Source: an uncultured Gammaproteobacteria bacterium (lineage in GTDB: Bacteria > Patescibacteriota > Microgenomatia > Curtissbacterales > GWA2-41-24). Taken from it: a DNA stretch of 55,775 bases. This document shows positions 1 through 55,775 of the stretch, piece by piece (position 1 is the first letter of the stretch; each line of letters begins with the position of its first letter). The stretch lies in NCBI GenBank assembly GCA_964562855.1, contig CAZLVB010000004.1, forward strand, positions 1 through 55,775, in the 5' to 3' direction. The notes beneath the pieces were generated by a model that saw only the letters and a program-made list of their open reading frames with translations, had not been told where the DNA came from and did no database searches. A program made the translations under genes and the position numbers.

Positions 1-31
1 ATTGCCGAAATCGCAACCCCGGTGCTAATAT
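1..31 (+). repeat. Repeat family F1, copy 1 (window starts inside it)
   Basis: ATTGCCGAAATCGCAACCCCGGTGCTAATAT. The same unit recurs in the same orientation at 732-762, 1510-1540 and 2044-2074. It reads as a TTGCCG-N18-TAATAT promoter-like unit. Confidence 0.8.
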
Positions 32-47
32 ATTTAGAAATACACAA

Positions 48-76
48 TTGACATTATGACAAATTTGTCATAAAAT
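48..76 (+). promoter_or_regulatory. TTGACA box plus perfect 16-nt palindrome, probable TA operator
   Basis: TTGACA at 48-53. ATGACAAATTTGTCAT at 56-71 is a perfect palindrome ending 6 nt before the ATG at 78. A TAAAAT box lies at 71-76, which is too close to the ATG for a normal leader. Confidence 0.45.
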
Positions 77-77
77 T

Positions 78-374
78 ATGGAGTTAATAGTTGATAAGCG
101 CGTACAAGCGATTGTAGATAATCTAAGTGAGTTAGAACAGGGAAGAATTTTAGGATATCTTGACCTATTTACAGAGAAGAAATTTAGTCTTCCGGCCAAA
201 TATCTAAAAAAGCTTGATAGTAATTTATGGGAGCTGAGGCCTGGGAATATTCGACTACTAATTGGAAAGACAAGTGTTGGAATGATAGTTGTGAACGTCT
301 TTAAGAAGAAAAGTCAAAAGACTCCGAAAAATGAATTAAATACTGCAAAGAAGCGGCTTATGGAGTACAAATGA
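78..374 (+). CDS. Type II toxin, RelE/HigB-like (phage Gp49-like)
   Basis: 98 aa. Contains LWELRPGNIRLLIG and FKKKSQKTP...AKKRL motifs typical of Gp49/HigB-like toxins. Has an ATGA overlap with the downstream HTH gene. Confidence 0.75.
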   Translation: MELIVDKRVQAIVDNLSELEQGRILGYLDLFTEKKFSLPAKYLKKLDSNLWELRPGNIRLLIGKTSVGMIVVNVFKKKSQKTPKNELNTAKKRLMEYK

Positions 375-670
375 TGAAGAAACCACCCTATATCACGCAC
401 GAACAATTTAGAAAAAGACTTCTCGCAAAACCAGGAGTCAGAAGGGCATATGAGGAGCTTCAGCCAGAATTTGCAATTGTCAGGGCAATTGTAGAGGCTC
501 GGGCTAAAAAAAATATTTCGCAAGAGGAATTGGCCAAAAGAATGGGGACAGGACAAGCGGTTATTTCCAGACTTGAAGGTGCAAATGCCAGCCCTTCGCT
601 TTCGCTAATAAAGAGACTGGCAAACGCCCTTAACCTCAAAGTAGAGCTACGGTTTACACCTAAAAATTAG
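371..670 (+). CDS. XRE-family HTH antitoxin (HigA-like)
   Basis: 99 aa. ISQEELAKRMGTGQAVISRLE is a helix-turn-helix. Toxin-first gene order and a 4-nt overlap with the toxin. Confidence 0.8.
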   Translation: MMKKPPYITHEQFRKRLLAKPGVRRAYEELQPEFAIVRAIVEARAKKNISQEELAKRMGTGQAVISRLEGANASPSLSLIKRLANALNLKVELRFTPKN

Positions 671-682
671 CTCACAAAAAAA

Positions 683-765
683 GTAAAACAAAAATTCTTC
701 TCGGCAGCCTAAGCAAAACCAAGCCGGAAAAATTGCCGAAATCCTTATCCCGGTGATATTATTTA
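683..765 (+). repeat. Extended F1 repeat (about 83 nt), copy 2, including a relic gene 3' end
   Basis: Near-identical to 1993-2076. Positions 683-715 translate as VKQKFFSAA-stop, the same C-terminus as the CDS at 1807-2022, but here it is non-coding. Confidence 0.85.
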
Positions 766-809
766 AATCCTGACTAAACCTGACTTACGAAATCATAAAA
801 AGCCTAACC

Positions 810-835
810 TTGACAAAAAGTAACTTATAAGTTAC
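810..835 (+). promoter_or_regulatory. TTGACA box plus perfect 16-nt palindrome, probable TA operator
   Basis: TTGACA at 810-815. GTAACTTATAAGTTAC at 820-835 is a perfect palindrome ending 3 nt before the ATG at 839. Same architecture as 48-76 with a different sequence. Confidence 0.45.
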
Positions 836-838
836 CAT

Positions 839-1153
839 ATGAGCAAGAATATATTTATGGATAAGAACGCCGAAAAGGAATTAAGAGCCTTCGGCGAAGA
901 GGTACAGCTAGAGTTTGAGGCATATTTTAAAATCTTAGAACTCGAGGGCAAACTTGGTTTTCCGCAAGCCAGGAAAATCACAAGAGATATATTTGAAATT
1001 AGAATCAAACTAAAAGGAGAATATCGAGGTTTTTATGCGTATATTGGCAAGCAAGATATTGTAATTTTGCATTTCTTTCGAAAAAAGACGCAGAAAACAC
1101 CACTTAAAGATTTAGACTTGGCTCAAAGGAGGTTAAGAATTTATGAATCGTAA
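839..1153 (+). CDS. Type II toxin, RelE/HigB-like (phage Gp49-like), paralog of 78-374
   Basis: 104 aa. Contains IFEIRIK...GEYRGFYAY...ILHFFRKKTQKTP...AQRRL, and overlaps the downstream HTH gene. Confidence 0.75.
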   Translation: MSKNIFMDKNAEKELRAFGEEVQLEFEAYFKILELEGKLGFPQARKITRDIFEIRIKLKGEYRGFYAYIGKQDIVILHFFRKKTQKTPLKDLDLAQRRLRIYES

Positions 1154-1448
1154 AATTAACCAGGCTGTCAAAAGAGGAGAACTTATTGCCTATGCTGAGC
1201 TTTTTGCAAAGTATCCCAAAAAACGCCAGCAAGAGATTCTGGAACGGGCAAGATACTTGAAAGCGGCAATGGAACTTAAAAAATTAAGAAAACTGCTCAA
1301 GATTTCCCAAAACGAGCTTGCCCGCAAAATGAAAGTAAAAAGAGAGTTCATCACCAGAATTGAAAGCGGAGAGCAAAATATAACTCTAGAAACTTTAAAT
1401 AGAATAGCCGAGGCAACAGGCAAAGAGTTCGAATTCCGTTTTAAATAA
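1143..1448 (+). CDS. XRE-family HTH antitoxin
   Basis: 101 aa. ISQNELARKMKVKREFITRIESGEQNITLETLNRIA is a helix-turn-helix. Confidence 0.8.
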   Translation: MNRKINQAVKRGELIAYAELFAKYPKKRQQEILERARYLKAAMELKKLRKLLKISQNELARKMKVKREFITRIESGEQNITLETLNRIAEATGKEFEFRFK

Positions 1449-1509
1449 TTGCTTTTCAATCCCCGAATTATCGACCCTGTTGGATAAATAGAAACACAAT
1501 TAAGCTCTG

Positions 1510-1540
1510 ATTGCCGAAATACTTATTGCGGTGATATTAT
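1510..1540 (+). repeat. Repeat family F1, copy 3
   Basis: ATTGCCGAAATACTTATTGCGGTGATATTAT, 18 nt upstream of the ATG at 1559. Confidence 0.8.
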
Positions 1541-1558
1541 TTTTCTAGTTCTAAAACT

Positions 1559-1810
1559 ATGAAAATTTTTTACACCAAACATGCCGAAGACAAACTTAAA
1601 AGAAGGGATATCAAAAGTTTTAAGATTACTAAAAAATTAATTGATGCGATATTATCAAAATCGCAGCATGAATCAAGAACAAAATACGGGGATTATTCTA
1701 TGTCGGAAAGCGTTGACGATAGGCATGATGTGAGAATAGTTTATGATATAATTGGCAAAGATTTGAAAGTTATAACTTTTCATATATCAAGGAAGGGGCG
1801 ATATAAATGA
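1559..1810 (+). CDS. Small putative toxin (DUF4258-like)
   Basis: 83 aa starting MKIFYTKHAEDKLKRRDI, typical of DUF4258-type proteins. Has an ATGA overlap with the DUF2283-like partner. Confidence 0.5.
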   Translation: MKIFYTKHAEDKLKRRDIKSFKITKKLIDAILSKSQHESRTKYGDYSMSESVDDRHDVRIVYDIIGKDLKVITFHISRKGRYK

Positions 1811-2022
1811 AGATCAAATATTACAAGAATGACGACATTTTGGTACTGAAATTTTCAAGTGAAGACGTTGATGACTCTTTCGAAATAGAAAATGCTATAC
1901 TGGAAGTTGATAGCAAAAATAATCCCGTAAACTTGGAGATTTTGCATGCTTCCAAGTTTTTTAACATAGCTTCAAAAGAATTGCCTCGCGAAGTTAAACA
2001 GAAATTCTTCTCAGCAGCCTAA
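1807..2022 (+). CDS. DUF2283-like small protein (putative antitoxin partner)
   Basis: 71 aa. Contains MKIKYYKNDDILVLKFS...LEIL, a DUF2283-like beta-rich pattern. Translationally coupled to 1559-1810. Confidence 0.55.
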   Translation: MKIKYYKNDDILVLKFSSEDVDDSFEIENAILEVDSKNNPVNLEILHASKFFNIASKELPREVKQKFFSAA

Positions 2023-2076
2023 GCAAAACCAAGCCGGAAAAAGATTGCCGAAATCCTTATCCCGGTGCTATTATTC
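1993..2076 (+). repeat. Extended F1 repeat, copy 4
   Basis: Matches 683-765 with a few substitutions and a 2-nt indel. Its first 30 nt are the real 3' end of CDS 1807-2022. Confidence 0.85.
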
Positions 2077-2127
2077 GAGCGAAAGCGAGAATAACATCGA
2101 CGAAGTTGTTATTATTAAGCCCATAAA

Positions 2128-2829
2128 ATGACTGCAAGAGACGATATTTTGTCATACCGTGAAATGTGTGATGCAGAAAATGTGCAAACGTTACAACGAG
2201 GAATGAACTTTCGATTAGATCCTCGATATTCTGTAATTCTTATGTCTCAAAGAACAAATGCTCCTTATAAAGACAAGATTTATGAAGATGGAACTACAAT
2301 TGAATACGAAGGACATGACGTGCCCAAAAAAGGCTACATGCATAATCCTAAACAAGAGGATCAACCCGAAACGCTTCCTTCTGGAAAGTTAACCCAGAAC
2401 GGGTTATTTGTTAAGACTATAAATGAATTTAAAAGTGGAGAAAGAGAGGCGGAGCTGGTAAAAGTTTATGAAAAAATTTTGCCAGGCGTCTGGTCGCTAA
2501 AAGGAATTTTTGAACTAGTTAATTACAAAGTGGTGAATGATGGCAGAAGAAATGTTTTTAGATACATTTTGAAACTAACGAATGTCGAAACTTTAGAGGG
2601 AAAAAAGCCAGAGAATATTGAAATTGCTCACAATAGAATAATTCCTTCCGAAGTAAAAAAAGAGGTCTGGAAAAGAGATAATGGTCAATGTGTGCTATGT
2701 AATTCAAAACAAAACCTGCACTTTGACCACGACCTTCCATTTTCAAAAGGAGGAACAAGCTTGACGGTAAAAAATGTAAGATTGTTATGCATGAAACATA
2801 ATTTGCAAAAATCGGCAAAAATTGAATAG
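2128..2829 (+). CDS. HNH endonuclease with N-terminal SRA/YDG-like domain (candidate modification-dependent nuclease)
   Basis: 233 aa. The C-terminus CVLCNSKQNLHFDHDLPFSKGG...NVRLLCMKHNLQK is an HNH motif. The N-terminus YSVILMSQ..APYKDKIYEDGTTIEYEGHD...DQ...N resembles an SRA-fold layout. Confidence 0.6.
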   Translation: MTARDDILSYREMCDAENVQTLQRGMNFRLDPRYSVILMSQRTNAPYKDKIYEDGTTIEYEGHDVPKKGYMHNPKQEDQPETLPSGKLTQNGLFVKTINEFKSGEREAELVKVYEKILPGVWSLKGIFELVNYKVVNDGRRNVFRYILKLTNVETLEGKKPENIEIAHNRIIPSEVKKEVWKRDNGQCVLCNSKQNLHFDHDLPFSKGGTSLTVKNVRLLCMKHNLQKSAKIE

Positions 2830-3183
2830 ATGAATATAAAAAAACTTCAAAAGCGAGTAGTTGATTTTAGAAATAAGCGGGGTTGGAAACAATTTCACAG
2901 ACCAAAAGATATGGCCCTTTCTTTAACCTTGGAAGCAGCGGAGGTTTTGGAACATTTCCAGTGGAAAGACGAAAAAGAAATTGAACAATATCTCGAAAAA
3001 GCAAAGAATAAAAAGGCACTAGCAGAAGAAATTTGCGACGTTCTGTTTTGGATTTTAACGATGGCCCACGATTTAAAAATCGATATCCCAAAATCATTTG
3101 AGCAAAAGATGAAAAAGAACGAGAGACGTTATCCAGTTGCCAAGGTCAAAGGCAAAAGCAAAAAATATAATCAGTACTACTAG
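2830..3183 (+). CDS. MazG-like all-alpha nucleotide pyrophosphohydrolase (dCTPase-like)
   Basis: 117 aa. Contains RGWKQFH.PKD.ALSLTLEAAEVLEHFQWK and EEICDVLFWIL. Its ATG immediately follows the HNH stop codon. Confidence 0.75.
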   Translation: MNIKKLQKRVVDFRNKRGWKQFHRPKDMALSLTLEAAEVLEHFQWKDEKEIEQYLEKAKNKKALAEEICDVLFWILTMAHDLKIDIPKSFEQKMKKNERRYPVAKVKGKSKKYNQYY

Positions 3184-3200
3184 AATAAAATAAGAAAGTC

Positions 3201-3935
3201 ATGAAAAAATCCCTTACCATTCATGATTTACCAAAGGAAGAGCGACCGCGTGAAAGGTTAGAGAAATATGGAGTAGAAAATCTGTCAGCTCAAGAATTGA
3301 TAGCTTTGATTTTGGGACGAGGTGTAAGAGGTGAATCAGTTATGATTACTGCGCAAAAACTACTTTCAAAATTCGGTTTACAAGGACTTAAGGAAGCCTC
3401 GCTTGAAGATTTAAAAGAAATTAAAGGCTTAGGCAATGCAAAGTCCGCACAAATAACTGCATGTGTCGAGATAGCAAGACGTATCAACGACTATGAACTT
3501 TCGCAAGCAACTAAAGTCCAAGGTATGAAGGCTCTTTCTCCGCAAGATGTATATATGCTGTTGAAACCAAAAATTAAGAATTTGACCAAAGAGCACTTTT
3601 TAACACTTTCATTTGATATCCGAAATCATCTTTTGGGTGTAGACACAATTTCAATTGGTACCCTTACGGATAATCTGGTCCATCCACGCGAAACTTTTGA
3701 AGCGGCTATTCGGCGACACGCAGCCAAAATTATAATAGCTCACAATCACCCTTCCGGAGACTCATCCCCCAGTAGCGAAGATGATCAGGTTACAAAGCAG
3801 ATCATTGAAGCGGGGCAAATTTTGAGTATTATGGTAATTGATCATGTCATCCTTTCAAGAAATGGATACTACAGCTATGCAAGTGCGAAACCTAACTTGT
3901 TTAAAAAAATGAGTGATATAAAACTCTCGCGATAA
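3201..3935 (+). CDS. radC: RadC-like JAB/MPN domain protein
   Basis: 244 aa. N-terminal HhH region (ELIALILGRG...LKEIKGLGNAKSAQI) and the JAMM motif HNHPSGDSSPSSED. Confidence 0.85.
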   Translation: MKKSLTIHDLPKEERPRERLEKYGVENLSAQELIALILGRGVRGESVMITAQKLLSKFGLQGLKEASLEDLKEIKGLGNAKSAQITACVEIARRINDYELSQATKVQGMKALSPQDVYMLLKPKIKNLTKEHFLTLSFDIRNHLLGVDTISIGTLTDNLVHPRETFEAAIRRHAAKIIIAHNHPSGDSSPSSEDDQVTKQIIEAGQILSIMVIDHVILSRNGYYSYASAKPNLFKKMSDIKLSR

Positions 3936-3948
3936 AATATATCAATTC

Positions 3949-5076
3949 ATGGATTTCAATTCAGTACTAAAAACAAAAAGTTTTTTAAGATTTACAGGCC
4001 CCCCGGAACATTGGTTAACAGCTGTGAAATTTATGACTTGGGGACTTGAAGCAGATTTAAGAGATCGATGGTTAAGGATTAGACCAGGAGATATATTTTT
4101 TGTTCATAGCACTCAAAATTCGGCTTTTAAAAATGCGAAATCAGGTATTATAGGACTGGGTGTCGTGGGACCAGGTTTTTCTGAAAAAAAGAATCCCTTA
4201 TGGTTTTATGAAACAACAAAAAATATTAACCGATGGCCGCTCCTTGTACCCCTATCAGAAGTTTACCTCTTTAGCGAGTTGCCATCCCCGAACACCTGGG
4301 AAAATCCTTCACAGCATAATATTGCCGGAACGGAAAGATTGATAGATAAGTTACTTGCAAATTATATTCCCCTAAGGCAAATTCCGGGATTTCCTCAAAT
4401 GGGTAGTTTTTCATCAGTTAAGCCCGAAGTCGCCAACAGAATACTTTTTGATAAAAAACCACTTTATCTCTATTCTGGTTATGAAGAATTGGGCGTAGCG
4501 CCTGGAAAGCCAGTGGTACAAATAAAAACTGAAGACGTAGATAGACAATTAGACGAAATAAAAAGTGCAACTGAAGCTTTGCGCTATGCAGATACTTTAA
4601 AGATTTTTGATAGTGTTAGGGCACGAATCATCAAGGAACCCACATCTCAATACACTAGGGATAATGAAATTCTTGACCGTGCCAATTCAGTTCACGCTTC
4701 AATTTTACAACAGCTTATCGATCTATTTCGGAAACATGGGTATGATACAAGGTCTAGTCGTACTGTTGATCTTTTCGCACACAACGAAAAGAATGCGTTT
4801 CTCTTTGAAGTTAAAAGTACAGAAAGTAGAAACTTTCGTACTCAAGCAAGAAAAGGTATTGCCCAACTTTTTGAATACGAATATTTTGATGTCCAGAAAT
4901 TTTCGCAAGATAATAATTTAACATTTGAAGATAAGTATAAGTTAATTATTCCGTCGCAAACCCCTAAGGATACCCGTTATGTGGACTTTATTAATAGTTT
5001 GAAGATAGGTGTTGCGCTGGTGAGCGAGAATAGTCTGAAGCCAGTTGGAGAAGACCTAGGCTTTTCTAAAATTTAA
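3949..5076 (+). CDS. EVE/PUA-like domain fused to a PD-(D/E)xK nuclease-like domain
   Basis: 375 aa. The N-terminus HWLTAVKFMTWGL...IRPGDIFFVHST...GIIGLGVV is EVE-like. The C-terminus VDLFAH...FLFEVKS...QLFEY is a D..ExK nuclease motif. Confidence 0.55.
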   Translation: MDFNSVLKTKSFLRFTGPPEHWLTAVKFMTWGLEADLRDRWLRIRPGDIFFVHSTQNSAFKNAKSGIIGLGVVGPGFSEKKNPLWFYETTKNINRWPLLVPLSEVYLFSELPSPNTWENPSQHNIAGTERLIDKLLANYIPLRQIPGFPQMGSFSSVKPEVANRILFDKKPLYLYSGYEELGVAPGKPVVQIKTEDVDRQLDEIKSATEALRYADTLKIFDSVRARIIKEPTSQYTRDNEILDRANSVHASILQQLIDLFRKHGYDTRSSRTVDLFAHNEKNAFLFEVKSTESRNFRTQARKGIAQLFEYEYFDVQKFSQDNNLTFEDKYKLIIPSQTPKDTRYVDFINSLKIGVALVSENSLKPVGEDLGFSKI

Positions 5077-5141
5077 TTTTTGCGAATGAAAAGGGAATTG
5101 GAAAGATAAACCATCCATTTTATAAACTCTACTGCCTTACT

Positions 5142-5165
5142 CCGGAAGAAATTAAAATTGTGGAG
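5142..5165 (+). repeat. Repeat family F2, degenerate copy
   Basis: CCGGAAGAAATTAAAATTGTGGAGG, to be compared with CCCGGGGAAATTGCAATTGTGGAGG at 7130-7157. Confidence 0.55.
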
Positions 5166-5198
5166 GAAAAAAGTTACAAAAAGCTTTTAATATAAACA

Positions 5199-5492
5199 TT
5201 ACGGGTTAGTATACCCACTTTTTTTGTAGGAATATACTATTCTGCTTGTGTAATCTCCTCCACCGCTTCCGCCATCACAACCTAGACCAAGAAAGTATTT
5301 TTCAATATCACGGGCTGCTTGATTTGAATCAGCTTCACGAAAAATCCAGCCTTGGCCATTTTCATAAACGCCATGATCAATAAATAACCGTTGTTTGACA
5401 TCTGATGTTATACCAACGTACCAATCCCTATATTGGCCGCCGTTTTTAGCCATGTAATTTGAAATATCATTAATGATTAGCTGCATGCCCAT
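5199..5492 (-). CDS. Small GIY-YIG-like protein
   Basis: 97 aa. WYVGITSDVKQRLFIDHGV resembles the GIY-YIG core (YVGxT...R...H). The C-terminus is Gly-rich. Confidence 0.4.
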   Translation of the reverse strand: MGMQLIINDISNYMAKNGGQYRDWYVGITSDVKQRLFIDHGVYENGQGWIFREADSNQAARDIEKYFLGLGCDGGSGGGDYTSRIVYSYKKSGYTNP

Positions 5493-5578
5493 TATTCAAC
5501 CTCCTTCCCAGTAAATTCTAGAACAGATTTAACTAAAAATCAAAGAAAACGCAATAGTACAGTACTTTTTTATCAGGC

Positions 5579-5606
5579 TTGACAAAGAGAAAGTTTAGAA
5601 TATAAT
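5579..5606 (+). promoter_or_regulatory. Sigma70-like promoter
   Basis: TTGACA (5579-5584), a 16-nt spacer, then TATAAT (5601-5606), 9 nt upstream of the ATG at 5616. Confidence 0.55.
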
Positions 5607-5615
5607 AAATGTAAT

Positions 5616-6059
5616 ATGTCAAGCGAATATAAACTTACAAAATTTACAAGTGTGGGCTCAAGGGTTGGAAATTACTTTATCAGCTTCAACAAATCTGGTC
5701 TGATATTGTCTAGCGGCTTTTATTTGCGCGAGGGGATTAAAAACTTCTCAAGAGTGGTTTTGTACTTTGATAAAAATAAAAAAGCTATTGCAATACAATT
5801 TAGTAAAGATAATAACGTTGAAGGTGGTTTTACGCTGGTCCACAGCAACAATAGAACTACTGGAAGCGTTTCCGCACGTTCATTTATTCTTACCCACGGC
5901 CTAAATGACCCCAAATACTTTGGAAGATTTGTTCCCCAAAAAATCAATTATGAAGAAGCTGGTGAGTTATTCGTTATTGATTTGCCAACCGGGGATCAAG
6001 TTAAAAATGAAGCTACCCCAAGTGCGGATGCGTCGATTGAAGAGGCTCTACCTCAATAA
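5616..6059 (+). CDS. Hypothetical protein
   Basis: 147-aa ORF with a consensus promoter just upstream. No family recognised. Confidence 0.5.
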   Translation: MSSEYKLTKFTSVGSRVGNYFISFNKSGLILSSGFYLREGIKNFSRVVLYFDKNKKAIAIQFSKDNNVEGGFTLVHSNNRTTGSVSARSFILTHGLNDPKYFGRFVPQKINYEEAGELFVIDLPTGDQVKNEATPSADASIEEALPQ

Positions 6060-6180
6060 TATCGGTAGCTAACGCAGGCAAAAGCCACGCCTAAAAACTG
6101 CGCTTGGGGTGGTCTCTAATTGAATATTACCAAAATTAATGAATGTTGGACAGTACCTGGGAAGGGTGGTGAAAGTTAAT

Positions 6181-6318
6181 ATGCAACATTCGAAGAGCTA
6201 TATTCAATCAGAAGACGCCAGAGAAGCCATTGGCTACTTATATAATGAAATTGAAGCCCTCGAACATAAAATAAGAGATCTTGAATACGAAATCGATAAA
6301 TTAAAATCTAGTCAATAA
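6181..6318 (+). CDS. Possible small coiled-coil protein (below ORF-track cutoff)
   Basis: 45 codons: MQHSKSYIQSEDAREAIGYLYNEIEALEHKIRDLEYEIDKLKSSQ. Heptad-like. An in-frame GTG at 6169 is an alternative start. Confidence 0.3.
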   Translation: MQHSKSYIQSEDAREAIGYLYNEIEALEHKIRDLEYEIDKLKSSQ

Positions 6319-6380
6319 AGTTACGATAACGATCGCATTTGACTTCCGAGAGTTACGTCTTTTATATTAACTAATCTAAA

Positions 6381-7067
6381 ATGAACAACGGTCTTTTTAA
6401 ATTAAGTCCTTCCGACTTTAGGTATTTATGGGAGGATTGCAAACATTGTTTTTACCTAAAAGTAAACAAAGGGATTAACCAGCCAAGTATTGGAATCCCC
6501 GGTGTTTTTATGAAGATGAATTCCCTTTTGCAGAAGGATATTGAGGGAGTGAATTTGAAAGATATTAATCCAAATTTGCCATCTGGGGTGATCGAAACGA
6601 AAGAAGGTTACTTAAAATCCAAACCTATACCTCCGGCAAACAATAGTTATATAAGCGGACGCTTTGATATTATTTCAAAACTTGATGATGGCAGTTATGC
6701 AATTATTGATTTCAAAATATCCGATCCGGTAGAAGAAAAAGTTCAAAAATTCACACACCAGCTTCATGCCTATAAATTTGCAATAGAGAATCCCTTGGAA
6801 GGTGAGGGAAGAAATGTAAGCAAGATGGGTTTGGTGATAGTTTCTCCCGAACAAATTGGCTTCAAAAATGGGTTTGTTTATTTTAAATCTACGCCTCAAT
6901 GGTTTGAAATAAAAGAAGACATGGACGGTTTTTTAAATTTTATTGGGGGTGTGAATGAGGTTTTAAACGGTAAACCGCCGCAACCTACACCCGAATGTAA
7001 ATGGTGCATATATCGTACATATTTTGAACCAAAGGAGGCTATTGATTCAGACGAACTCCCGTTTTAA
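6381..7067 (+). CDS. PD-(D/E)xK nuclease, Cas4/RecB-like with Cys cluster
   Basis: 228 aa. CKHC lies near the N-terminus and CKWC near the C-terminus. D...IIDFK is a nuclease motif, and a QLHAYKF (QxxxY) motif is present. Confidence 0.65.
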   Translation: MNNGLFKLSPSDFRYLWEDCKHCFYLKVNKGINQPSIGIPGVFMKMNSLLQKDIEGVNLKDINPNLPSGVIETKEGYLKSKPIPPANNSYISGRFDIISKLDDGSYAIIDFKISDPVEEKVQKFTHQLHAYKFAIENPLEGEGRNVSKMGLVIVSPEQIGFKNGFVYFKSTPQWFEIKEDMDGFLNFIGGVNEVLNGKPPQPTPECKWCIYRTYFEPKEAIDSDELPF

Positions 7068-7129
7068 TTTAAAAAACACTAGCCACCTTCAATGTGAACT
7101 GTGTTGACACCAAGCCTAATTTGGTCACA

Positions 7130-7157
7130 CGTCCCGGGGAAATTGCAATTGTGGAGG
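7130..7157 (+). repeat. Repeat family F2
   Basis: CGTCCCGGGGAAATTGCAATTGTGGAGG. Related copies lie at 7798-7833 and 9222-9259. Confidence 0.8.
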
Positions 7158-7211
7158 GGCGGAATATAATTTAAGAATTAAACTTTATTATATTTTCTTT
7201 TTGAAGTCTCC

Positions 7212-7556
7212 TTAGAATGACGGCGTCAGAAACTCTAAAAATTTCCGGCAGATCTTGAATAAATGGAGCCAATACTTCGGGAGGCTCCATGGAAGGAATT
7301 CTCCCGAGCCGTTTTTCTTCACTAATTTTCTAAAGTCTTTAAAATTAACAGTGATCACAAAACAATTTTTCTCGGTCGCCTTTTGGTAAATATCTTTGTC
7401 TTCTGCTTGTCTGGATAGCCCAAAATCATATACACAATGATAAATTTTTGCGCGCTTCGTAAGTTTTGGAAAAAACTCTAACTTTGCGAATGCCGAATCA
7501 AGTACGAGCCGAAACTTGCGTTTCTTTTTAAGTTTTTTAAGGGATCTTTTAGGCAA
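7212..7556 (-). CDS. DUF5615/PIN-like putative toxin, possibly frameshifted in its 3' third
   Basis: 114 aa with a TTG start overlapping the upstream DUF433 reading frame. Contains ...DKDIYQKATEKNCFVITVNFKDF. After ...NGSG, an alternative frame (IPSMEPPEVLAPFIQDLPEIF...) looks more family-like. Confidence 0.45.
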   Translation of the reverse strand: MPKRSLKKLKKKRKFRLVLDSAFAKLEFFPKLTKRAKIYHCVYDFGLSRQAEDKDIYQKATEKNCFVITVNFKDFRKLVKKNGSGEFLPWSLPKYWLHLFKICRKFLEFLTPSF

Positions 7557-7753
7557 CTTTTGTCGAGTAGTAGCTGTAAATTTCCTGCAGATCTTTTTTC
7601 GTTAACTTAAGATATGGATATTCTTTTTTAAAGTCTTTTATTTTATAACCTTGAATGTGCAGAGCCACCACACGAGCAACCGGAATTCTCGTGCCTCTCA
7701 AAACGGGTTGCCCCCCCCAAAACTTTTGGATTAGTTTGAATTATGTCTGGCAT
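7549..7753 (-). pseudogene. DUF433-like antitoxin gene interrupted by a frameshift in a G8/C8 homopolymer
   Basis: The minus strand reads MPDIIQTNPKVLGG, then a run of 8 G (plus-strand C8 at 7711-7718). With 7 G the frame continues QPVLRGTRIPVARVV...YPYLKLTKKDLQEIYSYY, giving a 67-aa DUF433 pattern. Confidence 0.65.
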
Positions 7754-7797
7754 AAATACATTATACACATTTCGGTCAATACGGCCTCGCCTCAAAA

Positions 7798-7833
7798 GGA
7801 CGCCAAACGTCCCGGGGAAATTGCAGTTGTGGA
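7798..7833 (+). repeat. Repeat family F2
   Basis: GGACGCCAAACGTCCCGGGGAAATTGCAGTTGTGGA, which aligns with 9222-9259. Confidence 0.8.
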
Positions 7834-7840
7834 AAAGAAA

Positions 7841-8074
7841 TTAAATAGAGGCGAATCCTCTTACGTGTAGAATCTCATCTGTCGCCATTGACCGTACATC
7901 TGAAGTTTTAAGAGTTATCACAGCAACCGTTTTACCAGCTGTAATAAACTCTACTTCTACTGCCCGGCCCTCGTTATAGACGTGCACAATTGTTCCAATG
8001 TCGCCTTTCTTGAGTCCGTGCTTCTTGAAATCTTTTGTTAACACAACAGTATCTAATTCATTCATAATGTCCAT
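7841..8074 (-). CDS. DUF4926-like small protein
   Basis: 77 aa. VVLTKDFKKHGLKKGDIGTIVHVYNEGRAVEVEF is the characteristic DUF4926 pattern. Confidence 0.6.
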   Translation of the reverse strand: MDIMNELDTVVLTKDFKKHGLKKGDIGTIVHVYNEGRAVEVEFITAGKTVAVITLKTSDVRSMATDEILHVRGFASI

Positions 8075-8075
8075 A

Positions 8076-8438
8076 TTATACAGGATAAACAGTGATAAAT
8101 CGAGGATTTTTTTGACCTTTTTCTATAATCCAAATTGTTCTGACATGAATAGTTTTTCCGTGAGGTGCATTAATGTTTCCATCAAGAACGTATTTTGTTC
8201 CATATTGTGAAGTTTGTAGATCAATAACATCTTCTGATTCAGCAATCTTCTGTAACTCCTTTTCAAATATTGAGACATTAACCTCAACTAACCCAAACTT
8301 GCGAAAGATTTTTGCTTTAAACTTACCTGTGGAATGTGTTTCTGAAAGAATATAATCGGTTAACTTTTTGCGCTGTATGATGGCTTTTTTACCATTCGGA
8401 AGCTTCATTCGATTGATTATAGCATTGCTCCAAACCAT
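8076..8438 (-). CDS. DUF6883-like protein, upstream partner of DUF4926
   Basis: 120 aa. Contains KLTDYILSETHSTGKFKAKIFRKFG. There is a 1-nt gap to the downstream gene. Confidence 0.5.
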   Translation of the reverse strand: MVWSNAIINRMKLPNGKKAIIQRKKLTDYILSETHSTGKFKAKIFRKFGLVEVNVSIFEKELQKIAESEDVIDLQTSQYGTKYVLDGNINAPHGKTIHVRTIWIIEKGQKNPRFITVYPV

Positions 8439-8500
8439 AGATATTCAAAACCCCAACAAGAACGGTCCTCAACTAGCCTGCGACAACGGATTCGGCAAGC

Positions 8501-8553
8501 CTTCGACCTCGAGCTCAGATCTTCGATTCCGAGATCACTCAGATTCGAGGAAC
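8501..8553. repeat. GC-rich palindromic element, intergenic copy
   Basis: CTTCGACCTCGAGCTCAGATCTTCGATTCCGAGATCACTCAGATTCGAGGAAC matches the reverse complement of 36511-36560 (inside miaB) at roughly 46 of 50 positions. Confidence 0.85.
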
Positions 8554-8621
8554 CGAATCGGCTCACCGCAAGCACTGCCAAAATTGCCACTTTCTTTCAA
8601 AAAGTTCTAATTTTAAATATG

Positions 8622-9098
8622 CTAATTAACTACAAGGATGGCGAAGTTAAGGAGAGCAGCAAAGGTTACCCAAAGAATGTAGGGGATTAGAATAATGCCG
8701 GCAGGTTTTGATATCTTGTAAAAAGCATAAATTGTTGCGGCGATTGCCAGCCAGAGAACGATAATCCCCGCAAATGCCAATGAGGGTGATTTTAAGCCGA
8801 AGAATAAAAAGGACCATAAAACATTTAAAATCAGCTGCAGTGCAAAGATAAAAAGTGCAATTCGAACCACCTTTTTAATAACGCCTTTTTCCCAAATTAA
8901 AAAGGCAGAAACTCCCATCAAAAGATAAAGAAGTGTCCAGACCGGAGCAAAAATCCAGTTTGGCGGGTTAAAAGAAGGTTTAGTTAAAGTTGCGTACCAA
9001 GTCTCAATAGAAGAAGAAGTAAATATGGAACCTGCCGCACCCACCAGTTCAACAAGCACCACAAAAACCAAAACGTGGGCGGCCCTTTTTATCCCCAT
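8622..9098 (-). CDS. tspO: TspO/MBR family tryptophan-rich sensory protein
   Basis: 158 aa with five hydrophobic helices. Contains FNPPNWIFAPVWTLLYLLMG. Confidence 0.8.
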   Translation of the reverse strand: MGIKRAAHVLVFVVLVELVGAAGSIFTSSSIETWYATLTKPSFNPPNWIFAPVWTLLYLLMGVSAFLIWEKGVIKKVVRIALFIFALQLILNVLWSFLFFGLKSPSLAFAGIIVLWLAIAATIYAFYKISKPAGIILIPYILWVTFAALLNFAILVVN

Positions 9099-9150
9099 GC
9101 TTTAATAATAAATTACTCCCCAACCATTCTCAAAGTCTTCATTCTCCAAA

Positions 9151-9201
9151 CCTGCCTGCCCATTCGGGTCTGAGCCTCAGGGTCGAAGACCGGCAGGCAG
9201 G
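9151..9201. repeat. Split CCTGCCTGCC / GGCAGGCAGG inverted repeat with nested hairpin
   Basis: The arms at 9151-9160 and 9192-9201 are perfect complements. The 31-nt loop contains CTGAGCCTCAG. The same arms occur fused at 15268-15289 and 37992-38009. Confidence 0.75.
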
Positions 9202-9221
9202 GGCGGGCAGGCACCACAGGA

Positions 9222-9259
9222 GGACGCCAAGCGCCCCGGGGAAATTGTAATTGTGGAGG
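9222..9259 (+). repeat. Repeat family F2
   Basis: GGACGCCAAGCGCCCCGGGGAAATTGTAATTGTGGAGG. Confidence 0.8.
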
Positions 9260-9308
9260 GGGAAGATTCATTCTTTTTAGATTAGCAAACGCTTGGTATA
9301 ATAACGTC

Positions 9309-9542
9309 ATGACCAATAAATTGGATTACATTATTAAATTAACTTATGACAAAGAATATAAAGGGTACGTTGCGGACGTAGTGAATTTGTATGGCTGTAT
9401 GAGTCAGGGTAAAACCAAAAAAGAAGCGATCGCAAACGCGAAAAAAGCCATTAACGCATATATTGAAGCTACTACCAAAAAAGCTGAAAAAGGCGCCGAA
9501 TTTGCCAAAGCTTCGGTTAGTTCTCGAGTCGCGCTTAATTAA
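9309..9542 (+). CDS. hicB: HicB-like antitoxin
   Basis: 77 aa. Contains YKGYVADVVNLYGCMSQGKTKKEAIANAKKAINAYIE (UPF0150/HicB fold pattern). Confidence 0.7.
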   Translation: MTNKLDYIIKLTYDKEYKGYVADVVNLYGCMSQGKTKKEAIANAKKAINAYIEATTKKAEKGAEFAKASVSSRVALN

Positions 9543-9545
9543 CAA

Positions 9546-9767
9546 ATGGGCAGATTTGCCAATATTTCCGGTAGATCTGCAGTTAAAAGCCTTATAAAGT
9601 TTGGATATAGTCATACTCACACTTCCGGTGATCATGCAATTCTACAAAAAGAAGGGGCGCCTACTCTTTCTATTCCCCTGCATAGAGAAGTAGCCCCAAA
9701 TTTGTTGAAAGCGCAGATAAAAAGAGCGGGAATTAGTCAAGACGATTTTTTGAAGAAAGTAAAATAA
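9546..9767 (+). CDS. hicA: HicA-like mRNA interferase toxin
   Basis: 73 aa. Contains LIKFGYSHTHTSGDHAILQKEG...LSIPLHREVAPNLLKAQIKRAGIS. Confidence 0.75.
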   Translation: MGRFANISGRSAVKSLIKFGYSHTHTSGDHAILQKEGAPTLSIPLHREVAPNLLKAQIKRAGISQDDFLKKVK

Positions 9768-10064
9768 GCCCATAAGGATACTCCTTAACGTCCGTCTACT
9801 AAGAAATCGCCTCTTGCAAAGGCGCTAGGAGTAGGATAAATCAGCCTCCAGCGAAGCTGGATCTGATATTTCCCTCTTGCAATGAAGCTAGCATTGGGAT
9901 ATAATCTGCGGCTAGTTTGTACACCTGCACAACACCTGTCAAACGCCCAAATTTAGCTTCGGCCTAAAGCTAAAACCAAAAAGAAAATTTTACGTCTGTG
10001 AATAAGTTCGTGAAAAGTGACATCTTGACAATTGTCCAAGTTTTATCGATAAAGGAGTAAGGCC

Positions 10065-10343
10065 ATGAAAATCGTATCATTAACCAGAGGGCAAAAACTA
10101 AAAAATCTAAAGAAAAAGCTTTCTGAGCTTGAAGAGGTTAAGTTAAAGCAAGCCCTAGCCAAGTATGGAGAAGCTTATCAGGAATCGGGCGCGGCCTGGC
10201 AGGAAAACGCGGCCTGGGAACTGGCAGACGAGGAAGTTTCCGTAATTCGAGCAATGATTGCAGAAATTAAAAGGGAAATTGTCACCCTGGAACATCCTCT
10301 TCCAACAGCTTCCGTTCCTCTGGCCATAAAAAAGGGGAAATAA
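10065..10343 (+). CDS. Hypothetical coiled-coil protein (weak GreA N-terminal-like)
   Basis: 92 aa. AAWQENAAWELADEEVSVIRAMIAEIKREI loosely resembles the GreA coiled coil. A GGAG lies 8 nt upstream of the ATG. Confidence 0.4.
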   Translation: MKIVSLTRGQKLKNLKKKLSELEEVKLKQALAKYGEAYQESGAAWQENAAWELADEEVSVIRAMIAEIKREIVTLEHPLPTASVPLAIKKGK

Positions 10344-10370
10344 TCCAAATTAGATTAGAATAGTAAGATA

Positions 10371-12512
10371 ATGGCAGAAAAAACATCTCGACTTTATCCT
10401 TTAGATCGCATAAGGAACATCGGCATCATTGCCCATATTGACGCGGGCAAAACAACTACCACCGAGAGAATTCTTTTTTACACAGGCAAAACTTACAAAC
10501 TGGGCAACATTGATGAGGGAACAACTGTTACCGATTGGATGGCCCAGGAAAAAGAGCGGGGAATTACCATCGTTTCCGCAGCCGTAACAACATTTTGGAA
10601 GCCTAAAGATGGCCCGTTTGCCGGAATCGATATGCGAATAAATATTATAGACACTCCCGGCCACGTCGATTTTACCGCCGAAGTCGAAAGGTCCCTGCGG
10701 GTGTTGGACGGAGGAGTTACAGTTCTTGACGCCGAAGAAGGCGTGCAGAGCCAATCAGAAACAGTCTGGCGCCAGGCTGACAAGTATAAAGTACCGCGCA
10801 TTTGTTTTGTCAACAAAATGGACAAAGTCGGTGCAGATTTTTACGAAACACTTTCGTCAATCCGTCAGAAACTGCAAGCACCGGCAGTCGCCTACAACTT
10901 GCCGATTGGCAAAGAAAATGATTTTAGCGGAGTCGTCGATTTGCTCACCCAAAAAGCCTATATTTGGGAAGAGGAGTCGGCCAAAAAAGGCGGTATGGAT
11001 TTTAAGGAGGTGCCGATACCGCAAAAAATGCACGCCGACGTCGAAAAATATCGAGCACAACTGGTTGAAAAAATCGCAGAAAATGATGAGGCTCTTGTCG
11101 AAAAATATCTTGCCGGAGACAAGATAACTGTTGAGGAACTGAAAAAAGCGCTAAGAAGCGCAGTCATCGCATATAAGATAGTGCCGGTACTTGCCGGCTC
11201 CAGTCTTCGAAATAAGGGAGTCCAGCTGCTTCTGGACGCGGTCGTTGAGTATTTACCATCTCCCATTGACATAGAAACTGTCGAAGGCACTAACCCTAAG
11301 ACAAATGAAAAGGAAATCCGCAAGCAGGTAATCGAAGCACCATTTGGCGGCCTTGCCTTTAAAGTCCAAATTGATCCGCATGTTGGTAAATTAAATTACG
11401 TAAGAATCTACTCAGGTACCCTCAAATCCGGTACTTCAATTTTAAATACTACTAAGAAGGAACGCGAGCGAATCGGCAGAATATTATTAATGCACGCCAA
11501 TACCAGAGAAGAAATTGCCGAAGCATACGCAGGCGAAATAGTGGCGGTGGTCGGCTTAAAAAGTACTACTACCGGTGACACGCTCTGCGATGAAAATTCG
11601 CCAATTATTTTAGAGTCTATCTCTTTTCCGGATCCGGTAATTTCTTTGGCAATCGAGCCGGCGACAAAAGCCGATCAGGAAAAACTCGGATACGCTCTTG
11701 GCAGACTCTCAGAAGAAGACCCTACTTTTAAGATTAAGGGTGATCCGGAAACCGGCCAGACAATTATTTCCGGCATGGGAGAATTGCACCTGGAAATTTT
11801 AGTTGACAGAATGAAGAGAGAATTTTCTGTGGCCGCCAATGTCGGCAGTCCGCAAGTTGCCTACAAAGAAACGATTAAAGAGATAGGCAAAGGTGAAGGT
11901 AAATATATCAGGCAGTCCGGAGGAAGAGGTCAGTATGGACACTGTTTTTTAAGGGTTGAGCCGCAACCCAGAGGCGAAGGTTATCAGTTCGTCTCCGAGA
12001 TTAAAGGAGGGACAATTCCCCAGGAATTCATTCCGTCTGTTGAAAAAGGCGTCCGCGAGAAAATGGAAACCGGAGTTCTTGCCGGTTACCCCATGGTTGA
12101 TATGAAAGTTGCCGTCTACGACGGTACTTATCATGATGTTGATTCTTCCGACATTGCTTTTAAAATTGCCGGCTCCCTTGCTCTAGAGGAGGCTGTCAAG
12201 AATGCCCAGCTTGCGCTTTTGGAACCTATCATGAAGGTTGAGGTGACCATTCCAGAAGAATTTATGGGCGATGTTATCGGCGATTTGTCTGCCAAGCGCG
12301 CCCAAATTCACAAAAGCGAACATCATGGAAATAGCACAATTATCACAGCCCTTGTGCCTTTAGCCGAAATGTCCGGTTATGTCACAACTTTAAGATCTAT
12401 GACCCAGGGCAGAGGCTCCGCCTACATGGAGCCGTCGCACTATGAGGAAGTTCCTCAAAACATCTCCGACAAAATAGTATCGAAGGTTCGAGGAGAGAAA
12501 TCAGAAAGTTAA
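10371..12512 (+). CDS. fusA: Elongation factor G
   Basis: 713 aa. Contains [26 protein letters not shown] and NKMD motifs. Full-length EF-G domain layout. Confidence 0.97.
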
Positions 12513-12653
12513 GATAGACAACATTTTTAGTTTATCTAGATTTGCCACTTGCATTTTCCCGCTGTAATAATATAAACTATCAAAACTTGATATCAGCCTG
12601 TCCAGTTTTAAGCTGGGCAAAAGGCTGGTATTATTTTTAATCCAAATTTCGCC

Positions 12654-13835
12654 ATGGCTGAAAAATTCGAACGAACAAAACCACACGTTAATATCGGTAC
12701 TATTGGTCACGTTGATCACGGTAAAACAACCCTAACCAGTGCTATTACTCAGGTACTTTCCAAGAAGGGCCTGGCTCAGGCAAAATCCTTTGAACAAATC
12801 GACAACGCCCCCGAGGAAAAGCAGCGCGGCATAACTATCAATATTACTCACGTTGAATATGAAACAGAAAAGAGACACTACGCTCATATCGACGCGCCGG
12901 GCCACGCGGATTACATCAAAAATATGATTACCGGCGCCGCCCAAATGGACGGTGCTGTTTTAGTTGTCAGCGCTCCGGACGGGCCAATGCCCCAGACGAG
13001 AGAGCATGTCCTTTTAGCCAGGCAAGTTAACGTACCCGCAATTGTTGTATTTCTCAATAAGGTCGATATGGTTCAAGACCCGGAGCTTCTGGATCTTGTT
13101 GAACTCGAAGTTCGCGAACTTTTGGATAAATATCAGTTCGACGGGAAAAATGCCACAATTATTCGCGGATCAGCACTGAAGGCCTTAGAAGGCGACGCAG
13201 AATCGGTCAAGGCAATTGAAGATCTTATGGCAGCTGTTGATGAAAAAATCCCAACCCCAACAAGAGACCTGGACAAACCTTTCCTGATGCCGGTCGAAGA
13301 TGTCTTTTCCATCAAAGGCCGTGGTACCGTCGTCACGGGTAGAGTTGAACGTGGAGTTGTCAAAGTCAATGAAGAAATTGAAATCGTCGGCATCAAACCT
13401 ACCAAGAAAACAATAGTCACCGGAGTTGAGATGTTCAGAAAAGAACTTGACCAAGGCCAAGCCGGCGACAATATCGGTGTTCTTTTGCGGGGGATCGAAA
13501 AAAATGATGTAGAGAGAGGTCAGGTTTTGGCCAAGCCCGGCTCAACAACTCCGCATACGGAATTTGAAGCAGAAGTTTACATTTTAGCCAAGGAAGAGGG
13601 TGGTCGGCATACCCCGTTCTTTACCGGCTACAGGCCACAGTTTTACATAAGAACAACCGACGTAACCGGCGAAGCAACCCTGCCTGAGGGTACAGAAATG
13701 GTCATGCCCGGAGACAATATCAAAATGAAAGTCAAGCTTATTGAGCCGGTTGCCATGGAAGAAGGACTTAGATTTGCCATCCGTGAGGGTGGCCATACTG
13801 TAGGCGCCGGCGTAGTTTCCAAAATTATTGCCTAG
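12654..13835 (+). CDS. tuf: Elongation factor Tu
   Basis: 393 aa. Contains [18 protein letters not shown] and NKVD. Confidence 0.98.
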
Positions 13836-13846
13836 GCGCAAAATTA

Positions 13847-13883
13847 CCCCTCCTAAGCATTTTGCAATAGGAGGATTTTTTTT
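13847..13883 (+). terminator. Rho-independent terminator after tuf
   Basis: A CCCCTCCT...AGGAGGA stem followed by T8 (13876-13883). Confidence 0.7.
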
Positions 13884-14061
13884 AGTACAATTGGCAGATT
13901 AGATCGGGTTGACTTACGAACGGTCGAGAATTAATAAAATGACATTATTAATCTTGTATTTTGCGCCTAACCGCCTAAAATAAGAAACTTCTCGACTTAA
14001 TCTCAACTCTGCTTTCAATTTGCAATTTGCATTTGTCGCTGCACCTTAAATTTAAACTTTA

Positions 14062-14370
14062 ATGTCAAAAGGAAGAATTCGAGTCAAAATTAAAGCATAC
14101 GATGCGCGTGTAATCGATGCCGCTTGTCGTGACATCATTAACACAGCCCTTTCGACCGGTGCCAAGATTTCCGGTCCGATACCACTGCCTACCAGAATCG
14201 AAAGGTTTACTGTGCTGACTAGTCCGCATACCGACAAAGATGCCCGCGAGCAATTTGAAATGAGGATTCACAAGCGCTTGATAGATATTATTGAACCAAC
14301 AAATAAGACAATTGATAGTTTGACTCATTTGGACTTACCTGCAGGTGTTGATATCGAGATAAAGATGTGA
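14062..14370 (+). CDS. rpsJ: 30S ribosomal protein S10
   Basis: 102 aa. Contains [10 protein letters not shown]...[32 protein letters not shown]. Confidence 0.97.
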
Positions 14371-14457
14371 TCGTGTCCTTAGGTCATGTCAATTGTCTTG
14401 CGAGAGTTGTATATACTATTAAAATCGAATGTTTTTAAATAGCCGTCTCACTCTCTA

Positions 14458-14523
14458 AAGACAATTGATAGTTTGACTCATTTGGACTTACCGGCAGGCG
14501 TGGATATCGAAATTAAAATGTAA
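14458..14523 (+). pseudogene. Orphan second copy of the rpsJ 3' end (last 21 codons plus stop)
   Basis: Aligns with 14305-14370 and encodes the identical [21 protein letters not shown]-stop. All differences are synonymous apart from the stop codon itself (TGA vs TAA). The frame is closed by TAG at 14440. Confidence 0.85.
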
Positions 14524-14570
14524 ACCATTAACAATTTTCGCGCAGAGCGAATAAATTGCAATTGTTAATC

Positions 14571-14629
14571 GGTAGGACACCTGAAACCCTCAAAAGCGAG
14601 AGGTTAATCTTAAGGTATCCTACCTTTTT
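14571..14629 (+). terminator. Terminator/attenuator-like hairpin just upstream of rplC
   Basis: GGTAGGA (14571-14577) pairs with TCCTACC (14618-14624). There is inner pairing, followed by T5. The structure ends 10 nt before the rplC ATG. Confidence 0.4.
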
Positions 14630-14639
14630 AGTGCTTATT

Positions 14640-15449
14640 ATGATTAATACTTTGCTTGGAACAAAACTAAATATGTCTGGCAGATTTGACCGATTCGGAC
14701 GACGAATTCCGGTTACTATTATCGAGGCTGCGCCCAATATTGTCTTAGCCGTTGGCGATAATAAGGTACAAGTAGCCTCCGGTCAGAAAAAAAAGATTAA
14801 AAAAACAGAAAATGCCTACGTTAAAATTGCCGGGTTCGCTCCTAGGATTGTTAGAGAAATAAAGATCGATGAGCATGCGTTTACTTCCGAACAATCGAAA
14901 AAATTTTCAGCCGGAGATAAAGTTGATGTTTCGGTTTTTGAAGCAGGAGACCTTGTTAAAGTTACCGGGATAACGCGCGGTAAAGGTTTTGCTGGAGTCG
15001 TCAAAAGGTGGGGCTTTGCCGGAGGGCCTAAAACTCACGGGCAGTCAGACAGACATCGGGCACCAGGATCTATTGGCAAAGGAACCACACCCGGCAGAGT
15101 ATTTAAAGGTAAAAAAATGGCTGGTCACATGGGCGCTTCAAAAAAAACCATAAATAATTTAGAAGTTCTAGAGGTAGACAGCAAGAACAACCTGTTAATT
15201 ATCAAAGGTTCAGTCCCCGGCGCCAGAAGCACACTTTTGACAATCACCAAGACAGGCAAAGCAAAAGCCCTGCCTGCCGGCAGGCAGGGATACACGCCGC
15301 CTCCACCACAAAAAGAGTCAGATGATACTACCGAGAAAGAGGCAAAAGAGGGTACTCAGGCTCAAACAAAACATGAAACTAACGTTGAATCAACTGCCAC
15401 TTCAGAAAATGCAAAGTCGAAGGAGGAGAAGAAAAATGACCAAGACTAA
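14640..15449 (+). CDS. rplC: 50S ribosomal protein L3 with an acidic/polar C-terminal tail of about 60 aa
   Basis: Start chosen at MINTLLGTKLNMSGRF (canonical L3 N-terminus). The ORF-track start at 14556 adds non-homologous residues. The tail begins at ALPAGRQG. Confidence 0.9.
   Translation: MINTLLGTKLNMSGRFDRFGRRIPVTIIEAAPNIVLAVGDNKVQVASGQKKKIKKTENAYVKIAGFAPRIVREIKIDEHAFTSEQSKKFSAGDKVDVSVFEAGDLVKVTGITRGKGFAGVVKRWGFAGGPKTHGQSDRHRAPGSIGKGTTPGRVFKGKKMAGHMGASKKTINNLEVLEVDSKNNLLIIKGSVPGARSTLLTITKTGKAKALPAGRQGYTPPPPQKESDDTTEKEAKEGTQAQTKHETNVESTATSENAKSKEEKKNDQD
15268..15289. repeat. Perfect 22-nt palindrome inside the rplC coding sequence
   Basis: CCCTGCCTGCCGGCAGGCAGGG. An 18-nt identical string lies at 37992-38009, and the same arms occur split at 9151-9201. 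Confidence 0.9.
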
Positions 15450-16095
15450 GTCTACAAATAAAAAAACAATCAAAGCAGTGCCAAAAATCGCAGCCGAGGT
15501 ATTCGATATTGCTGGCAAAAAACAAGAAAAACTGGCCTTACCAAAAGAAATCTTTGGCCAAAAGCCCAACGAGAAACTCCTAGCTCAGGCTATCCGGGTA
15601 TATCTTGCAAATCTTTCTTCCCATAAAGCTTCAACTAAAACTCGCTCACAAGTTCGTGGTGGAGGCAGAAAACCTTGGCGTCAAAAAGGAACAGGGAGAG
15701 CCAGGGCCGGGTCAATAAGATCGCCTCTCTGGGTGGGCGGAGGAGTGGCTTTTGGACCAAAGCCTAAAAACATCAAACTGAATCTTTCTAAAAAAATGAA
15801 GAAACAGGCATTGGTGGTCGCTCTTTCAACAAAAAATGCGGATGGCCAAGTTAAAGTGATTGCTAACTTTGAAAAGCTTCCCCCAAAAACGAAACTCGCC
15901 CAGAGTTTTTTGGACAAAATTGCCGTCCATGGAAAAACTTTAATAATTCTAGAAGATAGACAACCTAACGTAAAACTTGCCACCAGAAATATACCTGACG
16001 TATCTGTCGATTTGGTTACAAACCTCAATGCCTATGAAGTGCTCGCCCATGACAACTTACTTTTTTCAAAGCAAGCAATACAGAAAATCAAATGA
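15436..16095 (+). CDS. rplD: 50S ribosomal protein L4
   Basis: Start at MTKTKSTNKK with AGGAGGAG 7 nt upstream. Contains RGGGRKPWRQKGTGRAR. Confidence 0.92.
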   Translation: MTKTKSTNKKTIKAVPKIAAEVFDIAGKKQEKLALPKEIFGQKPNEKLLAQAIRVYLANLSSHKASTKTRSQVRGGGRKPWRQKGTGRARAGSIRSPLWVGGGVAFGPKPKNIKLNLSKKMKKQALVVALSTKNADGQVKVIANFEKLPPKTKLAQSFLDKIAVHGKTLIILEDRQPNVKLATRNIPDVSVDLVTNLNAYEVLAHDNLLFSKQAIQKIK

Positions 16096-16463
16096 GAACG
16101 AATTTAATCGAAAAAGCCCAATTATCAGAAAAAGCCTACAAAGATATGGCTAATGGCGTCTACACATTCATCGTTGCCGACTTTGCCAAGAAAGAACAAG
16201 TAGCAAAAGCTGTCGAAAAACAGTTTGCAGTAAAGGTTAAGAAAGTTAATATTGCAAAAATTGCCCCAAAAACAAAAAGAATTGGCAGAGGGCGAAAGAC
16301 AACTTTAGTCGGCGGAGCAAAGAAAGCAATCGTCTATTTGGCAAAAGGCCACCAAATTGCCATGTTTGCCACTAAAAAAGACCAAAAAAGTAAAAAGGCA
16401 GGCGAGCAAAGCATCAAAGAAAAAGACGACCAGGTAACAAAAGCAGAGGGTAAGGAGGGATAA
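16092..16463 (+). CDS. rplW: 50S ribosomal protein L23 with Lys/Glu-rich tail
   Basis: 123 aa. YTFIVADFAKKEQVAKAVEKQFAVKV is the L23 core. The position in the S10 operon fits. Confidence 0.9.
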   Translation: MRTNLIEKAQLSEKAYKDMANGVYTFIVADFAKKEQVAKAVEKQFAVKVKKVNIAKIAPKTKRIGRGRKTTLVGGAKKAIVYLAKGHQIAMFATKKDQKSKKAGEQSIKEKDDQVTKAEGKEG

Positions 16464-17282
16464 ATGGCAGTCAAGGTTTTCAAACCAATAACTCCAGGAC
16501 AACGATTTAAATCAATTATAGAAAACAAAGTAATCACTAAGATTCGACCGGAAAAAACCTTAATAGCCCCTCTCCCCAAAACCTCTGGAAGGTCGCAAGG
16601 AAGAGTAACAGTCCAAGGCAGAGGCGGAAGACATAAAAGAAATTTAAGGTTAATTGATTTTAAACGCGATAAAAGGGAAGTTCCAGCAATTGTAGCGGCT
16701 ATCGAATACGATCCAAATCGAAGTGCTCAAATCGCCCTCTTACATTACAGGGATGGTGAAAAAAGATATATTCTTGCACCAGGTGATATTAAAATCGGTG
16801 AAGAAATCGTTTCCTCTGACAAGGCGGAAATAAAACCTGGCAACGCTCTTCCTTTAAGTAAGATTCCAATTGGCACGACTGTTCATAATATCGAACTTAT
16901 TCCTGGCCGTGGCGCACAAATAGTAAGAAGTGCAGGCACAGGTGCGATTGTTTCTGCAAGAGAAGGAAAGTTTGTACACGTTAAATTACCTTCAAAAGAA
17001 GTCCGCAAAATTCACAGTCAGTCATACGCAACCATCGGCCAGATAGGGAACGCTGATTGGAAAAATATTACCTTCGGAAAAGCCGGTAAATCCCGTCACT
17101 ACGGAATAAAACCTCACGTGAGAGGGGTTGCCCAAGATCCGGGATCTCATCCCCACGGAGGGGGAGAAGGCAAATCGGGAACAGGAATGAACCCTAAAAC
17201 GCCAAGCGGCAAACGGGCTTTCGGAAAGACCAGAAAGAAAACCAAGCCGTCAAACAAGTTCATTTTGTCAAGGAGAAAGTAA
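16464..17282 (+). CDS. rplB: 50S ribosomal protein L2
   Basis: 272 aa. Contains GRGGRHKR, VRGVAQDPGSHPHGGGEG. Confidence 0.97.
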   Translation: MAVKVFKPITPGQRFKSIIENKVITKIRPEKTLIAPLPKTSGRSQGRVTVQGRGGRHKRNLRLIDFKRDKREVPAIVAAIEYDPNRSAQIALLHYRDGEKRYILAPGDIKIGEEIVSSDKAEIKPGNALPLSKIPIGTTVHNIELIPGRGAQIVRSAGTGAIVSAREGKFVHVKLPSKEVRKIHSQSYATIGQIGNADWKNITFGKAGKSRHYGIKPHVRGVAQDPGSHPHGGGEGKSGTGMNPKTPSGKRAFGKTRKKTKPSNKFILSRRK

Positions 17283-17368
17283 TGACGATCAAAGACAAAA
17301 TATCAGAGGAGCGCACTGAGCAAAGTCGAAGTGCGACCTGCTGATTTATTGTCAAGGAGAAAGTAATG
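17265..17368 (+). repeat. 64-nt hairpin insertion flanked by a 20-nt direct duplication of the rplB-stop/rpsS-start junction
   Basis: TTGTCAAGGAGAAAGTAATG occurs at 17265-17284 and again at 17349-17368. The insert contains ATCAGAGGAGCGCAC...GTGCGACCTGCTGAT inverted arms. Confidence 0.85.
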
Positions 17369-17650
17369 GCAAGATCAAGCAGAAAAGGTCCGTACATAGA
17401 TCAAAAATTACTTAAAAAGGTTGTTGTCCAAAAAGAATCAGGGAAAAAAGAGCCAATTAAAACCTGGTCTCGTGCAAGCCAGATTCCGCCGGAGTTTGTA
17501 GGGCACACATTCGCTGTCCACAACGGACGAATTTTTATCAATGTCTTCGTTTCTGAACCGATGGTTGGCCACAGACTTGGAGAATTTGCCCCGACGAGAA
17601 CCTTTAGGGGTCACGGGAAAATAACAGAGAAGTCAACTGCTAAGAAATAA
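17366..17650 (+). CDS. rpsS: 30S ribosomal protein S19
   Basis: 94 aa. Contains [10 protein letters not shown]...[19 protein letters not shown]. Confidence 0.97.
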
Positions 17651-17651
17651 G

Positions 17652-18068
17652 ATGAATCAAGTTACTGCATACGCAAAAAATATCCGAATATCGCCGCAGA
17701 AAGTTTCGCTCGTGACAAGAGAAATTAAAAAAATGAAACCTCACGAGGCGGTTAAAATTCTGGACTTCGTCCCAAATAAGTCCTCAAAAATTGTTAAGAA
17801 AGTATTACTTTCCGCAATGGCCAACGCCAAGAACAATTTTGGCGCTAAAGATGAATCTTTATTCATCGACAAGATAATAGTCTCGAAAGGACCAATGTTC
17901 AAAAGATATCGCGCGGTTGCCCGAGGCAGAGCGCATCCTATTTTGAAAAGGACTGCTCACATTAAAGTGGTTCTCGGAAGTGATGCCAAAGTAGAACAGA
18001 AAGAACAGAAAGCTACCGAAGTTACACAGGATATTAAAACGAAAACAAAGATTAAGGAGAGTAAATGA
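17652..18068 (+). CDS. rplV: 50S ribosomal protein L22 with Lys-rich tail
   Basis: 138 aa. Contains AYAKNIRISPQKVSLVTREIK. Confidence 0.95.
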   Translation: MNQVTAYAKNIRISPQKVSLVTREIKKMKPHEAVKILDFVPNKSSKIVKKVLLSAMANAKNNFGAKDESLFIDKIIVSKGPMFKRYRAVARGRAHPILKRTAHIKVVLGSDAKVEQKEQKATEVTQDIKTKTKIKESK

Positions 18069-18077
18069 TATCACTAT

Positions 18078-18125
18078 TGGAAATTGGAAAAGTCGCGTTC
18101 GCGTTCGCGAAGTGGAAATTGGAAA
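18078..18125 (+). repeat. TGGAAATTGGAAA direct repeats flanking a GC-rich core
   Basis: Identical 13-mers at 18078-18090 and 18113-18125 flank AGTCGCGTTCGCGTTCGCGAAG. The same architecture occurs at 21239-21289. Confidence 0.8.
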
Positions 18126-18146
18126 TTCCCGACAAAGGAGGGCTTT

Positions 18147-18785
18147 ATGGGCCAAAAAGTTAATCCAATTGGATTTAGGCTTGGGAGTGTTTATACTTGG
18201 AGCTCCAGATGGTTTGCTACCGGTAAAGCCTATTCCCAGTATCTTTTAGAAGATCGCCAGCTGCGGCAATTTTTAATGGCCAGACTTAAAAGTGCCGGCA
18301 TAGCAAAAGTCGAAATTGAAAGGTCGTTTGACAAAAGAACAATTATCTTGCATGTTTCGCGTCCCGGAATTGCCATCGGTCGCGGCGGAACGGGAATCGA
18401 GCAGTTAAAAGAGGAATTAATTAAGAAGTTGAAAATCAAAGATCCCAAAAAAATAGAAATCAAATTTGAAGAAATTAAAAATCCCGATCTTGACGCTTAT
18501 CTTATTTGCGCAAATGTTGCGGAGCAATTAGAAAGAAGATTCCCTTTTAGAAGGATTATGAATCAAACCCTAGAAAGGATAAAAAGATCAGGCGCAAAGG
18601 GTGCTAGGATAACCGTTTCGGGCCGGCTGGGCGGTTCCGAGATCGCCAGAACCGAAACCTTAAGGTTTGGAGCAATCCCTCTCCACACAATCCGGGCAAA
18701 TATCGATTTTGCAAAAAAAGACGCGAAAGTGCCCAAATCCGGAGTGGTTGGAGTTAAGACCTGGATTTTTAAGGGTGAAACATAA
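18147..18785 (+). CDS. rpsC: 30S ribosomal protein S3
   Basis: Start at MGQKVNPIGFRLG with AAGGAGG upstream. The track start at 18084 reads through the repeat. Confidence 0.93.
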   Translation: MGQKVNPIGFRLGSVYTWSSRWFATGKAYSQYLLEDRQLRQFLMARLKSAGIAKVEIERSFDKRTIILHVSRPGIAIGRGGTGIEQLKEELIKKLKIKDPKKIEIKFEEIKNPDLDAYLICANVAEQLERRFPFRRIMNQTLERIKRSGAKGARITVSGRLGGSEIARTETLRFGAIPLHTIRANIDFAKKDAKVPKSGVVGVKTWIFKGET

Positions 18786-18896
18786 TTATGGAAAGATTAG
18801 TTATGAGGAGTTTAGCTAAAAGTTATAAGAAGGGTGAGACAGTAGTTCTCAAAACTCATCACTCACCACTAAACTACTGCGACTGAAAGGAGCACC

Positions 18897-19301
18897 ATGC
18901 TAGCACCAAAGAGAGCAAAATACCGAAAACAATTTAGAAACAGGATAAAAGGTCTATCAAGGTCCAGAACTTCTCTTGCATTTGGGTCATGGGGATTAAA
19001 AAGCCTAGAAGCAGGCTGGATTACTGCCAGACAAATTGAAGCAGCAAGAAGAGCTATGACCCACTACACCAAGAGAGGAGGCAGGATTTGGATTAGACTT
19101 TTTCCTGATAAGCCTGTCACCAAAAAGCCGGCAGAAACAAGAATGGGTTCCGGCAAAGGTGATGTCAGCCATTACGTCGCAATCGTAAAACCTGGGACAA
19201 TAATTTTCGAAATGGGAGCGGTTACGGACGATGTCGCAAATGAGTCCATGAGACTGGCATCACATAAATTACCGGTTAAAACAGTAATTATCACAAAATG
19301 A
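18897..19301 (+). CDS. rplP: 50S ribosomal protein L16
   Basis: 134 aa. Contains [14 protein letters not shown]...ETRMGSGKG. Confidence 0.97.
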
Positions 19302-19549
19302 AAAAAAGAGAAATCGCCGAGCTTAAAAGTAAAAAAATTGAAGAGTTAAATGCGAAAATGGATCAGTTAAAAAACGAGATAGTAACAAACCTACTCGAAT
19401 TAAAAATGGGCAAACTTAAAAATGTACATTTAATAAATAAAAAAAAGAAAGACGTTGCCAGACTTAAAACAATAATTAAATTTCATTATTTGGAAATAAA
19501 CAAGACTGGTAAGTTGTTAGAAAAGGAGAAAGAAAATGGCACAGATTAA
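19298..19549 (+). CDS. rpmC: 50S ribosomal protein L29
   Basis: 83 aa. L29-like helical N-terminus, operon position between L16 and S17, and a 4-nt overlap. Confidence 0.85.
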
Positions 19550-19766
19550 AACGGGTATTGTTGTTAAAAACAAGATGGAAAAAGCCGTCGTGGTAAAGGT
19601 GTCGGCAAAAGTAAAACACCCCTTTTATAAGAAACTGGTTACCCGTACCAAAAAATTTAAGGCTCATACAGACCAAAAGTTAAAAGTCGGGCAAAAGGTA
19701 AAAATTATAAACACCAGGCCATTTTCAAGCCAGGTACATTTTAAAATCTTGGAGGTGCAAGACTAA
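19536..19766 (+). CDS. rpsQ: 30S ribosomal protein S17
   Basis: 76 aa. Contains GIVVKNKMEKAVVVKV....HP.YKK. Confidence 0.93.
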   Translation: MAQIKTGIVVKNKMEKAVVVKVSAKVKHPFYKKLVTRTKKFKAHTDQKLKVGQKVKIINTRPFSSQVHFKILEVQD

Positions 19767-20134
19767 TGCTTGCCAGAAGATCTAAATTAAACGTTGCCGA
19801 TAACAGTGGTGCAAAAAACCTGATAATCATTGGGATAGGTAAAGGAACCGGTAGAAGATTCGTCAAATTGGCAGATGTTGTTACCTGTACCGTTAGAAGA
19901 GCGATTCCTCAAGCTGCAGTAAAAGATCACGAGATAGTCAAAGCAGTAATTGTTAGATCAAAAAAAGAAACAAGGCGCAATGACGGTTCCTATATTCGAT
20001 TTTCTGACAATGCCGCAGTTGTTATTGATGATGCAAACGCGCCGCGGGGAACAAGAATCTTTGGACCAGTTGCAGCTGAAATCAAGCAAAAGGGATTTAC
20101 CAAGATAGCATCGCTAGCAAAGGAGGTCGTCTGA
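19766..20134 (+). CDS. rplN: 50S ribosomal protein L14
   Basis: 122 aa. Contains LNVADNSGAK...IRF..NA.V. Confidence 0.97.
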   Translation: MLARRSKLNVADNSGAKNLIIIGIGKGTGRRFVKLADVVTCTVRRAIPQAAVKDHEIVKAVIVRSKKETRRNDGSYIRFSDNAAVVIDDANAPRGTRIFGPVAAEIKQKGFTKIASLAKEVV

Positions 20135-20136
20135 AA

Positions 20137-20445
20137 ATGTTCAGATTAAAAGTCGGGGACGAAGTTTTAGTCACTACCGGTAAGGACAAAGGCAAAAAAG
20201 GGAAAATAGAAAAAATTTTTCCAAAAGAAAATAAATTGCAAATAGAATCGATAAACATCATAAAAAAACACAAAAAGATCTCAAAAGGAAAATCAAGTGG
20301 AATCTTTGAGGTATCTTCGCCGATTTTTGCATCCAAAGTATCGCTAATCTGTCCAAAGTGTACAAAACCAACCAGAGTCGGCTTTGCAATTGAAAACGGG
20401 AGGAAAAATCGGATTTGTATCAAGTGTAAAGGAGTGCTTAAATGA
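20137..20445 (+). CDS. rplX: 50S ribosomal protein L24 (with CxxC...CxxC)
   Basis: 102 aa. KVGDEVLVTTGKDKGKKGKI is a KOW motif. Also has CPKC...CIKC. Confidence 0.93.
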   Translation: MFRLKVGDEVLVTTGKDKGKKGKIEKIFPKENKLQIESINIIKKHKKISKGKSSGIFEVSSPIFASKVSLICPKCTKPTRVGFAIENGRKNRICIKCKGVLK

Positions 20446-21044
20446 CTAACCTATCCCAAACGCGTTCTGAAGCGAGAAAGAAAGATTCACGGACCTCGGA
20501 TCGTGGGAATTTATATTCAAAATTCCAGACAGAAGCCGTACCAAAATTAAAAGAGGAGTTCAACCTTAAGAATGATTTAGCCCTGCCTAAGATCGAAAAA
20601 ATTGTTATTAATTTTAGCATGGCCGATGCTTTAACGGACAAAGATGTAATTGGTAAAGTTACCGAACAAATGGCTCAAATTTCCGGCCAAAAACCGAGAT
20701 TGACAAAGGCCAGAAAGGCAATTTCTACATTTAAATTAAGACAGGGAGACACAATCGGAGCGAAAGTCACTTTAAGAAGTAAAAAAGCTTGGCAATTTTT
20801 GGAAAAATTTATTGCCGTAGCTATCCCAAGATTGAGAGATTTTAGGGGAGTTTCTCCCCTAAAATTTGATTCAGCTGGCAATTACACTTTTGGCTTAACG
20901 GAACAGATAATTTTTCCAGAAATTGATTATGCGAAAATCGATAAAATTAGAGGAATGTCTTTGACAATTACTATAAAAAATACAAATCCTCAAAAATCAA
21001 TCAGATTACTTGAGCTGTTAGGAGTTCCCTTTAAAAAGAATTAA
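20442..21044 (+). CDS. rplE: 50S ribosomal protein L5
   Basis: 200 aa. Contains [13 protein letters not shown]...FRGVS...[19 protein letters not shown]. The N-terminal 20 aa or so are extra. Confidence 0.95.
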
Positions 21045-21045
21045 T

Positions 21046-21231
21046 ATGGCAAAAAAATCAAAAATTGTAAAAAACGAAAAAAAACAAAAATTTGCTGTCA
21101 GATACGTCAATCGTTGCAAAATTTGCGGAAGACCCCGCGCTTATTTAAGAAAATTCGGAATTTGTAGATTGTGTTTTAGAGATCTGGTTCATAAAGGAGA
21201 AATTCCGGGGGTCAAAAAAGCATCATGGTAG
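21046..21231 (+). CDS. rpsN: 30S ribosomal protein S14 type Z (zinc-binding)
   Basis: 61 aa. Contains [10 protein letters not shown]...CRLCFR. Confidence 0.96.
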
Positions 21232-21238
21232 AAATTAG

Positions 21239-21289
21239 TTGGAAATTGAAAATTAGAAAGCGAAGTTTTGCTTCGCAAATTTGGAAATT
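21239..21289 (+). repeat. TTGGAAATT direct repeats flanking the GCGAAG...CTTCGC hairpin
   Basis: TTGGAAATTGAAAA at 21239-21252, a hairpin at 21260-21276, and TTGGAAATT at 21281-21289, within the rpsN-rpsH spacer. Confidence 0.75.
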
Positions 21290-21316
21290 TAATTTCGACC
21301 GAAGGGAGAAATCATA

Positions 21317-21691
21317 GTGGATCCAGTATCAGATATGCTCACAATAATTAGAAATGGTTATATGGCTAACAAAATGCAAGTTGCAATTCCTTTTTCGAAG
21401 TTTAAGCTTGAAATTGCTAAGGTCTTAGAAAAAGAGAAATTTGTGAATAAAATTTCTAAAGAAAGTTCGTCATTAACAATAGAACTTCTGTACGAAAATC
21501 ACAAGCCTAAAATTACTCAAATCAAACGAGTTTCCAAGCCGGGGTTAAGAGTATATGTAAGGGGTAAAAATATAAAAAGAATTAAAGGCGGAAAAGGGAA
21601 AATTATTATCTCTACTCCAGATGGATTGATGACGGGTGAGGAAGCAAAAACAAAAAAACTGGGAGGGGAGGTCATTTGCCAAATTTGGTAA
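21317..21691 (+). CDS. rpsH: 30S ribosomal protein S8
   Basis: 124 aa with a GTG start. Contains DPVSDMLTIIRNG. Confidence 0.95.
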   Translation: MDPVSDMLTIIRNGYMANKMQVAIPFSKFKLEIAKVLEKEKFVNKISKESSSLTIELLYENHKPKITQIKRVSKPGLRVYVRGKNIKRIKGGKGKIIISTPDGLMTGEEAKTKKLGGEVICQIW

Positions 21692-21696
21692 TAAAA

Positions 21697-22242
21697 ATGA
21701 GTAAAATTGGAAAACAGCCAATAATTTTATCTAAAGATGTAAACGCGCAGATTAACGACTCAATCATTAAGGTTGTCGGTCCCAAAGGAGAACTGGTATT
21801 TGAAGTACGTCCAGAGATAAAAGTAGAAATTGCCGAGGACAAAATTATTGTTTCGAGAAAAAACGAAACCAAACTTGCAAGATCGCTGCATGGCCTAACC
21901 CGCAGTGTCATTGCAAATATGATTCAAGGTGTAACAGCCGGTCATCAAAAAACTCTCGAAATAGTCGGCGTTGGTTATCGAGCAGCAAAACAAGGTGATG
22001 ATTTGATTTTAAATGTCGGCTACTCGCACCCTGTCATAATTCCAAAAACTCCAAATGTAGATATTGAAACCAAAGACAATAAAATAATTGTTTCTGGCAT
22101 TGATAAGGTGACAGTCGGAGAGATTGCGGCAAGAATCAGGAAAATAAGACCACCTGAGCCGTACAAAGGAAAAGGGATTAAATATTTGGGAGAAGTAGTT
22201 AGAAGAAAAGCTGGAAAAACCGTCAAAGCAGTAGGAGCATAA
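21697..22242 (+). CDS. rplF: 50S ribosomal protein L6
   Basis: Start at MSKIGKQPI. Contains PEPYKGKGI. Confidence 0.93.
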   Translation: MSKIGKQPIILSKDVNAQINDSIIKVVGPKGELVFEVRPEIKVEIAEDKIIVSRKNETKLARSLHGLTRSVIANMIQGVTAGHQKTLEIVGVGYRAAKQGDDLILNVGYSHPVIIPKTPNVDIETKDNKIIVSGIDKVTVGEIAARIRKIRPPEPYKGKGIKYLGEVVRRKAGKTVKAVGA

Positions 22243-22249
22243 AAATTTT

Positions 22250-22597
22250 ATGAAATCAAGTCTAAATAAAAGATCAGTAAGGCATTATAGAATTCGTCAC
22301 AAAATGGGAAAGTCTAATTTGCCGAGATTTTCGGTCTTTAGATCAAACAATCACATCTATGCCCAAATTATAGATGACATCAAGAGCAGCACCGTGGCAT
22401 CTTATTCAGATCTTAATTTAAAAGAAAAATCAGAAAAGGGAAAGTTAGAGCAAGCGTTCGAGGTCGGATTAGCGCTTGCAAAATCGGCTCTTGCCAAAAA
22501 AATTCAGAAAGTTAAATTTGATCGTGGGGGATACAAATATCATGGCCGAGTTAAATCAATGGCAGAAGGCGCAAGGAAAGGAGGCTTAATTTTTTAA
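22250..22597 (+). CDS. rplR: 50S ribosomal protein L18
   Basis: 115 aa. Contains [18 protein letters not shown]...[13 protein letters not shown]. Confidence 0.96.
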
Positions 22598-23049
22598 TGG
22601 CACAAGTTGGTCAAGAAATGGTAAGGGATTTTGAAGAAAAAGTTGTCCAAATTAATAGAGTTTCAAAAAAGACAAAGGGTGGAAATAGAATTGGATTTAC
22701 AGCACTTGTTGTAGTAGGAGACAAAAAGGGAAAAGTAGGTGTAGGAAAAGGTAAATCAAAGGATGTAGCGACTGCTATCAGAAAAGGAATAACCTATGCT
22801 AAAAAACATTTAATCGACGTACCAATAATAAATGGTACGATCAGAAGCGATATCTACCTGAAATTAGGGGCAGCCAAGATTCTCTTAAAACCGGCTTCTG
22901 AAGGTACGGGAGTCATCGCTGGCGGTGCGGTCAGGGCTGTCGTCGAAGCTGCGGGTATCAGAAATATTTCAAGTAAAATTCTAGGGACGAAAAATAAAGC
23001 ATCAAATGTTTACGCCACGCTAGAAGCCTTAAAAGATTTATCAAGATGA
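22597..23049 (+). CDS. rpsE: 30S ribosomal protein S5
   Basis: 150 aa. Contains [32 protein letters not shown]. Confidence 0.96.
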
Positions 23050-23489
23050 AACTTAACAATCTACCCAAGATAAATAAAAAACGAAAAAAAACAATTGGCC
23101 GAGGTCCCGGTTCCGGAAAGGGTAAAACAGGCGGTAAGGGCACAAAAGGGCAAAATGTTAGAGGGAAAATCCCTATCACGCATGCTCATTACGAAGGCGG
23201 CCAAAGGCCCATTTTCAAAAGATTGCCCTATAAGCGCGGCAAAGGCAATAGCAAGATTTCTAAAAAACCGATTATTGTGAACCTGAAAGTTCTTAATATT
23301 TTACCAAGGGGCACCGTAGTGGATATTGAGTCTTTAATTAAATTCGGAATCGTTGATAAAAACGATGCAAAAAAATTCGGTGTCAAAATTTTAGGCAGCG
23401 GTGAAATAAATCATTCGATGGAAATAAAACTTCCAATTTCAAATAGTGCGAAACAGAAAATAGAAAAAATGAAAGTCAAAAAAGATTAG
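23046..23489 (+). CDS. rplO: 50S ribosomal protein L15
   Basis: 147 aa. Contains [19 protein letters not shown]. It overlaps the rpsE stop by 4 nt, leaving no room for rpmD. Confidence 0.95.
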
Positions 23490-23497
23490 CCAAATCC

Positions 23498-24799
23498 GTG
23501 GATTATTTTCAAAAGTTACTACAAACAATAACTAAACTTTACAAAGTCAAAGAATTGCGCGGCAAAATTCTTTTCACAGCCGTCATCTTCCTTATTTTTC
23601 GGATTTTTGTTTTTGTTCCTGTGCCTGGTGTTGATTTGGAATCCATTAAGAGGCTATTCGCAGAAAATCAACTTCTTTCTCTTTTGAACATTTTTTCCGG
23701 CGGAACCCTTGCTAACTTTTCCGTGATGTCTTTAGGCTTAAATCCTTATATCAATGCCAGTATTATAATGCAACTTTTGCAAATGGTTTTCCCAAAACTT
23801 GAAGAACTTGCCAAGGAAGGGGAATCTGGAAGAGCAAAAATAAATCAATACACAAGGTATCTAACAGTCCCGCTCACGGTCATTCAATCATTTGGAATGT
23901 ACATTCTTTTACTTAATGCCCAGGTAATAGAAAGACTTGATCCACCTACCTTGATTTCACTTGTTTTTACTATGACAGCTGGAACTATTCTTTTGATGTG
24001 GTTTGGTGAGCTGATTTCTCAAAGAGGTATCGGCAACGGTATTTCAATGATAATTTTCGCAGGCATTGTGGGCAGATTACCTGTGGGCCTCGCCCAGCAG
24101 GCTTCTGTTTTTGATCCTACCTTAATAAAAAATTTAGTTATTTTCGTGGTGATGGCTCTATTAGTGGTGGTCTCTATAGTTATCGTAACAGAAGCAAGGA
24201 GGCCGATTAAAGTGCAGTACTCAAGAAGACCCCAGGAAGGCGCACCTTCTACTGTCTCAAGTTATATCCCCCTAAGAGTCAATCAAGCAGGAGTTATCCC
24301 AATCATTTTCGCTGTTTCTCTAATTCTCTTACCGACAACTTTTGCCAGATTTTTTGAAAGGTCTCCGAATGTAACAATTGCCAATTTAGCTCAAGATCTC
24401 CAAAGACTTTTCAGTCCAGACCAAATTTTATACAACGTAACCTATTTTTTGTTGGTTGTTGCTTTTACTTATTTCTACACTACGGTCGCGTTCAATACCA
24501 AACAAATATCCGAAATGCTGATGAAGCAGGGCGGCTTTTTACCCGGAATCAGACCCGGCTCCCCAACTAAATCATATTTAGATTTTGTTTCTCTGAGAAT
24601 TACTCTTTTTGGGGCCATATTTTTGGGATTGATCGCAATTCTACCGTCAATTGGACAAGCTTTAACACAAATACAGACACTACTAATCGGTGGAACTGGT
24701 CTTTTGATAGTTGTGGCAGTCATTTTAGAAACTTCTAAAAATATAGAATCCCAATTAGTCATGAGAGATTATGACACCTTTTTAAGGAGGTGCATGTGA
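23498..24799 (+). CDS. secY: Preprotein translocase subunit SecY
   Basis: 433 aa, 10-TM pattern. Contains [15 protein letters not shown] and [11 protein letters not shown]. Confidence 0.96.
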
Positions 24800-25326
24800 A
24801 ATTAGTTTTTCTGGGAAGTCAGGGCAGCGGTAAATCAACACAGGCTAAAGTAGCGGCCGAAAAATTAAATTTACCTTGGGTAGAAATGGGTCAACTTTTC
24901 AGGGATGAATCTGTGCTACAAACCCAGGACGGATCTGATATTCGAGCGGCTTTAGAGGTCGGTAATTTGGTCCCAGACCCAATAGCCATTAAAATTTTGC
25001 ACGAGCGTCTTGCGAGGCCAGATTGCAAACGAGGCTATATTCTTGATGGTTATCCCAGGAATTATGCTCAGCTTGAAGGGCTCGATCAAGATATAGAAAA
25101 AGTGTTTTATATTAAAGTTTCCGACCAGGAAGCTATCAGAAGGTTACTGGCAAGAGGCAGGACAGATGACAACCTTGAAGTATTGACCAGAAGACTTGAA
25201 ATTTATCACAAAGAAACTGAGCCGTTACTGGGCTATTTTAGAGAAAGAAGAATACTTGAGGAAATAGACGGAGAAAGGCCGATCGAAATGATTGCGCAAG
25301 ACGTAGCAGGCAGAATCAAAAAATAA
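24796..25326 (+). CDS. adk: Adenylate kinase (short form)
   Basis: [11 protein letters not shown] is a P-loop. The GTG at 24796 lies 5 nt after AAGGAGG. The track start at 24790 is an alternative. Confidence 0.9.
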
Positions 25327-25331
25327 AAATC

Positions 25332-26090
25332 ATGACTAACGGCAGTTTGCAAAAAACAAATAAAGAAATTGATTTAATGAAAACTTCAGGCAGGATTTGT
25401 TCTCTTGTTTTGGCAAAGCTCTCAACAATGGTCAAAGCCGGGGAATCACTAATCGCACTTGATAAAGTCGCCAAATTTGAAATTGAAAAAAGAGGAGGAA
25501 GTCCTTCGTTTGTGACTGTTGATGACTATAAGTGGACAATTTGTACTACTGTAAATGAGGAAGTTGTTCATGGAATTCCGACGTCTCGTAAACTTAAAGA
25601 GGGAGACATTTTAGGGATAGACATAGGTGTTTTATACAAGGGCTATCACAGCGATATGGCCACATCCGTCGGTGTTGGCAAAATTTCAGACGAGAAACGA
25701 AGATTCCTTGAAGTAGGAAAAACTACTTTAAATAACGCTATAAAAAAAACAAAAGTCGGAAACCGCATAGGAGATATCTCTGCAACGATTCAGGAAGGGA
25801 TAGAAAGCAATGGCTATTCCGTGGTGAGGAATTTAACGGGTCATGGTGTGGGTAAAAATCTGCACGAGGATCCGATTATTCCCTGCTTTGGAAAATATAA
25901 AACTGGACCCAAGATTTTAGAAAACATGGTGCTTGCAATCGAAGTAATTTATACTCAAGGAAAAAGCGAAGTAAAGTTAGGGCAAGACGGATGGACTATC
26001 GCAACGCAAGACGGTTCCCCCGGAGGACTTTTTGAGCAAACTATAGCGGTCACTAAAGATGGCCCTATAGTCTTGACGCCATATTTATGA
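25332..26090 (+). CDS. map: Methionine aminopeptidase type I
   Basis: 252 aa. Contains VVHGIP, DIGV.YKGYHSD, GHGVG..LHE.P, E. Confidence 0.93.
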   Translation: MTNGSLQKTNKEIDLMKTSGRICSLVLAKLSTMVKAGESLIALDKVAKFEIEKRGGSPSFVTVDDYKWTICTTVNEEVVHGIPTSRKLKEGDILGIDIGVLYKGYHSDMATSVGVGKISDEKRRFLEVGKTTLNNAIKKTKVGNRIGDISATIQEGIESNGYSVVRNLTGHGVGKNLHEDPIIPCFGKYKTGPKILENMVLAIEVIYTQGKSEVKLGQDGWTIATQDGSPGGLFEQTIAVTKDGPIVLTPYL

Positions 26091-26186
26091 TTATGTACAA
26101 TATGATTTTACAAATATTTTCTAAATTTCCCGATATAAAAATCGGAACAATATAAAATGGAAAACCTTGAGGTTGTTTCTTAAAAT

Positions 26187-26426
26187 ATGAAAGTTGGCGT
26201 TATCGAAGTTGAAGGAGAAGTCATTGAGGCCTTGCCCAATACAATGTTTCGAGTTTCAGTTCCGTCTGGACAAATACCAGAAATTGATGAGGCTAAGGTT
26301 CTCTTGTGCCATCTTTCAGGCAAAATGAGAATTCACTATGTGCGTATCCTACCAGGTGATAAGGTGAAAGTAGAACTGACGCCTTACGATTTGACCAAGG
26401 GCAGAATAATTTTTCGATACAGATAA
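26187..26426 (+). CDS. infA: Translation initiation factor IF-1
   Basis: 79 aa. Contains [15 protein letters not shown]...[34 protein letters not shown], with an extra loop of about 9 aa. Confidence 0.93.
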
Positions 26427-26444
26427 GATGTTAGTTACAACTCA

Positions 26445-26558
26445 ATGAAAGTTCAAGCAAGTATCAAAAAAAGATGTATTAATTGCAAAATCGTAAAACG
26501 CAAAGGTAGACTTTACGTAATTTGTTCTAACCCGAGGCACAAGCAGCGTCAAGGGTAA
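26445..26558 (+). CDS. rpmJ: 50S ribosomal protein L36 (below ORF-track cutoff)
   Basis: Translates as [37 protein letters not shown], 37 aa. Confidence 0.95.
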
Positions 26559-26688
26559 AGCATATCAAAATGATAAATCAAAATCTAAAAATCAAATTTA
26601 AATCTGGCTTTGCCAGTGCGAATTTTTCCTATAAGGGAAAGAGGAATATTAAGGAGAAAACCGTAGGTTGTCTCCTTAAATTAAAAAT

Positions 26689-27096
26689 ATGACTAGAATT
26701 TCAGGAATAGACATACCGGGTGAAAAAAGAATCGAAGCATCCCTGCCGTACATTTTTGGGATTGGGCCAAATCGTGCAAAAAAAATACTTATCATTTGTC
26801 AGATTAACCCGGATGTCAGGACAAAAAACCTAAAAGAAGAGGAAATAGCAAGGCTTCAAAAAGAGATTGAGAAATATAAAGTAGAAGGTGATTTAAGAAG
26901 AGAAATTCAAAGCAACATTAAAAGATTGCAGGAAATTGGTTCTTATAGAGGAGTCAGGCACAGCAGAAATTTACCAGTGAGAGGCCAAAGAACCCGCGTA
27001 AACGCAAGAACAAAAAGAGGAAAAAGAATCACAATTGGAACAGTAAGGAAAGATGTTGCGCAGAAACTTGGTCAGCAATCCCAACCAGTTAAATAA
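26689..27096 (+). CDS. rpsM: 30S ribosomal protein S13
   Basis: 135 aa. Contains [24 protein letters not shown]...YRG.RH...[12 protein letters not shown]. Confidence 0.97.
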
Positions 27097-27097
27097 T

Positions 27098-27487
27098 ATG
27101 AACAAAGAAATTAAGAAAACAAAAAAAACAGTTTCTAAAAATATAACTCACGCAAAAGCTTACGTCACTGCTACCTTCAACAACACCATAGTTACACTTT
27201 GCGATACAAATGGTCAAACCTTGTTATGGGGTTCTGCCGGGGCTTCTGGTTTTAAAGGTGCGAGAAAATCGACTCCATATGCTGCGACAACGGCTGTGGA
27301 AGACGTGGCAAGAAAAGCCAAAGAACTGGGTATCAGGAGTATAGAAATTTTAGTGAAGGGGCCCGGGCCGGGTAGAGATGGCGCTATTCGGGCGTTTAAA
27401 TCACAAGGATTAAATATAACAATGATCGCAGACGTTACGCCTATTCCACACAATGGACCACGTCCATCAAAAAGGAGAAGAGTTTAG
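27098..27487 (+). CDS. rpsK: 30S ribosomal protein S11
   Basis: Start at MNKEIKK. Contains [13 protein letters not shown]....[17 protein letters not shown]. Confidence 0.94.
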
Positions 27488-27489
27488 AA

Positions 27490-28098
27490 ATGGCTAGATA
27501 TACTGGACCAAAACACAGGCTTTGCAGGGCAGAGGGTACTGCCTTATGTGGGCAAGCCAACTGTCCCGTGATAAAAAGAAATGCAGCACCACCCGGTCAA
27601 CACGGTGTAAAAATGCGTAAAAAATCTTCAGATTTTGCAATCCAGCTTAGAGAGAAACAAAAAGTCAAAAGAATTTACCAGGTCCTTGAGAGGCAATTTA
27701 GAAAATATTTTGAAATTGCCTCAAGGAAAAAAACTACAACCGGTCAGGCACTTCTCAACCTTTTGGAAACACGTCTGGATAATGTTGTCTACAGGCTTAA
27801 TTTGGCAAAAACTAGGTATCAAGCAAGACAACTTGTATCTCATGGTCATGTAATGGTTAACGATAAAAAAGTGACCATTCCTTCATATAATGTTAAAATT
27901 GGCGATATTATATCTCTCTCAGGAAAAGCCGCAAATTTTGATTTCATCAAAAAACTGTCAGAAGATACTAAAGATTTAACAATGCCATCTTGGCTCTCCA
28001 GGAAGGCACTGGTCGGAAAAGTCGCGGCAGAACCAAAAAGAGAAGACATTGACGCTCAGATTGATGAAAGACTTATAGTTGAATTTTATTCTCGATAG
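27490..28098 (+). CDS. rpsD: 30S ribosomal protein S4
   Basis: 202 aa. Contains MARYTGPK.RLCR and an S4 RNA-binding domain (RLDNVVYRL..A.TR.QARQLV.HGH). Confidence 0.96.
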   Translation: MARYTGPKHRLCRAEGTALCGQANCPVIKRNAAPPGQHGVKMRKKSSDFAIQLREKQKVKRIYQVLERQFRKYFEIASRKKTTTGQALLNLLETRLDNVVYRLNLAKTRYQARQLVSHGHVMVNDKKVTIPSYNVKIGDIISLSGKAANFDFIKKLSEDTKDLTMPSWLSRKALVGKVAAEPKREDIDAQIDERLIVEFYSR

Positions 28099-28151
28099 AG
28101 AACAAGATGCGATTCAGATTATTCAAGATAAAAAATAAGGAGGTGAATTAA

Positions 28152-29072
28152 TTGCTAGACTTATCACAAATAGAAGTTGTTACAGAAAAAGAAACCACGG
28201 ATTTTGGCAAATTTATTATCGAGCCTTTAGATCAAGGGTATGGTCATACTGTAGGTAACTCGCTTCGCCGAGTACTTTTAAGTTCCCTTCCAGGGGCTAC
28301 AATAACTCAAGTTAAAATTTCTCAGGTTAGACACCAATTTTCTTCCTTACCTGGTATGACGGAAGATGTAGTGGAATTTATATTAAATTTAAAAAAAGTT
28401 AAGCTAAAAATTTCAGGTGATAAACCAGCTAAATTAACCCTAGATATAAAAGGGCCCAAAGAAGTTAAAGCCAAAGATATCGAAAAGGCAGCTGGTGTAG
28501 AAATCATAAATGAAGACCAGGTTTTGGCTCACCTTTCCGATTCAAAAGCAAGGTTGACTGTCCAGATGGTTGCGGAAAACGGGAGTGGTTACTCGCTCGC
28601 AACAGACAGAGCTTCGGGAGAACTTGGAGTTATTCCGATTGACGCAAATTTTTCGCCAGTTGTCAGTGTTTCTTACAATGTTGATTCTACCCGCGTAGGC
28701 CGTATTACAAACTTTGACAAATTGACAATCGAATTAAAAACCGACGGTACTATCAAACCATCTGAGTCCCTAAAACAGGCTGCAAAAATTTTGGTGGACC
28801 AATTCACGGTAATTTATCAGCCACCATCGGGTGCTAAGAAACCCAAACACGAAGAACAAACAGCTCTAACTTCAGAGGTGTTGGATACCTCGCTTGAAGA
28901 ACTTGATTTACCGGTTAGATTAACCAATAGCCTGAAGGCAGGTAAAGTAGAAACGATTGGAGATTTCTTAAACAAAGACAGAAAAGAGCTAACCAAAATG
29001 AAGAATGTCGGTCCTAAATCGATAGAACTCGTTGAAGAAAAATTGAGAGATAGAAGTATCGAAAAAAGGTGA
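28152..29072 (+). CDS. rpoA: DNA-directed RNA polymerase alpha subunit
   Basis: 306 aa with a TTG start 6 nt after AAGGAGGTG. Contains GHTVGNSLRRVLLSS and the C-terminal domain LDLPVRLTNSLK. Confidence 0.94.
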   Translation: MLDLSQIEVVTEKETTDFGKFIIEPLDQGYGHTVGNSLRRVLLSSLPGATITQVKISQVRHQFSSLPGMTEDVVEFILNLKKVKLKISGDKPAKLTLDIKGPKEVKAKDIEKAAGVEIINEDQVLAHLSDSKARLTVQMVAENGSGYSLATDRASGELGVIPIDANFSPVVSVSYNVDSTRVGRITNFDKLTIELKTDGTIKPSESLKQAAKILVDQFTVIYQPPSGAKKPKHEEQTALTSEVLDTSLEELDLPVRLTNSLKAGKVETIGDFLNKDRKELTKMKNVGPKSIELVEEKLRDRSIEKR

Positions 29073-29497
29073 GACATTTATCATTTGGTAAAAAATTGTC
29101 AAGAGACACAAAAAGTAGAAAAGCTCTACTTGCTAATTTGGCAAATTCGCTAATAATAGAAGGCAGGGTTACTACGACCTTGGCTAAGGCGAAATTTGCA
29201 AAACCGTATGTGGAAAAGCTGGTAACGCAGGTTAAAAATGACAAGCTACATAAAAGACGCAAACTAGCAGCTATTTTAACAAGTAAAGCTTTAAAACAAC
29301 TTCTTGAGTTAAAGACTAAATTTGATGAGAGAAACGGCGGCTATACCCGAATTGTAAAACAAAATCCCAGGCGAGGAGATTCTGCAAAAATGGCCCGTCT
29401 TGAGTTTATCAAATGGGAAAAATCTAAATCGAAGGAGTCCAAAACCCAAAAAGGAAAAAAGAAGAAAAGCATTAAAGAAGAAAGCAGCAAAGGATGA
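29069..29497 (+). CDS. rplQ: 50S ribosomal protein L17 with Lys-rich tail
   Basis: 142 aa. Contains MRHL..GKKLSRDTKSRKALL.NLA.SLI..GRV.TT.AKAK. Confidence 0.94.
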   Translation: MRHLSFGKKLSRDTKSRKALLANLANSLIIEGRVTTTLAKAKFAKPYVEKLVTQVKNDKLHKRRKLAAILTSKALKQLLELKTKFDERNGGYTRIVKQNPRRGDSAKMARLEFIKWEKSKSKESKTQKGKKKKSIKEESSKG

Positions 29498-29922
29498 AAA
29501 ATAATCAAATACCCAAAAATTGGCATCTTATAGATGCCAAGGAAAAAGTTTTAGGAAGACTTGCAAGCGATATCGCCCACCTTTTAATGGGTAAAAATAA
29601 ACCGTCATATCGTGCGTATCAAGACACTGGGGATTATGTTGTCGTGATAAACGCCAAAGGGGTAGTTATGTCCGGGAAAAAGCTTACTCAAAAAAAGTAC
29701 TATCGTCATTCTCAGTATCCCGGAGGCTTAAAAATAAAGACAGCGGCGCAAATCCTGGCTGATAATCCACAAAAATTAGTAAGACATGCAGTCACCGGAA
29801 TGTTGCCCAAAACAAAATTAGGCAAAATGATGCAAAAAAAACTTTTTGTCTATTCTGACAATAATTATCCTTATGCGGATAAAATAAAAACAGCTGCAGC
29901 TACACTATCTCAAGGAAAATGA
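29494..29922 (+). CDS. rplM: 50S ribosomal protein L13
   Basis: 142 aa. Contains WHLIDAKEKVLGRLAS.IA..L.GK.KP. Confidence 0.96.
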   Translation: MKNNQIPKNWHLIDAKEKVLGRLASDIAHLLMGKNKPSYRAYQDTGDYVVVINAKGVVMSGKKLTQKKYYRHSQYPGGLKIKTAAQILADNPQKLVRHAVTGMLPKTKLGKMMQKKLFVYSDNNYPYADKIKTAAATLSQGK

Positions 29923-30326
29923 AGAAAAGTCAAAAGCCAGACGTTATATCTCAGCACGGTCGCCGAAAAGAAGCTATAGCGCAAGTAAGGCTTTATAAAG
30001 GAGAAGGGCAGATTCAAGTGAACGGCTTACCAATAGACGAGTATTTTCCCGGTCCAGTCGCCAGATTGATCTGGCAGAGACCTTTCGCTTTGACAAAATC
30101 CCAAAAAGATTATTTCGCTACAATTAAAGCTTCAGGTTCAGGAAAAAACGGGCAACTGCAAGCAGTAGTTCATGGATTATCGCGTGCATTGTCTGCCGCT
30201 AATTCAGATTTCAAGCCAATTCTCAAGAAAGCTGGGTTATTAACAAGGGATCCCCGGGTCAAAGAAAGGCGAAAATACGGCCTTGCCCAAAAAGCAAGAA
30301 AGGGCAAGCAGTCACCTAAGAGATAA
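29919..30326 (+). CDS. rpsI: 30S ribosomal protein S9
   Basis: 135 aa. Contains GRRKEAIAQVRL..G.G.I.VNG and the C-terminal RDPR.KERRKYG...ARK..Q.PKR. Confidence 0.96.
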   Translation: MKKSQKPDVISQHGRRKEAIAQVRLYKGEGQIQVNGLPIDEYFPGPVARLIWQRPFALTKSQKDYFATIKASGSGKNGQLQAVVHGLSRALSAANSDFKPILKKAGLLTRDPRVKERRKYGLAQKARKGKQSPKR

Positions 30327-30328
30327 TC

Positions 30329-30511
30329 CTAATTTTTAGGGTTCTCGGTAGGTTCAGATTCAGCTTGATTGGTTGCCGGATTTTGAGGATTCATAAATTG
30401 GCCATCAGTCGGTTGTGCTTGCTCTGCGCCTGATTCGCTAGGCGACGCTGGGGGCGGTTCTTTCTTGCCTAAAAGATTTTTTAAAAAATCCAAAAAACCC
30501 ATTTCCAACAT
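30329..30511 (-). CDS. Small low-complexity hypothetical protein
   Basis: A 60-aa ORF, Pro/Glu/Asn/Gln-rich after MGFLDFLKNLLGKK. May not be real. Confidence 0.3.
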   Translation of the reverse strand: MLEMGFLDFLKNLLGKKEPPPASPSESGAEQAQPTDGQFMNPQNPATNQAESEPTENPKN

Positions 30512-30578
30512 CTAACTCTTTTTTTTAAAATTTGTCAACCTTAGACTCTCTGCTATAATGTTGTTCGGTCGAAAAAGA

Positions 30579-30652
30579 CGGAGAGTGGCGCAGTTGGCTA
30601 GCGCACCAGGCTGGGGGTCTGGGGGTCGCGGGTTCGAGTCCCGCCTCTCCGA
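30579..30652 (+). tRNA. tRNA-Pro (anticodon GGG)
   Basis: Hand-folded cloverleaf. 7-bp acceptor stem CGGAGAG/CTCTCCG, D stem GCGC/GCGC, anticodon loop CTGGGGG, T arm GCGGG-TTCGAGT-CCCGC, discriminator A, no encoded CCA. TATAAT lies about 20 nt upstream. Confidence 0.9.
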
Positions 30653-30731
30653 CTTGTTTTATTGCACCTTGTATTTTTAGAAAATCTGTAGTAAAACTAG
30701 TCGTGAAAAAAAACCGCCCGGAAAAGTTTTA

Positions 30732-31805
30732 ATGAGTAATTCCGACGCCAAAAAGCAAGCAATTCTTACCGCAATTTCCCAAATCGAAAAAGCCTACGGA
30801 AAGGGTGCCATAATGAAGATGGGCGAATCGGTTGGTAAATTGGAAGCCGAAACAATTCCAACCGGCTCTATTCCGGTAGATTTGGCTTTAGGAATTGGCG
30901 GTTTCCCAAGAGGTAGGATTATAGAAATTTTCGGCCCGGAAGCCTCTGGTAAAACTACAATAGCAATCTCGGTGATTGCCCAAGCCCAGAAAAATGGCGG
31001 ATCAGCGGCATTGATTGACGTTGAACATGCTCTTGATCCTTCTTGGGCACAAACAGTGGGTGTAAATCTGGATGATTTATTAATTTCCCAACCAGACACC
31101 GGTGAACAAGCTTTAGAAATAACAGAAACCCTAATTCGATCAGGGGCGATCGACGTAATAGTTGTCGACTCGGTTGCAGCTCTGGTTCCGCGGGCAGAAA
31201 TAGAAGGGGAAATGGGGGACTCAATTATGGGCGTTCAAGCAAGATTAATGTCGCAGGCCCTGAGAAAACTAACCGGTGCGATTTCAAAATCTAAGACTGC
31301 CGCCATATTTACTAATCAATTGCGCGAAAAAATCGGCGTAATGTTTGGTAACCCAGAGGTAACCCCCGGAGGAAGAGCCCTTAAATTTTATTCCTCGATA
31401 AGGCTGGACATTAGAAAAATTGAAAATATCAAAGAGGGAGAAAAAGTCATAGGCACCAGACACAGGGTTAAAGTGGTCAAAAATAAATTAGCGCCGCCGT
31501 TTAGGGTTGCTGAATTTGACATTATGTCTGACGAGGGTATTTCCAAAGAGGGAGGGCTCCTGGATATCGCACTGGAGCTTGGTTTAGTCACAAAATCAGG
31601 AGCATTTTTTAGATGGGGAGCAAAATTGATCGGCCAGGGTCGAGAAAGTGCCAAAGCCTATTTTAAAGAACATAAAAAAGACTACGTTACACTTGAAAAA
31701 GAGATCTGGAATAAAGTTAAAAAGGGAATTCCCCAAAAGTCCAAAAAAGTTACTGACGCCGAAAGCGAGAGCGAAGAAATCTTAGAAGAAATAGCAACAG
31801 CCTAA
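30732..31805 (+). CDS. recA: Recombinase RecA
   Basis: 357 aa. Contains GPEASGKTT (Walker A), IVVDSVAAL and [26 protein letters not shown]. Confidence 0.98.
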
Positions 31806-31806
31806 G

Positions 31807-32463
31807 GTGCCTCGCGTTACTTCAATAGAACCCCAGAAAAAAAGGCCTAACCGTTTCAATATATACCTGGAAGGAAACTTCGCTTTTGCACTTGATGCCG
31901 AAAATCTTCTCAAAAATAATTTAAAAATCGGCCAGTTTTTATCTGAGGAAGAAGTAAATGATCTAACTTCAAAAGATGTACTTTCCAAACTTACAGATAA
32001 GACACTCCATTTTTTATCTCTAAGACCACGCAGCGAAAGTGAGATTTTAAATTATTTGTCAAAAAAGATTTCCAGATCTCAAAACATTCCTTTTCAAGAA
32101 GCCAAAGAGAGTTACATCACAAAAACCATTATCCAAAAATTAAAAAAGTATGATTATTTGAATGACAGGGAATTTGCCCGGTTTTGGATTCGCTCCAGGA
32201 TCAAATTAAAACCAAAAGGGAAAATCGCTCTTAAAAATGAATTGCAGGTCAAGGGAATTGACAAGGAAATTATCGATTCGGTTTTATTAAACTTACCAAA
32301 TCAGGTAGTAATTGCCAAAAAGGCTATCGAGAAAAAGTTAAAATTATGGAAAAGTCTCCCCCAGCAGGAACTTAAAAAAAAGGTATATTCTTATCTTTCT
32401 ACGCGGGGTTTTGACTTCGAAACAATCGGCAAAGTGTTTGCCTTTTTAAAAAAATTGCGCTAG
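31807..32463 (+). CDS. recX: RecX regulatory protein
   Basis: 218 aa with a GTG start 1 nt after the recA stop. Three-helical-repeat pattern (YLNDREFARFW...). Confidence 0.8.
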   Translation: MPRVTSIEPQKKRPNRFNIYLEGNFAFALDAENLLKNNLKIGQFLSEEEVNDLTSKDVLSKLTDKTLHFLSLRPRSESEILNYLSKKISRSQNIPFQEAKESYITKTIIQKLKKYDYLNDREFARFWIRSRIKLKPKGKIALKNELQVKGIDKEIIDSVLLNLPNQVVIAKKAIEKKLKLWKSLPQQELKKKVYSYLSTRGFDFETIGKVFAFLKKLR

Positions 32464-32563
32464 AATTGATTTTTGAAAGTAGCCGACAGAAGGTTTGTTT
32501 GCATCAAGATATGAAATTTTCTTGTAAGTCGTCTTTCTCAAATACCGACAAGTAACTTGGCTT

Positions 32564-34060
32564 TTGCAGCCCTATCCTTTTCTTGGCAAACTTTCCCAAA
32601 TATATATGGATAAAAGACTACCTAACAAGGTTATTGTATCAGTAGGCAGATCGGCTCAGACAACTGATATAAGATCGACTGCCAAGGAAATCATTCAAGA
32701 CGCCCGAGATGAAGCTTTCAGAATTAAAAAATCCGCAGAAGAGGAAGCAACAAAGATCCGCCGGGAATCTTTAGATATTGAAAAAAGAATTGCCCAAAAA
32801 GCAGAACTTTTGGAGACAAGGCTCTCGCAAGTAGAAAGGTCTGAACGAGACATGGCTTCCGCAAGAGAAGCTCTAGCGCGACGAGAGCAGGAACTGGCCA
32901 AAATTAGGGCAGACCTTGTAGGCAAGCTTGGAAAAGTTGCCTCGTTGACTGCCGAAGAGGCAAAAAAGGTTATTCTTGAAAACTTGGAAGAACAACTAAA
33001 AAATGAAATTGCCAAAAAAATCAAAGAGGCAGAAGAAAAACTTAAAGTCCAGCAAGATAGCAGAGCCAAAGAAATATTAATTAACGCTATGACAGCCGGT
33101 GCAACCGATTGGGTTGCCGAATATACCGTTTCCACTATCAAATTAGAATCCGATGAAATCAAAGGCAGAATTATCGGCAAGGAAGGAAGGAATATTCGAG
33201 CCTTCGAACTGGCAACCGGTGTTGATGTCGAACTTGACAGCGATACGCCTAACGAAGTTAGACTTTCCTCTTTTGATCCCGTAAGACGCGAGATAGCCAG
33301 AATTGCCTTAGAAGAGTTGGTCAAAGATGCCAGAATTCAGCCAACCAGAATTGAGCAGCTAGTCGAAAGGGCAAAACAACAGGTAGCAAGTGACATGTCC
33401 GAAACCGGCAGGCGCGCAGCTTATTCACTAGGTTTATACAATCTGCCGCAAGAGGCGATGGATGCATTGGGAAGGCTGAAATTCAGATATTCATATGGCC
33501 AAAACCAGCTTATAGCTGCCATTGAAACGGGAAAAATCGCCAAAAAAATTGCTCAAGAAATTGGGGCTAATGACCCGGTTTGCGCTACCGGAGGCCTTTT
33601 TCATGATATCGGTAAAACCGAAGTTGAAAAAGAAGGTACGCACGTACAATTAGGGGTGGAATTGGCTAAAAAATGGAAATTTCCGCAGGAAATAGTTGAC
33701 TGTATAGCCCAGCATCATGAAGATGAACCTTTCACCTCCGCCGAATCCGTAATAGTTCACGTAGCAGACGCTGTTTCTGGTGCAAGGCCTGGCGCAAGAC
33801 ATGAATCGGTTGAAGACTATATCAAAAGATTGACAGATATCGAGAAAATTGCTCAAAGTTTTGGAGGCGTTGACAAGGTATATGCTATTCAAGCAGGACG
33901 GGAAATCAGGGTTATTGTTAATCCGACAACGATAGACGATGCCGGCACCGTAAAACTCTCACACGATATTAGTTCACGCTTGGAAAAAGAATTGACTTAT
34001 CCTGGGCAAATTACTGTAACAGTCATCAGAGAAGTTCGCGCCCAGGATGTTGCGAAATAG
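32564..34060 (+). CDS. rny: Ribonuclease Y (no N-terminal TM helix in this ORF)
   Basis: KH domain (GRIIGKEGRNIRAFE) and HD domain (GGLFHDIGK...HH.DE). The start is uncertain: TTG at 32564 or ATG near 32606. Confidence 0.9.
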   Translation: MQPYPFLGKLSQIYMDKRLPNKVIVSVGRSAQTTDIRSTAKEIIQDARDEAFRIKKSAEEEATKIRRESLDIEKRIAQKAELLETRLSQVERSERDMASAREALARREQELAKIRADLVGKLGKVASLTAEEAKKVILENLEEQLKNEIAKKIKEAEEKLKVQQDSRAKEILINAMTAGATDWVAEYTVSTIKLESDEIKGRIIGKEGRNIRAFELATGVDVELDSDTPNEVRLSSFDPVRREIARIALEELVKDARIQPTRIEQLVERAKQQVASDMSETGRRAAYSLGLYNLPQEAMDALGRLKFRYSYGQNQLIAAIETGKIAKKIAQEIGANDPVCATGGLFHDIGKTEVEKEGTHVQLGVELAKKWKFPQEIVDCIAQHHEDEPFTSAESVIVHVADAVSGARPGARHESVEDYIKRLTDIEKIAQSFGGVDKVYAIQAGREIRVIVNPTTIDDAGTVKLSHDISSRLEKELTYPGQITVTVIREVRAQDVAK

Positions 34061-34181
34061 TGCTATTCGGATAAATTAGTATTTGACCGAAAGTATTGTT
34101 TTAGTTATAATCCATTGCGTTGGAATAGCTTTTTCTAATTGTCTTATCCAGGAAAAGTATTCTCAGTAATTCGAATTTTAT

Positions 34182-34454
34182 ATGACAAAAAATGAACTAG
34201 TAGAAAGAGTAGCTAAAAAGGTTGGTTTGACTAAAAAGGCGGCTTTTGAAACAGTTAATGCTGTTTTTGGAAATATCCGTGAAGCTCTAGCCAAAGGTGA
34301 TAAAGTAGTCGTTTCCGGCTTTGGAACATTTAAAGTCCGTCAGAGAGCAACTCGGGCAGGCAGAAATCCTCAAACAGGCTCACAAATTAAAATAGCCGGA
34401 CACAAACTTCCCGGTTTTACAGCAGGCAAATCTCTTAAAAGATTTATTAAATAA
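34182..34454 (+). CDS. hup: HU family DNA-binding protein
   Basis: 90 aa. Contains MTKNELV..VA...GLTKK.A...V.AVF..I...L..GDKV...GFGTF.V..R..R.GRNPQTG..I.I. Confidence 0.95.
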   Translation: MTKNELVERVAKKVGLTKKAAFETVNAVFGNIREALAKGDKVVVSGFGTFKVRQRATRAGRNPQTGSQIKIAGHKLPGFTAGKSLKRFIK

Positions 34455-34470
34455 GTTTCAAGAAAGTTGA

Positions 34471-34827
34471 TTAAGCGGCTCTAAGGTATTGTTTAAGTTG
34501 TAGAAGTTTCTGTCTAGGTACTCCGGCATTTCTGGCGGCGGTTAACTGATCTCTTTCAACGGTTAGCCGAATCACGTTGTCAGGAGTCAGATCTGCAAGT
34601 TCAGTTTGTTTCTGTATAGGACTTGATGCTGTCAAAGCATCGGAAGTTATTCCCGCTACCGGTCTAACAAGTAACTGGTCTCCTTCAATAACTATTTCTG
34701 GATCAGGAATACCATGATACTGGCGGAGCCGTGCTTTAAGATCGGCTATACTCGCCTCGTCAGAACTTGGGGTAACTGTTGTTTGACCCTCAAGTAATCT
34801 TTCTCCGTTTGTCTTGTTTTCAGCCAT
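34471..34827 (-). CDS. Hypothetical protein
   Basis: 118-aa ORF with no recognisable family. Lies on the opposite strand to its neighbours. Confidence 0.45.
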   Translation of the reverse strand: MAENKTNGERLLEGQTTVTPSSDEASIADLKARLRQYHGIPDPEIVIEGDQLLVRPVAGITSDALTASSPIQKQTELADLTPDNVIRLTVERDQLTAARNAGVPRQKLLQLKQYLRAA

Positions 34828-34896
34828 AAAAAAAGACCCCTTCTGGCTCGAATATTATGCTTTTTAAGGCTAAAAGTCAAACAAGAATTAACGGGG

Positions 34897-35316
34897 TCAA
34901 TCTAATCCCAGTCTAATTCTGGCAATTGTTCCGACAGATTGCATGATTGTGGCGAATCTGGTAAATGCGGTATCTACTTTCCCAAGGTCCAAATCACGAT
35001 CTGCCTCACTGTCTACATATCTTGGATATCTTAAAGAAGCAATGATTGCTTGTTTAAATATAGACAGAACCACATCTTGATCAGCAGCACTTTTAGCTTC
35101 CCGCAAGCATTCCAAAGCCACTGTCATATGGGGAAAACTCTGTTTCAGTCTGGCAATGCCGGCAAGAACAATAGCTTCCTCGACTGATAATTCCAAACTT
35201 GCTTCAATTTTGTCTGGATCTGTTCGCCAGTTTTGCGGTTGTTGGATCTGATCAAGCTGATTAATTATCAGACGATGAGTGCACTCAAGCCTCCCTACCT
35301 GTGCCTCTTTACTCAT
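34897..35316 (-). CDS. Hypothetical protein
   Basis: 139-aa ORF with no recognisable family. Confidence 0.45.
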   Translation of the reverse strand: MSKEAQVGRLECTHRLIINQLDQIQQPQNWRTDPDKIEASLELSVEEAIVLAGIARLKQSFPHMTVALECLREAKSAADQDVVLSIFKQAIIASLRYPRYVDSEADRDLDLGKVDTAFTRFATIMQSVGTIARIRLGLD

Positions 35317-35392
35317 AGACCGATGGTCTACATAAGTAGTTTCCAGAAATCAAATCAATTTGATTTCTATTCAATCGTGATAAGATATTTTT

Positions 35393-35764
35393 GTGGAAAA
35401 ACGTGACGGTTTTTTAAAACATCAATTAATAAGTTTTTCCTATGCCTTGGAAGGGATTGTCTATAGTTTTAAAAAAGGTATCCATTTTAAAATTCACATT
35501 CTTGCGGCAGTAGTCGTCACGATTCTCGGTTTTGTGTATTCAATTACCGCACCCGAATGGCTTGTCGTGATTTTGATATCCTCAGCCGTAATTGCAGCGG
35601 AGGCCATTAACACGGCGATTGAAGAAACAGGAGATGTTTTGCATCCCGAACATCACCCCGGGGTAAAACTTGCCAAACATTGCGCGGCCGGCGGAGTACT
35701 TATTTTATCGATTGCCGCTGTTATTATTGGATTAATTATTTTTATCCCAAAGATCATTGGTTAA
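35393..35764 (+). CDS. dgkA: Diacylglycerol/undecaprenol kinase family membrane protein
   Basis: 123 aa with a GTG start. Contains AAEAINTAIEETGD and three TM helices. Confidence 0.85.
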   Translation: MEKRDGFLKHQLISFSYALEGIVYSFKKGIHFKIHILAAVVVTILGFVYSITAPEWLVVILISSAVIAAEAINTAIEETGDVLHPEHHPGVKLAKHCAAGGVLILSIAAVIIGLIIFIPKIIG

Positions 35765-35794
35765 ATAATCTGCTTGTGCTAAAATTTCATACCT

Positions 35795-37024
35795 ATGAAG
35801 GGGAGTTTTTATATCAAGACATTTGGTTGTCAACAGAATTTGGCAGACAGCCAGCGCATCGCTTCTTACTACGTGGCGCGCGGTTTTAAACCAGCCCGGA
35901 ATTCAAAGTCCGCATCAGAAATTGTTATTAACACCTGCATGGTCCGTCAGTCTGCAGAAGACAAAGTAACTGGACTGGTGAAGAATATTGCCAAATCCGC
36001 AAACGGCACGAAACCCAAGATTGTCATCACCGGCTGTATAGTAGGCATGGCCGTCCGCGATGAGTCAGGAAAATACTTAAGGGCTCTTAAAAAGAGAATG
36101 CCCGAAGTCGACGAATTTCTTCCACTTGAAGAAGTCGGTTTTGATTATCCGGCCCTAAGGAATGATGTAACCCATGCTTGGGTTCCAATATCAAACGGCT
36201 GCAATAACTTTTGCACGTTTTGTGTTGTCCCTTTCACCAGAGGTAGGGAAGTATCTCGACCTTTTGCAGACATCATTGTCGAAATCAAAGACTTGGCAAA
36301 TAAGGGGTGTAAAGAAATTACGCTTTTAGGCCAAAACGTCAATTCATATGGAGCAGATTTGGTAAAAAATGCCAAGGCAGGATACAAGCTGCCGAATGGT
36401 CGAATCGTCAAACCGGTGATGGTCAAACACTTAGGCAGATACAGGATTCCCACACTTTTCCCTTATTTACTCGGGGAAGTTTGTAAGATAGAGGCCCACC
36501 CCGCAAAGTCGAGTTCCTCGAATCTGAGTGATCTCGGAATCAAAGATCTGACTCGACGAAGTGGGGGAATTGAAACCGTTAAATTCATCTCTTCAAACCC
36601 TTGGGATTTCTCAGATGAACTGATTAAAGTCATTGCCAAAAATCCCAGAATTGACAGAAACCTTCATCTGGCTGTCCAATCCGGTGACAATTCAATTCTT
36701 AAAAAAATGAACAGATGGTACACAAGAGAGGAATATCTTGACCTTATAACAAGAATCAGATCTAAAATTCCCAAAGCTCAAATATCAACAGATATAATTG
36801 TGGGATTTCCCGGTGAAACTAATAAACAATTCGAAAATACGGTTAAGCTTGCCGAAGAGGTGAACTTCGCTTATGCCTACGTTTCCAAATACTCTGCCAG
36901 ACCAAATACAGCCGCTACAAAAGCCCTAAACGATAACGTTCCTCACATCGAAAAGGAGCGCCGTTTCCATATTCTAGACAAACTGATCAATCACAAAGGG
37001 AATCTGCGCACAGCAGTGCATTAG
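35795..37024 (+). CDS. miaB: Radical SAM methylthiotransferase (MiaB family, no TRAM domain) carrying an in-frame repeat insertion
   Basis: 409 aa. Contains FGCQQN, GCNNFCTFCVVPFTRG (CxxxCxxC) and SSNPWDF. The extra segment EAHPAKSSSSNLSDLGIKDLTRRSGG is encoded by the repeat at 36494-36570. Confidence 0.85.
   Translation: MKGSFYIKTFGCQQNLADSQRIASYYVARGFKPARNSKSASEIVINTCMVRQSAEDKVTGLVKNIAKSANGTKPKIVITGCIVGMAVRDESGKYLRALKKRMPEVDEFLPLEEVGFDYPALRNDVTHAWVPISNGCNNFCTFCVVPFTRGREVSRPFADIIVEIKDLANKGCKEITLLGQNVNSYGADLVKNAKAGYKLPNGRIVKPVMVKHLGRYRIPTLFPYLLGEVCKIEAHPAKSSSSNLSDLGIKDLTRRSGGIETVKFISSNPWDFSDELIKVIAKNPRIDRNLHLAVQSGDNSILKKMNRWYTREEYLDLITRIRSKIPKAQISTDIIVGFPGETNKQFENTVKLAEEVNFAYAYVSKYSARPNTAATKALNDNVPHIEKERRFHILDKLINHKGNLRTAVH
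36494..36570. repeat. GC-rich palindromic element inserted in-frame in miaB
   Basis: The reverse complement of 36511-36560 matches 8501-8553. The outer arms CCCACCCCGCAAAGTCGAG / CTCGACGAAGTGGGGG are inverted repeats. Length is about 77 nt, equal to about 26 codons. Confidence 0.85.
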
Positions 37025-37028
37025 AATT

Positions 37029-37961
37029 TTACTTTTTGGATACAATCGAATCAACTATATAAAGAGGCCTTTTTTTCACTTCTTCATAAACTCTGCCCAA
37101 ATACTCCCCGATAATGCCGACAGAAATTAACTGTATACTGCCCAAAAAAAGTATGATCACCGTAGTGGAAGCCCACCCGGGAACAGTTTGGCCGATAACA
37201 GTTCTGTACACAGAATAAATTATCAATAAAAGCAAAACCGCCACAGTCACAACTCCCATGATAGAAACGATTCTTAATGGCATCAGAGAAAAAGACAAAA
37301 TGCCGTCAAGCGCGAATTTTATCATTGAAAATAACGGGTACTTGGTTTTCCCTGATAATCTTTTATCCCTTACGAATTCTATACCTACTTGAGAGAATCC
37401 AACCCAGCTGATTAGGCCTCTCATGAATCTCTGGTATTCTCTTGTTCTTCTTAAAACTAAAATAACTTTTCTAGATATTAACCTGAAGTCACCCGTGTCA
37501 AGAGGAATTTTAGTTCCCGATAGAGTCCTCATCAATCTATAAAAAATAGAGGCCGTAAGTTTTTTAAAAATACTTTCGCCCTCCCTTGCTTTTCGTACAG
37601 CATAGACGACATCAAAACCCTCCTGCCATTTTTTGATCATTTTTGGAATTACTTCCGGCGGATCCTGTAAATCTGCGTCAATAATAATCGCCGCATCTCC
37701 AATCGCATGATCAATGCCGCAGCTGATGGCAATTTGGTGTCCAAAATTTCTGGATAAATTTATAAGTTTTATATTCTTATCTTTAACGATTATTTTCTCT
37801 ATAATCTCCTCTGATCGATCGTCGGACCCATCATTTACAAAAATAATCTCGTATTTAAAACCCTTAAGGTTCTTTCCAATTCTCTCATACAAAATTGGAA
37901 TATTTTCTTCCTCGTTTAAAACCGGAATAATTATGGAAATCAAGTTATCCTGCATGACCAT
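37029..37961 (-). CDS. GT2 family glycosyltransferase (polyprenyl-phosphate sugar synthase, Dpm1/ArnC-like)
   Basis: 310 aa. Contains IIIPVLNEE, FVNDGSDD, DADLQDPPE and two C-terminal TM helices. Confidence 0.85.
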   Translation of the reverse strand: MVMQDNLISIIIPVLNEEENIPILYERIGKNLKGFKYEIIFVNDGSDDRSEEIIEKIIVKDKNIKLINLSRNFGHQIAISCGIDHAIGDAAIIIDADLQDPPEVIPKMIKKWQEGFDVVYAVRKAREGESIFKKLTASIFYRLMRTLSGTKIPLDTGDFRLISRKVILVLRRTREYQRFMRGLISWVGFSQVGIEFVRDKRLSGKTKYPLFSMIKFALDGILSFSLMPLRIVSIMGVVTVAVLLLLIIYSVYRTVIGQTVPGWASTTVIILFLGSIQLISVGIIGEYLGRVYEEVKKRPLYIVDSIVSKK

Positions 37962-37991
37962 AAACTTCCGAGGACTAAGAGTCCTCGGCCT

Positions 37992-38009
37992 TGCCTGCCG
38001 GCAGGCAGG
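37992..38009. repeat. CTGCC palindrome copy in the intergenic spacer
   Basis: TGCCTGCCGGCAGGCAGG is identical to 15271-15288. It is preceded by the hairpin CCGAGGACTAAGAGTCCTCGG. Confidence 0.85.
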
Positions 38010-38197
38010 TATTCTCCTTCAAGTTTTAGGCCCGCATCCGCCTTTGGCGGAGAGGACCGCATGGCACTGTATACATGAGCGAGTAGATACTTTAGTCCTC
38101 ATAAGTATGTATTCGCTTTCGCATTCATCCCAACGACTTACTCAGGGTGTTCTGCGAGCGACCATAAAAAGTATACCATTAACACCTTAATTAAATA

Positions 38198-39538
38198 TTA
38201 GCGCCAAGAATTCAACCAGAAATAATAATTGTTAAAGTTGGTTGAGACTGGGACTGCCGCTACATGAGGGTAAAAATAAGCGAATGTCGCAATTACCAGC
38301 AACAAATATCCCAAAACTACGACTTTCCCACCCTTCAACTGCCAAAAATCATTAAGCGCAATTGCCAGCAAAATAGCCAGAAATATCACTGATGGGGTGT
38401 AGTGGTATAAAAACATTATTCTTGGCGATAGAGCCCAGGGAAGCCAAAAACCCAAGAAACCGCAAATAACCAGTCCTAGGGAAAATGTAGGTTTTTTGAT
38501 AAATTTATATACAGTGTAAATAACCGCTAATATTCCCGGCCAAAAAATTGCCGGGTTGCCGAAAGCATAAATTTGGGCAATTTTGTCGCCAAAGTTTCCA
38601 ACATAATAATAGACAGGTCTAAGATCAAAAGGCCATGTATACCATAATGACTGATAAGCATGGGTAGCCTTAAGCCTTGTGTGATACCAATACATTTGCT
38701 GATTGACGTTCCAGACAATGGCCATTTTGTCGCAGAAATCGTTTGCCAAAACCGGGCGGCAAAGTGCCTGTTCAATCATTACCACTTTACTTCTTCGGTC
38801 GATACGTTCAGCAATAGTAGGATCACTGACAAAGAAAAATGGCGTGTAAGACAAAAAATAAATAATTACTGGAATTAGGCCAAAAAAGATAGGACCCCTA
38901 ATCAGTGCCTTTTTAATCAATAATTTTCTCTCTGCGCCTGTTTTTTTAAGAAATTCATTCACAAACCAAAACGCAAAAATGAAAATAATGTAGACAGAAG
39001 TCCACTTAGAAGCAAGTGAAGCCCCAAAAAAGAGTCCGGTCAGCAAATATCTTCTGGATAGTAACGACCAAATGGTTAAAAGCATGAAAAAAATAAAATA
39101 GGCATCATTCATACCAATTCTAGATTGAACAAAAAGCAAGCTTTCAAAAATCAAAAGTAAAGAAGCTGTCAGTGCTATGAATCGACTGTTGAAAAGTTTT
39201 TTAGTCAAAAGATAGACTAAAAATATAATTCCGACTCCGGCCAGGGCGCCAAAAAACCTCCAACCAAATGGATTCATTCCAAAAATAATCATTCCTCCAG
39301 CCATAAAAAGTTTAGCCAGCGGAGGGTGGGTCCACTCGTAAGCAAAACCGGCAGGCGGCGTATTCCAGAATTCCCAGGCGGCAGGATTTCCTAAAAGCAT
39401 TTCTTTGGCAGTAAAAGCATGGTAAACCTCGTCAAAATGATAAGTATCGGGAGTGCCAAGTCGCCAAAATCTGGTAAAAAAAGCAAGAAGAAGAATTAGT
39501 AAGATTGGCAAAAACTTAAATAGTTTTTGGTTGATCAA
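38198..39538 (-). CDS. GT-C membrane glycosyltransferase, PMT (GT39)-like
   Basis: 446 aa, polytopic. YHFDEVYHAFTAKE is a first-loop DE motif, and the C-terminal region is PMT-like. Confidence 0.7.
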   Translation of the reverse strand: MINQKLFKFLPILLILLLAFFTRFWRLGTPDTYHFDEVYHAFTAKEMLLGNPAAWEFWNTPPAGFAYEWTHPPLAKLFMAGGMIIFGMNPFGWRFFGALAGVGIIFLVYLLTKKLFNSRFIALTASLLLIFESLLFVQSRIGMNDAYFIFFMLLTIWSLLSRRYLLTGLFFGASLASKWTSVYIIFIFAFWFVNEFLKKTGAERKLLIKKALIRGPIFFGLIPVIIYFLSYTPFFFVSDPTIAERIDRRSKVVMIEQALCRPVLANDFCDKMAIVWNVNQQMYWYHTRLKATHAYQSLWYTWPFDLRPVYYYVGNFGDKIAQIYAFGNPAIFWPGILAVIYTVYKFIKKPTFSLGLVICGFLGFWLPWALSPRIMFLYHYTPSVIFLAILLAIALNDFWQLKGGKVVVLGYLLLVIATFAYFYPHVAAVPVSTNFNNYYFWLNSWR

Positions 39539-40733
39539 AATCGGACCTCTCTTTTAATAATATGGTAAGTAATATAACAAACACAAAAATATTTATAATG
39601 GAAATTAGATTGATTATATTCGTACCAAAAATGAAGCGAAAATTTTGAGTTACCCACACAAAACTGAAATATAAATTAGCTATATAAGTAACGGATAATA
39701 TGCCCACAAAAATCCAAAGTTCTTTCTTAAATATCGCCGCAAGCATCAGGAAGATTAAAGGTGTCAAAAGCAATCTTTCGTGGACTCTTGTTAAAAAAAT
39801 GAAAGCGCCTAAAAACATCAAAGCTAGCGAAAAATTAAGAATAAATATTTTTTCTAAGGCTGTATCGACTCTATATTTTCTCCAAAAATTCCACAATATT
39901 AAAATTGTGATAATTGTAAATGTTAGCAATCCCCAGTAATGCAAAGTTAACCCAGACCAAATTTGTGAATCGGGCCTCCACCATCTTTGACCAATCGCCC
40001 AAAAGTTGAAGGCATTAACACTTGTATACTGGTACTGATCCAAGCCCACCGAATAACGTTCAAAAATAAATCGAAAAAGATTTAGTTTATTGGAAAACGG
40101 AATAAATGCCCCTAAAAACAAAAAGGAGGAGATTATGACACCCTTGAGAAATTCAGAAACTGGCCATTTGTCTTTGACGACTACAAGAATAATAAATGGC
40201 AAAAGAAAGATTCCTTGTGGTTTGACAAGCAGAGCAATTGCTAAACTTATTCCTGATAGTATTGTTCTTTTCTGAAGCAAAAAAAGAAAAGTAAGAATAT
40301 AAAATAAAGTGTTTATAACATCGATTTGGCCCCAAAGAGAAGAATTGGCAAAAATGGCCGGATTAAATGCAAATATACTAGCTATAATTAAAGACTTTTT
40401 CTGACTAAAAAACTTCTGGCTCGCTTTATAAGCTACAAAAACAAGTGTTAAATCGGCCAATATCGCAGGCAACTTATAGATAGTTTCCACAGGAATTGTC
40501 AGGCCAATTCCGTAAAGGAAGTTTTTAATATAACCTAAAAGCCATAATACATAAAGGTAGCCAGGGAGATAATCCGACCAAGCATCATAAAATCTCAAAA
40601 ATCCAACCTCCACCAACCTATTACTCCACCCAATCCAATCGCCGATATCAATTGGGAGACTTCCATAAGGTGCAATCATCAATCTGAAGACAAAAGCAAC
40701 TGCTAAAATTAGTACAATTAGATAATTCATCAA
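39516..40733 (-). CDS. GT-C fold polytopic membrane glycosyltransferase (family unresolved)
   Basis: 405 aa with more than 9 TM helices. Has an early loop DIGDWIGWS...FYDAWSDYLPGYLY. Overlaps its downstream neighbour by 23 nt. Confidence 0.55.
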   Translation of the reverse strand: MMNYLIVLILAVAFVFRLMIAPYGSLPIDIGDWIGWSNRLVEVGFLRFYDAWSDYLPGYLYVLWLLGYIKNFLYGIGLTIPVETIYKLPAILADLTLVFVAYKASQKFFSQKKSLIIASIFAFNPAIFANSSLWGQIDVINTLFYILTFLFLLQKRTILSGISLAIALLVKPQGIFLLPFIILVVVKDKWPVSEFLKGVIISSFLFLGAFIPFSNKLNLFRFIFERYSVGLDQYQYTSVNAFNFWAIGQRWWRPDSQIWSGLTLHYWGLLTFTIITILILWNFWRKYRVDTALEKIFILNFSLALMFLGAFIFLTRVHERLLLTPLIFLMLAAIFKKELWIFVGILSVTYIANLYFSFVWVTQNFRFIFGTNIINLISIINIFVFVILLTILLKERSDFDQPKTI

Positions 40734-40743
40734 CTATAAAAAT

Positions 40744-42000
40744 CTATATATTTAGTAACCACAAAGTACCTAAAATGTTAACAGCTAAAGAAATTGTGAA
40801 TAATGATAAGACAAATACAAAATGGAAATCATCTACAACTCTTGCTAATAATAAAATAATCAGAGGAATAGCGTCCAAGACATACCGGTAATTAAATTGG
40901 AGCCATCCAGTACCCCAAAATGATAGATGGAATAAAATTATTAATAAAATACAAAATATAATTGAAAGATTAAAAAGAATAGAGACCAAGTTTTTCCAAT
41001 ATTTTTTGTTGAAAATATAAAATACAAGAAAAAATAATGGAGATAAAAGCAAAAAGCTGTTCCCTTCTGGATCAAATTTGATATATGGGAAAATATTGAT
41101 AAATTTCGGAGCATTAATAAACATATAATGAAAATTGTGTGGTATGTATGCAAAGTTTAAAATTCCGAATTTAATTTTATCTTCTGTAAATCGTAGGGCA
41201 AATTTTTGATAAGAATAGCCACTCTCCAAGACTGAACCAAATCTTTGGTAATTATATATGCCTGCTATTATTAATATTATTAAGAATACACATAAAGAAT
41301 AAGTGAGCCTTTTTATCCCCAGGCTGAATTTATCTTTTGCTTTTAGATGACTGATTATAATTAAGGTGAGAAAAAAAGGTAAATAAAATATGAATGTATT
41401 CCGACCCCATATCGCCAATCCTAAGAATGATGATGATGTTAATAAATAAATAAGGTATTTTTTCTTAACATAAATTAAAAGAAGAGCTAAAGAGATTAGT
41501 GAAAATAATGTTGTTACAGCTTGTGATGTAAACCAAACACCTCCGTTGACAGATACCGAAAAATAAACTGTGCCGAAGGCGAAAAATAAACAAAGTAGGA
41601 AGATTTTAAAATTTGACAAACGTGCCAATCCTATTTTTCGCATCTGACTTAATGTTGTATATAAAGCTAAAGGCCCAAAGGCTCCCAAAATCGCTGTGTA
41701 TAAGGCATCACTGAAATTAACCCCAAAGGGAATCATGAAAGGCAAAATAAAAAGTATGGGAGTAGGACCCCAATACATATATTTTTTCCCTTTAAAAAAA
41801 CTAAGATCATGATCCCATGAAGGATTATCAAGGGAAAGTTTACCTGACAAGACGGAGTAAGATAAATGGCTAAAGTAATTTGCAGGGTTTGTGGGAAATG
41901 AAAAAGTTAACCTTCCAGCAAATAATATATATAGCGTTAACGACGTAATCAGTAATATCATTGGGTAAATAGATAGTGAATGAATAAAATTAAGTTTCAT
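40744..42000 (-). CDS. GT-C fold polytopic membrane glycosyltransferase (family unresolved)
   Basis: 418 aa with many TM helices. Has the loop DHDLSFFKGKKYMYWGPTP. Confidence 0.5.
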   Translation of the reverse strand: MKLNFIHSLSIYPMILLITSLTLYILFAGRLTFSFPTNPANYFSHLSYSVLSGKLSLDNPSWDHDLSFFKGKKYMYWGPTPILFILPFMIPFGVNFSDALYTAILGAFGPLALYTTLSQMRKIGLARLSNFKIFLLCLFFAFGTVYFSVSVNGGVWFTSQAVTTLFSLISLALLLIYVKKKYLIYLLTSSSFLGLAIWGRNTFIFYLPFFLTLIIISHLKAKDKFSLGIKRLTYSLCVFLIILIIAGIYNYQRFGSVLESGYSYQKFALRFTEDKIKFGILNFAYIPHNFHYMFINAPKFINIFPYIKFDPEGNSFLLLSPLFFLVFYIFNKKYWKNLVSILFNLSIIFCILLIILFHLSFWGTGWLQFNYRYVLDAIPLIILLLARVVDDFHFVFVLSLFTISLAVNILGTLWLLNI

Positions 42001-42029
42001 TAGCTTGCATGATTAAAATAAATGTAAAT

Positions 42030-43130
42030 TTAAAAAGCCCATTGTCCCATCACGAATAGGGTATTAAAAAATAGTAAAAATGCTCCAGAGATAAAAGTAA
42101 AAACAATAAAAAGGAATTTATTATTTGTCCACGTAGCCAATATTATATAGATGGGGAATAAAACTAACGAATATCTAGGTGTACTTAAAATAAATGATGT
42201 TGAGGAAAATAATAAAAAGGAAGAAATAATGTAAATACCCCATGGTTTTCTTACCCTGATGAGAATATATAACCCTAAAATAAGCAATGAGATTAAATAA
42301 ATTGGTTCTTGAGAGAAAACTAAAAATTCTCGGAAATTATCATGTTGTAAGGCATAAGCGATACTGTTTTTAATTCCCACCCATGGAAAGGAAAAAGATT
42401 TATACCAATGATCATAAAGAACACTCAAAAAATAAAATGGATTTTTAAAAAGAGACCAATTCAATAATAAATATACCGAGAACCCACCCAAAATACTTAT
42501 AGGATAAAAAACATCGCTCAATTTTCTACTTCTTCCTGTAAGAGTTATAAGCAGAAAAGAGTTTAATCTTGTCAAACCAGCTAAAAATCCTACAAGAGAA
42601 GAAACAAAAACCCTCTTTTTATAAATAGCTAAATATCCTCCTAATGACAAAGCCAAAAAAACACTTTCAGTATATCCGGATAGCATAAAATATGAGGTGG
42701 GGAAGATATTCAAAAACCAAACTGCCCTAGCACCATTTTTTTCTCCAAAATTCTCGATGGCTAGCCTATATAAAAGAATACTTGCAAAAATACTTCCTAA
42801 AAAAGAAACTATCATACCAGCCAAGATAAAATTTCCGAAAGTTACAAAACTAAAAATTTTGACTAAAAAAGGATAAAAGGGTAAAAAGACAATGAAAACA
42901 TCCTCCCGCATGTTGGTTAGGGGAGTCGATCTGTAACCATTTTCGGCTATGAAAAGATAATGTTGTGAATCCCATCTATTCCAGATCTCTAAGAATTGAG
43001 ACGGGGAAGAAATCGTCTGTTGAGTAAAAATTTGGAATGCGAAAAACGAGAATATAAGAAGGGAAATTTTAGTTAATAGGCAAATCGCCAGAGGTTTCTT
43101 GTATTTGTTAATAAATTTATTTAAAAACAC
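42030..43130 (-). CDS. GT-C mannosyltransferase, PIG-V/Gpi18-like
   Basis: 366 aa. Contains WNRWDSQHYLFIAENGY, typical of the PIG-V family. Polytopic. Confidence 0.6.
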   Translation of the reverse strand: MFLNKFINKYKKPLAICLLTKISLLIFSFFAFQIFTQQTISSPSQFLEIWNRWDSQHYLFIAENGYRSTPLTNMREDVFIVFLPFYPFLVKIFSFVTFGNFILAGMIVSFLGSIFASILLYRLAIENFGEKNGARAVWFLNIFPTSYFMLSGYTESVFLALSLGGYLAIYKKRVFVSSLVGFLAGLTRLNSFLLITLTGRSRKLSDVFYPISILGGFSVYLLLNWSLFKNPFYFLSVLYDHWYKSFSFPWVGIKNSIAYALQHDNFREFLVFSQEPIYLISLLILGLYILIRVRKPWGIYIISSFLLFSSTSFILSTPRYSLVLFPIYIILATWTNNKFLFIVFTFISGAFLLFFNTLFVMGQWAF

Positions 43131-43142
43131 CGCTTTTAGTAT

Positions 43143-44117
43143 ATGGAAAATTTATCAGATAGGAAAGCAGTTGTCATTTATGGCACTACAGCAACCGGTA
43201 AAACTGCACTTGCCATAAAGCTTGCAAAAAAGTTCAACGGCGAACTTATTTCAGCCGATTCACGACAGGTATACAAAGGTCTTGATATCGGAACCGGCAA
43301 GGTAAGCTTAGAGTCGAAAGTGGAGAAGCACAAAGGTTTCTGGATTGTCGATGGCACAAAAATCCACGGTTTTGATCTTGTAGAACCTGGTGGTCAATTT
43401 ACTGTCGCAAACTTCCTCGAGGTCGCTTCTGCTTCATTGTTTCGAATCAGTGCAGCAAAAAAGTTACCAATAATTGTCGGAGGCACTGGTTTTTATATGA
43501 AAGCGTTGATTGATGGTATTGGGTCAATCGGTGTTCCTTCTGATATGAAACTTCGTAATCGACTCGAAAAATTGTCTGTCGATCAACTTTATCAAAAACT
43601 TGAAAAGATTAACCTCAATCGCGCAAAAGCCATGAACGAGTCAGACAGAAAAAATCCGAGACGTTTGATTAGGGCGATTGAAGTTGCAACATATAAAAAG
43701 AAATCCTCCTTCGCTCATGAAGTGTCGGAGGACAAGCAAGAAGCTACCCACTACTCACTACCAACTACAAACTACCTGCTCTTCGGACTGACCGCTCCTA
43801 ACGGCTATCTTTACACAAGAGCAGATCTTTGGCTGGAAACTCGTCTTAAACATGGAATGGTTAGGGAAGTCGAAAGTCTCATAAAACAAGGGATAAGCAC
43901 CAGATGGCTTGACGATCTCGGCCTTGAATACCGATGGATAGTAAGATATTTAAAAAAAGAGGTGGACTACGATCAAATGGTCGAAAAATTAAAAGGCGAT
44001 ATCCATAGTTTCATAAGACGTCAAAAAACTTGGTTCAGAAAATTTAGACAAATGCAGCTGTTTGATATCTCCAAATCTGATTATCAAAAACGAATAGAAA
44101 AAGTCATTAATGACTGA
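43143..44117 (+). CDS. miaA: tRNA dimethylallyltransferase
   Basis: 324 aa. GTTATGKTALA is a P-loop. Also contains ISADSRQVYKGLDIGTGK. Confidence 0.93.
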   Translation: MENLSDRKAVVIYGTTATGKTALAIKLAKKFNGELISADSRQVYKGLDIGTGKVSLESKVEKHKGFWIVDGTKIHGFDLVEPGGQFTVANFLEVASASLFRISAAKKLPIIVGGTGFYMKALIDGIGSIGVPSDMKLRNRLEKLSVDQLYQKLEKINLNRAKAMNESDRKNPRRLIRAIEVATYKKKSSFAHEVSEDKQEATHYSLPTTNYLLFGLTAPNGYLYTRADLWLETRLKHGMVREVESLIKQGISTRWLDDLGLEYRWIVRYLKKEVDYDQMVEKLKGDIHSFIRRQKTWFRKFRQMQLFDISKSDYQKRIEKVIND

Positions 44118-44130
44118 TATACTTTAGAAA

Positions 44131-45162
44131 ATGCCTGAAGACAGACCACCAGTCAGAGTAGAAATCTCCTATAAAACTGTAGTTTTCGCAACACTGTTTT
44201 TAATAGGCCTTTGGTTCATTATTCAAATTAGAGAAATAATCATTTTAGTATTTCTTTCGATTATTCTTTTAGCGGCGCTTTTAAAGCCTGTTGAGTGGTT
44301 AAATTCAAAAGGCGTACCAAGAGTACTTTCAGTTCTGCTTGTTTATATCCTCGTAATTTCCTTTATTTCCGCAGTTATTGGTGTGATTGTTCCACCATTA
44401 ATATCGCAGACGTCTGATCTTATCTCCCGGCTTCCTCAAATAATATCGACGATCAACGATTTTTTGATATTTCATCAAATACCAGTTGAAGATCTTTCTC
44501 AACTTATTGCCAGGCAAATCCAAAGCATTGGCGGAAATTTAATAGCAATTTCAAAAACAATTCTCTCAAGCATATTTCTACTTTTAACAATTTTGGTCTT
44601 TACTTTTTATTTGCTCTTAGATTGGAAGAAGTTTGTGAAGCTTGTTTCTTCCCCATTTTCCGGAAAACAGGAGAAAAAAATTTCTGAGGTAATGATTAAA
44701 GTAGAAAGAGGACTGGGAAGATGGGTCAGGGGTCAGCTGGCCCTTTCGATGATTGTTGGGGTTTTAACTTACGTAGGCCTTAGAATTCTAGGAATTCCGT
44801 ATGCGGTACCTCTTGCACTTATTGCTGGAATTCTTGAAATCGTCCCGATAATTGGGCCGATTGTTTCTGCTATTCCGGCAATTCTGGTTGGTTTAACAAT
44901 CGCGCCCGTCATGGGACTGGCTGTTGCCGCATTGTTTCTAATAGTTCAACAATTGGAAAATAATTTTATCGTTCCGATGGTAATGTCCAGGGTGGTTGGG
45001 CTTCAGCCCCCGATTATTATCATTGCTCTTTTAATCGGAGCCAAACTTGCTGGCATTGGAGGGGCATTTTTGGCTGTGCCAGTTATTGTTGTCACAAAAA
45101 TTATTATTGCGGAAATATTGTCCGAAGATGAACGATTGGAAGACGACCTAAAGGAAGATTAA
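44131..45162 (+). CDS. AI-2E family transporter (PerM-like permease)
   Basis: 343 aa with 8 TM helices. Contains LIAGILEIVPIIGPIVSAIPA. Confidence 0.85.
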   Translation: MPEDRPPVRVEISYKTVVFATLFLIGLWFIIQIREIIILVFLSIILLAALLKPVEWLNSKGVPRVLSVLLVYILVISFISAVIGVIVPPLISQTSDLISRLPQIISTINDFLIFHQIPVEDLSQLIARQIQSIGGNLIAISKTILSSIFLLLTILVFTFYLLLDWKKFVKLVSSPFSGKQEKKISEVMIKVERGLGRWVRGQLALSMIVGVLTYVGLRILGIPYAVPLALIAGILEIVPIIGPIVSAIPAILVGLTIAPVMGLAVAALFLIVQQLENNFIVPMVMSRVVGLQPPIIIIALLIGAKLAGIGGAFLAVPVIVVTKIIIAEILSEDERLEDDLKED

Positions 45163-45170
45163 AAGCTTTT

Positions 45171-45606
45171 GGGAAGATAATAAGCCAGATTCTGTTCTAA
45201 CGATCATCTGTCTCAAAGTGACGCTAAGTTTCACCTTGCCCGCCGATTTGGCGGATGCCCCTACTTGAAGTCTCGTGCAAGCTATTTAAGTCGACTTCGG
45301 TCTGGGTTGCAGCAGGTGGGATTGCCCGTTTCACTTCCGCTCGTCTCTGTTGCTCTCAGATCTTGTCAATTCATGATCTGTTCCAAACTCCACATGCGGA
45401 TAAAGAGTTTAGACACCAGCGCTTGGCCCTCGACAGGCTCAGGCCACCCTGAGTTTAATCGAAGGGTACGCGTCGGAGCTTACACTCCACCACTTGCTTG
45501 CCGCTGTCTGGACTTTCCTCCCCTCGTCGCTTCGCTCCTCTGGGGTAAACCTAAGGGGCTTGCCCTGAGCGAACTTAGTGAGCGAAGGGCGATCGTTCTT
45601 CTTCCC
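45171..45606 (-). ncRNA. rnpB: RNase P RNA, bacterial type A-like
   Basis: The minus strand contains GAGGGGAGGAAAGUCCAGACA (CR-I), GAGAGCAACAGAGA, CAAGUAGGGGCA and AGAUGAUCGUUAGAACAGAAUCUGGCUUAU (CR-V). P1 is GGGAAGA/UCUUCCC and P2 is AACGAUC/GAUCGUU. Confidence 0.9.
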
Positions 45607-45665
45607 AAAAGCAGCTTATTTTATCAAAATAAAGAGTTTATCTCAACCGTAAGACAATTTGACAA

Positions 45666-45899
45666 GTGAATATGATTTGTACTTATATAGAACTAGAGAT
45701 GGCCAAAAAAGCAGTTCTAAAGAAGGTAAAAAATAATCCGCTTTCTCAACTTTTAATTGCGGCTACGGTGGCTATTATTTTAGTTGCCTCCTACCAGGCT
45801 GTTACCCAAAACGATATCACTTCTATTGCACCTACCCAGCTATTTCTAGTAGCAGGAGTCTTAGCAATCCTTGGTCTTTACCTCAAAGACGAAAAGTAA
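45666..45899 (+). CDS. Small membrane protein (two predicted TM helices)
   Basis: 77-aa ORF. The more likely start is the ATG at 45699 (MAKKAVLKK). The hydrophobic stretches are LLIAATVAIILVA and LFLVAGVLAILGL. Confidence 0.45.
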   Translation: MNMICTYIELEMAKKAVLKKVKNNPLSQLLIAATVAIILVASYQAVTQNDITSIAPTQLFLVAGVLAILGLYLKDEK

Positions 45900-45965
45900 T
45901 CGTCGAAATTAACTCCCAAATTAGATATACTGTAAGCGTTAATTCTGCCTAAAATTTTAATTCTA

Positions 45966-46565
45966 ATGAAGCGGTTGGTCGTATTAATCTCTAACATCGG
46001 AACGGGTACAAACCTCCAAGCGATAATCGATGCCACCAGAAATAAAAAAATTAACGCAACTATTAGCGCAGTTATCAGCGATACCAAACAAGCTCAAGGA
46101 CTTATGCGAGCCCAAAAAAATAATATCCCGAGAGTAATCAATAAGAAAAAAGAAGATCTTCTCGAAGTTCTTAAAAAAGTTAATCCGGACTATATTTGTC
46201 TTGCCGGCTGGAGGCAAATCATTTTGGATGAGGTAATTGACGTTTTCCCAGACAGAATTTTAAATACCCATCCAGGCCTTATTCCCGATAATCTGGATGA
46301 AACGGTCAAAAATCCTGACGGTACAGCTGCCCTTTGGAATAAAGGCAAAATGACCGATCACGCCATCCAAAATTTCTTGGATAGCAAAGCAACCTATGCT
46401 GGTTGCACCAATCATTTTTTATCACACGAATTCGACTTTGGACCAGTTTTGGGCCATTGTTTTGAAAAAATCCGCAAAAACGATACTGTTGATTCACTCT
46501 ACACGCGGCTTAAGAAAAAAGAAAACGCTCTATATGTCAAAGTTTTATCAAAACTTTGCAAATAA
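45966..46565 (+). CDS. purN: Phosphoribosylglycinamide formyltransferase
   Basis: 199 aa. Contains VVLISN.GTGTNLQAIIDA and NTHPGLIP. Confidence 0.85.
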   Translation: MKRLVVLISNIGTGTNLQAIIDATRNKKINATISAVISDTKQAQGLMRAQKNNIPRVINKKKEDLLEVLKKVNPDYICLAGWRQIILDEVIDVFPDRILNTHPGLIPDNLDETVKNPDGTAALWNKGKMTDHAIQNFLDSKATYAGCTNHFLSHEFDFGPVLGHCFEKIRKNDTVDSLYTRLKKKENALYVKVLSKLCK

Positions 46566-46567
46566 TT

Positions 46568-47890
46568 ATGAGATCTAAAACTGTTTTAGTTGTTGATGGC
46601 GGCGGTAGAGGATCGGTTCTTGTTGATAAATACTTACAGAGTTCTTATGTCAATAGAGTTTTGGCAGTTCCGGGAAACGATATGATGACATTAGCTACAA
46701 AGAACCGCGTCAAAATTTTTCCCGACACGAAAACCACAGACGTAGAAAAAATTGAAATAATTTGTCAAAAAGAAAAGGTTGACCTTATTGATGTAGCCCA
46801 TGACGATGCAGTAGCGGCGGGTCTTGTTGATAGCTTAGTCGGCAAGGGTTTTAAGGTACTTGGACCAACCAAAGCCGCCGGGCAGATCGAGTGGGATAAA
46901 TCATGGGCCAGAAATTTTATGAAAAAATTTAGTATTCCATCACCAAATTTCAAAATCTGTCACTCAACAAAAGAAGGCACTGATTACATAAATGGACAAA
47001 AGGAAGCGCAGTGGTACGTCAAAGCTGCGGGCTTGGCTAGTGGCAAAGGTGCGCTTTATGCGAAAGATAATAGCCAGGCAGTTGAAAATATCAAAAAAAT
47101 GTCAAAATTCAAAGAGGCAGGAAAAATTTATTTAATAGAGGAATGTGTTGAAGGTGAAGAATTTTCCTCATTTGCCATTGTTAATGGAAGTGATTTTAAA
47201 ATTATCGGTCATGCCCAAGATCACAAAACCGTTTATGACGGTAATCTTGGACCAAACACCGGCGGTATGGGTTGCAGTTCTCCGCCAATGGTTATCACTA
47301 AAAATATTGAGAAACAGATTGAATCAATTTTTGCCAAAGTTACAAATGGTCTTGTTGAAATTAAAAGACCATATCTTGGTATTTTGTATCTTGGAGGAAT
47401 GATAGACAAAAAAGGAAAAGTTGCTGTCATTGAATTCAATGCCAGGTGGGGAGATCCAGAGGCTCAGGTTGTTGTCCCGGCGCTTCAAAATGATCTTTAT
47501 GAATTAGCGATTTTAACTATAGATTCAAAGCTAAAATCCCTGAAAGTTAAACTTGACAATAAATATCGGATTACAGTCGCTGCAACTTCTCGAGGTTATC
47601 CAGACGATTATTCTAAGGTGATAGATAAAGAAATATACGGCCTTAACAAAGTCCTAATGACTAAGGACTTAAAAATTTTTGGAGCGGCGGTTAAAATAGA
47701 GAAGGCAAGAAACTTTGCAAACGGGGGAAGGCTATTTTATATAACGGCTGAAGGTAAAAATGTTGCAGAAGCAAGAAAAATAGCCTATAATGCGCTTTCT
47801 CAAGTCTATATCGAGGGCAATAATCTGCACTATCGTACAGATATAGGCTATCGAGATCTAGAGAGGTTCTATGCAGGTAGGAAAACCTAA
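46568..47890 (+). CDS. purD: Phosphoribosylamine-glycine ligase
   Basis: Start at MRSKTVLVVDGGGRG. ATP-grasp core (YVKAAGLASGKG, EFNARWGDPE). Confidence 0.88.
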   Translation: MRSKTVLVVDGGGRGSVLVDKYLQSSYVNRVLAVPGNDMMTLATKNRVKIFPDTKTTDVEKIEIICQKEKVDLIDVAHDDAVAAGLVDSLVGKGFKVLGPTKAAGQIEWDKSWARNFMKKFSIPSPNFKICHSTKEGTDYINGQKEAQWYVKAAGLASGKGALYAKDNSQAVENIKKMSKFKEAGKIYLIEECVEGEEFSSFAIVNGSDFKIIGHAQDHKTVYDGNLGPNTGGMGCSSPPMVITKNIEKQIESIFAKVTNGLVEIKRPYLGILYLGGMIDKKGKVAVIEFNARWGDPEAQVVVPALQNDLYELAILTIDSKLKSLKVKLDNKYRITVAATSRGYPDDYSKVIDKEIYGLNKVLMTKDLKIFGAAVKIEKARNFANGGRLFYITAEGKNVAEARKIAYNALSQVYIEGNNLHYRTDIGYRDLERFYAGRKT

Positions 47891-48959
47891 AGTTCTTATC
47901 AGTGATGGAGAAGGCCCCCTTGTTTTTAATGATCTATCGCGGGGTATTACGGCAAGAAGACACCCGTTAGGAGTTATTCTTTTCGATTCACTAAGCCTTT
48001 ACAATGCATTTATTGCAGAAACACGAGGACCGAACCAGCCTGGTGAGACTCTCGCCCTACTTGTTCCCCACCTATTGACTCATAAAATCACAGATGATGA
48101 TTTAAGAGAAGAAGCCAGAACTACTACTTTTGCAAGAGGAGTAGAAGAATACTTAGAAAATCTTAGAGAAAACGGTTGGCAAGTAAGAGTAATTTCCACT
48201 GCTTATTCCCATCTTTGGCAGGAAGTAGGCCCTAAGCTTGGTATTCCTCAGTATCATATAGCAGCCACTAAACTTTCGCTAGCGGACTTGGAAGGTCCTT
48301 GGAATGCGAATCCTGCACTAACAGAAGCAGTTTTAAAGGTTGAAGATTTCATTGCTTTTTATCAAGACCAAATAAAAAGTGCAATAGAAAGTTTCAGGGA
48401 AGGTGCTTCTCTCCTCGACATCTTTTCTGAAATAGAGGTGATGAGAAATCTTGGGGCACGCTTTGACACCTTATACTCTCGTACTTTGCCCGAAGAAGGA
48501 TATAATCCGTTGCAGGCTGTCGAGGTTATTGGTGGAGAAAGAAAGACTCAAAAGGCAATCGGTTTCCTAAAAGAATTAGGTGTAGAACCATCTGAGGTCG
48601 TATACATCGGTGATAGTATCACCGATGACAGGGCCTTGAAATTCTTCAGAGAATCTGACGGTTTGGCAATTGCTGAGAACGGTGATACTTTTGCGGTTCG
48701 AAATGCCTCTATTGCCATAGCAAGCGAAGACTCCTCTCATAAGGTTGAACTCTTAGAAGCCTGGGCAAATGGAGGCTTGGAAGCGGTGAGAAGATTTACT
48801 GATGAAGAACCGTCTATAGCAAAAGAAAGAGATATGGGAAGTGGAAGAAGATTTTTAAAAGTGTTCCATATTTATGAGGGGAGTAATCACGCAGAAATAG
48901 CTAGAAATCTACGCGGGTCAAGATTGCGATTGCAAGGGGTAAACTCTTCCGTTATTTAG
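47871..48959 (+). CDS. HAD-superfamily-like protein of unknown role
   Basis: 362 aa. ISDGEGP lies near the N-terminus (DxEGP-type motif I variant) and VVYIGDSITDD is a motif IV-like sequence. Overlaps purD by 20 nt. Confidence 0.45.
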   Translation: MQVGKPKVLISDGEGPLVFNDLSRGITARRHPLGVILFDSLSLYNAFIAETRGPNQPGETLALLVPHLLTHKITDDDLREEARTTTFARGVEEYLENLRENGWQVRVISTAYSHLWQEVGPKLGIPQYHIAATKLSLADLEGPWNANPALTEAVLKVEDFIAFYQDQIKSAIESFREGASLLDIFSEIEVMRNLGARFDTLYSRTLPEEGYNPLQAVEVIGGERKTQKAIGFLKELGVEPSEVVYIGDSITDDRALKFFRESDGLAIAENGDTFAVRNASIAIASEDSSHKVELLEAWANGGLEAVRRFTDEEPSIAKERDMGSGRRFLKVFHIYEGSNHAEIARNLRGSRLRLQGVNSSVI

Positions 48960-48962
48960 CAA

Positions 48963-49883
48963 ATGCTTAAAGTTGTTGGTTTTGGGGCGCTCAATGTTGA
49001 TAATATTTTTAAAGTAAATAATCTTTCTCTTGCTGAAAACCCAGCGCACCCAGTTGATATTCAAGCAGGTGGTAATGCCGCAAATACAATAACAGCCTTA
49101 GCAAAACTCGGTGTTTCTTGTGGTTTCATTGGTATAGTCACTAACGATGCTTATGGAAAATTAATTCTTTCAGAATTCAGAAGACGTAATGTTGATACCT
49201 CTCACGTACTTATTCGCAAATCAGAAACATTGATTAACTCCGGACTGGTTGAAACTTATGTTGATAGAAAGGGCAGAAGGATGCTCTTTGTGAAACCTGG
49301 CGTTAATAGTACTCTATCCTTAGAAGAGATAGATTCTGAGTATTTTAATAAGACATCAGTTGTTCACTTCAGTTCTTTCGTCGATGACCAGCAGTTTCAT
49401 ATTCAAAAAACATTAATTAAACAAATTCCTAAGGATGCTATAGTCAGTTTTGCCCCAGGCAGTCTTTATGTAGAAAGAGGTCTAAAAGCCCTAGAGCTAT
49501 TTATTAAAAGAACAGATATTTTATTTTTAACAAGAAAAGAAACATATTATTTAATCGGTCAGAATTTTAATAAAGCATCAGAAAAATTGCTCACGATGGG
49601 GCCGAGAATCGTAATTATTACGCTTGGGGAAAAAGGCAGTTTTATTGCAACCAAACATGAGCGACATAGTGTAAGAGCTCGAAATGTGAAAGTAGTTGAT
49701 ACCACAGGAGCCGGTGATGCGTATGCAGCCGGATTTTTGTATGGGATTATCAATAAGTTTCCGATTAAAAAGTGTGCCGAAATTGCCAGTGCTCTTGCTA
49801 GTTTTTCAGTTCAAAAGTTAGGAGCAAGAGCCGGTCTCCCAAATAGAAAAGAGCTTACTTCTGTTGTATCATTAGCCAAATGA
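48963..49883 (+). CDS. PfkB family sugar/nucleoside kinase
   Basis: 306 aa. Contains GGNAANT and DTTGAGDAYAAGFLYG. Confidence 0.85.
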   Translation: MLKVVGFGALNVDNIFKVNNLSLAENPAHPVDIQAGGNAANTITALAKLGVSCGFIGIVTNDAYGKLILSEFRRRNVDTSHVLIRKSETLINSGLVETYVDRKGRRMLFVKPGVNSTLSLEEIDSEYFNKTSVVHFSSFVDDQQFHIQKTLIKQIPKDAIVSFAPGSLYVERGLKALELFIKRTDILFLTRKETYYLIGQNFNKASEKLLTMGPRIVIITLGEKGSFIATKHERHSVRARNVKVVDTTGAGDAYAAGFLYGIINKFPIKKCAEIASALASFSVQKLGARAGLPNRKELTSVVSLAK

Positions 49884-52708
49884 TTTACGAGGTAAGAGTA
49901 GCCTCAAAAGAAGATAGTGACCCCAAAGGCCAGGATCTTCTTGCGGAAATTAGAAGAACCCCCAAGATTACTCCGATTAAAAAAATAAAAACAGCCAAAG
50001 TTTACCGATTAGAAGGCATTTTAAAAAAAGAAGCATTGGAATTCACAAAAAAAGTTTTGTTTGAGCCAATTGATCAAAAAATGTCACTCGATGGCCCAAT
50101 TTTTAAAGATGCCGGTCAAATTATAGAGATTGCTTACAAGCCGGGCGTAATGAACCCGGAAGCTGGATCTCTTCTGAAGGCAGGAAAAGATTTAGGAATT
50201 AAACTGGCTGCTGCCGACTCCTCATACGAATATGCCTTTTTTGGAAAAATTACCAAAGACCAAGCTAGGGATCTAATAACTAAACTGCGTCTTTACAATC
50301 CCCTGATAGAACACATTGTAGATCATAAGCCAAAAACATTATTAATTACGGGCAAAGTCGGTAAAACCCAAAAAGTACCGTTACAAAATATGACAGAAGA
50401 AGAGCTGGTGGATCTTTCTAGGGATAAGCTATTTTTAAATCTTTCAGAAATGAAAGTTATCCAAAACTATTTCAAAAAGATAAACAGAGACCCCACCGAT
50501 TGTGAGATTGAAACTCTTGCCCAAACATGGAGTGAACATTCAGGCCATAAAACATTTAAGGCAAAGATAATAATCGATGGCAAAGTCAAAGAACCCCTCA
50601 TTGCTCGTCTTAAAAAAGAGGCACTTAAGCATAAAAAAAATATTGTTTCCGCTTTCGTTGATAATGCGGGAGTTATGGATTTTTATGACGGTTGGGCAAT
50701 TAATGGAAAGGCAGAAACCCACAACAGTCCGTCGGCAATAGAGCCATACGGTGGAGCCATGACAGGCAGCGGTGGAGTTTTCAGGGATATAGTTGCAACT
50801 GGACAGGGAGCAAAAACACTAATTTCAACAGACGTTTTTTGTTTGGCAAATTGGAATATGGATCCCAAAAAACTTCCCAAAGGTTCACTACCGCCAGGAT
50901 ATCTACTCACAAGAGTAGTTTCGGCCGTCCGGGATTACGGAAACAGAATAGGCATCCCAACCAATAATGGCTCCTTTCATTTCCATGACGATTTTCGGGC
51001 CAAGCCAACAGTCCTAGTCGGGGCGTATGGGATCTTACCCAAAAAATATGCCCAAAAAGGCAAGCCCCAAAAAGGAGACATAGTTGTAAGTATGGGTGGA
51101 AGAATAGGAAGAGACGGAATTCATGGAGCCACTTTCGCCTCCGGTGAAATGACCCAAAGAACTATCACAGTCAATGCTCAGGCAGTACAAATCGGTAATG
51201 CGATAGAAGAAAAAAGAACCTTCGACGCCATTATGGAAGCCCGTGACCAAAACTGTATAAGGGCAATGCAAGATAGCGGCGGCGGAGGCTTGTCGTCTGC
51301 CATAGGAGAAATGGGAGCAGAAACCGGAGTTTCGGTCCAGTTGAAAAACGAAAGACTTAAATATCAAGGTCTAAGTCCTTGGGAAATTTGGCTTTCTGAA
51401 TCTCAAGAAAGGATGGTTCTGGCAATTCCAAAAAACAAAATTAAAAAGTTCCAAAAAATCTGCAAAAAATATAATGTAGAATTTTCGGTACTTGGCACCT
51501 TTGATGGCAGCAAAAAGTTAAAAGTCTTCTACGGCAAGGAGAAAGTTTGCGATTTAGAAATGCAGTTTCTTCATGAAGGATTGCCTCAAAGGATTATGAG
51601 GGCTAAAAAGGTTGCAATTTCCAGATCAGAAGAAGGTAAAAACGCCAAATTTCCTAAAAATCAAACAGAATGGATCAAAATTTTACAAAAAGTGTTATCA
51701 GATGGAAACATTTGTTCTAAGGAACCGATTTTAAGAATGTATGACCACACTGTTCAGGGCACCAGTGTTCTTCAGCCGTTTGCCGGGGAATTTTACAATG
51801 CTCCTAATGACGCGGCCGTAATCAGGCCGATTTTAAACAAATCATATGGGATGATTGTTTCTCACGGGGTAAATCCTATTTTGGTAAGAATTGATCCGTA
51901 CTGGGGAAGCATTTGGGCGGCAACAGAAGCCATATCAAACTATGTTGCAGTAGGCGGAGTCTATCAAGACGCATCGCTTGTCAATAATTATATTTGGCCA
52001 TTTCCCGATGAGGAATCTCTGGGGTCTCTGGACAAGTCAGTCGAGGCAGTCGTTGATTTTATGAAGACCTTAAAGATTCCGGTAATTTCCGGCAAAGATA
52101 GTCTTTCTTCTACATATCGCTCAGATAATGGTTTTGTTCTGAAAATTCCGCCCGTTTTGTGTATTTCCGTCTTTGGTAAAATCCCCGATGCTGCAAAGAC
52201 TGTTTCTTCAGACTTTAAAAAAACGGGATCAACGGTCGTTTTAGTCGGCAAGACTGACACTTTGTCGATGGGGGGCTCTGTATACTTTGCCAAAAATAAT
52301 CTCCCCGGAGAAAGCGTCCCTAAAATTGACCTTAAAATACTACCCAAAGTTTTAGATGTTATTAACCGCGGTGTTTCAAAAGGCAAAATTTTTGCCTGTC
52401 ACGATGTTTCGGAAGGCGGAATTATAACGGCACTTTTTGAAATGTGTCTAGGTGGGGCAGTTGGAGCAGAAATAAAAATCGAAAACAAAGATAGACCGGA
52501 TTATTTTCTATTTAACGAAACTGCAGGTTGTTTTATCGCTGAAGTGGCAAATGAGAAAGTAGCAAGAAGTTTATTTAAAAACGTTCCATATTCGATTCTC
52601 GGGAAAACACAATCAAAGCAGACAATTTCAGCAACCCCCATTTTTTCTGTCGAAGTTGAAAAACTCAAAAAAGTTTGGCAGAAACCATTAGAGGAGGTAT
52701 TTATTTAA
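49880..52708 (+). CDS. purL: FGAM synthase: two tandem PurS-like domains fused to PurL
   Basis: 942 aa. Residues 1-75 (YEVRVASKEDSDPKGQ...) and about 85-150 (IEIAYKPGVMNPEAG...) are PurS-like. These are followed by WSEHSGHKTF and two AIR-synthase-like repeats. Confidence 0.88.
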   Translation: MIYEVRVASKEDSDPKGQDLLAEIRRTPKITPIKKIKTAKVYRLEGILKKEALEFTKKVLFEPIDQKMSLDGPIFKDAGQIIEIAYKPGVMNPEAGSLLKAGKDLGIKLAAADSSYEYAFFGKITKDQARDLITKLRLYNPLIEHIVDHKPKTLLITGKVGKTQKVPLQNMTEEELVDLSRDKLFLNLSEMKVIQNYFKKINRDPTDCEIETLAQTWSEHSGHKTFKAKIIIDGKVKEPLIARLKKEALKHKKNIVSAFVDNAGVMDFYDGWAINGKAETHNSPSAIEPYGGAMTGSGGVFRDIVATGQGAKTLISTDVFCLANWNMDPKKLPKGSLPPGYLLTRVVSAVRDYGNRIGIPTNNGSFHFHDDFRAKPTVLVGAYGILPKKYAQKGKPQKGDIVVSMGGRIGRDGIHGATFASGEMTQRTITVNAQAVQIGNAIEEKRTFDAIMEARDQNCIRAMQDSGGGGLSSAIGEMGAETGVSVQLKNERLKYQGLSPWEIWLSESQERMVLAIPKNKIKKFQKICKKYNVEFSVLGTFDGSKKLKVFYGKEKVCDLEMQFLHEGLPQRIMRAKKVAISRSEEGKNAKFPKNQTEWIKILQKVLSDGNICSKEPILRMYDHTVQGTSVLQPFAGEFYNAPNDAAVIRPILNKSYGMIVSHGVNPILVRIDPYWGSIWAATEAISNYVAVGGVYQDASLVNNYIWPFPDEESLGSLDKSVEAVVDFMKTLKIPVISGKDSLSSTYRSDNGFVLKIPPVLCISVFGKIPDAAKTVSSDFKKTGSTVVLVGKTDTLSMGGSVYFAKNNLPGESVPKIDLKILPKVLDVINRGVSKGKIFACHDVSEGGIITALFEMCLGGAVGAEIKIENKDRPDYFLFNETAGCFIAEVANEKVARSLFKNVPYSILGKTQSKQTISATPIFSVEVEKLKKVWQKPLEEVFI

Positions 52709-53481
52709 TGAAACCAAAGGTTTGTGTATTGAGAGCAGAAGGCATAAATTGCGACGAAGAAACTTTTTACGCCTTTGAAAAATTTGGTGGCCGGCCCGAG
52801 TTTGTTCATGTTAACCAACTTCGCGAAAAATCAAAAAAACTCAAAGAGTTTCAAATCTTGGCAATTCCGGGAGGTTTTGCTTATGGAGATGACGTTTTTT
52901 CCGGAAAGATATTGGCAGTTGAGCTTATCAGTTTTTTAAAAGATCAGCTTAGCGACTATATAAATAAGGAAGGATTAATTATTGGAATTTGTAACGGATT
53001 CCAGGTTTTGGTTCGAACTGGACTTTTACCCTTTGGTAATCTAGGAAAGATGGATGCTACGTTAACTCTAAACGACAGCGGACATTTTGAATGCAGATTT
53101 GTAAAAATGAGGATAGAAAAATCGAAAGCGGAATTTCTTGACCCATATGTCGGCCAGACGATAGATATTGCCGTAAACCATGGCGAGGGCAAATTTTATG
53201 CTCTACCTAAAGATCTAATAAAGATCGAAAATGAAAATCTTGTTTTCTCTCGGTACGTGGATGAAAAGGGAAAACCAGCTAAAGAATATCCGCAAAATCC
53301 AAATGGTTCACTTAATGCGATTGCCGGTGTTTGCGACCCAACAGGTCATATTATTGGTCTAATGCCTCATCCGGAAAAAATTGTTGACATTACTCAACAC
53401 CCTAATTGGCGACGAGGCAATGTCAAGGCCAAGGGGGGTTTTATATTTGAAGGCATGATAAAATTTGCAAAACAAAGGTGA
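52708..53481 (+). CDS. purQ: FGAM synthase glutaminase subunit
   Basis: Start at MKPKVCVLRAEGINCD with a TAATG overlap onto purL. Contains GICNGFQ (catalytic Cys) and MPHPE. Confidence 0.9.
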   Translation: MKPKVCVLRAEGINCDEETFYAFEKFGGRPEFVHVNQLREKSKKLKEFQILAIPGGFAYGDDVFSGKILAVELISFLKDQLSDYINKEGLIIGICNGFQVLVRTGLLPFGNLGKMDATLTLNDSGHFECRFVKMRIEKSKAEFLDPYVGQTIDIAVNHGEGKFYALPKDLIKIENENLVFSRYVDEKGKPAKEYPQNPNGSLNAIAGVCDPTGHIIGLMPHPEKIVDITQHPNWRRGNVKAKGGFIFEGMIKFAKQR

Positions 53482-54584
53482 TGAAATCTAAGATAACCTA
53501 CTCTCAGGTTGGCGACAATTATTTTATAAAAGACCCCGCAAATAAGCTTTCACAACAAGCCGCCAAGAAAACAGGAATAAATCTTAAAAAAACTGGGTTT
53601 AATGAAATTCAGGCGACTCGTGGAGAATCTGCCTTCGTCTGGAAACAAGGGTCAGTTCTTATGGCATCGGTAATCGAGTGTTTGGGGACTAAGAGCCTGG
53701 TTGCCGATGATCTAAGAAAAGTAACCAAAGAAACTTACTACGATGTTATTGCCAACAATACTGTTGCTACGTTTATAAATGATCTAAGCACGGTGGGGGC
53801 AAAACCCTTAGTTGTGCATGCATACTGGGCATTTGGTGACAATAACTGGCTCGAAGACAAAAAAAGATTGAGAGATTTTATAAAAGGATGGAAGCAGGCT
53901 TGTGATGAATCGGGCTCTACGTGGGGTGGCGGAGAAACGGCTACCTTAAAAGGTATTCTTAATCCTGATGCCTGCGATTTGTCAGGAAGTGTAGTGGGAA
54001 TAATAAAAAACCCTAAAAATTTAGTTATAGATGAAAAATTAAAAGCAGGAGACAGAATTATATTTGTGAAATCAAACGGAATTAATGCAAACGGTATTTC
54101 ATTGGCAAGAAGTATTGCAAAAAAACTTCCTCATGGTTATGCGACAAAAATGCCAAACGGCGAACTTTACGGGGAAGCAATTCTTACCAAATCGAACCTC
54201 TATGCGAAATTAATTCAAGCCCTAATTCAATCTGGAGTCGACATACATTATATAACTCATATAACCGGTCATGGTCTTCGCAAAGTTATGCGTGCAAGAC
54301 AAAATTTTACTTACGTAATTGAAAAACTATTCGAACCGCAAGAAGTATTCAAATTTATTCAAAAACACGCAGGACTTAACGATTACGAAGCTTACGAAAC
54401 ATATAATATGGGACAAGATTACGCAATTTTTGTCGATCAAAAGGATATCAAAAAAGCTCAGAAAATTATCAGACAAAACAAGTTTGAATCACTCGATGCC
54501 GGTTATGTCAAAAAAGGCGAAAGGAAAGTCGAAATCAGACCAAAAAACATCATCTATACCTCTGAAACATTGGATTTAAGATAG
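53478..54584 (+). CDS. purM: AIR synthase (PurM)-like protein, divergent
   Basis: 368 aa. ECLGTK replaces DGVGTK. Contains GGGETA and SNGINANGISLAR. Collinear with PurM. Confidence 0.7.
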   Translation: MMKSKITYSQVGDNYFIKDPANKLSQQAAKKTGINLKKTGFNEIQATRGESAFVWKQGSVLMASVIECLGTKSLVADDLRKVTKETYYDVIANNTVATFINDLSTVGAKPLVVHAYWAFGDNNWLEDKKRLRDFIKGWKQACDESGSTWGGGETATLKGILNPDACDLSGSVVGIIKNPKNLVIDEKLKAGDRIIFVKSNGINANGISLARSIAKKLPHGYATKMPNGELYGEAILTKSNLYAKLIQALIQSGVDIHYITHITGHGLRKVMRARQNFTYVIEKLFEPQEVFKFIQKHAGLNDYEAYETYNMGQDYAIFVDQKDIKKAQKIIRQNKFESLDAGYVKKGERKVEIRPKNIIYTSETLDLR

Positions 54585-54587
54585 CCA

Positions 54588-55604
54588 GTGAAAAAACTTG
54601 TCTTTTTAATACTCCTGATTACTCTTGCCGGATTGGTTATAGTTTTTAAGGTTTACAAAAAAGATAATAAGCTAATTTTACCTGCACAAATTCCTCAAAT
54701 AGTAAAAGAAAAACCATTGGATAAATACACTATAGAGGCACTTTCCCAAACCAATTTTGAGGCTAGCAGAATTGAGATAGGTGAATTAGTTAAAGATACA
54801 CCAGACTATTCTTCTTACCTTTTCTATTTTCATCCTCAAGGCAAAAAAGTCAGCGGTCTTTTAAACATTCCTAAAAATACTGGCCCACTTCCTGTAATTG
54901 TTATGTTCCGAGGTTATATAGATAGGGAAGCATATGTCACCGGAGCCGGTACAGTCCGTTCTTCCGAGGTTTTTGCCGCAAACGGTTTTGTAACGCTCGC
55001 CCCAGATTTTCTGGGATACGGGCAATCCGACAATCCGTCTGAAAATCCTGTCGAGGAGCGGTTTCAAACATATACTACAGCACTGACCTTGTTATCATCG
55101 CTTAAAAATTTGAACACTGCCTTGGCTGGTGCCAGATTAAACACCAGAATTGATGATACAAAAGTCGGCATATGGGGACATTCAAATGGAGGACAGATTG
55201 CCCTTACCATTTTGGAAATAACAGGCAAAAACATCCCTGCCGTCCTTTGGGCACCTGTTTCCAAACCATTTCCATATTCGGTGCTTTACTATACAGACGA
55301 TTTCGATGATCACGGAAAATTGCTCCGCAAAGTTATAGCCGATTTTGAAGAAGATTACGATGTGGAGAAATATTCGCTGACGAATCATTTTGATAAAATT
55401 AACGCAAACTTACAAATTCATCAAGGCACCCAAGACGATGCTGTGCCAGTAAAATGGTCCGATCAACTTGTCGAACAATTAAAAAAGTTGAATAAAAATA
55501 TCGAACACTTTACTTATAACGGGGATGACCATAATTTTGCAAAAGGCAGTTGGCAAACAGTTGTTAATCGCAACATTACTTTTTTCAATCAATATCTAAA
55601 GTGA
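54588..55604 (+). CDS. Alpha/beta hydrolase (S9 peptidase/dienelactone hydrolase-like) with N-terminal anchor
   Basis: 338 aa with a GTG start and an N-terminal TM helix. GHSNGG is a nucleophile elbow. D and H candidates lie late in the protein (QDD, DDHNF). Confidence 0.7.
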   Translation: MKKLVFLILLITLAGLVIVFKVYKKDNKLILPAQIPQIVKEKPLDKYTIEALSQTNFEASRIEIGELVKDTPDYSSYLFYFHPQGKKVSGLLNIPKNTGPLPVIVMFRGYIDREAYVTGAGTVRSSEVFAANGFVTLAPDFLGYGQSDNPSENPVEERFQTYTTALTLLSSLKNLNTALAGARLNTRIDDTKVGIWGHSNGGQIALTILEITGKNIPAVLWAPVSKPFPYSVLYYTDDFDDHGKLLRKVIADFEEDYDVEKYSLTNHFDKINANLQIHQGTQDDAVPVKWSDQLVEQLKKLNKNIEHFTYNGDDHNFAKGSWQTVVNRNITFFNQYLK

Positions 55605-55715
55605 ACTTCAAGAAAAATTTCAGAAGGCTTGGTTTCCGTACCCCGTCTACTTTCCGCGCGATCAAAATTTTGATATCAGTTAAGTTACCAACGAAAAGAA
55701 AAAAAGATCAATTAC

Positions 55716-55775
55716 ATGAAAATAAGAGTTAAAGCAAAACCACAGGCTTCAGAAGAAAAAGTAAAAAAGATTGGT
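55716..55775 (+). CDS. Partial ORF, DUF167/YggU-like N-terminus
   Basis: MKIRVKAKPQASEEKVKKIG resembles the start of DUF167 proteins. Truncated by the window end. Confidence 0.35.
   Translation, partial: MKIRVKAKPQASEEKVKKIG

Follow-up and report, generated by a model that had tools for sequence, protein, structure and literature searches.

The window, a 55,775-nt contig of an uncultivated Curtissbacteria genome, opens with a series of short gene modules, each headed by a copy of a 31-nt unit, F1, see Table 1. A first-pass annotation made from the sequence alone had read these modules as two Gp49/XRE pairs, a DUF4258/DUF2283-like pair and an HNH operon. The Pfam assignments agree, with DUF4258 below its curated cut-off. 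The DUF4258-like protein has 50 homologues at 52-71% identity, three of which carry the JGI name RelE-type endonuclease. Modules 1-3 have the plan of putative type II toxin-antitoxin systems, in which a toxin-domain and an antitoxin-domain gene, both small, adjoin or overlap; the genes of the three pairs overlap by 4, 11 and 4 nt, respectively. No minus-strand gene is found in 1-5000.

Table 1. Features at the left end of the window.
Feature	Position	Strand	Remarks
F1 copy 1	1..31	+	ATTGCCGAAATCGCAACCCCGGTGCTAATAT; about 20 nt or less from the island's left junction
Module 1 promoter-like boxes, TTGACA-N17-TAAAAT	48..76	+	11/12 matches; enclose palindrome TGACAAATTTGTCA
Module 1 toxin-like gene, Gp49/HigB-type, 98 aa	78..374	+	PF05973, E 1.6e-14
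Module 1 XRE-type HTH antitoxin-like gene, 99 aa	371..670	+	PF01381, E 1.3e-12; 4-nt overlap with toxin gene
Non-coding relic of a DUF2283 gene tail (VKQKFFSAA-stop) and spacer	681..731	+	extends the 83-nt unit on its 5' side; member of family D3, 94% identity with 1991-2042
F1 copy 2	732..762	+	TTGCCG-18-TATTAT, TG ahead of -10 box
Module 2 boxes, TTGACA-N17-TACCAT	810..838	+	enclose palindrome GTAACTTATAAGTTAC
Module 2 Gp49/HigB-type gene, 104 aa (98 aa from second ATG)	839..1153	+	PF05973, E 3.3e-20
Module 2 XRE-type HTH gene, 101 aa	1143..1448	+	Pfam HTH_3
F1 copy 3	1510..1540	+	sole promoter-like site ahead of module 3; strain variant diverges from here
Module 3 DUF4258-like (RelE-like) gene, 83 aa	1559..1810	+	E 0.003, under curated cut-off
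Module 3 DUF2283 gene, 71 aa	1807..2022	+	PF10049, E 2e-11
F1 copy 4	2044..2074	+	53 nt 5' of HNH gene
HNH-domain gene, first in a four-gene block behind F1 copy 4	2128..2829	+	HNH E 0.0013, weak

An island between rpsG and fusA

The window contig joins another contig of the assembly (C17) through an exact 55-nt overlap, and the join is confirmed by public contigs. Across it, the genes 5' of F1 copy 1 are rpoB-rpoC-rpsL-rpsG. The F1 units therefore head the left end of an island of about 10.5 kb between rpsG and fusA, and the array does not continue upstream as had been suggested. Nor does the window start inside copy 1: its start, a contig end, is the very first base of that copy. In most relatives the rpsG-fusA gap is 0.3-0.8 kb, and in three it is about 2 kb with different inserts. 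Homology to a same-genus relative stops at window position -21.

The best explanation is that a toxin-antitoxin/defence island has accumulated in a gap that serves this Curtissbacteria family as an insertion hot spot. The variable gap, from 0.3-0.8 over about 2 to 10.5 kb, resembles that of core-gene-flanked integration hot spots and defence islands. Here, however, the hot spot interrupts the str operon, which is highly conserved, in a reduced genome of about 0.84 Mb, and the island is internally divided by two private repeat families, F1 and a second one, F2. The F2 copies are same-strand and also lie at module borders, where they precede minus-strand genes, so not every border repeat in the island can be a promoter. 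No dedicated recombinase gene is present inside the island.

Two further readings were rejected. F1 is not an ancestral rpsG-fusA spacer element, as it is absent from the gap in 16 of the 16 relatives whose gaps were read. The 3' end of rpsG is itself repeated downstream of the gene in many relatives; here, its two exact copies both lie left of F1, 78 nt apart. The same architecture is found in island-free relatives, so the duplicated tail does not bound the island and is not its attachment scar.

The F1 unit

All four F1 copies lie on the + strand at the coordinates proposed in the first-pass annotation and follow the pattern ATTGCCGAAAT-N7-SCGGTG-N-TAWTAT. The nine-nucleotide spacer (N9) given there had to be corrected, as a pattern with N9 matches nothing and the real variable spacer is 7 nt. 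Allowing up to three mismatches, four matches are observed against 0.00 expected from 100 dinucleotide shuffles. The distances to the next ATG are 46, 76, 18 and 53 nt for copies 1-4, in line with the 18-76 nt noted before.

When seven copies are aligned with their flanks, conservation stops at the unit edges, from the start of TTGCCG to the end of the TAWTAT hexamer. TTGCCGAA, GGT and TA do not vary, and no copy has an indel; the units are mutually 71-97% identical, while the flanks cannot be aligned. F1 has no inverted-repeat arms or dyad symmetry, and no known RNA family is detected in 1-10500 at E up to 1. The 840-kb assembly holds no F1 beyond the four copies, neither by regular expression nor by an nhmmer profile (next best match, E 0.49). 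F1 is thus not a general housekeeping motif. An occurrence upstream of many housekeeping genes had been named as what would speak against the first-pass reading, and that objection falls away. These data support F1 as a discrete conserved element at module boundaries.

Outside this genome, F1 was found in one co-resident Curtissbacteria genome, G009, which belongs to another genus. At an unrelated locus there, a two-gene module of 686 nt, itself unrelated, has an F1 copy on either side, and F1 is the sole sequence that this locus shares with the island. One of these copies ends 6 nt short of the ATG of a DUF5674 gene, i.e., in leaderless geometry, and no dedicated recombinase lies near either copy. 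Since the organism comes from the same sample, exchange is plausible.

A wide distribution of F1 is ruled out by scans at four levels. Among 401 genomes of the class, more than one copy is found only in this genome (four) and G009 (two); seven single matches with 2-3 mismatches compare with three control matches. Among species-representative genomes, only G009, one isolated Planctomycetales match and matches in a shared 30-mer (Omnitrophota, with a similar match in Lentisphaeria) were recovered. From its conservation, this 30-mer is taken to be coding sequence. Metagenomes gave only two more copies of the Omnitrophota-type 30-mer, and viral contigs gave no F1 match. The literature searched describes neither such a unit nor integrons in this bacterium's group.

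The array is not an integron

The first-pass annotation had called the array integron-like. Several features do resemble integron arrays: short modules of 0.5-0.8 kb share one orientation, many are toxin-antitoxin pairs, a short site recurs between them, and one F1 copy overlaps a gene tail. Sedentary chromosomal integrons are rich in toxin-antitoxin cassettes. However, no integron integrase (intI) and no serine recombinase is encoded in the 94.9%-complete assembly. The only tyrosine recombinases are two of Xer type, on contig C13 and at the C15/C46 junction, which score 117 and 61 bits on the integron-integrase model TIGR02249 (cut-off 265 bits). Upstream of the array, where the first-pass annotation had proposed to look for a recombinase, there is none: the array begins directly after rpsG, at the end of rpoB-rpoC-rpsL-rpsG, so no integrase is hidden there.

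The sites also differ. attC sites are imperfect palindromes that form single-strand hairpins, variable in sequence and conserved in structure. F1 is conserved in sequence, not structure. It has no R/L boxes and no such hairpin, and single-stranded folds of both strands of the units with flanks are no better than those of shuffles (z from -0.64 to +0.68). Cassettes of integrons typically lack promoters and are expressed from the common Pc promoter, whereas here each module has a promoter-like unit at its 5' end, and modules 1 and 2 also have their own TTGACA boxes and palindrome, i.e., promoter-like and operator-like boxes. With no intI, no attC-like fold, no inverted arms and no upstream continuation, the F1 array is not an integron, and the label should not be attached to it.

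F1 has the architecture of a promoter

A promoter fits F1 better than an integron site, judging from its layout. F1 has a TTG-type -35 box, TTGCCG, followed after a spacer of 18 nt by a -10 box with a TGn extension, TGnTAWTAT. This layout agrees with the earlier suggestion that F1 could be a promoter, and the genome's own promoters are built alike. Of 1028 gene starts, about 110 have a good -10 hexamer 6-9 nt ahead of their ATG; 30% of these have TGn, a TTG is located 17-18 nt upstream, and TGATATAAT is a recurrent form. This architecture, derived in the present analysis, suggests that the genome's own promoters are often leaderless. Extended -10 promoters with leaderless or short-leader mRNAs are best described in Gram-positive bacteria and Actinobacteria.

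Scored with a weight matrix trained on these promoters of the genome, six of seven F1 copies reach 7.6-14.0 bits (training median 10.1). Such scores are not exceptional: each strand has about one site per kb with 8.9 bits or more. The remaining copy is the decayed second one of G009. The TTG at 18 nt is kept in all seven copies, and TGn with TAnnnT in six. Ahead of module 3 and of the HNH block, F1 copies 3 and 4, respectively, are the sole promoter-like sites. The modules carry unrelated cargo: the Gp49/HigB-type proteins of modules 1 and 2 are only 32% identical and the XRE-type proteins 36% over 47 residues, compared with 81% for their F1 units. F1 is like an extended -10 sigma-70-type promoter in its boxes, in the copy 6 nt from an ATG and in a build that is frequent across this genome, but unlike one in that all 31 nt, spacer included, are conserved over unrelated cargo and two genera.

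We suggest, with about even confidence, that F1 is a portable promoter module that has spread independently of its cargo and sits at the 5' edge of four modules. RNA polymerase carrying the housekeeping sigma factor would initiate about 7 nt past F1 and transcribe the following module, and we infer that transcription does start there. All copies would derive from one ancestral sequence, spread without regard to cargo.

Some details speak against this picture. TTGCCG is a weak -35 box, and the conserved spacer and the CCGAA past the hexamer go beyond what sigma contacts alone explain. Modules 1 and 2 have stronger TTGACA boxes of their own, and the F2 repeats show that a repeat at a module border need not be a promoter. 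The second G009 copy has lost the TG and has a poor -10 box, TATTTC.

Recombination around the units

Two F1 copies had been noted to extend to near-identical 83-nt units, and this holds: 681-763 and 1991-2075, aligned in 85 columns with a single gap, share 93% identity. The duplication reaches 52 nt past the F1 unit and has carried a DUF2283 gene tail to a place downstream of an unrelated gene.

A comparison of cassettes between strains revealed one variant haplotype. In SRR12113383 it is identical to the window up to 1478, has five differences across 1479-1529 and is unrelated after 1537. At copy 3 the variant, in L033, reads GTTGCCGAAATCCTTATTGTGGTGATATAAT and then continues into unrelated sequence; it keeps TTGCCG and the TG, and its -10 box is improved to TATAAT ahead of the different DNA downstream. 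Public contigs break within the HNH gene at 2340 and 2522. The right edge of this variant, the only one seen, lies inside the HNH gene, so it does not represent a clean unit-to-unit cassette swap.

Together, the 83-nt duplication with its gene-tail relic and the strain variant show that recombination reshuffles the DNA around F1 units. A role of F1 itself is only indirectly indicated. Because its copies are direct repeats, F1 is a likely place for recombination, and we infer that recombination may act on the unit itself. RecA-type or Campbell-type events at F1 would then add, duplicate or remove modules.

Alternative explanations

It is possible, though on the unlikely side, that F1 serves as the core site in site-specific recombination and that any promoter activity is secondary. 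Circular modules with one F1 would insert Campbell-style at a resident F1 and leave a direct repeat at each border; the catalyst, acting in trans, would be either of the two Xer-type recombinases or an enzyme outside the assembly. This agrees with the same-orientation F1 at every border of the 534-778-nt two-gene modules and around the G009 module, and with the position of copy 1 close to the island's left junction. Homologues of the DUF4258/DUF2283 module in other Microgenomates lie between copies of another direct repeat, and in one such array the repeats at the borders take in the 3' end of the neighbouring tRNA-Leu, which is a classical footprint of an integrase; the repeated rpsG 3' ends of relatives point the same way. 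However, F1 has neither inverted-repeat arms around a central spacer nor a single-strand fold, a dedicated recombinase is absent from the island and from the surroundings of the G009 copies, and both the 52-nt overreach of the duplication and the variant edge in the HNH gene look homologous or illegitimate rather than like precise exchange. F1 also matches no tRNA or gene end. A tRNA-derived attachment core was rejected, as a comparison with 25 tRNA genes and their flanks gave no match above 9 nt, and F1 is unrelated to the rpsG tail.

In integrative elements, including integrase-less, cis-mobilisable remnants, the attachment repeat duplicates the 3' end of the tRNA or protein gene that is the target. 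Tandem accretion of such elements at a gene 3' end is similar to what we see in its direct repeats at module borders, its hot spot beside a conserved gene and the parallel array with the tRNA-Leu end. It differs in that F1 is no tRNA or gene end, no integrase is present and the modules are far smaller than integrative elements typically are. It can be speculated that F1, and perhaps F2 too, is the recombination site of an undescribed CPR cassette-accretion system without a dedicated integrase, working by Xer hijack or by uptake and short-homology recombination, although we find this improbable. Such a system would be a functional analogue of integrons built the other way round, with each cassette carrying a promoter-bearing 5' site.

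F1 could also be functionless, a leftover of old tandem duplications whose similarity is kept by gene conversion. The copies are few, all lie within one 2-kb stretch, and copies 2 and 4 belong to the clearly recent 83-nt duplication. Yet the flanks are unalignable and the cargo only 32-36% identical, while the units keep 71-97% identity with invariant blocks and no indels, and F1 is 87-93% identical to the copies in G009, where S7 is only 71% and EF-G 82% identical. We find a functionless F1 very doubtful.

Equally doubtful is F1 as a protein-binding operator, through which a regulator would co-control the modules, or as an insulator whose minus-strand G-U-rich hairpin would stop antisense transcription. 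Two invariant blocks at fixed spacing would suit either role, and in copies 2 and 4 the minus strand is picked out by a terminator scan (CCGGGATAAGGATTTCGG, then CAATTTTT). However, the T run exists in these two copies only, 1-5000 holds no minus-strand gene, folding is no better than in shuffles, and no candidate regulator is common to both genomes.

REP elements are short palindromic repeats in many copies, clustered around a Y1 transposase (RAYT) gene; the genome has four Y1 transposase genes and 18 GGGTCSGACCC palindromes elsewhere, but F1 is not palindromic and is absent from the flanks of all four genes, and a 17/19-nt match beside the one on contig C43 falls inside the dprA coding sequence.

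Implications and relation to toxin-antitoxin operons

CPR bacteria have tiny genomes, and to our knowledge it is poorly understood how they gain and express accessory defence genes. What stands out here is a toxin-antitoxin/defence island within the str operon that is divided by private short repeats, one of them built like the organism's leaderless-type promoter and common to a co-resident genus ahead of unrelated cargo. As a promoter, F1 would be a ready-made expression signal for these uncultivated bacteria and an example of a promoter moving between modules. As a recombination site, it would represent a new way of building cassette arrays.

Modules 1 and 2 otherwise follow HigB/HigA-type (Gp49/XRE) type II operons, which have an autoregulatory palindromic operator: both have overlapping small Gp49 and HTH_3 genes and a perfect palindrome between their promoter-like boxes. 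The palindrome in the module 1 boxes, TGACAAATTTGTCA, is a likely operator. The shared upstream F1, in contrast, lies outside the known operon plan. The TTGACA boxes of modules 1 and 2 are stronger than those of F1 and lie downstream of it; in module 1 only 1 nt separates the end of the -10 box from the called ATG, which is an odd geometry for a promoter.

The F1 repeat and its distribution

F1, a 31-nt repeat heading the small gene modules at the left end of the window, has the consensus ATTGCCGAAAT-N7-SCGGTG-N-TAWTAT. With up to three mismatches this pattern matches exactly four sites in the window, against 0.00 expected in shuffled sequences, which confirms the four same-orientation copies described in the first-pass annotation. 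The nine-base spacer given there is incorrect, as an N9 pattern matches nothing. The longer 83-nt unit reported for two copies is real: copies 2 and 4, which differ at one of 31 bases, carry a 52-nt upstream extension, and the resulting ~83-nt units are 93% identical. The extension includes the final codons of the DUF2283 gene (VKQKFFSAA-stop). Pfam also agrees with the proposed cargo, i.e., two Gp49 and HTH_3 pairs (modules 1 and 2), a DUF4258-like gene (under the cut-off) with DUF2283 (module 3) and an HNH gene last.

Coordinates of repeats and associated features (window positions unless another sequence is named)
Feature	Sequence	Position	Strand	Remark
F1 copy 1	window	1-31	+
F1 copy 2	window	732-762	+
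F1 copy 3	window	1510-1540	+
F1 copy 4	window	2044-2074	+
DUF2283 tail	window	681-715		untranslated
HNH gene	window	2128-2829
F2 (CCCGGGGAAATTGCAATTGTGGAG)	window	5142-5165	+	degenerate, 5/24 mismatches
F2	window	7133-7156	+	close copy
F2	window	7811-7834	+	close copy
F2	window	9235-9258	+	close copy
47-nt palindromic element	window	9151-9196
47-nt palindromic element	L017	1795-1841
~90-aa gene	window	10065-10343
rpsG-tail repeat	C17 (L001)	15670-15846		just upstream of window
AGAACTTTTTGGGTTCAA-flanked array	L044	3937-6571 and 7036-7122
AGAACTTTTTGGGTTCAA-flanked module	L048	1047-1599

The whole-assembly search proposed in that annotation returned no F1 beyond the four window copies, either by regular expression or with an nhmmer profile (next match E 0.49). 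Among 32 family and 401 class genomes, only G009, a Candidatus Curtissbacteria MAG (record JACQIV010000028), exceeds a single weak match besides the window genome. The 185,579 species genomes scanned yielded G009, one isolated Planctomycetales match and otherwise only matches in a common 30-mer of Omnitrophota, with a similar match in Lentisphaeria; judging by their conservation, we take these 30-mers to be probable coding sequence. Metagenomes added two more copies of the Omnitrophota-type 30-mer and nothing else, and viral contigs gave no match.

G009 contains two F1 copies, 686 nt apart, on either side of a two-gene module (DUF5674 and a 92-aa protein). The locus is unrelated to rpsG. In blastn and tblastx comparisons F1 (87–93% identity) is the sole sequence common to this locus and the toxin-antitoxin/defence island of the window; therefore F1 is discrete and portable, and is not shared through common ancestry of the flanks. 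The two organisms, whose S7 and EF-G proteins are 71% and 82% identical, are both present in sample SRR12113383. F1 is a real, sharply bounded and cargo-independent repeat, private to two co-resident Curtissbacteria.

An insertion hot spot between rpsG and fusA

The genome assembly consists of 840 kb in 46 contigs (94.9% complete), and the window is the beginning of contig C4. The first 55 nt of C4 are the final 55 nt of contig C17, and this 55-mer is unique. The join is real, because two independent public contigs, L033 and L034, run from rpsG directly into modules 1 and 2. The terminal genes of C17 are rpoB, rpoC, rpsL and rpsG, while fusA starts at window position 10371, followed by tuf, rpsJ and ribosomal protein genes. 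Therefore, the F1 array starts directly after rpsG and, contrary to the earlier suggestion, does not extend upstream; it is the left end of a ~10.5-kb insertion into the str operon. Homology to a same-genus relative ends at window position -21 and restarts at 9935, thus copy 1 lies within ~20 nt of the left junction of the island.

The rpsG-fusA gap was measured in 40 relatives, with S7 and EF-G as landmarks. It is 13–16 nt in the nearest other families, 265–830 nt in most members of the window organism's family, with a conserved ~90-aa gene, and ~2 kb in three family members, where the inserts are all different (a patatin-like gene, an IS200-like Y1 transposase and a 504-aa protein). This gap is an insertion hot spot. 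F1 occurs in none of the gaps of the 16 relatives in which these were read.

The ~90-aa gene lies directly 5' of fusA in every family member examined and contains the conserved segment …QKLKQLKxKLxELEEVKLKxALAKYGEAYQ…AAWELADEEVSVLRAM…. On the other side, the final 27 nt of rpsG (KAFAHFRW-stop) recur after a 51-nt hairpin element, as also at L017, L020, L022, L025, L026 and L028, with two to three such copies in some relatives. Differences between the tail copies are nearly all synonymous, and the hairpin stem seems, on visual inspection, to covary from genome to genome (GGACC/GGTCC vs GCGC/GCGC). These repeats could be scars of elements targeting the 3' end of rpsG, or a conserved regulatory RNA after it.

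F1 as a candidate promoter

Seven F1 copies (the four window copies, both G009 copies and that of a strain variant) were aligned with 60–80 nt of flank. The similarity begins abruptly at TTGCCG and stops abruptly at the TAWTAT hexamer, thus the conservation is bounded by two promoter hexamers, 18 nt apart. There are no indels, TTGCCGAA, GGT and TA are invariant, and a TG lies one base ahead of the -10 box. The genome's own predicted promoters are built similarly: of 1028 candidate gene starts, ~110 have a -10 hexamer (5/6 matches or better) 6–9 nt 5' of the ATG, a sharp peak above background, with TGn in 30% of these (6% expected by chance) and TTG 17–18 nt upstream. Judging from these patterns, leaderless transcription from extended -10 promoters appears to be common in this genome. 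Within the window, hicB (9309) and the gene at 5616 are preceded by sites of this type.

Scored on a matrix derived from these predicted promoters (training set 5.1–14.4 bits, median 10.1), the window copies reach 7.6–9.8 bits, the first G009 copy 8.9 and the strain variant 14.0. By itself this score is weak evidence, given that each strand has roughly one site of 8.9 bits or more per kb. In G009, 6 nt separate the end of the first copy from the ATG of its gene, a leaderless geometry, and copies 3 and 4 are the sole promoter-like sites 5' of their modules. In the strain variant TTGCCG and TG are retained, and the -10 box is a perfect TATAAT. We suggest, as the best explanation, that F1 is a portable promoter of the extended -10 type heading each module, and we give this an even chance of being correct.

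Some observations call for caution about the promoter reading. In modules 1 and 2, the interval from F1 to the ATG holds near-consensus TTGACA-N17 boxes with perfect palindromes; the -10 box directly adjoins the called ATG, an odd geometry for a promoter, and these boxes may therefore be mainly operators. In the second G009 copy the -10 box has decayed. F2, the second border repeat family, is found in the island only and lies on the plus strand regardless of the strand of its neighbours. Some F2 copies are 5' of minus-strand genes, therefore not all border repeats of the island are promoters. CCGGRRAAATTGC is common to F2 and the extended form of F1.

Recombination around F1

The main rival, that F1 is a dedicated recombination site, seems unlikely to us, but a parallel array keeps it alive. 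Homologues of the DUF4258-like/DUF2283 pair occur in other Microgenomates (66–71% identity) in other contexts, flanked by another direct repeat, AGAACTTTTTGGGTTCAA, with one copy 5' of the toxin gene and one overlapping the antitoxin stop codon. In contig L044, the 2.6 kb from dnaB to tRNA-Leu(caa) are divided by four same-strand copies, two of which are preceded by 12–13 nt (TGGCGCGGGTGGG) corresponding to the 3' end of this tRNA gene. From its sequence, the array resembles the product of tandem accretion at a tRNA gene, with no integrase visible. F1 itself, however, matches no tRNA or gene end.

The strain variant also counts against precise site-specific exchange. Contig L033 (SRR12113383) matches the window exactly over the 2.2 kb that end at 1478, has five differences within 1479–1529 and is unrelated after 1537, so a second haplotype exists in which F1 is kept ahead of different DNA. 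Samples SRR12113384 and SRR12113424 have the window's arrangement. In SRR12113383 the identity restarts at 2522, and the right edge of the second haplotype is thus within the HNH gene and not at F1. Because of this edge, the comparison favours homologous or illegitimate recombination. Of the functions first proposed for F1, a promoter, a recombination site or both, the promoter fits the hexamer build of the predicted promoters; precise exchange at F1 is disfavoured.

Modules 1 and 2 are not recent duplicates, because their proteins share only 32–36% identity; their F1 units are 81% identical. The 83-nt duplication has placed the DUF2283 tail 3' of module 1, where it follows the stop codon of an unrelated HTH gene. 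The direct repeats probably help recombination to shuffle the modules. The finding is ordinary if F1 is merely a duplicated promoter, and notable if reads reveal cassettes moving from unit to unit in a CPR genome.

The integron-like reading of the first-pass annotation is not supported and the analogy should be dropped: no recombinase gene lies upstream or within the island, the assembly has no serine recombinase and only two tyrosine recombinases (best matched by XerC/XerD models, both far under the integron-integrase cut-off), single-stranded folding of F1 with flanks is no better than shuffles on either strand, and F1 has no dyad symmetry. An Rfam search of the island gave no match.

In public contigs of three samples, breaks fall within the HNH gene, at positions 2340 and 2522, and in one sample another haplotype occupies ~1479 to 2522; from these contigs, the N-terminal half of the nuclease seems polymorphic in the population.

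A strongly palindromic 47-nt element (CCTGCCTGCC...GGCAGGCAGG) is 98% identical, and inverted, between the window genome and the same-genus relative, and in both genomes lies near the point where the variable region ends on the right. The window genome also contains, in 0.84 Mb, four IS200-like/RAYT-like Y1 transposase genes of ~215–225 aa (contigs C43, C15, C14 and C3) and 18 GGGTCSGACCC palindromes, several of them beside Y1 transposase genes.

What the first reader, a model, noticed from the sequence alone, without database searches (positions are those of the whole stretch)
2128..5076. Tightly coupled SRA-like-HNH / MazG-like / RadC-JAB / EVE-PD-(D/E)xK block: candidate multi-pronged defence against modified-base phage DNA
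The four genes are separated by 0, 17 and 13 nt on one strand, directly downstream of the TA cassette array. Two are nucleases fused to domains that, in characterised type IV enzymes, read modified cytosines: SRA-HNH as in TagI/ScoMcrA, and EVE-HNH as in VcaM4I. Between them sits an all-alpha MazG/dCTPase-like enzyme. Members of that family preferentially hydrolyse modified or non-canonical dNTPs. The hypothesis is that the block cleaves modified DNA and also sanitises the modified dNTP pool, with the JAB protein as regulator or accessory. This gene combination is not a named system to my knowledge.
Basis: partly seen in the sequence, partly recalled or inferred. Interest (0 to 1): 0.75.

Follow-up and report, generated by a model that had tools for sequence, protein, structure and literature searches.

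The report
Modified-DNA nucleases with a dCTPase partner
Four tightly packed genes in a probable CPR (ultra-small) bacterium encode two nucleases predicted to read chemically modified DNA, a small enzyme related to human DCTPP1 (which destroys modified dCTP), and RadC. The same gene families recur together in many bacteria and some archaea, which points to an undescribed accessory layer of modification-dependent restriction.

Summary
Four same-strand ORFs (2128-5076) are separated by 0, 17 and 13 nt and sit between toxin-antitoxin cassettes.

Structure prediction plus Foldseek gives these architectures:
- P1: SRA fold plus HNH.
- P4: EVE fold plus PD-(D/E)xK.
- P2: a DCTPP1/RS21-C6 homologue (E 3e-19).
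- P3: a canonical RadC.

All catalytic motifs are intact.

The new result is the gene linkage. A P2-like MazG lies immediately upstream of P4 relatives in 36 of 37 evaluable species genomes, usually with a 4-nt overlap. It also lies beside a 23%-identical P4 homologue on a haloarchaeal plasmid. RadC joins in 8 of those loci and SRA-HNH in 5.

SRA-HNH has a module partner in 27 of 48 evaluable metagenome loci. The usual form is MazG plus a PD-(D/E)xK-like DUF2075 (Nhi/AbiO-like) helicase. Bacillus megaplasmids carry HNH-MazG-DUF2075.

The block is therefore one arrangement of a shuffling module, not a fixed four-gene system. Its core is a modification-reader nuclease plus a DCTPP1-like pyrophosphatase.

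Best reading (inferred, untested): type IV restriction plus sanitation of the modified-dCTP pool. I found no description of this pairing in PADLOC or in the searchable literature. It is a new variant of a known kind.

The parts
2128..2829 (+). P1: SRA-HNH endonuclease (233 aa). The SRA-like reader is roughly residues 1-150 (nt 2128-2577). The HNH domain is roughly residues 170-233 (nt 2635-2829).
   Evidence: ORF. Foldseek hits of the AF2 model are all SRA domains or SRA-type MDREs. Weak HNH Pfam, IscB-HNH and REase_II hits. Invariant CxxC/HFDH/CxxHN. 6668 homologues, named HNH or restriction endonuclease in CPR MAGs.
2830..3183 (+). P2: all-alpha MazG-like NTP pyrophosphohydrolase (117 aa), DCTPP1/RS21-C6-like. 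Its start codon directly follows the P1 stop codon.
   Evidence: PF12643 8e-16 and PF03819 2e-8. PDB 2a3q/6sqw DCTPP1 at E 3e-19 and archaeal 4qgp at 2.5e-19. E35, E38, E41, E67, D70, W19, H23 and W45 are invariant in 54 homologues.
3201..3935 (+). P3: canonical full-length RadC (244 aa), made of an N-terminal UPF0758/HhH region and a RadC-type JAB domain.
   Evidence: PF04002 8e-40 and PF20582 4e-25. NCBIfam NF000642 at 228 bits against a cut-off of 180. PDB 2qlc at 7e-31. JAMM motif H181-x-H-x7-S-x2-D is present.
3949..5076 (+). P4: EVE-PD-(D/E)xK nuclease (375 aa). The EVE-like reader is roughly residues 10-145 (nt 3976-4383). A low-confidence linker follows. The PD-(D/E)xK domain is roughly residues 238-365 (nt 4660-5043).
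   Evidence: Foldseek: PH1033, MJECL36 and VcaM4I for the N-terminus; XisH, Hjc and McrC for the C-terminus. Weak profile hits to 2p5d and Hjc. D274/E287/K289/Q299 conserved. The N-domain is homologous to the N-domains of McrB-type AAA_5 proteins and of an HNH protein.
2045..2074 (+). Promoter-like site (TTGCCG-18-TATTAT with TG) in the 105-nt gap upstream of P1. Possible operon promoter, weak evidence.
   Evidence: Consensus scan. The number of such sites in the region does not exceed shuffles, so this is only compatible with an operon and does not demonstrate one. No terminator-like site lies between the four genes.

Best explanation
The block is one arrangement of a modular, horizontally mobile modification-dependent (type IV-like) restriction cluster. 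Its conserved accessory is a DCTPP1-like pyrophosphatase.

Proposed roles:
- P1 uses an SRA domain to flip out a modified cytosine, and its HNH domain cuts nearby.
- P4 does the same job with an EVE pocket and a PD-(D/E)xK domain, probably for a different or overlapping modification.
- P2 is co-translated with its nuclease partner. It hydrolyses 5-modified dCTP (5m-, 5hm- or similar) to the monophosphate. That matters most for a nucleotide-scavenging CPR cell. It may also starve phages that build modified DNA.
- P3 (RadC) is a facultative fourth partner. It is a DNA-binding JAB-domain protein of unknown chemistry, perhaps involved in processing or repair of DNA ends.

Shown computationally: folds, intact catalytic motifs and gene linkage. 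Inferred: substrates, self-protection and the anti-phage phenotype.
For: Folds and motifs.

Linkage of MazG with P4:
- A MazG-like gene lies immediately upstream of the P4 relative in 36 of 37 evaluable species-level genomes. The junction is mostly a 4-nt overlap. The genomes span CPR phyla, Elusimicrobia, Omnitrophica and Firestonebacteria.
- The same holds for distant EVE relatives, including an EVE-HNH in cultured Desulforhopalus.
- A haloarchaeal plasmid carries a 23%-identical two-domain P4 homologue convergent with a 32%-identical MazG.

Linkage of the other families:
- RadC lies inside or beside the pair in 8 of 36 loci, in two gene orders and with overlapping junctions.
- One RadC clade is 56-99% identical across both P4-type and helicase-type modules.
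- SRA-HNH has a module partner in 27 of 48 evaluable loci.
- MazG-anchored sampling: 4 of 6 CPR loci have a DUF2075 nuclease-helicase next door, one of them also with SRA-HNH.
- Bacillus, Priestia and Halalkalicoccus plasmids carry (MrcB_N-)HNH + MazG + DUF2075.

Defence context:
- The helicase hits the Nhi, AbiO and PDC-S41 defence models.
- The window block lies in a TA/defence island, and related loci hold GmrSD, R-M and TA genes.

Substrate inference: DCTPP1 prefers 5-modified dCTP (established knowledge of the RS21-C6/DCTPP1 family). SRA and EVE read 5mC/5hmC in TagI, ScoMcrA and VcaM4I (PMC6765204, PMC7897488).

Parallel: MutT homologues sit beside SauUSI-type type IV enzymes (PMC7641849).
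Against: - No experiment exists. The modification recognised, the dNTPase specificity and any phage phenotype are all inferred.
- The exact four-gene order was not seen elsewhere.
- P1 is solitary in 20 of 48 evaluable loci, so it does not need the others.
- RadC identity to the window does not track P4 identity. Co-variation of pairwise identities between partners is weak (rho 0.1-0.5). The window's RadC could therefore be the resident housekeeping copy.
- MazG-like genes also occur alone or in housekeeping contexts: L136, L149, and Listeria next to nrdEF.
- The AF2 models are of moderate confidence (pLDDT 68-72), built from shallow alignments of close homologues.
- Pfam does not detect SRA or EVE at sequence level.
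- Loci are phylogenetically non-independent, and pattern-based retrieval favours close relatives.
- No MazG-nuclease fusion protein was found.
Confidence: 0.6

Rival explanations
1. Island coincidence. The four genes are independent tenants of a TA/defence island: two stand-alone type IV enzymes, a housekeeping dCTPase and the housekeeping radC. They are co-oriented and compact only because CPR genomes are compact.
For: P1 is solitary in 20 of 48 evaluable loci. The exact order is unique to the window. RadC identity follows neither P4 nor P1 identity. Single-protein SRA-HNH and EVE-nuclease enzymes are known to work alone (PMC6765204). MazG-like genes can be solo or housekeeping.
Against: MazG lies directly upstream of P4 relatives in 36 of 37 genomes with overlapping stop and start codons, and this extends to an archaeal plasmid in a different orientation. 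RadC adjacency in 8 of 36 loci is far above the roughly 1% expected for a single-copy gene falling in a 12-kb window. The same families recombine in several orders.
Confidence: 0.15
2. Nucleotide-sensing abortive system. The EVE and/or SRA pocket binds a free modified mononucleotide rather than DNA. MazG either makes that ligand (modified dNTP to dNMP) or is itself a dNTP-depleting effector. The nuclease is switched on as a suicide or dormancy effector.
For: A PUA-like domain senses m6-dAMP and triggers dNTP depletion in the PUA-Cal-HAD system. Rare variants of that system replace the calcineurin-like domain with MazG (bioRxiv 10.64898/2026.01.15.699771). Strict translational coupling of MazG and P4 suggests a complex or a fixed stoichiometry.
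Against: No HAD partner is present. P4's reader domain is also found on McrB-type and HNH type IV architectures that act on DNA. DCTPP1-type enzymes are house-cleaning rather than bulk-depleting enzymes (family knowledge).
Confidence: 0.13
3. Genome-hygiene or repair operon, not immunity. In salvage-dependent cells, MazG removes scavenged modified dCTP, the EVE nuclease nicks at mis-incorporated modified bases, and RadC helps repair.
For: Strong purifying selection: 55-80% identity across phyla. RadC is traditionally annotated as a repair protein. CPR bacteria depend on nucleotide salvage (general knowledge). One MazG lies beside a Vsr + C5 methyltransferase.
Against: Distribution is patchy and accessory. 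The pattern-based scan of 185,579 species genomes retrieved only 38 loci, though that scan finds close relatives only. There are only 23 clusters at E<=1e-30 in 1.84 billion representatives. The genes sit in TA/R-M/GmrSD islands and on plasmids. P4 is interchangeable with Nhi/AbiO-like defence helicases. Transfer across phyla and across domains has occurred.
Confidence: 0.1

Closest known systems
TagI / ScoMcrA-type SRA-HNH type IV restriction endonucleases
   Same: N-terminal SRA-fold reader plus C-terminal HNH. ScoMcrA, AspBHI, MspJI and plant and animal SRA domains are the Foldseek hits. No methyltransferase motif was found in any ORF of at least 150 aa in the 55.8-kb window.
   Different: No sequence-level SRA match. 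P1 is a compact 233 aa without the extra ScoMcrA domains. It is frequently embedded with MazG plus a DUF2075 helicase, P4 or RadC. Specificity is untested.
VcaM4I (EVE-HNH) and other PUA/EVE-nuclease fusions (Lutz 2019 PMC6765204; Bell 2020 PMC7641849)
   Same: An EVE-fold N-terminal reader fused to a nuclease. VcaM4I is among the structural hits. A distant relative with a MazG upstream is itself an EVE-HNH (L053).
   Different: The catalytic domain is PD-(D/E)xK (Hjc/XisH-like), not HNH. A near-obligate upstream MazG-like gene is present. Neither paper mentions MazG or RadC.
DCTPP1 / RS21-C6 (all-alpha dCTP pyrophosphatase 1)
   Same: Full-length homology at E 3e-19. The metal-binding Glu/Asp residues and the His/Trp residues are identical in the printed alignment.
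   Different: A stand-alone bacterial protein of 117 aa, translationally coupled to nucleases. Substrate preference is unknown.
Nhi / AbiO / DUF2075 nuclease-helicase defence proteins
   Same: These are the commonest partners of this MazG clade, and they occupy the same slot as P4 immediately downstream of MazG.
   Different: Absent from the window. The published single-gene systems are not described with a MazG partner in the literature I could search.
PUA-Cal-HAD system and its rare PUA-MazG-HAD variants (bioRxiv 2026.01.15.699771)
   Same: A PUA-superfamily reader is combined with a nucleotide phosphoesterase in an immune context.
SauUSI-type type IV enzymes with adjacent MutT (Bell 2020)
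   Same: A type IV restriction gene sits next to a small NTP pyrophosphohydrolase. The Priestia locus has both MutT and MazG.
   Different: The hydrolase fold differs (Nudix versus all-alpha MazG) and so does the nuclease family.

Membership tests
SRA-HNH modification-dependent (type IV) endonucleases | N-terminal SRA (YDG) fold | tested here: met
   AF2 model plus Foldseek: 24 hits at E<=1e-3, all SRA domains; TM 0.65 to SUVH5 SRA. Not detectable by Pfam sequence models.
SRA-HNH modification-dependent (type IV) endonucleases | Intact HNH beta-beta-alpha-metal motif | tested here: met
   C188xxC, H198-F-D-H201, N216 and C221xxH224-N225 are invariant in 21 homologues. Weak HNH, HNH_5 and IscB-HNH hits.
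SRA-HNH modification-dependent (type IV) endonucleases | Cleavage depends on 5mC/5hmC (or another modification) in the substrate | not testable with these tools
   Needs in vitro digestion of modified versus unmodified DNA.
SRA-HNH modification-dependent (type IV) endonucleases | No cognate protective methyltransferase | tested here: met
   There is no methyltransferase among the four genes. No C5 or N6/N4 methyltransferase motif occurs in any ORF of at least 150 aa in the 55.8-kb window. This is a motif-level test only.
EVE/PUA-nuclease fusion MDREs | EVE (PUA-like) fold reader domain | tested here: met
   Foldseek: PH1033 at 7e-5, MJECL36 at 1e-4, VcaM4I and YTH. Weak profile hits to 2p5d (E 0.2) and PRK00809 (E 0.025). 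The domain is shared with McrB-type and HNH proteins. Model pLDDT is only 57-81 in this region.
EVE/PUA-nuclease fusion MDREs | Catalytically intact nuclease domain | tested here: met
   D274, E287-x-K289 and Q299 are conserved. pLDDT is 76-92 in this region. Structural hits are XisH, Hjc and McrC.
EVE/PUA-nuclease fusion MDREs | Binding of a modified base in the EVE pocket | not testable with these tools
   Conserved aromatic residues (W31, W41, F50, H53, F60, W85, W96, Y106) are compatible with this, but specificity needs binding assays.
DCTPP1-like all-alpha NTP pyrophosphohydrolases (MazG superfamily) | Sequence membership and metal-binding motif ExxExxE...EExxD | tested here: met
   PF12643 at 58.5 bits against a cut-off of 27. 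DCTPP1 at E 3e-19. E35/E38/E41/E67/D70 are invariant.
DCTPP1-like all-alpha NTP pyrophosphohydrolases (MazG superfamily) | Preference for dCTP and 5-modified dCTP | not testable with these tools
   Requires a dNTPase panel on purified protein.
RadC (canonical) | UPF0758 N-terminal HhH region plus RadC JAB domain with the HxHx7Sx2D motif, scoring above the curated cut-off | tested here: met
   NF000642 at 228 bits against 180. PF04002 at 8e-40. Motif at residues 181-194.
Any named multi-gene defence system in PADLOC-DB v2 | Component HMM hits matching a defined system | tested here: not met
   Only generic REase_II, JAB and Cas4 hits were found. P2 and P4 have no hit.
PUA-Cal-HAD / PUA-MazG-HAD | PUA fused to a phosphoesterase, plus a HAD phosphatase gene | tested here: not met
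   EVE is fused to a nuclease and MazG is separate. No protein scanned in the block or its flanks matched HAD.

The most novel reading that the evidence does not exclude
MazG converts phage-made modified dNTPs (for example hm-dCTP) into the corresponding dNMP. That mononucleotide, rather than modified DNA, fills the EVE and/or SRA pocket and licenses the nuclease. This would be analogous to m6-dAMP sensing by PUA-Cal-HAD, and it would explain the near-obligate translational coupling of MazG to P4 across bacteria and archaea.
Probability: 0.12. Interest if true: 0.85.

Novelty: new variant of a known kind. Interest (0 to 1): 0.65.

Why it matters
Type IV restriction enzymes are usually treated as single-protein systems, and their cost is thought to be conflict with methyltransferases. 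A conserved partner that polices the modified-dNTP pool would add a metabolic self-protection or anti-phage layer. It would explain how cells that scavenge foreign nucleotides can afford promiscuous modified-base nucleases. It would also give a bacterial and archaeal context for the DCTPP1 family.

The same MazG clade also accompanies Nhi/AbiO-like DUF2075 helicases in Bacillus megaplasmids and haloarchaeal plasmids. Because cultured hosts carry these modules, the idea can be tested at the bench directly. The recurrent RadC link also offers a rare handle on the unknown function of RadC.

Tried and rejected
- Sequence-level detection of SRA/EVE. Pfam finds nothing even at E up to 10 on isolated domains, so the fold calls rest on AF2 plus Foldseek.
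- PADLOC gives no system-level hit.
- Rosetta-stone search for MazG-P4 fusions among 150 representatives. The N-terminal extensions of P0379, P0380, P0387, P0399 and P0401 are not MazG.
- Phage origin. No relative of P1 or P4 occurs in IMG/VR viral contigs.
- General EVE-MazG link. Two haloarchaeal McrB-like (AAA ATPase) loci carrying P4's reader-type N-domain lack MazG. The link is therefore specific to the P4/EVE-nuclease lineage, not to EVE as such.
- Co-phylogeny. Pairwise-identity correlations between partners are weak (rho 0.06-0.48), so they cannot settle whether RadC travels with the module.
- L004's 375-aa neighbour of SRA-HNH looked like P4 by length, but it is an unrelated NmeDI_C/REase_II-type protein.
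- L018 was checked for a P1 remnant between its DUF2283 gene and MazG. None was found.
- The Streptomyces MazG neighbour (330 aa) is not related to P4 and has no Pfam hit.
- Promoter and terminator scans are no better than shuffles.
- Ten literature searches found no description of MazG with EVE, DUF2075, Nhi or type IV enzymes. The library holds open-access papers and preprints only.


Full report
**1. Observation**

The window carries four co-oriented ORFs at 2128-2829 (P1, 233 aa), 2830-3183 (P2, 117 aa), 3201-3935 (P3, 244 aa) and 3949-5076 (P4, 375 aa). The gaps are 0, 17 and 13 nt.

Upstream lie three TA-like cassettes: Gp49/HigB-like + HTH twice, and DUF4258 + DUF2283. Downstream lie a weak GIY-YIG-like ORF on the minus strand, a Cas4-like PDDEXK_1 gene, and two further TA-like pairs (DUF5615/DUF433 and DUF4926/DUF6883). 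The description is accurate. The setting is a TA/defence island next to housekeeping genes; there are no RNA genes nearby apart from a distant tRNA-Pro.

**2. What the proteins are**

- P2 is a MazG-like all-alpha NTP pyrophosphohydrolase (PF12643, 8e-16). By direct sequence search it is a full-length homologue of mammalian dCTP pyrophosphatase 1/RS21-C6 (E 3e-19) and of an archaeal pyrophosphatase.
  - The metal-binding residues E35, E38, E41, E67 and D70, and W19, H23 and W45, are invariant in 54 homologues. They align with identical residues in RS21-C6.
- P3 is a canonical RadC. It matches the NCBIfam equivalog at 228 bits against a cut-off of 180, and it has the UPF0758/HhH N-terminus and the JAMM motif H181xHx7Sx2D.
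- P1 has only weak HNH sequence hits, but its CxxC/HFDH/CxxHN motif is invariant. Its N-terminal 150 residues have no Pfam hit.
  - The AF2 model (pLDDT 71.6, pTM 0.69) retrieves only SRA domains. These are SUVH5/6, AspBHI, MspJI, ScoMcrA and UHRF1/2; best E 1e-5, TM 0.65 on the SUVH5 SRA.
- P4 has no significant Pfam hit. Its AF2 model (pLDDT 68.3; the C-terminal domain is at 76-92) matches the founding EVE protein PH1033, MJECL36 and VcaM4I with the N-terminus. The C-terminus matches XisH, Hjc and McrC.
  - The residues D274, E287-x-K289 and Q299 are conserved.
  - Independently, the P4 N-domain is sequence-homologous (E 1e-15 to 1e-17) to the N-domains of McrB-type AAA_5 proteins. At E 3e-9 it also matches the N-domain of an HNH protein. 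That is the distribution expected of a type IV reader module.

**3. Are the genes linked?**

I anchored surveys on each family.

*P4-anchored survey.* One genome per species, 38 loci.
- A P2-like MazG lies immediately upstream on the same strand in 36 of 37 evaluable loci, mostly with a 4-nt overlap. The exception is a 78-codon P4 remnant.
- The set spans several CPR phyla, Elusimicrobia, Omnitrophica and Firestonebacteria. It includes three distant EVE-only relatives, among them cultured Desulforhopalus singaporensis, where the partner is an EVE-HNH.
- RadC is directly attached in 8 loci: six as RadC-MazG-P4 and two as MazG-RadC-P4, the order seen in the window.
- SRA-HNH is attached in 5 loci.
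- On a Halosegnis marinus plasmid, a 23%-identical homologue covering both P4 domains is convergent with a 32%-identical MazG.

*P1-anchored survey.* 80 metagenome loci, 48 evaluable.
- 27 have a module partner. Most often this is MazG plus a roughly 610-aa protein with a PD-(D/E)xK-like N-terminus and a DUF2075/SLFN-g3 helicase domain.
- That helicase hits the PADLOC Nhi, AbiO and PDC-S41 models.
- Four of these loci are preceded by RadC, and two have P4.
- L055, the closest P1 relative, reads P1-RadC-MazG and then the contig ends.
- 20 loci are solitary.

*MazG-anchored survey in CPR.* 6 loci.
- Four have the DUF2075 protein directly downstream, one of them with SRA-HNH upstream.
- Two are solo, one of these beside a Vsr + C5-methyltransferase R-M unit.

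*MazG-anchored survey in plasmids.* 12 contexts.
- Priestia carries MrcB_N-HNH + MazG + DUF2075, with MutT upstream.
- Three B. cereus-group megaplasmids, including B. thuringiensis HD-1 pBMB431, carry HNH + (120 aa) + MazG + DUF2075.
- B. mycoides p362 carries helicase + MazG + type I R-M.
- Halalkalicoccus carries MazG + DUF2075 + EEP nuclease.
- Five contexts are uninformative or housekeeping, for example Listeria next to nrdEF.

Two haloarchaeal McrB-like (AAA ATPase) loci that carry P4's reader-type N-domain lack MazG. No relatives occur on viral contigs.

**4. Reading of the linkage**

The conserved unit is a DCTPP1-like MazG plus a nuclease that carries, or is accompanied by, a modified-base reader (EVE, SRA or MrcB_N). 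RadC and SRA-HNH are recurrent but facultative. The order of parts shuffles.

The window's arrangement P1-MazG-RadC-P4 was not found in any of the other loci scanned for these families. It looks like a composite:
- Its MazG is closest (81%) to one from an HNH-MazG-helicase locus.
- Its P4 is closest (about 80%) to one from RadC-MazG-P4 loci.

RadC falls into two groups.
- One clade is 56-99% identical across both module types and across different lineages, which suggests co-transfer.
- The window's RadC groups instead with Levybacteria-type loci (59-67%). It could be the resident copy. I could not determine RadC copy number per genome.

**5. Mechanism**

The steps below are inferred.
- SRA and EVE are base-flipping readers of 5mC/5hmC in TagI, ScoMcrA and VcaM4I (PMC6765204, PMC7897488).
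- DCTPP1-family enzymes preferentially hydrolyse 5-modified dCTP (family knowledge, from my own recollection of the RS21-C6/DCTPP1 literature).

The simplest model has three parts:
- P1 and P4 restrict DNA that carries modified cytosines.
- P2 keeps modified dCTP out of the host's own replication and repair. That dCTP could come from salvage of foreign DNA, from degraded phage DNA or from phage synthesis. Removing it prevents autoimmunity and possibly starves phages that build modified DNA.
- RadC is an accessory of unknown chemistry.

The strict translational coupling of MazG to its nuclease fits a "metabolic antitoxin" role.

Rivals:
- Coincidence of independent island genes.
- A nucleotide-sensing abortive system, by analogy with PUA-Cal-HAD, which senses m6-dAMP and has rare MazG variants.
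- A non-immune genome-hygiene operon.

**6. Comparison with the known and novelty**

Each part belongs to a known kind: SRA-HNH and EVE-nuclease type IV enzymes, DCTPP1-like MazG, and RadC. The membership features that could be tested were met; substrate specificities could not be tested.

The conserved pairing of this MazG clade with reader nucleases and with Nhi/AbiO-like helicases has no PADLOC model. It is also not mentioned in the two key EVE/PUA surveys. Ten full-text searches found nothing either; that library is open-access only, so absence there is not proof of absence. The nearest precedent is MutT next to SauUSI homologues.

I therefore rate it a new variant of a known kind. It is of real interest because it is widespread, spans two domains of life and can be tested in cultured Bacillus and haloarchaea.

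**7. Caveats**
- The AF2 models are of moderate confidence and come from shallow alignments.
- Retrieval was pattern-based and favours close relatives.
- The loci are phylogenetically non-independent.
- Co-variation between partners is weak.
- No fusion proteins were found.
- Nothing here measures function.

Noticed in passing
window 6381-7067 (+): A Cas4-like PDDEXK_1 gene (TIGR00372 at 1.5e-6, with no CRISPR nearby) lies about 1.3 kb downstream of the block. Homologues recur a few kb from the module in L001/L002/L058, L095 and L051, and a PDDEXK_1 gene also lies downstream of MazG in L136. It may be another island tenant or another accessory.
   Followed up: partly
window 5199-5492 (-) and 5616-6059 (+): A 97-aa ORF convergent with P4 has a weak GIY-YIG hit (E 0.04). 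The 147-aa ORF after it, behind a perfect sigma-70-like promoter at 5579-5606, has no family hit at all.
   Followed up: no
window 1559-2022 (+); L018:901-1381: A DUF4258 + DUF2283 pair lies directly upstream of the block. A homologous pair lies upstream of MazG-RadC-P4 in L018. Unrelated-sequence DUF2283 pairs precede solitary SRA-HNH in L006-L009. Gp49/HigB-type cassettes recur within 1-3 kb of the module in about 9 loci.
   Followed up: partly
L150:4354-6702: One MazG-linked DUF2075 helicase (782 aa) carries a C-terminal Peptidase_S24 (LexA/UmuD-like) domain. This hints at autoproteolytic or RecA-dependent regulation in that variant.
   Followed up: no
L136:5001-7802: The second-closest MazG (77%) is solo. 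It abuts, on the opposite strand, a Vsr + 309-aa unknown + C5 DNA methyltransferase unit. This is a 5mC context without a reader nuclease.
   Followed up: no
L004:6001-10015: Here SRA-HNH is followed 4 nt later by an unrelated 375-aa protein with a NmeDI_C/REase_II-type C-terminus, and then by GmrSD. This is a different stack of modification-dependent nucleases.
   Followed up: partly
L137:5345-7325: A MazG-linked DUF2075 gene is truncated after 282 codons, just before the Walker A region ends, and IS (rve) transposase genes follow. This is an example of module decay.
   Followed up: no
proteins P0380, P0387 (relatives of P4): Some P4 relatives carry 100-200-aa N-terminal extensions with no Pfam hit. 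P0387 begins with a motif (…YFLVVEGRRYDSKAICGVAHGY…) that reminded me of the N-terminal heads of McrA/ScoMcrA-like enzymes. This was not tested.
   Followed up: no
L141 (Priestia plasmid) 3349-7255; L143 (B. thuringiensis HD-1 pBMB431) 1534-7165: Both loci also have a Nudix/MutT-type (d)NTP pyrophosphohydrolase a gene or two upstream of HNH-MazG-DUF2075. Two different house-cleaning folds therefore sit in one island.
   Followed up: no
window 1-9000 versus 9000-18000: GC content is 0.34-0.39 across the island and 0.43-0.45 in the adjacent translation-gene region. This is compatible with a horizontally acquired island, but other parts of the window are equally AT-rich.
   Followed up: no

What the first reader, a model, noticed from the sequence alone, without database searches (positions are those of the whole stretch)
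36494..36570. Palindromic repeat element inserted in-frame inside the radical SAM enzyme MiaB (RPE-like behaviour)
The reverse complement of 36511-36560 matches the intergenic sequence 8501-8553 at about 46 of 50 positions. The miaB copy is flanked by inverted arms (CCCACCCCGCAAAGTCGAG / CTCGACGAAGTGGGGG) and spans about 77 nt. It adds EAHPAKSSSSNLSDLGIKDLTRRSGG, without a stop, between the conserved ...LLGEVCKIE and IETVKFISSNPWDF segments. The Ile-Glu dipeptide is duplicated on both sides. In-frame palindromic elements in protein genes are well known from Rickettsia (RPEs). I am not aware of a described equivalent in CPR-type genomes.
Basis: partly seen in the sequence, partly recalled or inferred. 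Interest (0 to 1): 0.75.

Follow-up and report, generated by a model that had tools for sequence, protein, structure and literature searches.

The report
Nested hairpin repeat inside MiaB gene
A 72-base in-frame insertion in the tRNA-modifying enzyme MiaB of a Curtissbacteria (CPR) genome is a 33-base hairpin repeat nested in the loop of a 39-base hairpin repeat. The 33-base unit belongs to a widespread family, for which I found no prior description, that sits in hairpin loops and, in frame, in many housekeeping genes of these bacteria.

Summary
Window 36513-36551 is the reverse complement of 8515-8553 (38/39; none expected by chance). The miaB segment is a true insertion of 72 nt (36494-36565, 24 aa), absent from 107 of 120 close orthologues.

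It is two layers, not one element. A 39-nt GC-rich hairpin occurs alone in 11 orthologues, and a 12th has a 42-nt variant. A discrete 33-nt hairpin unit (36515-36547) sits at the 5' edge of that hairpin's loop. The "Ile-Glu duplication" is native sequence, not a target duplication.

The 33-nt unit has three copies in the window. One of them splits a CCTGCCTGCC|GGCAGGCAGG palindrome. Present and absent sites differ by exactly 33 nt, with no target duplication. Copies lie in frame in PGK, enolase, IF-2, RNR, DNA ligase, RsmH and others, in four different reading frames across both orientations.

Between two MiaB genes whose third codon positions are only 43% identical, the insert is 92% identical. 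It is therefore young, homogenised, or constrained at the DNA level.

Behaviour resembles Rickettsia RPEs and cyanobacterial SDRs, but membership in RPE, REP, MITE, TIGR or Rfam families is not met. The enzyme and mechanism are unknown.

The parts
35795..37024 (+). MiaB/RimO-family radical-SAM methylthiotransferase gene (409 aa; orthologue baseline 383-385 aa)
   Evidence: ORF. Homologues carry Pfam PF00919+PF04055 and are named MiaB/RimO family, Candidatus Curtissbacteria. Best solved relative is Bacteroides MiaB 7mjv.
36494..36565 (+). Whole in-frame insertion: 72 nt = 24 codons (AHPAKSSSSNLSDLGIKDLTRRSG)
   Evidence: Codon alignment with L004 (no insert), L002/L132/L133 (39 nt), L131 (30 nt) and L001 (72 nt). 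In the AlphaFold model it lies between helix 222-230 and strand 261-266, with pLDDT <50 for 237-245 and 248-256.
36494..36514 (+). 5' arm of the outer 39-nt hairpin element (GCCCACCCCGCAAAGTCGAGT)
   Evidence: Shared frame GCYYGCCCYNCGARG...CGAAGYGGG in five orthologue loci. The same arms occur in the intergenic composite of L105.
36515..36547 (+). Inner 33-nt hairpin unit TCCTCGAATCTGAGTGATCTCGGAATCAAAGAT (boundary ambiguous by 1 nt: 36514-36546)
   Evidence: Exactly this stretch is missing in L002. Covariance model R1 hit 36513-36548, 42.1 bits, E 2.5e-11. A G-to-A change (AAA for GAA) breaks one stem pair relative to the family consensus.
36548..36565 (+). 3' arm of the outer hairpin element (CTGACTCGACGAAGTGGG)
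8519..8552 (-). Second copy of the 33-nt unit (consensus GAA form), intergenic between two minus-strand genes
   Evidence: R1 hit 8518-8553, 46.7 bits, E 8e-13. 38/39 match to the miaB copy. ORF context.
8470..8590 (-). Long imperfect hairpin that encloses the second copy, with outer stems different from those in miaB
   Evidence: RNA fold -48.9 kcal/mol, z -2.9.
9160..9190 (+). Third copy: 31-nt member of the G subfamily (CCATTCGGGTCTGAGCCTCAGGGTCGAAGAC)
   Evidence: R1 hit 9159-9191, 48.7 bits, E 1.8e-13.
9151..9201 (+). Palindrome CCTGCCTGC|CGGCAGGCAGG split by the third copy (nested arrangement like miaB)
   Evidence: Hairpin scan. The same split palindrome carrying the 33-nt unit appears in L026, L087, L015, L014, L062 and L099.
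15268..15289 (.). Intact ('empty') copy of the palindrome CCCTGCCTGCCGGCAGGCAGGG, in frame in the L3 tail
   Evidence: (I3).
37990..38010 (.). Intact intergenic copy of the same palindrome

Best explanation
The miaB insert is repeat DNA that the gene tolerates, not an enzyme feature.

Shown:
1. A 39-nt GC-rich hairpin element (frame GCYYGCCCYTCGAAG-tip-CGAAGYGGG) lies between the codons for K/E233 and G258.
2. In this window and in L001, a discrete 33-nt hairpin unit sits at the 5' edge of that hairpin's loop (GTCGAGT^CTGACTCGAC). The unit has a TCC tail, an 11-bp stem with one purine-purine mismatch, a 4-nt loop and an AGAY tail.
3. Both layers are multiples of three and stop-free in this frame.
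4. The 33-nt unit belongs to a family dispersed in Patescibacteria genomes. Filled and empty sites differ by exactly 33 nt and show no target duplication.
5. Copies are often at hairpin-loop edges or palindrome centres, or inside TCGAGT^CTGAG of related elements.
6. About a tenth of copies lie in frame in housekeeping genes.

Inferred:
- The gene is read through, adding 24 residues to a helix-to-strand loop that is predicted to be disordered. In a (beta/alpha) barrel such a loop would lie on the face away from the active site; this is general knowledge of the fold, and the loop's position and exposure were not measured on the model.
- The unit is copied into single-stranded or extruded hairpin loops by an unidentified trans-acting activity, and/or it is spread between element copies by gene conversion.
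- Only copies that keep frame and land in tolerant loops survive inside genes.
- In miaB, the nesting arose either by a second insertion into a resident hairpin or by conversion from a composite copy such as the one in L105.

The confidence of 0.7 applies to 'nested dispersed-repeat insertion that is read through'. The copying mechanism itself is much less certain.
For: Insertion and layering:
- Codon alignments show 0-, 30-, 39- and 72-nt states at one codon junction.
- 13 of 120 orthologues have an insert there, and only 2 have the long form.

Discrete unit:
- Deleting the unit in silico and searching the joined 9+9-mers in 978 kb gives a sharp mode at exactly 33 nt. That is 34 hits at two boundary settings one base apart, many being the same copy counted at both, against about 0.3 chance hits expected overall.
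- Empty sites include CCGCCAG^CTGGCGG, CCCCGCAG^CTTGCTGCGGGG, CCCGCC^AAAGGCGGG, GCCTGCCTG^CCGGCAGGC and GAAGTCGAG^TCTGACTCG.

Nesting:
- 71% of copies are enclosed by 6 or more outer base pairs, against 48% in cross-joined controls.
- After excision, 31/114 junctions fall in a hairpin loop closed by a stem of 4 or more bp, against 46/340 controls. The commonest position is the 5' loop edge.

Family:
- Three copies in the window.
- Six in five GTDB genomes, three of them labelled Patescibacteria or Curtissbacteria.
- None in 2.9 million viral contigs.

In-frame copies:
- Found in PGK, GT4, enolase, a class-II aaRS-like protein, pseudouridine synthase, IF-2, class II RNR, a PurQ-like GATase, ATP-dependent DNA ligase and RsmH, all confirmed by Pfam.
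- They occur in four different reading frames across both orientations (LESERPRSRR, SSLSDLGVED, VFDSEVAQTR, GLRLRGRSDSR; the G subfamily gives SGLSPSGSKT). This argues against a selected peptide.

Second gene family with the same two layers:
- PGK has DVEDPEGFHPR versus DVED[LLESERPRSRR]PEGFHPR.

Youth or homogenisation:
- Window versus L001: the gene is 69% identical at the nucleotide level and 43% at third codon positions.
- The insert is 92% identical (22/24 third positions), and the inner unit is 32/33 identical.
- The flanking 50 codons on each side are only 76% / 53% identical.

Loop location: between helix 222-230 and strand 261-266, with low pLDDT. The alignment to solved MiaB 7mjv breaks exactly there.
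Against: - No enzyme or autonomous partner was identified.
- Copy number per genome looks low: 2 strict hits on a 763-kb contig and 3 in this window. Yet 63 copies share an identical 29-mer, which is unusual for a selfish repeat.
- Unit orientation shows no bias relative to local gene orientation (42 vs 36). This gives no support to lagging-strand ssDNA transposition of the IS608 type.
- Only about 27% of excised junctions sit in a simple hairpin loop. Most lie in complex clusters of related modules.
- The family was collected with an exact degenerate pattern, so stem conservation and covariation cannot be judged from it.
- Insertion and precise deletion cannot be told apart at any single site.
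- Translation of the insert is not shown.
- Full-length orthologue lists are biased against frame-breaking inserts.
- Insert-bearing MiaB genes are scattered on the tree, with different hairpin tips. The history at this site is therefore unresolved.
Confidence: 0.7

Rival explanations
1. One-step origin. The 72-nt composite (outer plus inner) arrived in miaB as a single unit. Alternatively, a resident 39-nt hairpin in miaB was converted by homologous recombination with a composite copy elsewhere in the genome, rather than the 33-nt unit inserting into miaB itself.
For: - L105 carries the whole composite (71 of 72 nt, identical outer arms GCTTGCCCCTCGAAG...CGAAGTGGGG) at an unrelated intergenic place.
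- The insert is 92% identical between two genes whose synonymous sites are near saturation, while the flanks are not.
- The window's and L001's MiaB are not sisters on the tree.
Against: - The 33-nt unit is demonstrably separable. It occurs without these outer arms in more than 100 other contexts, and the outer hairpin occurs without it in miaB of 11 orthologues.
- Only one extra composite copy was seen.
- This rival is a variant of the best explanation rather than an alternative to it.
Confidence: 0.35
2. The hairpins are functional cis-elements, such as protein-binding sites, terminator or mRNA-stability hairpins, or a small RNA motif. Their sequence is conserved by selection, and the miaB copy is a by-product or regulates the mRNA.
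For: - Sequence conservation across many contigs is extreme (63 identical 29-mers).
- Most copies are intergenic, some at the apex of terminator-like stems with A/T runs, as in L071.
- The TCGAAG and CTGAG boxes recur, as do tandem purine-purine mismatches.
- Copy number per genome is low.
Against: - No Rfam family matches the elements at the gathering threshold or at a relaxed E-value threshold.
- No T-run follows the window copies.
- Copies occur in both orientations relative to genes and inside coding sequence in four frames.
- The miaB copy has lost a stem pair.
- Presence/absence polymorphism still requires a copying mechanism.
Confidence: 0.12
3. A lineage-specific, protein-level adaptation. 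The 24 residues form a selected functional loop of CPR MiaB.
For: The insert is in frame, stop-free, and shared by two species.
Against: - 107 of 120 close orthologues lack any insert.
- Insert lengths and tips vary: 10, 13, 14 and 24 aa.
- The same DNA is translated in other frames in other proteins.
- Third codon positions in the insert are more conserved than in the gene, which points to DNA-level rather than peptide-level conservation.
- The region is predicted to be disordered.
Confidence: 0.04
4. The hairpin is removed at the RNA level (intron-like processing of a stem-loop), so the mature protein lacks it.
For: - The insert is a very stable hairpin (-31.5 kcal/mol).
- From memory, CPR rRNA genes are known for insertions absent from mature rRNA.
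Against: - All observed lengths at this site (30, 39, 42, 72 nt) are multiples of three and stop-free, as is every in-gene copy found. That is expected only if the insert is translated, although ascertainment favours such cases.
- No bulge-helix-bulge or group I/II features are present, and there is no Rfam hit.
Confidence: 0.04
5. Assembly artefact, or local de novo hairpin formation by template switching, with no dispersed element involved.
For: - Repeats can cause mis-joins.
- From memory, template-switch mutation is known to create perfect inverted repeats.
Against: - An independent assembly has the same insert at the same codon (L001).
- The diacylglycerol-kinase neighbour seen upstream of miaB in the orthologous loci corresponds by position to a 123-aa ORF in the window (read by eye).
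- The 33-nt sequence recurs in more than 120 unrelated contexts. Local template switching cannot produce that.
Confidence: 0.02

Closest known systems
Rickettsia palindromic elements (RPEs; Ogata et al. 2000, as summarised in PMC10969869)
   Same: - Palindromic selfish repeats found both between genes and in frame inside unrelated housekeeping genes.
- They are read through as extra peptide segments.
- The host is a reduced-genome, host-dependent bacterium.
   Different: - RPEs are about 150 bp, in ten Rickettsia-specific families, each encoding a conserved peptide.
- Here the unit is 33 nt (72 nt as a composite).
- It occurs in four reading frames giving different peptides.
- It is nested in other hairpins.
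- It occurs in Patescibacteria.
- Sequence similarity to RPEs was not tested.
Cyanobacterial small dispersed repeats (SDR1-8; Elhai et al. 2008 Genome Res 18:1484, cited as ref. 43 in PMC3116915; content recalled from memory because the paper is not held)
   Same: - Very small (21-27 nt) hairpin-forming units with presence/absence polymorphism.
- They are found nested inside copies of themselves and inside a short palindrome (HIP1).
- No transposase is known.
   Different: - A different phylum and a different sequence.
- The unit here is 33 nt.
- In-frame colonisation of conserved protein genes is prominent here.
- An RNA intermediate was proposed for SDRs and is untested here.
REP/BIME/REPIN elements and their RAYT transposases (PMC3116915; PMC3733652)
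   Same: - Imperfect palindromes of 20-40 nt.
- They cluster into mosaics with other short motifs.
- REP loops are known targets for insertion by IS elements (PMC1525189).
   Different: - REPs are extragenic, present in hundreds of copies, tagged by GTAG or CGTC at one end, and linked to a RAYT gene.
- Here neither tetranucleotide is present in the unit.
- Copies occur inside genes.
- Copy number per genome looks low.
- No RAYT was seen, though this was not systematically searched.
Prokaryotic MITEs (PMC10969869)
   Same: Non-autonomous, short, structured, dispersed, and occasionally forming in-frame fusions.
   Different: - MITEs have terminal inverted repeats matching a parent IS and leave target-site duplications.
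- Here there is a 0-1 nt junction ambiguity and no TSD.
- At 33 nt the unit is shorter than any MITE I know of (from memory); no parent IS was seen or searched for.
GC-rich palindromic clusters of yeast and fungal mitochondrial genomes (from memory)
   Same: GC-rich hairpins that spread in AT-rich genomes and can sit in frame in coding genes.
   Different: An organellar, eukaryotic context with unrelated sequences. Not tested here.

Membership tests
Rickettsia palindromic elements (RPE) | Length about 100-150 bp, belonging to one of ten RPE sequence families | tested here: not met
   The unit is 33 nt and the composite is 72 nt. RPE size is from PMC10969869. Sequence comparison with RPE consensus sequences was not possible because none were on hand.
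Rickettsia palindromic elements (RPE) | Palindromic repeat inserted in frame in unrelated conserved protein genes as well as between genes | tested here: met
   MiaB plus ten Pfam-confirmed genes in other loci. Most other copies lie in no long ORF.
Rickettsia palindromic elements (RPE) | Each family encodes one conserved peptide (single preferred frame) | tested here: not met
   Four different frames of the same unit are seen in real proteins.
REP / REPIN (RAYT-associated) | Conserved GTAG or CGTC tetranucleotide at one end of the palindrome (PMC3733652) | tested here: not met
   Neither tetranucleotide occurs in the unit consensus CTCCTCGAGTCTGAGCGACCTCGGAGTCGAAGAC or in its complement (sequences).
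REP / REPIN (RAYT-associated) | Strictly extragenic, high copy number, inverted doublets flanking or accompanying a RAYT gene | tested here: not met
   About 10% of copies lie inside genes. There are 3 copies in 55 kb and 2 strict hits on a 763-kb contig. RAYT presence was not systematically tested.
MITE | Terminal inverted repeats plus target-site duplication | tested here: not met
Filled versus empty sites differ by exactly the unit, with 0-1 nt junction ambiguity.
Cyanobacterial SDR-type mini-elements | Sub-40-nt hairpin unit, precise presence/absence, nesting in palindromes and in copies of itself | tested here: met
   (for example L007 and L034 self-nesting, and the CCTGCCTGCC|GGCAGGCAGG host). 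This is a behavioural match only.
TIGR arrays (TIGR-Tas) | Tandem units of two alternating 8-12-nt repeats separated by 9-nt variable spacers, 5-15 units, next to a Nop-domain gene (PMC12045711) | tested here: not met
   The window copies are solitary and invariant in sequence, have no variable spacers, and are not tandem. The neighbouring ORFs were not domain-scanned for a Nop domain.
Any curated RNA family (Rfam 15) | Match to a covariance model | tested here: not met
   There was no hit at gathering threshold in the window apart from one tRNA. Only sub-threshold chance hairpin/miRNA matches appear at the elements with relaxed thresholds.
Intein / intron | Splicing motifs, or removal from the mature product | not testable with these tools
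   24 aa is far too short for an intein, and no intron family matched. Removal at the RNA level needs transcript data.

The most novel reading that the evidence does not exclude
A 33-nt hairpin is a genuinely mobile unit, among the smallest mobile DNAs known. It is copied by a still-unknown trans-acting activity into the loops or dyad centres of pre-existing hairpins, including its own relatives. It has recently and repeatedly invaded essential genes (MiaB, PGK, enolase, IF-2, RNR, DNA ligase) across Patescibacteria. This would make structure-directed micro-insertion a significant source of protein-length variation in CPR genomes.
Probability: 0.4. Interest if true: 0.85.

Novelty: new variant of a known kind. 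Interest (0 to 1): 0.7.

Why it matters
CPR/Patescibacteria proteins are known for unexplained small insertions and length variation.

- **Source of variation.** This finding gives a concrete DNA-level source: short hairpin repeats that nest in one another and are read through in housekeeping enzymes.
- **A tractable case.** It offers a very small apparently mobile unit with exact boundaries and a structural target preference. That could lead to a new hairpin-directed DNA-insertion activity.
- **Annotation.** It has practical consequences. Spurious ORFs and 'low-complexity' peptides such as LESERPRSRR, SSLSDLGVED, SGLSPSGSKT and [GS]LPAGR in metagenome proteins can be recognised as repeat read-through.

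Tried and rejected
1. A peptide search of 5.8 billion proteins with the four stop-free translations of the unit returned nothing, because the word index needs three shared 5-mers. In-frame copies were instead found from DNA loci.
2. Target-site duplication is rejected. The IE..IE pattern is native KI[KE]/GI[QKET].
3. Known RNA families are rejected by Rfam at both thresholds.
4. An intrinsic terminator role for the window copies was considered and judged unlikely. No T-run follows either strand of the 8470-8590 hairpin or the miaB copy. The terminator-scan tool was not run.
5. TIGR array is rejected on architecture.
6. A phage origin is not supported. There were 0 hits in the viral contig scan.
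7. Strand bias as a signature of ssDNA (IS200/IS605-like) transposition was tested against local gene orientation and found absent (42 vs 36, p=0.57). The proxy is crude.
8. Vertical inheritance of a single ancestral MiaB insert is not supported. Carriers are scattered on the NJ tree, hairpin tips differ, and the insert is far less diverged than the gene.
9. The cross-joined-flank control for outer stems is inflated because flanks share family modules. I therefore report only a roughly 1.5- to 2.4-fold enrichment.
10. Covariation statistics on the unit were not attempted, because the copies were collected with a pattern that fixes most stem positions.
11. The Elhai 2008 paper and one 2026 preprint could not be read.
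Full report
**1. The observation**

Window 36513-36551 (+) is the reverse complement of 8515-8553 at 38 of 39 positions (I1). A 36-nt pattern allowing three mismatches finds only these two sites, with none in 100 dinucleotide shuffles. With gaps, rc(36511-36560) against 8501-8553 gives 47 matches in 55 columns.

The miaB copy lies in a long imperfect hairpin. As RNA it folds at -31.5 kcal/mol on the + strand and -37.3 on the - strand (z -2.3 and -3.8). The intergenic copy lies in a different, longer hairpin of -48.9 kcal/mol.

The ORF 35795-37024 encodes a 409-aa MiaB/RimO-family radical-SAM methylthiotransferase. Its nearest relatives are from Candidatus Curtissbacteria (Patescibacteria/CPR) and are mostly 383-385 aa long.

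**2. It is an insertion, and it has two layers**

In an alignment of 120 close orthologues, 107 have nothing at this site. Twelve have a 10-14-aa insert (for example ARPAKSSLTRRSG, ACPSKSSIAGRSG, ARPSKPWRSG). One (P0003) has the same 24-aa insert as the window.

Codon-level alignment gives these states:

| Locus | Sequence at the site |
|---|---|
| L004 (empty) | AAA ATA AAA \| GGA ATC CAG |
| L131 (30 nt) | GCCCGCCCTTCGAAG TCTTGG CGAAGTGGG |
| L002 (39 nt) | GCTCGCCCTGCGAAG TCGAGTCTGACTCGA CGAAGCGGG |
| L132 (39 nt) | same frame, different tip CCCCGCATTGCGGGG |
| L133 (39 nt) | same frame, tip TCCAGCATTGCGGGA |
| Window and L001 (72 nt) | the L002 form plus 33 nt after GTCGAGT |

The insertion is therefore 36494-36565 (24 codons). 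The outer arms are 36494-36514 and 36548-36565, and the inner unit is 36515-36547, with a 1-nt boundary ambiguity.

Insert-free genes read KIK-GIQ, so it is not a target duplication.

An AlphaFold2 model (mean pLDDT 72) puts the insert between helix 222-230 and strand 261-266, with pLDDT below 50. The alignment to solved Bacteroides MiaB (7mjv) breaks at exactly this point and resumes at G-I/V-x-x-(V/I)-(K/R)-F. This is a helix-to-strand loop of the radical-SAM barrel. The radical-SAM CxxxCxxC motif (CNNFCTFC) and the invariant N-terminal cysteines are intact.

**3. The 33-nt unit is a dispersed family**

- A 22-mer from the core hit six places in five GTDB species genomes. These included a Curtissbacteria MAG and two 'Patescibacteria group' MAGs. 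None of the six lay in a convincing gene.
It hit none of 2.9 million viral contigs.
- Among 129 copies the commonest 29-mer is TCGAGTCTGAGCGACCTCGGAGTCGAAGA (63 copies). The window's variant TCGAATCTGAGTGATCTCGGAATCGAAGA occurs 10 times, plus once in the window's own AAAGA form. A 'G' subfamily reads TCGGGTCTGAG..CTCAGGGTCGAAGA.
- Host contigs have 32-58% GC, median 43%.
- The PGK from one such contig has Curtissbacteria and Patescibacteria relatives.
- A covariance model built from 36 variants finds exactly three copies in the window: 36513-36548 (+), 8518-8553 (-) and 9159-9191 (+). Nothing else scores above noise.

**4. A discrete unit with exact boundaries, often at hairpin apices**

I deleted the unit in silico with all boundary offsets and searched the joined 9+9-mers in the 978 kb held. 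This gives a sharp mode at exactly 33 nt, with boundaries YTCC...GAAGA or TCC...GAAGAY. There were 34 hits at these two settings, which lie one base apart, so many are the same copy counted at both. About 0.3 chance hits are expected over all queries.

Empty sites recovered include:
- CCGCCAG^CTGGCGG
- CCCCGCAG^CTTGCTGCGGGG
- CCCGCC^AAAGGCGGG
- GCCTGCCTG^CCGGCAGGC
- GAAGTCGAG^TCTGACTCG (miaB)
- GTCTTCGAC^CCTGAGGCT
- CTCTTCGAG^TCTGAGCGA

In the window, the palindrome CCTGCCTGCCGGCAGGCAGG occurs intact at 15268-15289 and 37990-38010. At 9151-9201 it is split by a 31-nt unit. Six metagenome loci show the same palindrome split by the 33-nt unit.

Outer stems differ from copy to copy. Of all copies, 71% are enclosed by six or more outer pairs, against 48% for cross-joined flanks. 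That control is inflated by shared modules. After excision, 31 of 114 junctions fall in a hairpin loop closed by four or more pairs, against 46 of 340 controls. The 5' loop edge is the commonest position.

The window's A-variant is usually flanked by TCGRGT^CTGAG, which is the 5' arm of the major variant. In L007 and L034 it lies inside another family member, which is self-nesting. The remaining copies sit in clusters of related short modules rich in TCGAAG, CTGAG and stem+TGAGCNNGTCGAA+stem.

**5. In-frame copies in many housekeeping genes**

Roughly a tenth of unique copies lie within long ORFs. Pfam confirms PGK, a GT4 glycosyltransferase, enolase, a class-II aaRS-like protein, an RluA-type pseudouridine synthase, IF-2, class II ribonucleotide reductase, a PurQ-like amidotransferase, ATP-dependent DNA ligase and RsmH. 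In most of these the profile match runs straight across the insert; in PGK and the PurQ-like protein it is split into separate stretches.

The same DNA is read in four frames across both orientations:
- LESERPRSRR
- SSLSDLGVED (the MiaB frame)
- VFDSEVAQTR
- GLRLRGRSDSR

The G subfamily gives SGLSPSGSKT. Because 33 nt is 11 codons and five of six frames of the major variant are stop-free (two of the three on the A-variant's + strand carry a TGA stop: one seen, the other by inspection), the unit is unusually compatible with coding sequence.

PGK repeats the MiaB pattern. Five orthologues carry an 11-aa outer insert reading DVEDPEG..PR (DVEDPEGFHPR or DVEDPEGHRPR; three more have DVEDPDGVYSR or DVEDHDEAYFR), and two have DVED[LLESERPRSRR]PEGFHPR. 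Two more have other 12-aa fillings at the same point.

**6. Age and history at miaB**

Between the window and L001, the MiaB genes are 76% identical in protein and 69% in DNA. Third codon positions are only 43% identical. In contrast:
- The 72-nt insert is 92% identical, with 22 of 24 third positions matching.
- The inner unit is 32/33 identical.
- The 50 codons on each side are only 76% / 53% identical.

Insert-bearing orthologues are scattered over a neighbour-joining tree. They carry different hairpin tips within one outer frame. An unrelated intergenic site (L105) carries the entire composite with the same outer arms.

The insert is therefore much younger than the genes, or it is kept uniform at the DNA level. 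Three histories remain open:
- Repeated insertion at a hot spot.
- Conversion of a resident hairpin by composite copies elsewhere.
- Movement of the composite as a unit.

The window's copy has a G-to-A change (AAA Lys for GAA Glu) that breaks a stem pair. This is consistent with a copy no longer under element-level constraint.

**7. Mechanism**

Shown:
- A nested, in-frame, stop-free repeat insertion in a helix-to-strand loop predicted to be disordered.
- A discrete 33-nt indel unit without target duplication.
- A preference for hairpin loops, palindrome centres, or its own relatives.
- Wide distribution in Patescibacteria-type contigs.

Inferred:
- The unit is copied by a trans-acting activity that recognises single-stranded or extruded hairpins.
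- Gene conversion between copies also contributes.
- Purifying selection leaves only frame-preserving copies in tolerant loops.

Not supported by a crude test: lagging-strand bias, with unit orientation against local gene orientation at 42:36. No enzyme was identified. The low copy number per genome combined with extreme cross-contig conservation remains unexplained.

**8. Comparison with known systems**

In behaviour this is closest to two systems:
- Rickettsia RPEs, which are in-frame palindromic selfish DNA of about 150 bp in ten families (PMC10969869).
- Cyanobacterial SDRs, which are 21-27-nt nested hairpin units, one living inside the HIP1 palindrome. (Elhai 2008, located via PMC3116915; content from memory.)

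It fails the defining features of several families:
- RPE: size, and a single conserved peptide.
- REP/REPIN: GTAG/CGTC tag, extragenic location, high copy number.
- MITE: target-site duplication (terminal inverted repeats matching a parent IS were not examined).
- TIGR arrays: architecture.

It matches no Rfam family. Four full-text searches found no description of such elements in CPR/Patescibacteria. Absence from the held library is not proof of absence from the literature.

**9. Verdict**

Three corrections apply: the insert is 72 nt, not 77; it is two nested elements; and there is no target duplication.

The finding is a new variant of a known kind, namely selfish hairpin repeats that invade coding sequence. 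Its unusual features are the tiny discrete unit, the structural target, and the breadth of essential genes affected. Interest 0.7.

Noticed in passing
window 45165-45608 (-): A divergent bacterial RNase P RNA (Rfam RF00010, 57.5 bits, below the gathering score of 100, E 5.8e-17, full-length model match over 444 nt). It has large insertions: about 50 nt in the P3 loop, and 126 nt where the model has 12. The latter contains 45413-45460, a hairpin carrying the CCTGAGCCTGTCGAGGG module seen beside many 33-nt units elsewhere. The 134-aa ORF 45265-45669 (+) is therefore spurious.
   Followed up: partly
window 15268-15289; 37990-38010: The perfect palindrome CCCTGCCTGCCGGCAGGCAGGG lies in frame in the C-terminal tail of ribosomal protein L3 (..KALPAGRQG..). 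A second, intergenic copy lies next to another hairpin (37968-37988). MiaB orthologues carry scattered 6-aa [GS]LPAGR inserts at aa 194, probably from the same palindrome, though the DNA was not checked.
   Followed up: partly
MiaB orthologue alignment, query aa 70, 72, 192, 194: There are at least four further hot spots where scattered orthologues carry short Arg/Pro/Ser/Gly-rich inserts: ALRARG, RGPLGR, KFNPSSTESRRGREVQ, ALRARGSLSESRDSLSR. The one in L001 (aa 70) is encoded by a DNA hairpin, CCTCGGACCAGAAGCCCTCTGGGCCAGAGG.
   Followed up: partly
window 5141-5166, 7112-7157, 7790-7833, 9214-9259: Another small repeat family: hairpin GGACGCCAAACGTCC followed by CGGGGAAATTGCAATTGTGGAGG. It lies within a stretch (about 6.3-10 kb) of short paired ORFs that look like toxin-antitoxin genes (by eye, not domain-scanned). 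Its function is unknown.
   Followed up: no
L047 6898-8199 (-) and PGK orthologues: This PGK is about 80-90 residues longer than its 332-345-aa relatives, because of several separate inserts. One is a VILNDSEGSKK-type segment, which resembles read-through of another common palindromic repeat.
   Followed up: partly
L006 (contig CAZIDK010000001.1, 294,612 bp): A copy of the window's exact core lies on a contig whose record title says 'uncultured Gammaproteobacteria bacterium' (locus GC 36.5%). It could be a mislabelled or misbinned contig, or real spread outside Patescibacteria.
   Followed up: no
L051 704-732 and 957-985: Two copies of the unit lie 253 nt apart with near-identical flanks. This looks like a local tandem duplication of a segment that contains the unit.
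   Followed up: no
L034 1449-1600: A nested pair of units (the A-variant inside a major-type arm) begins a few bases after the 3' end of a tRNA gene.
   Followed up: no
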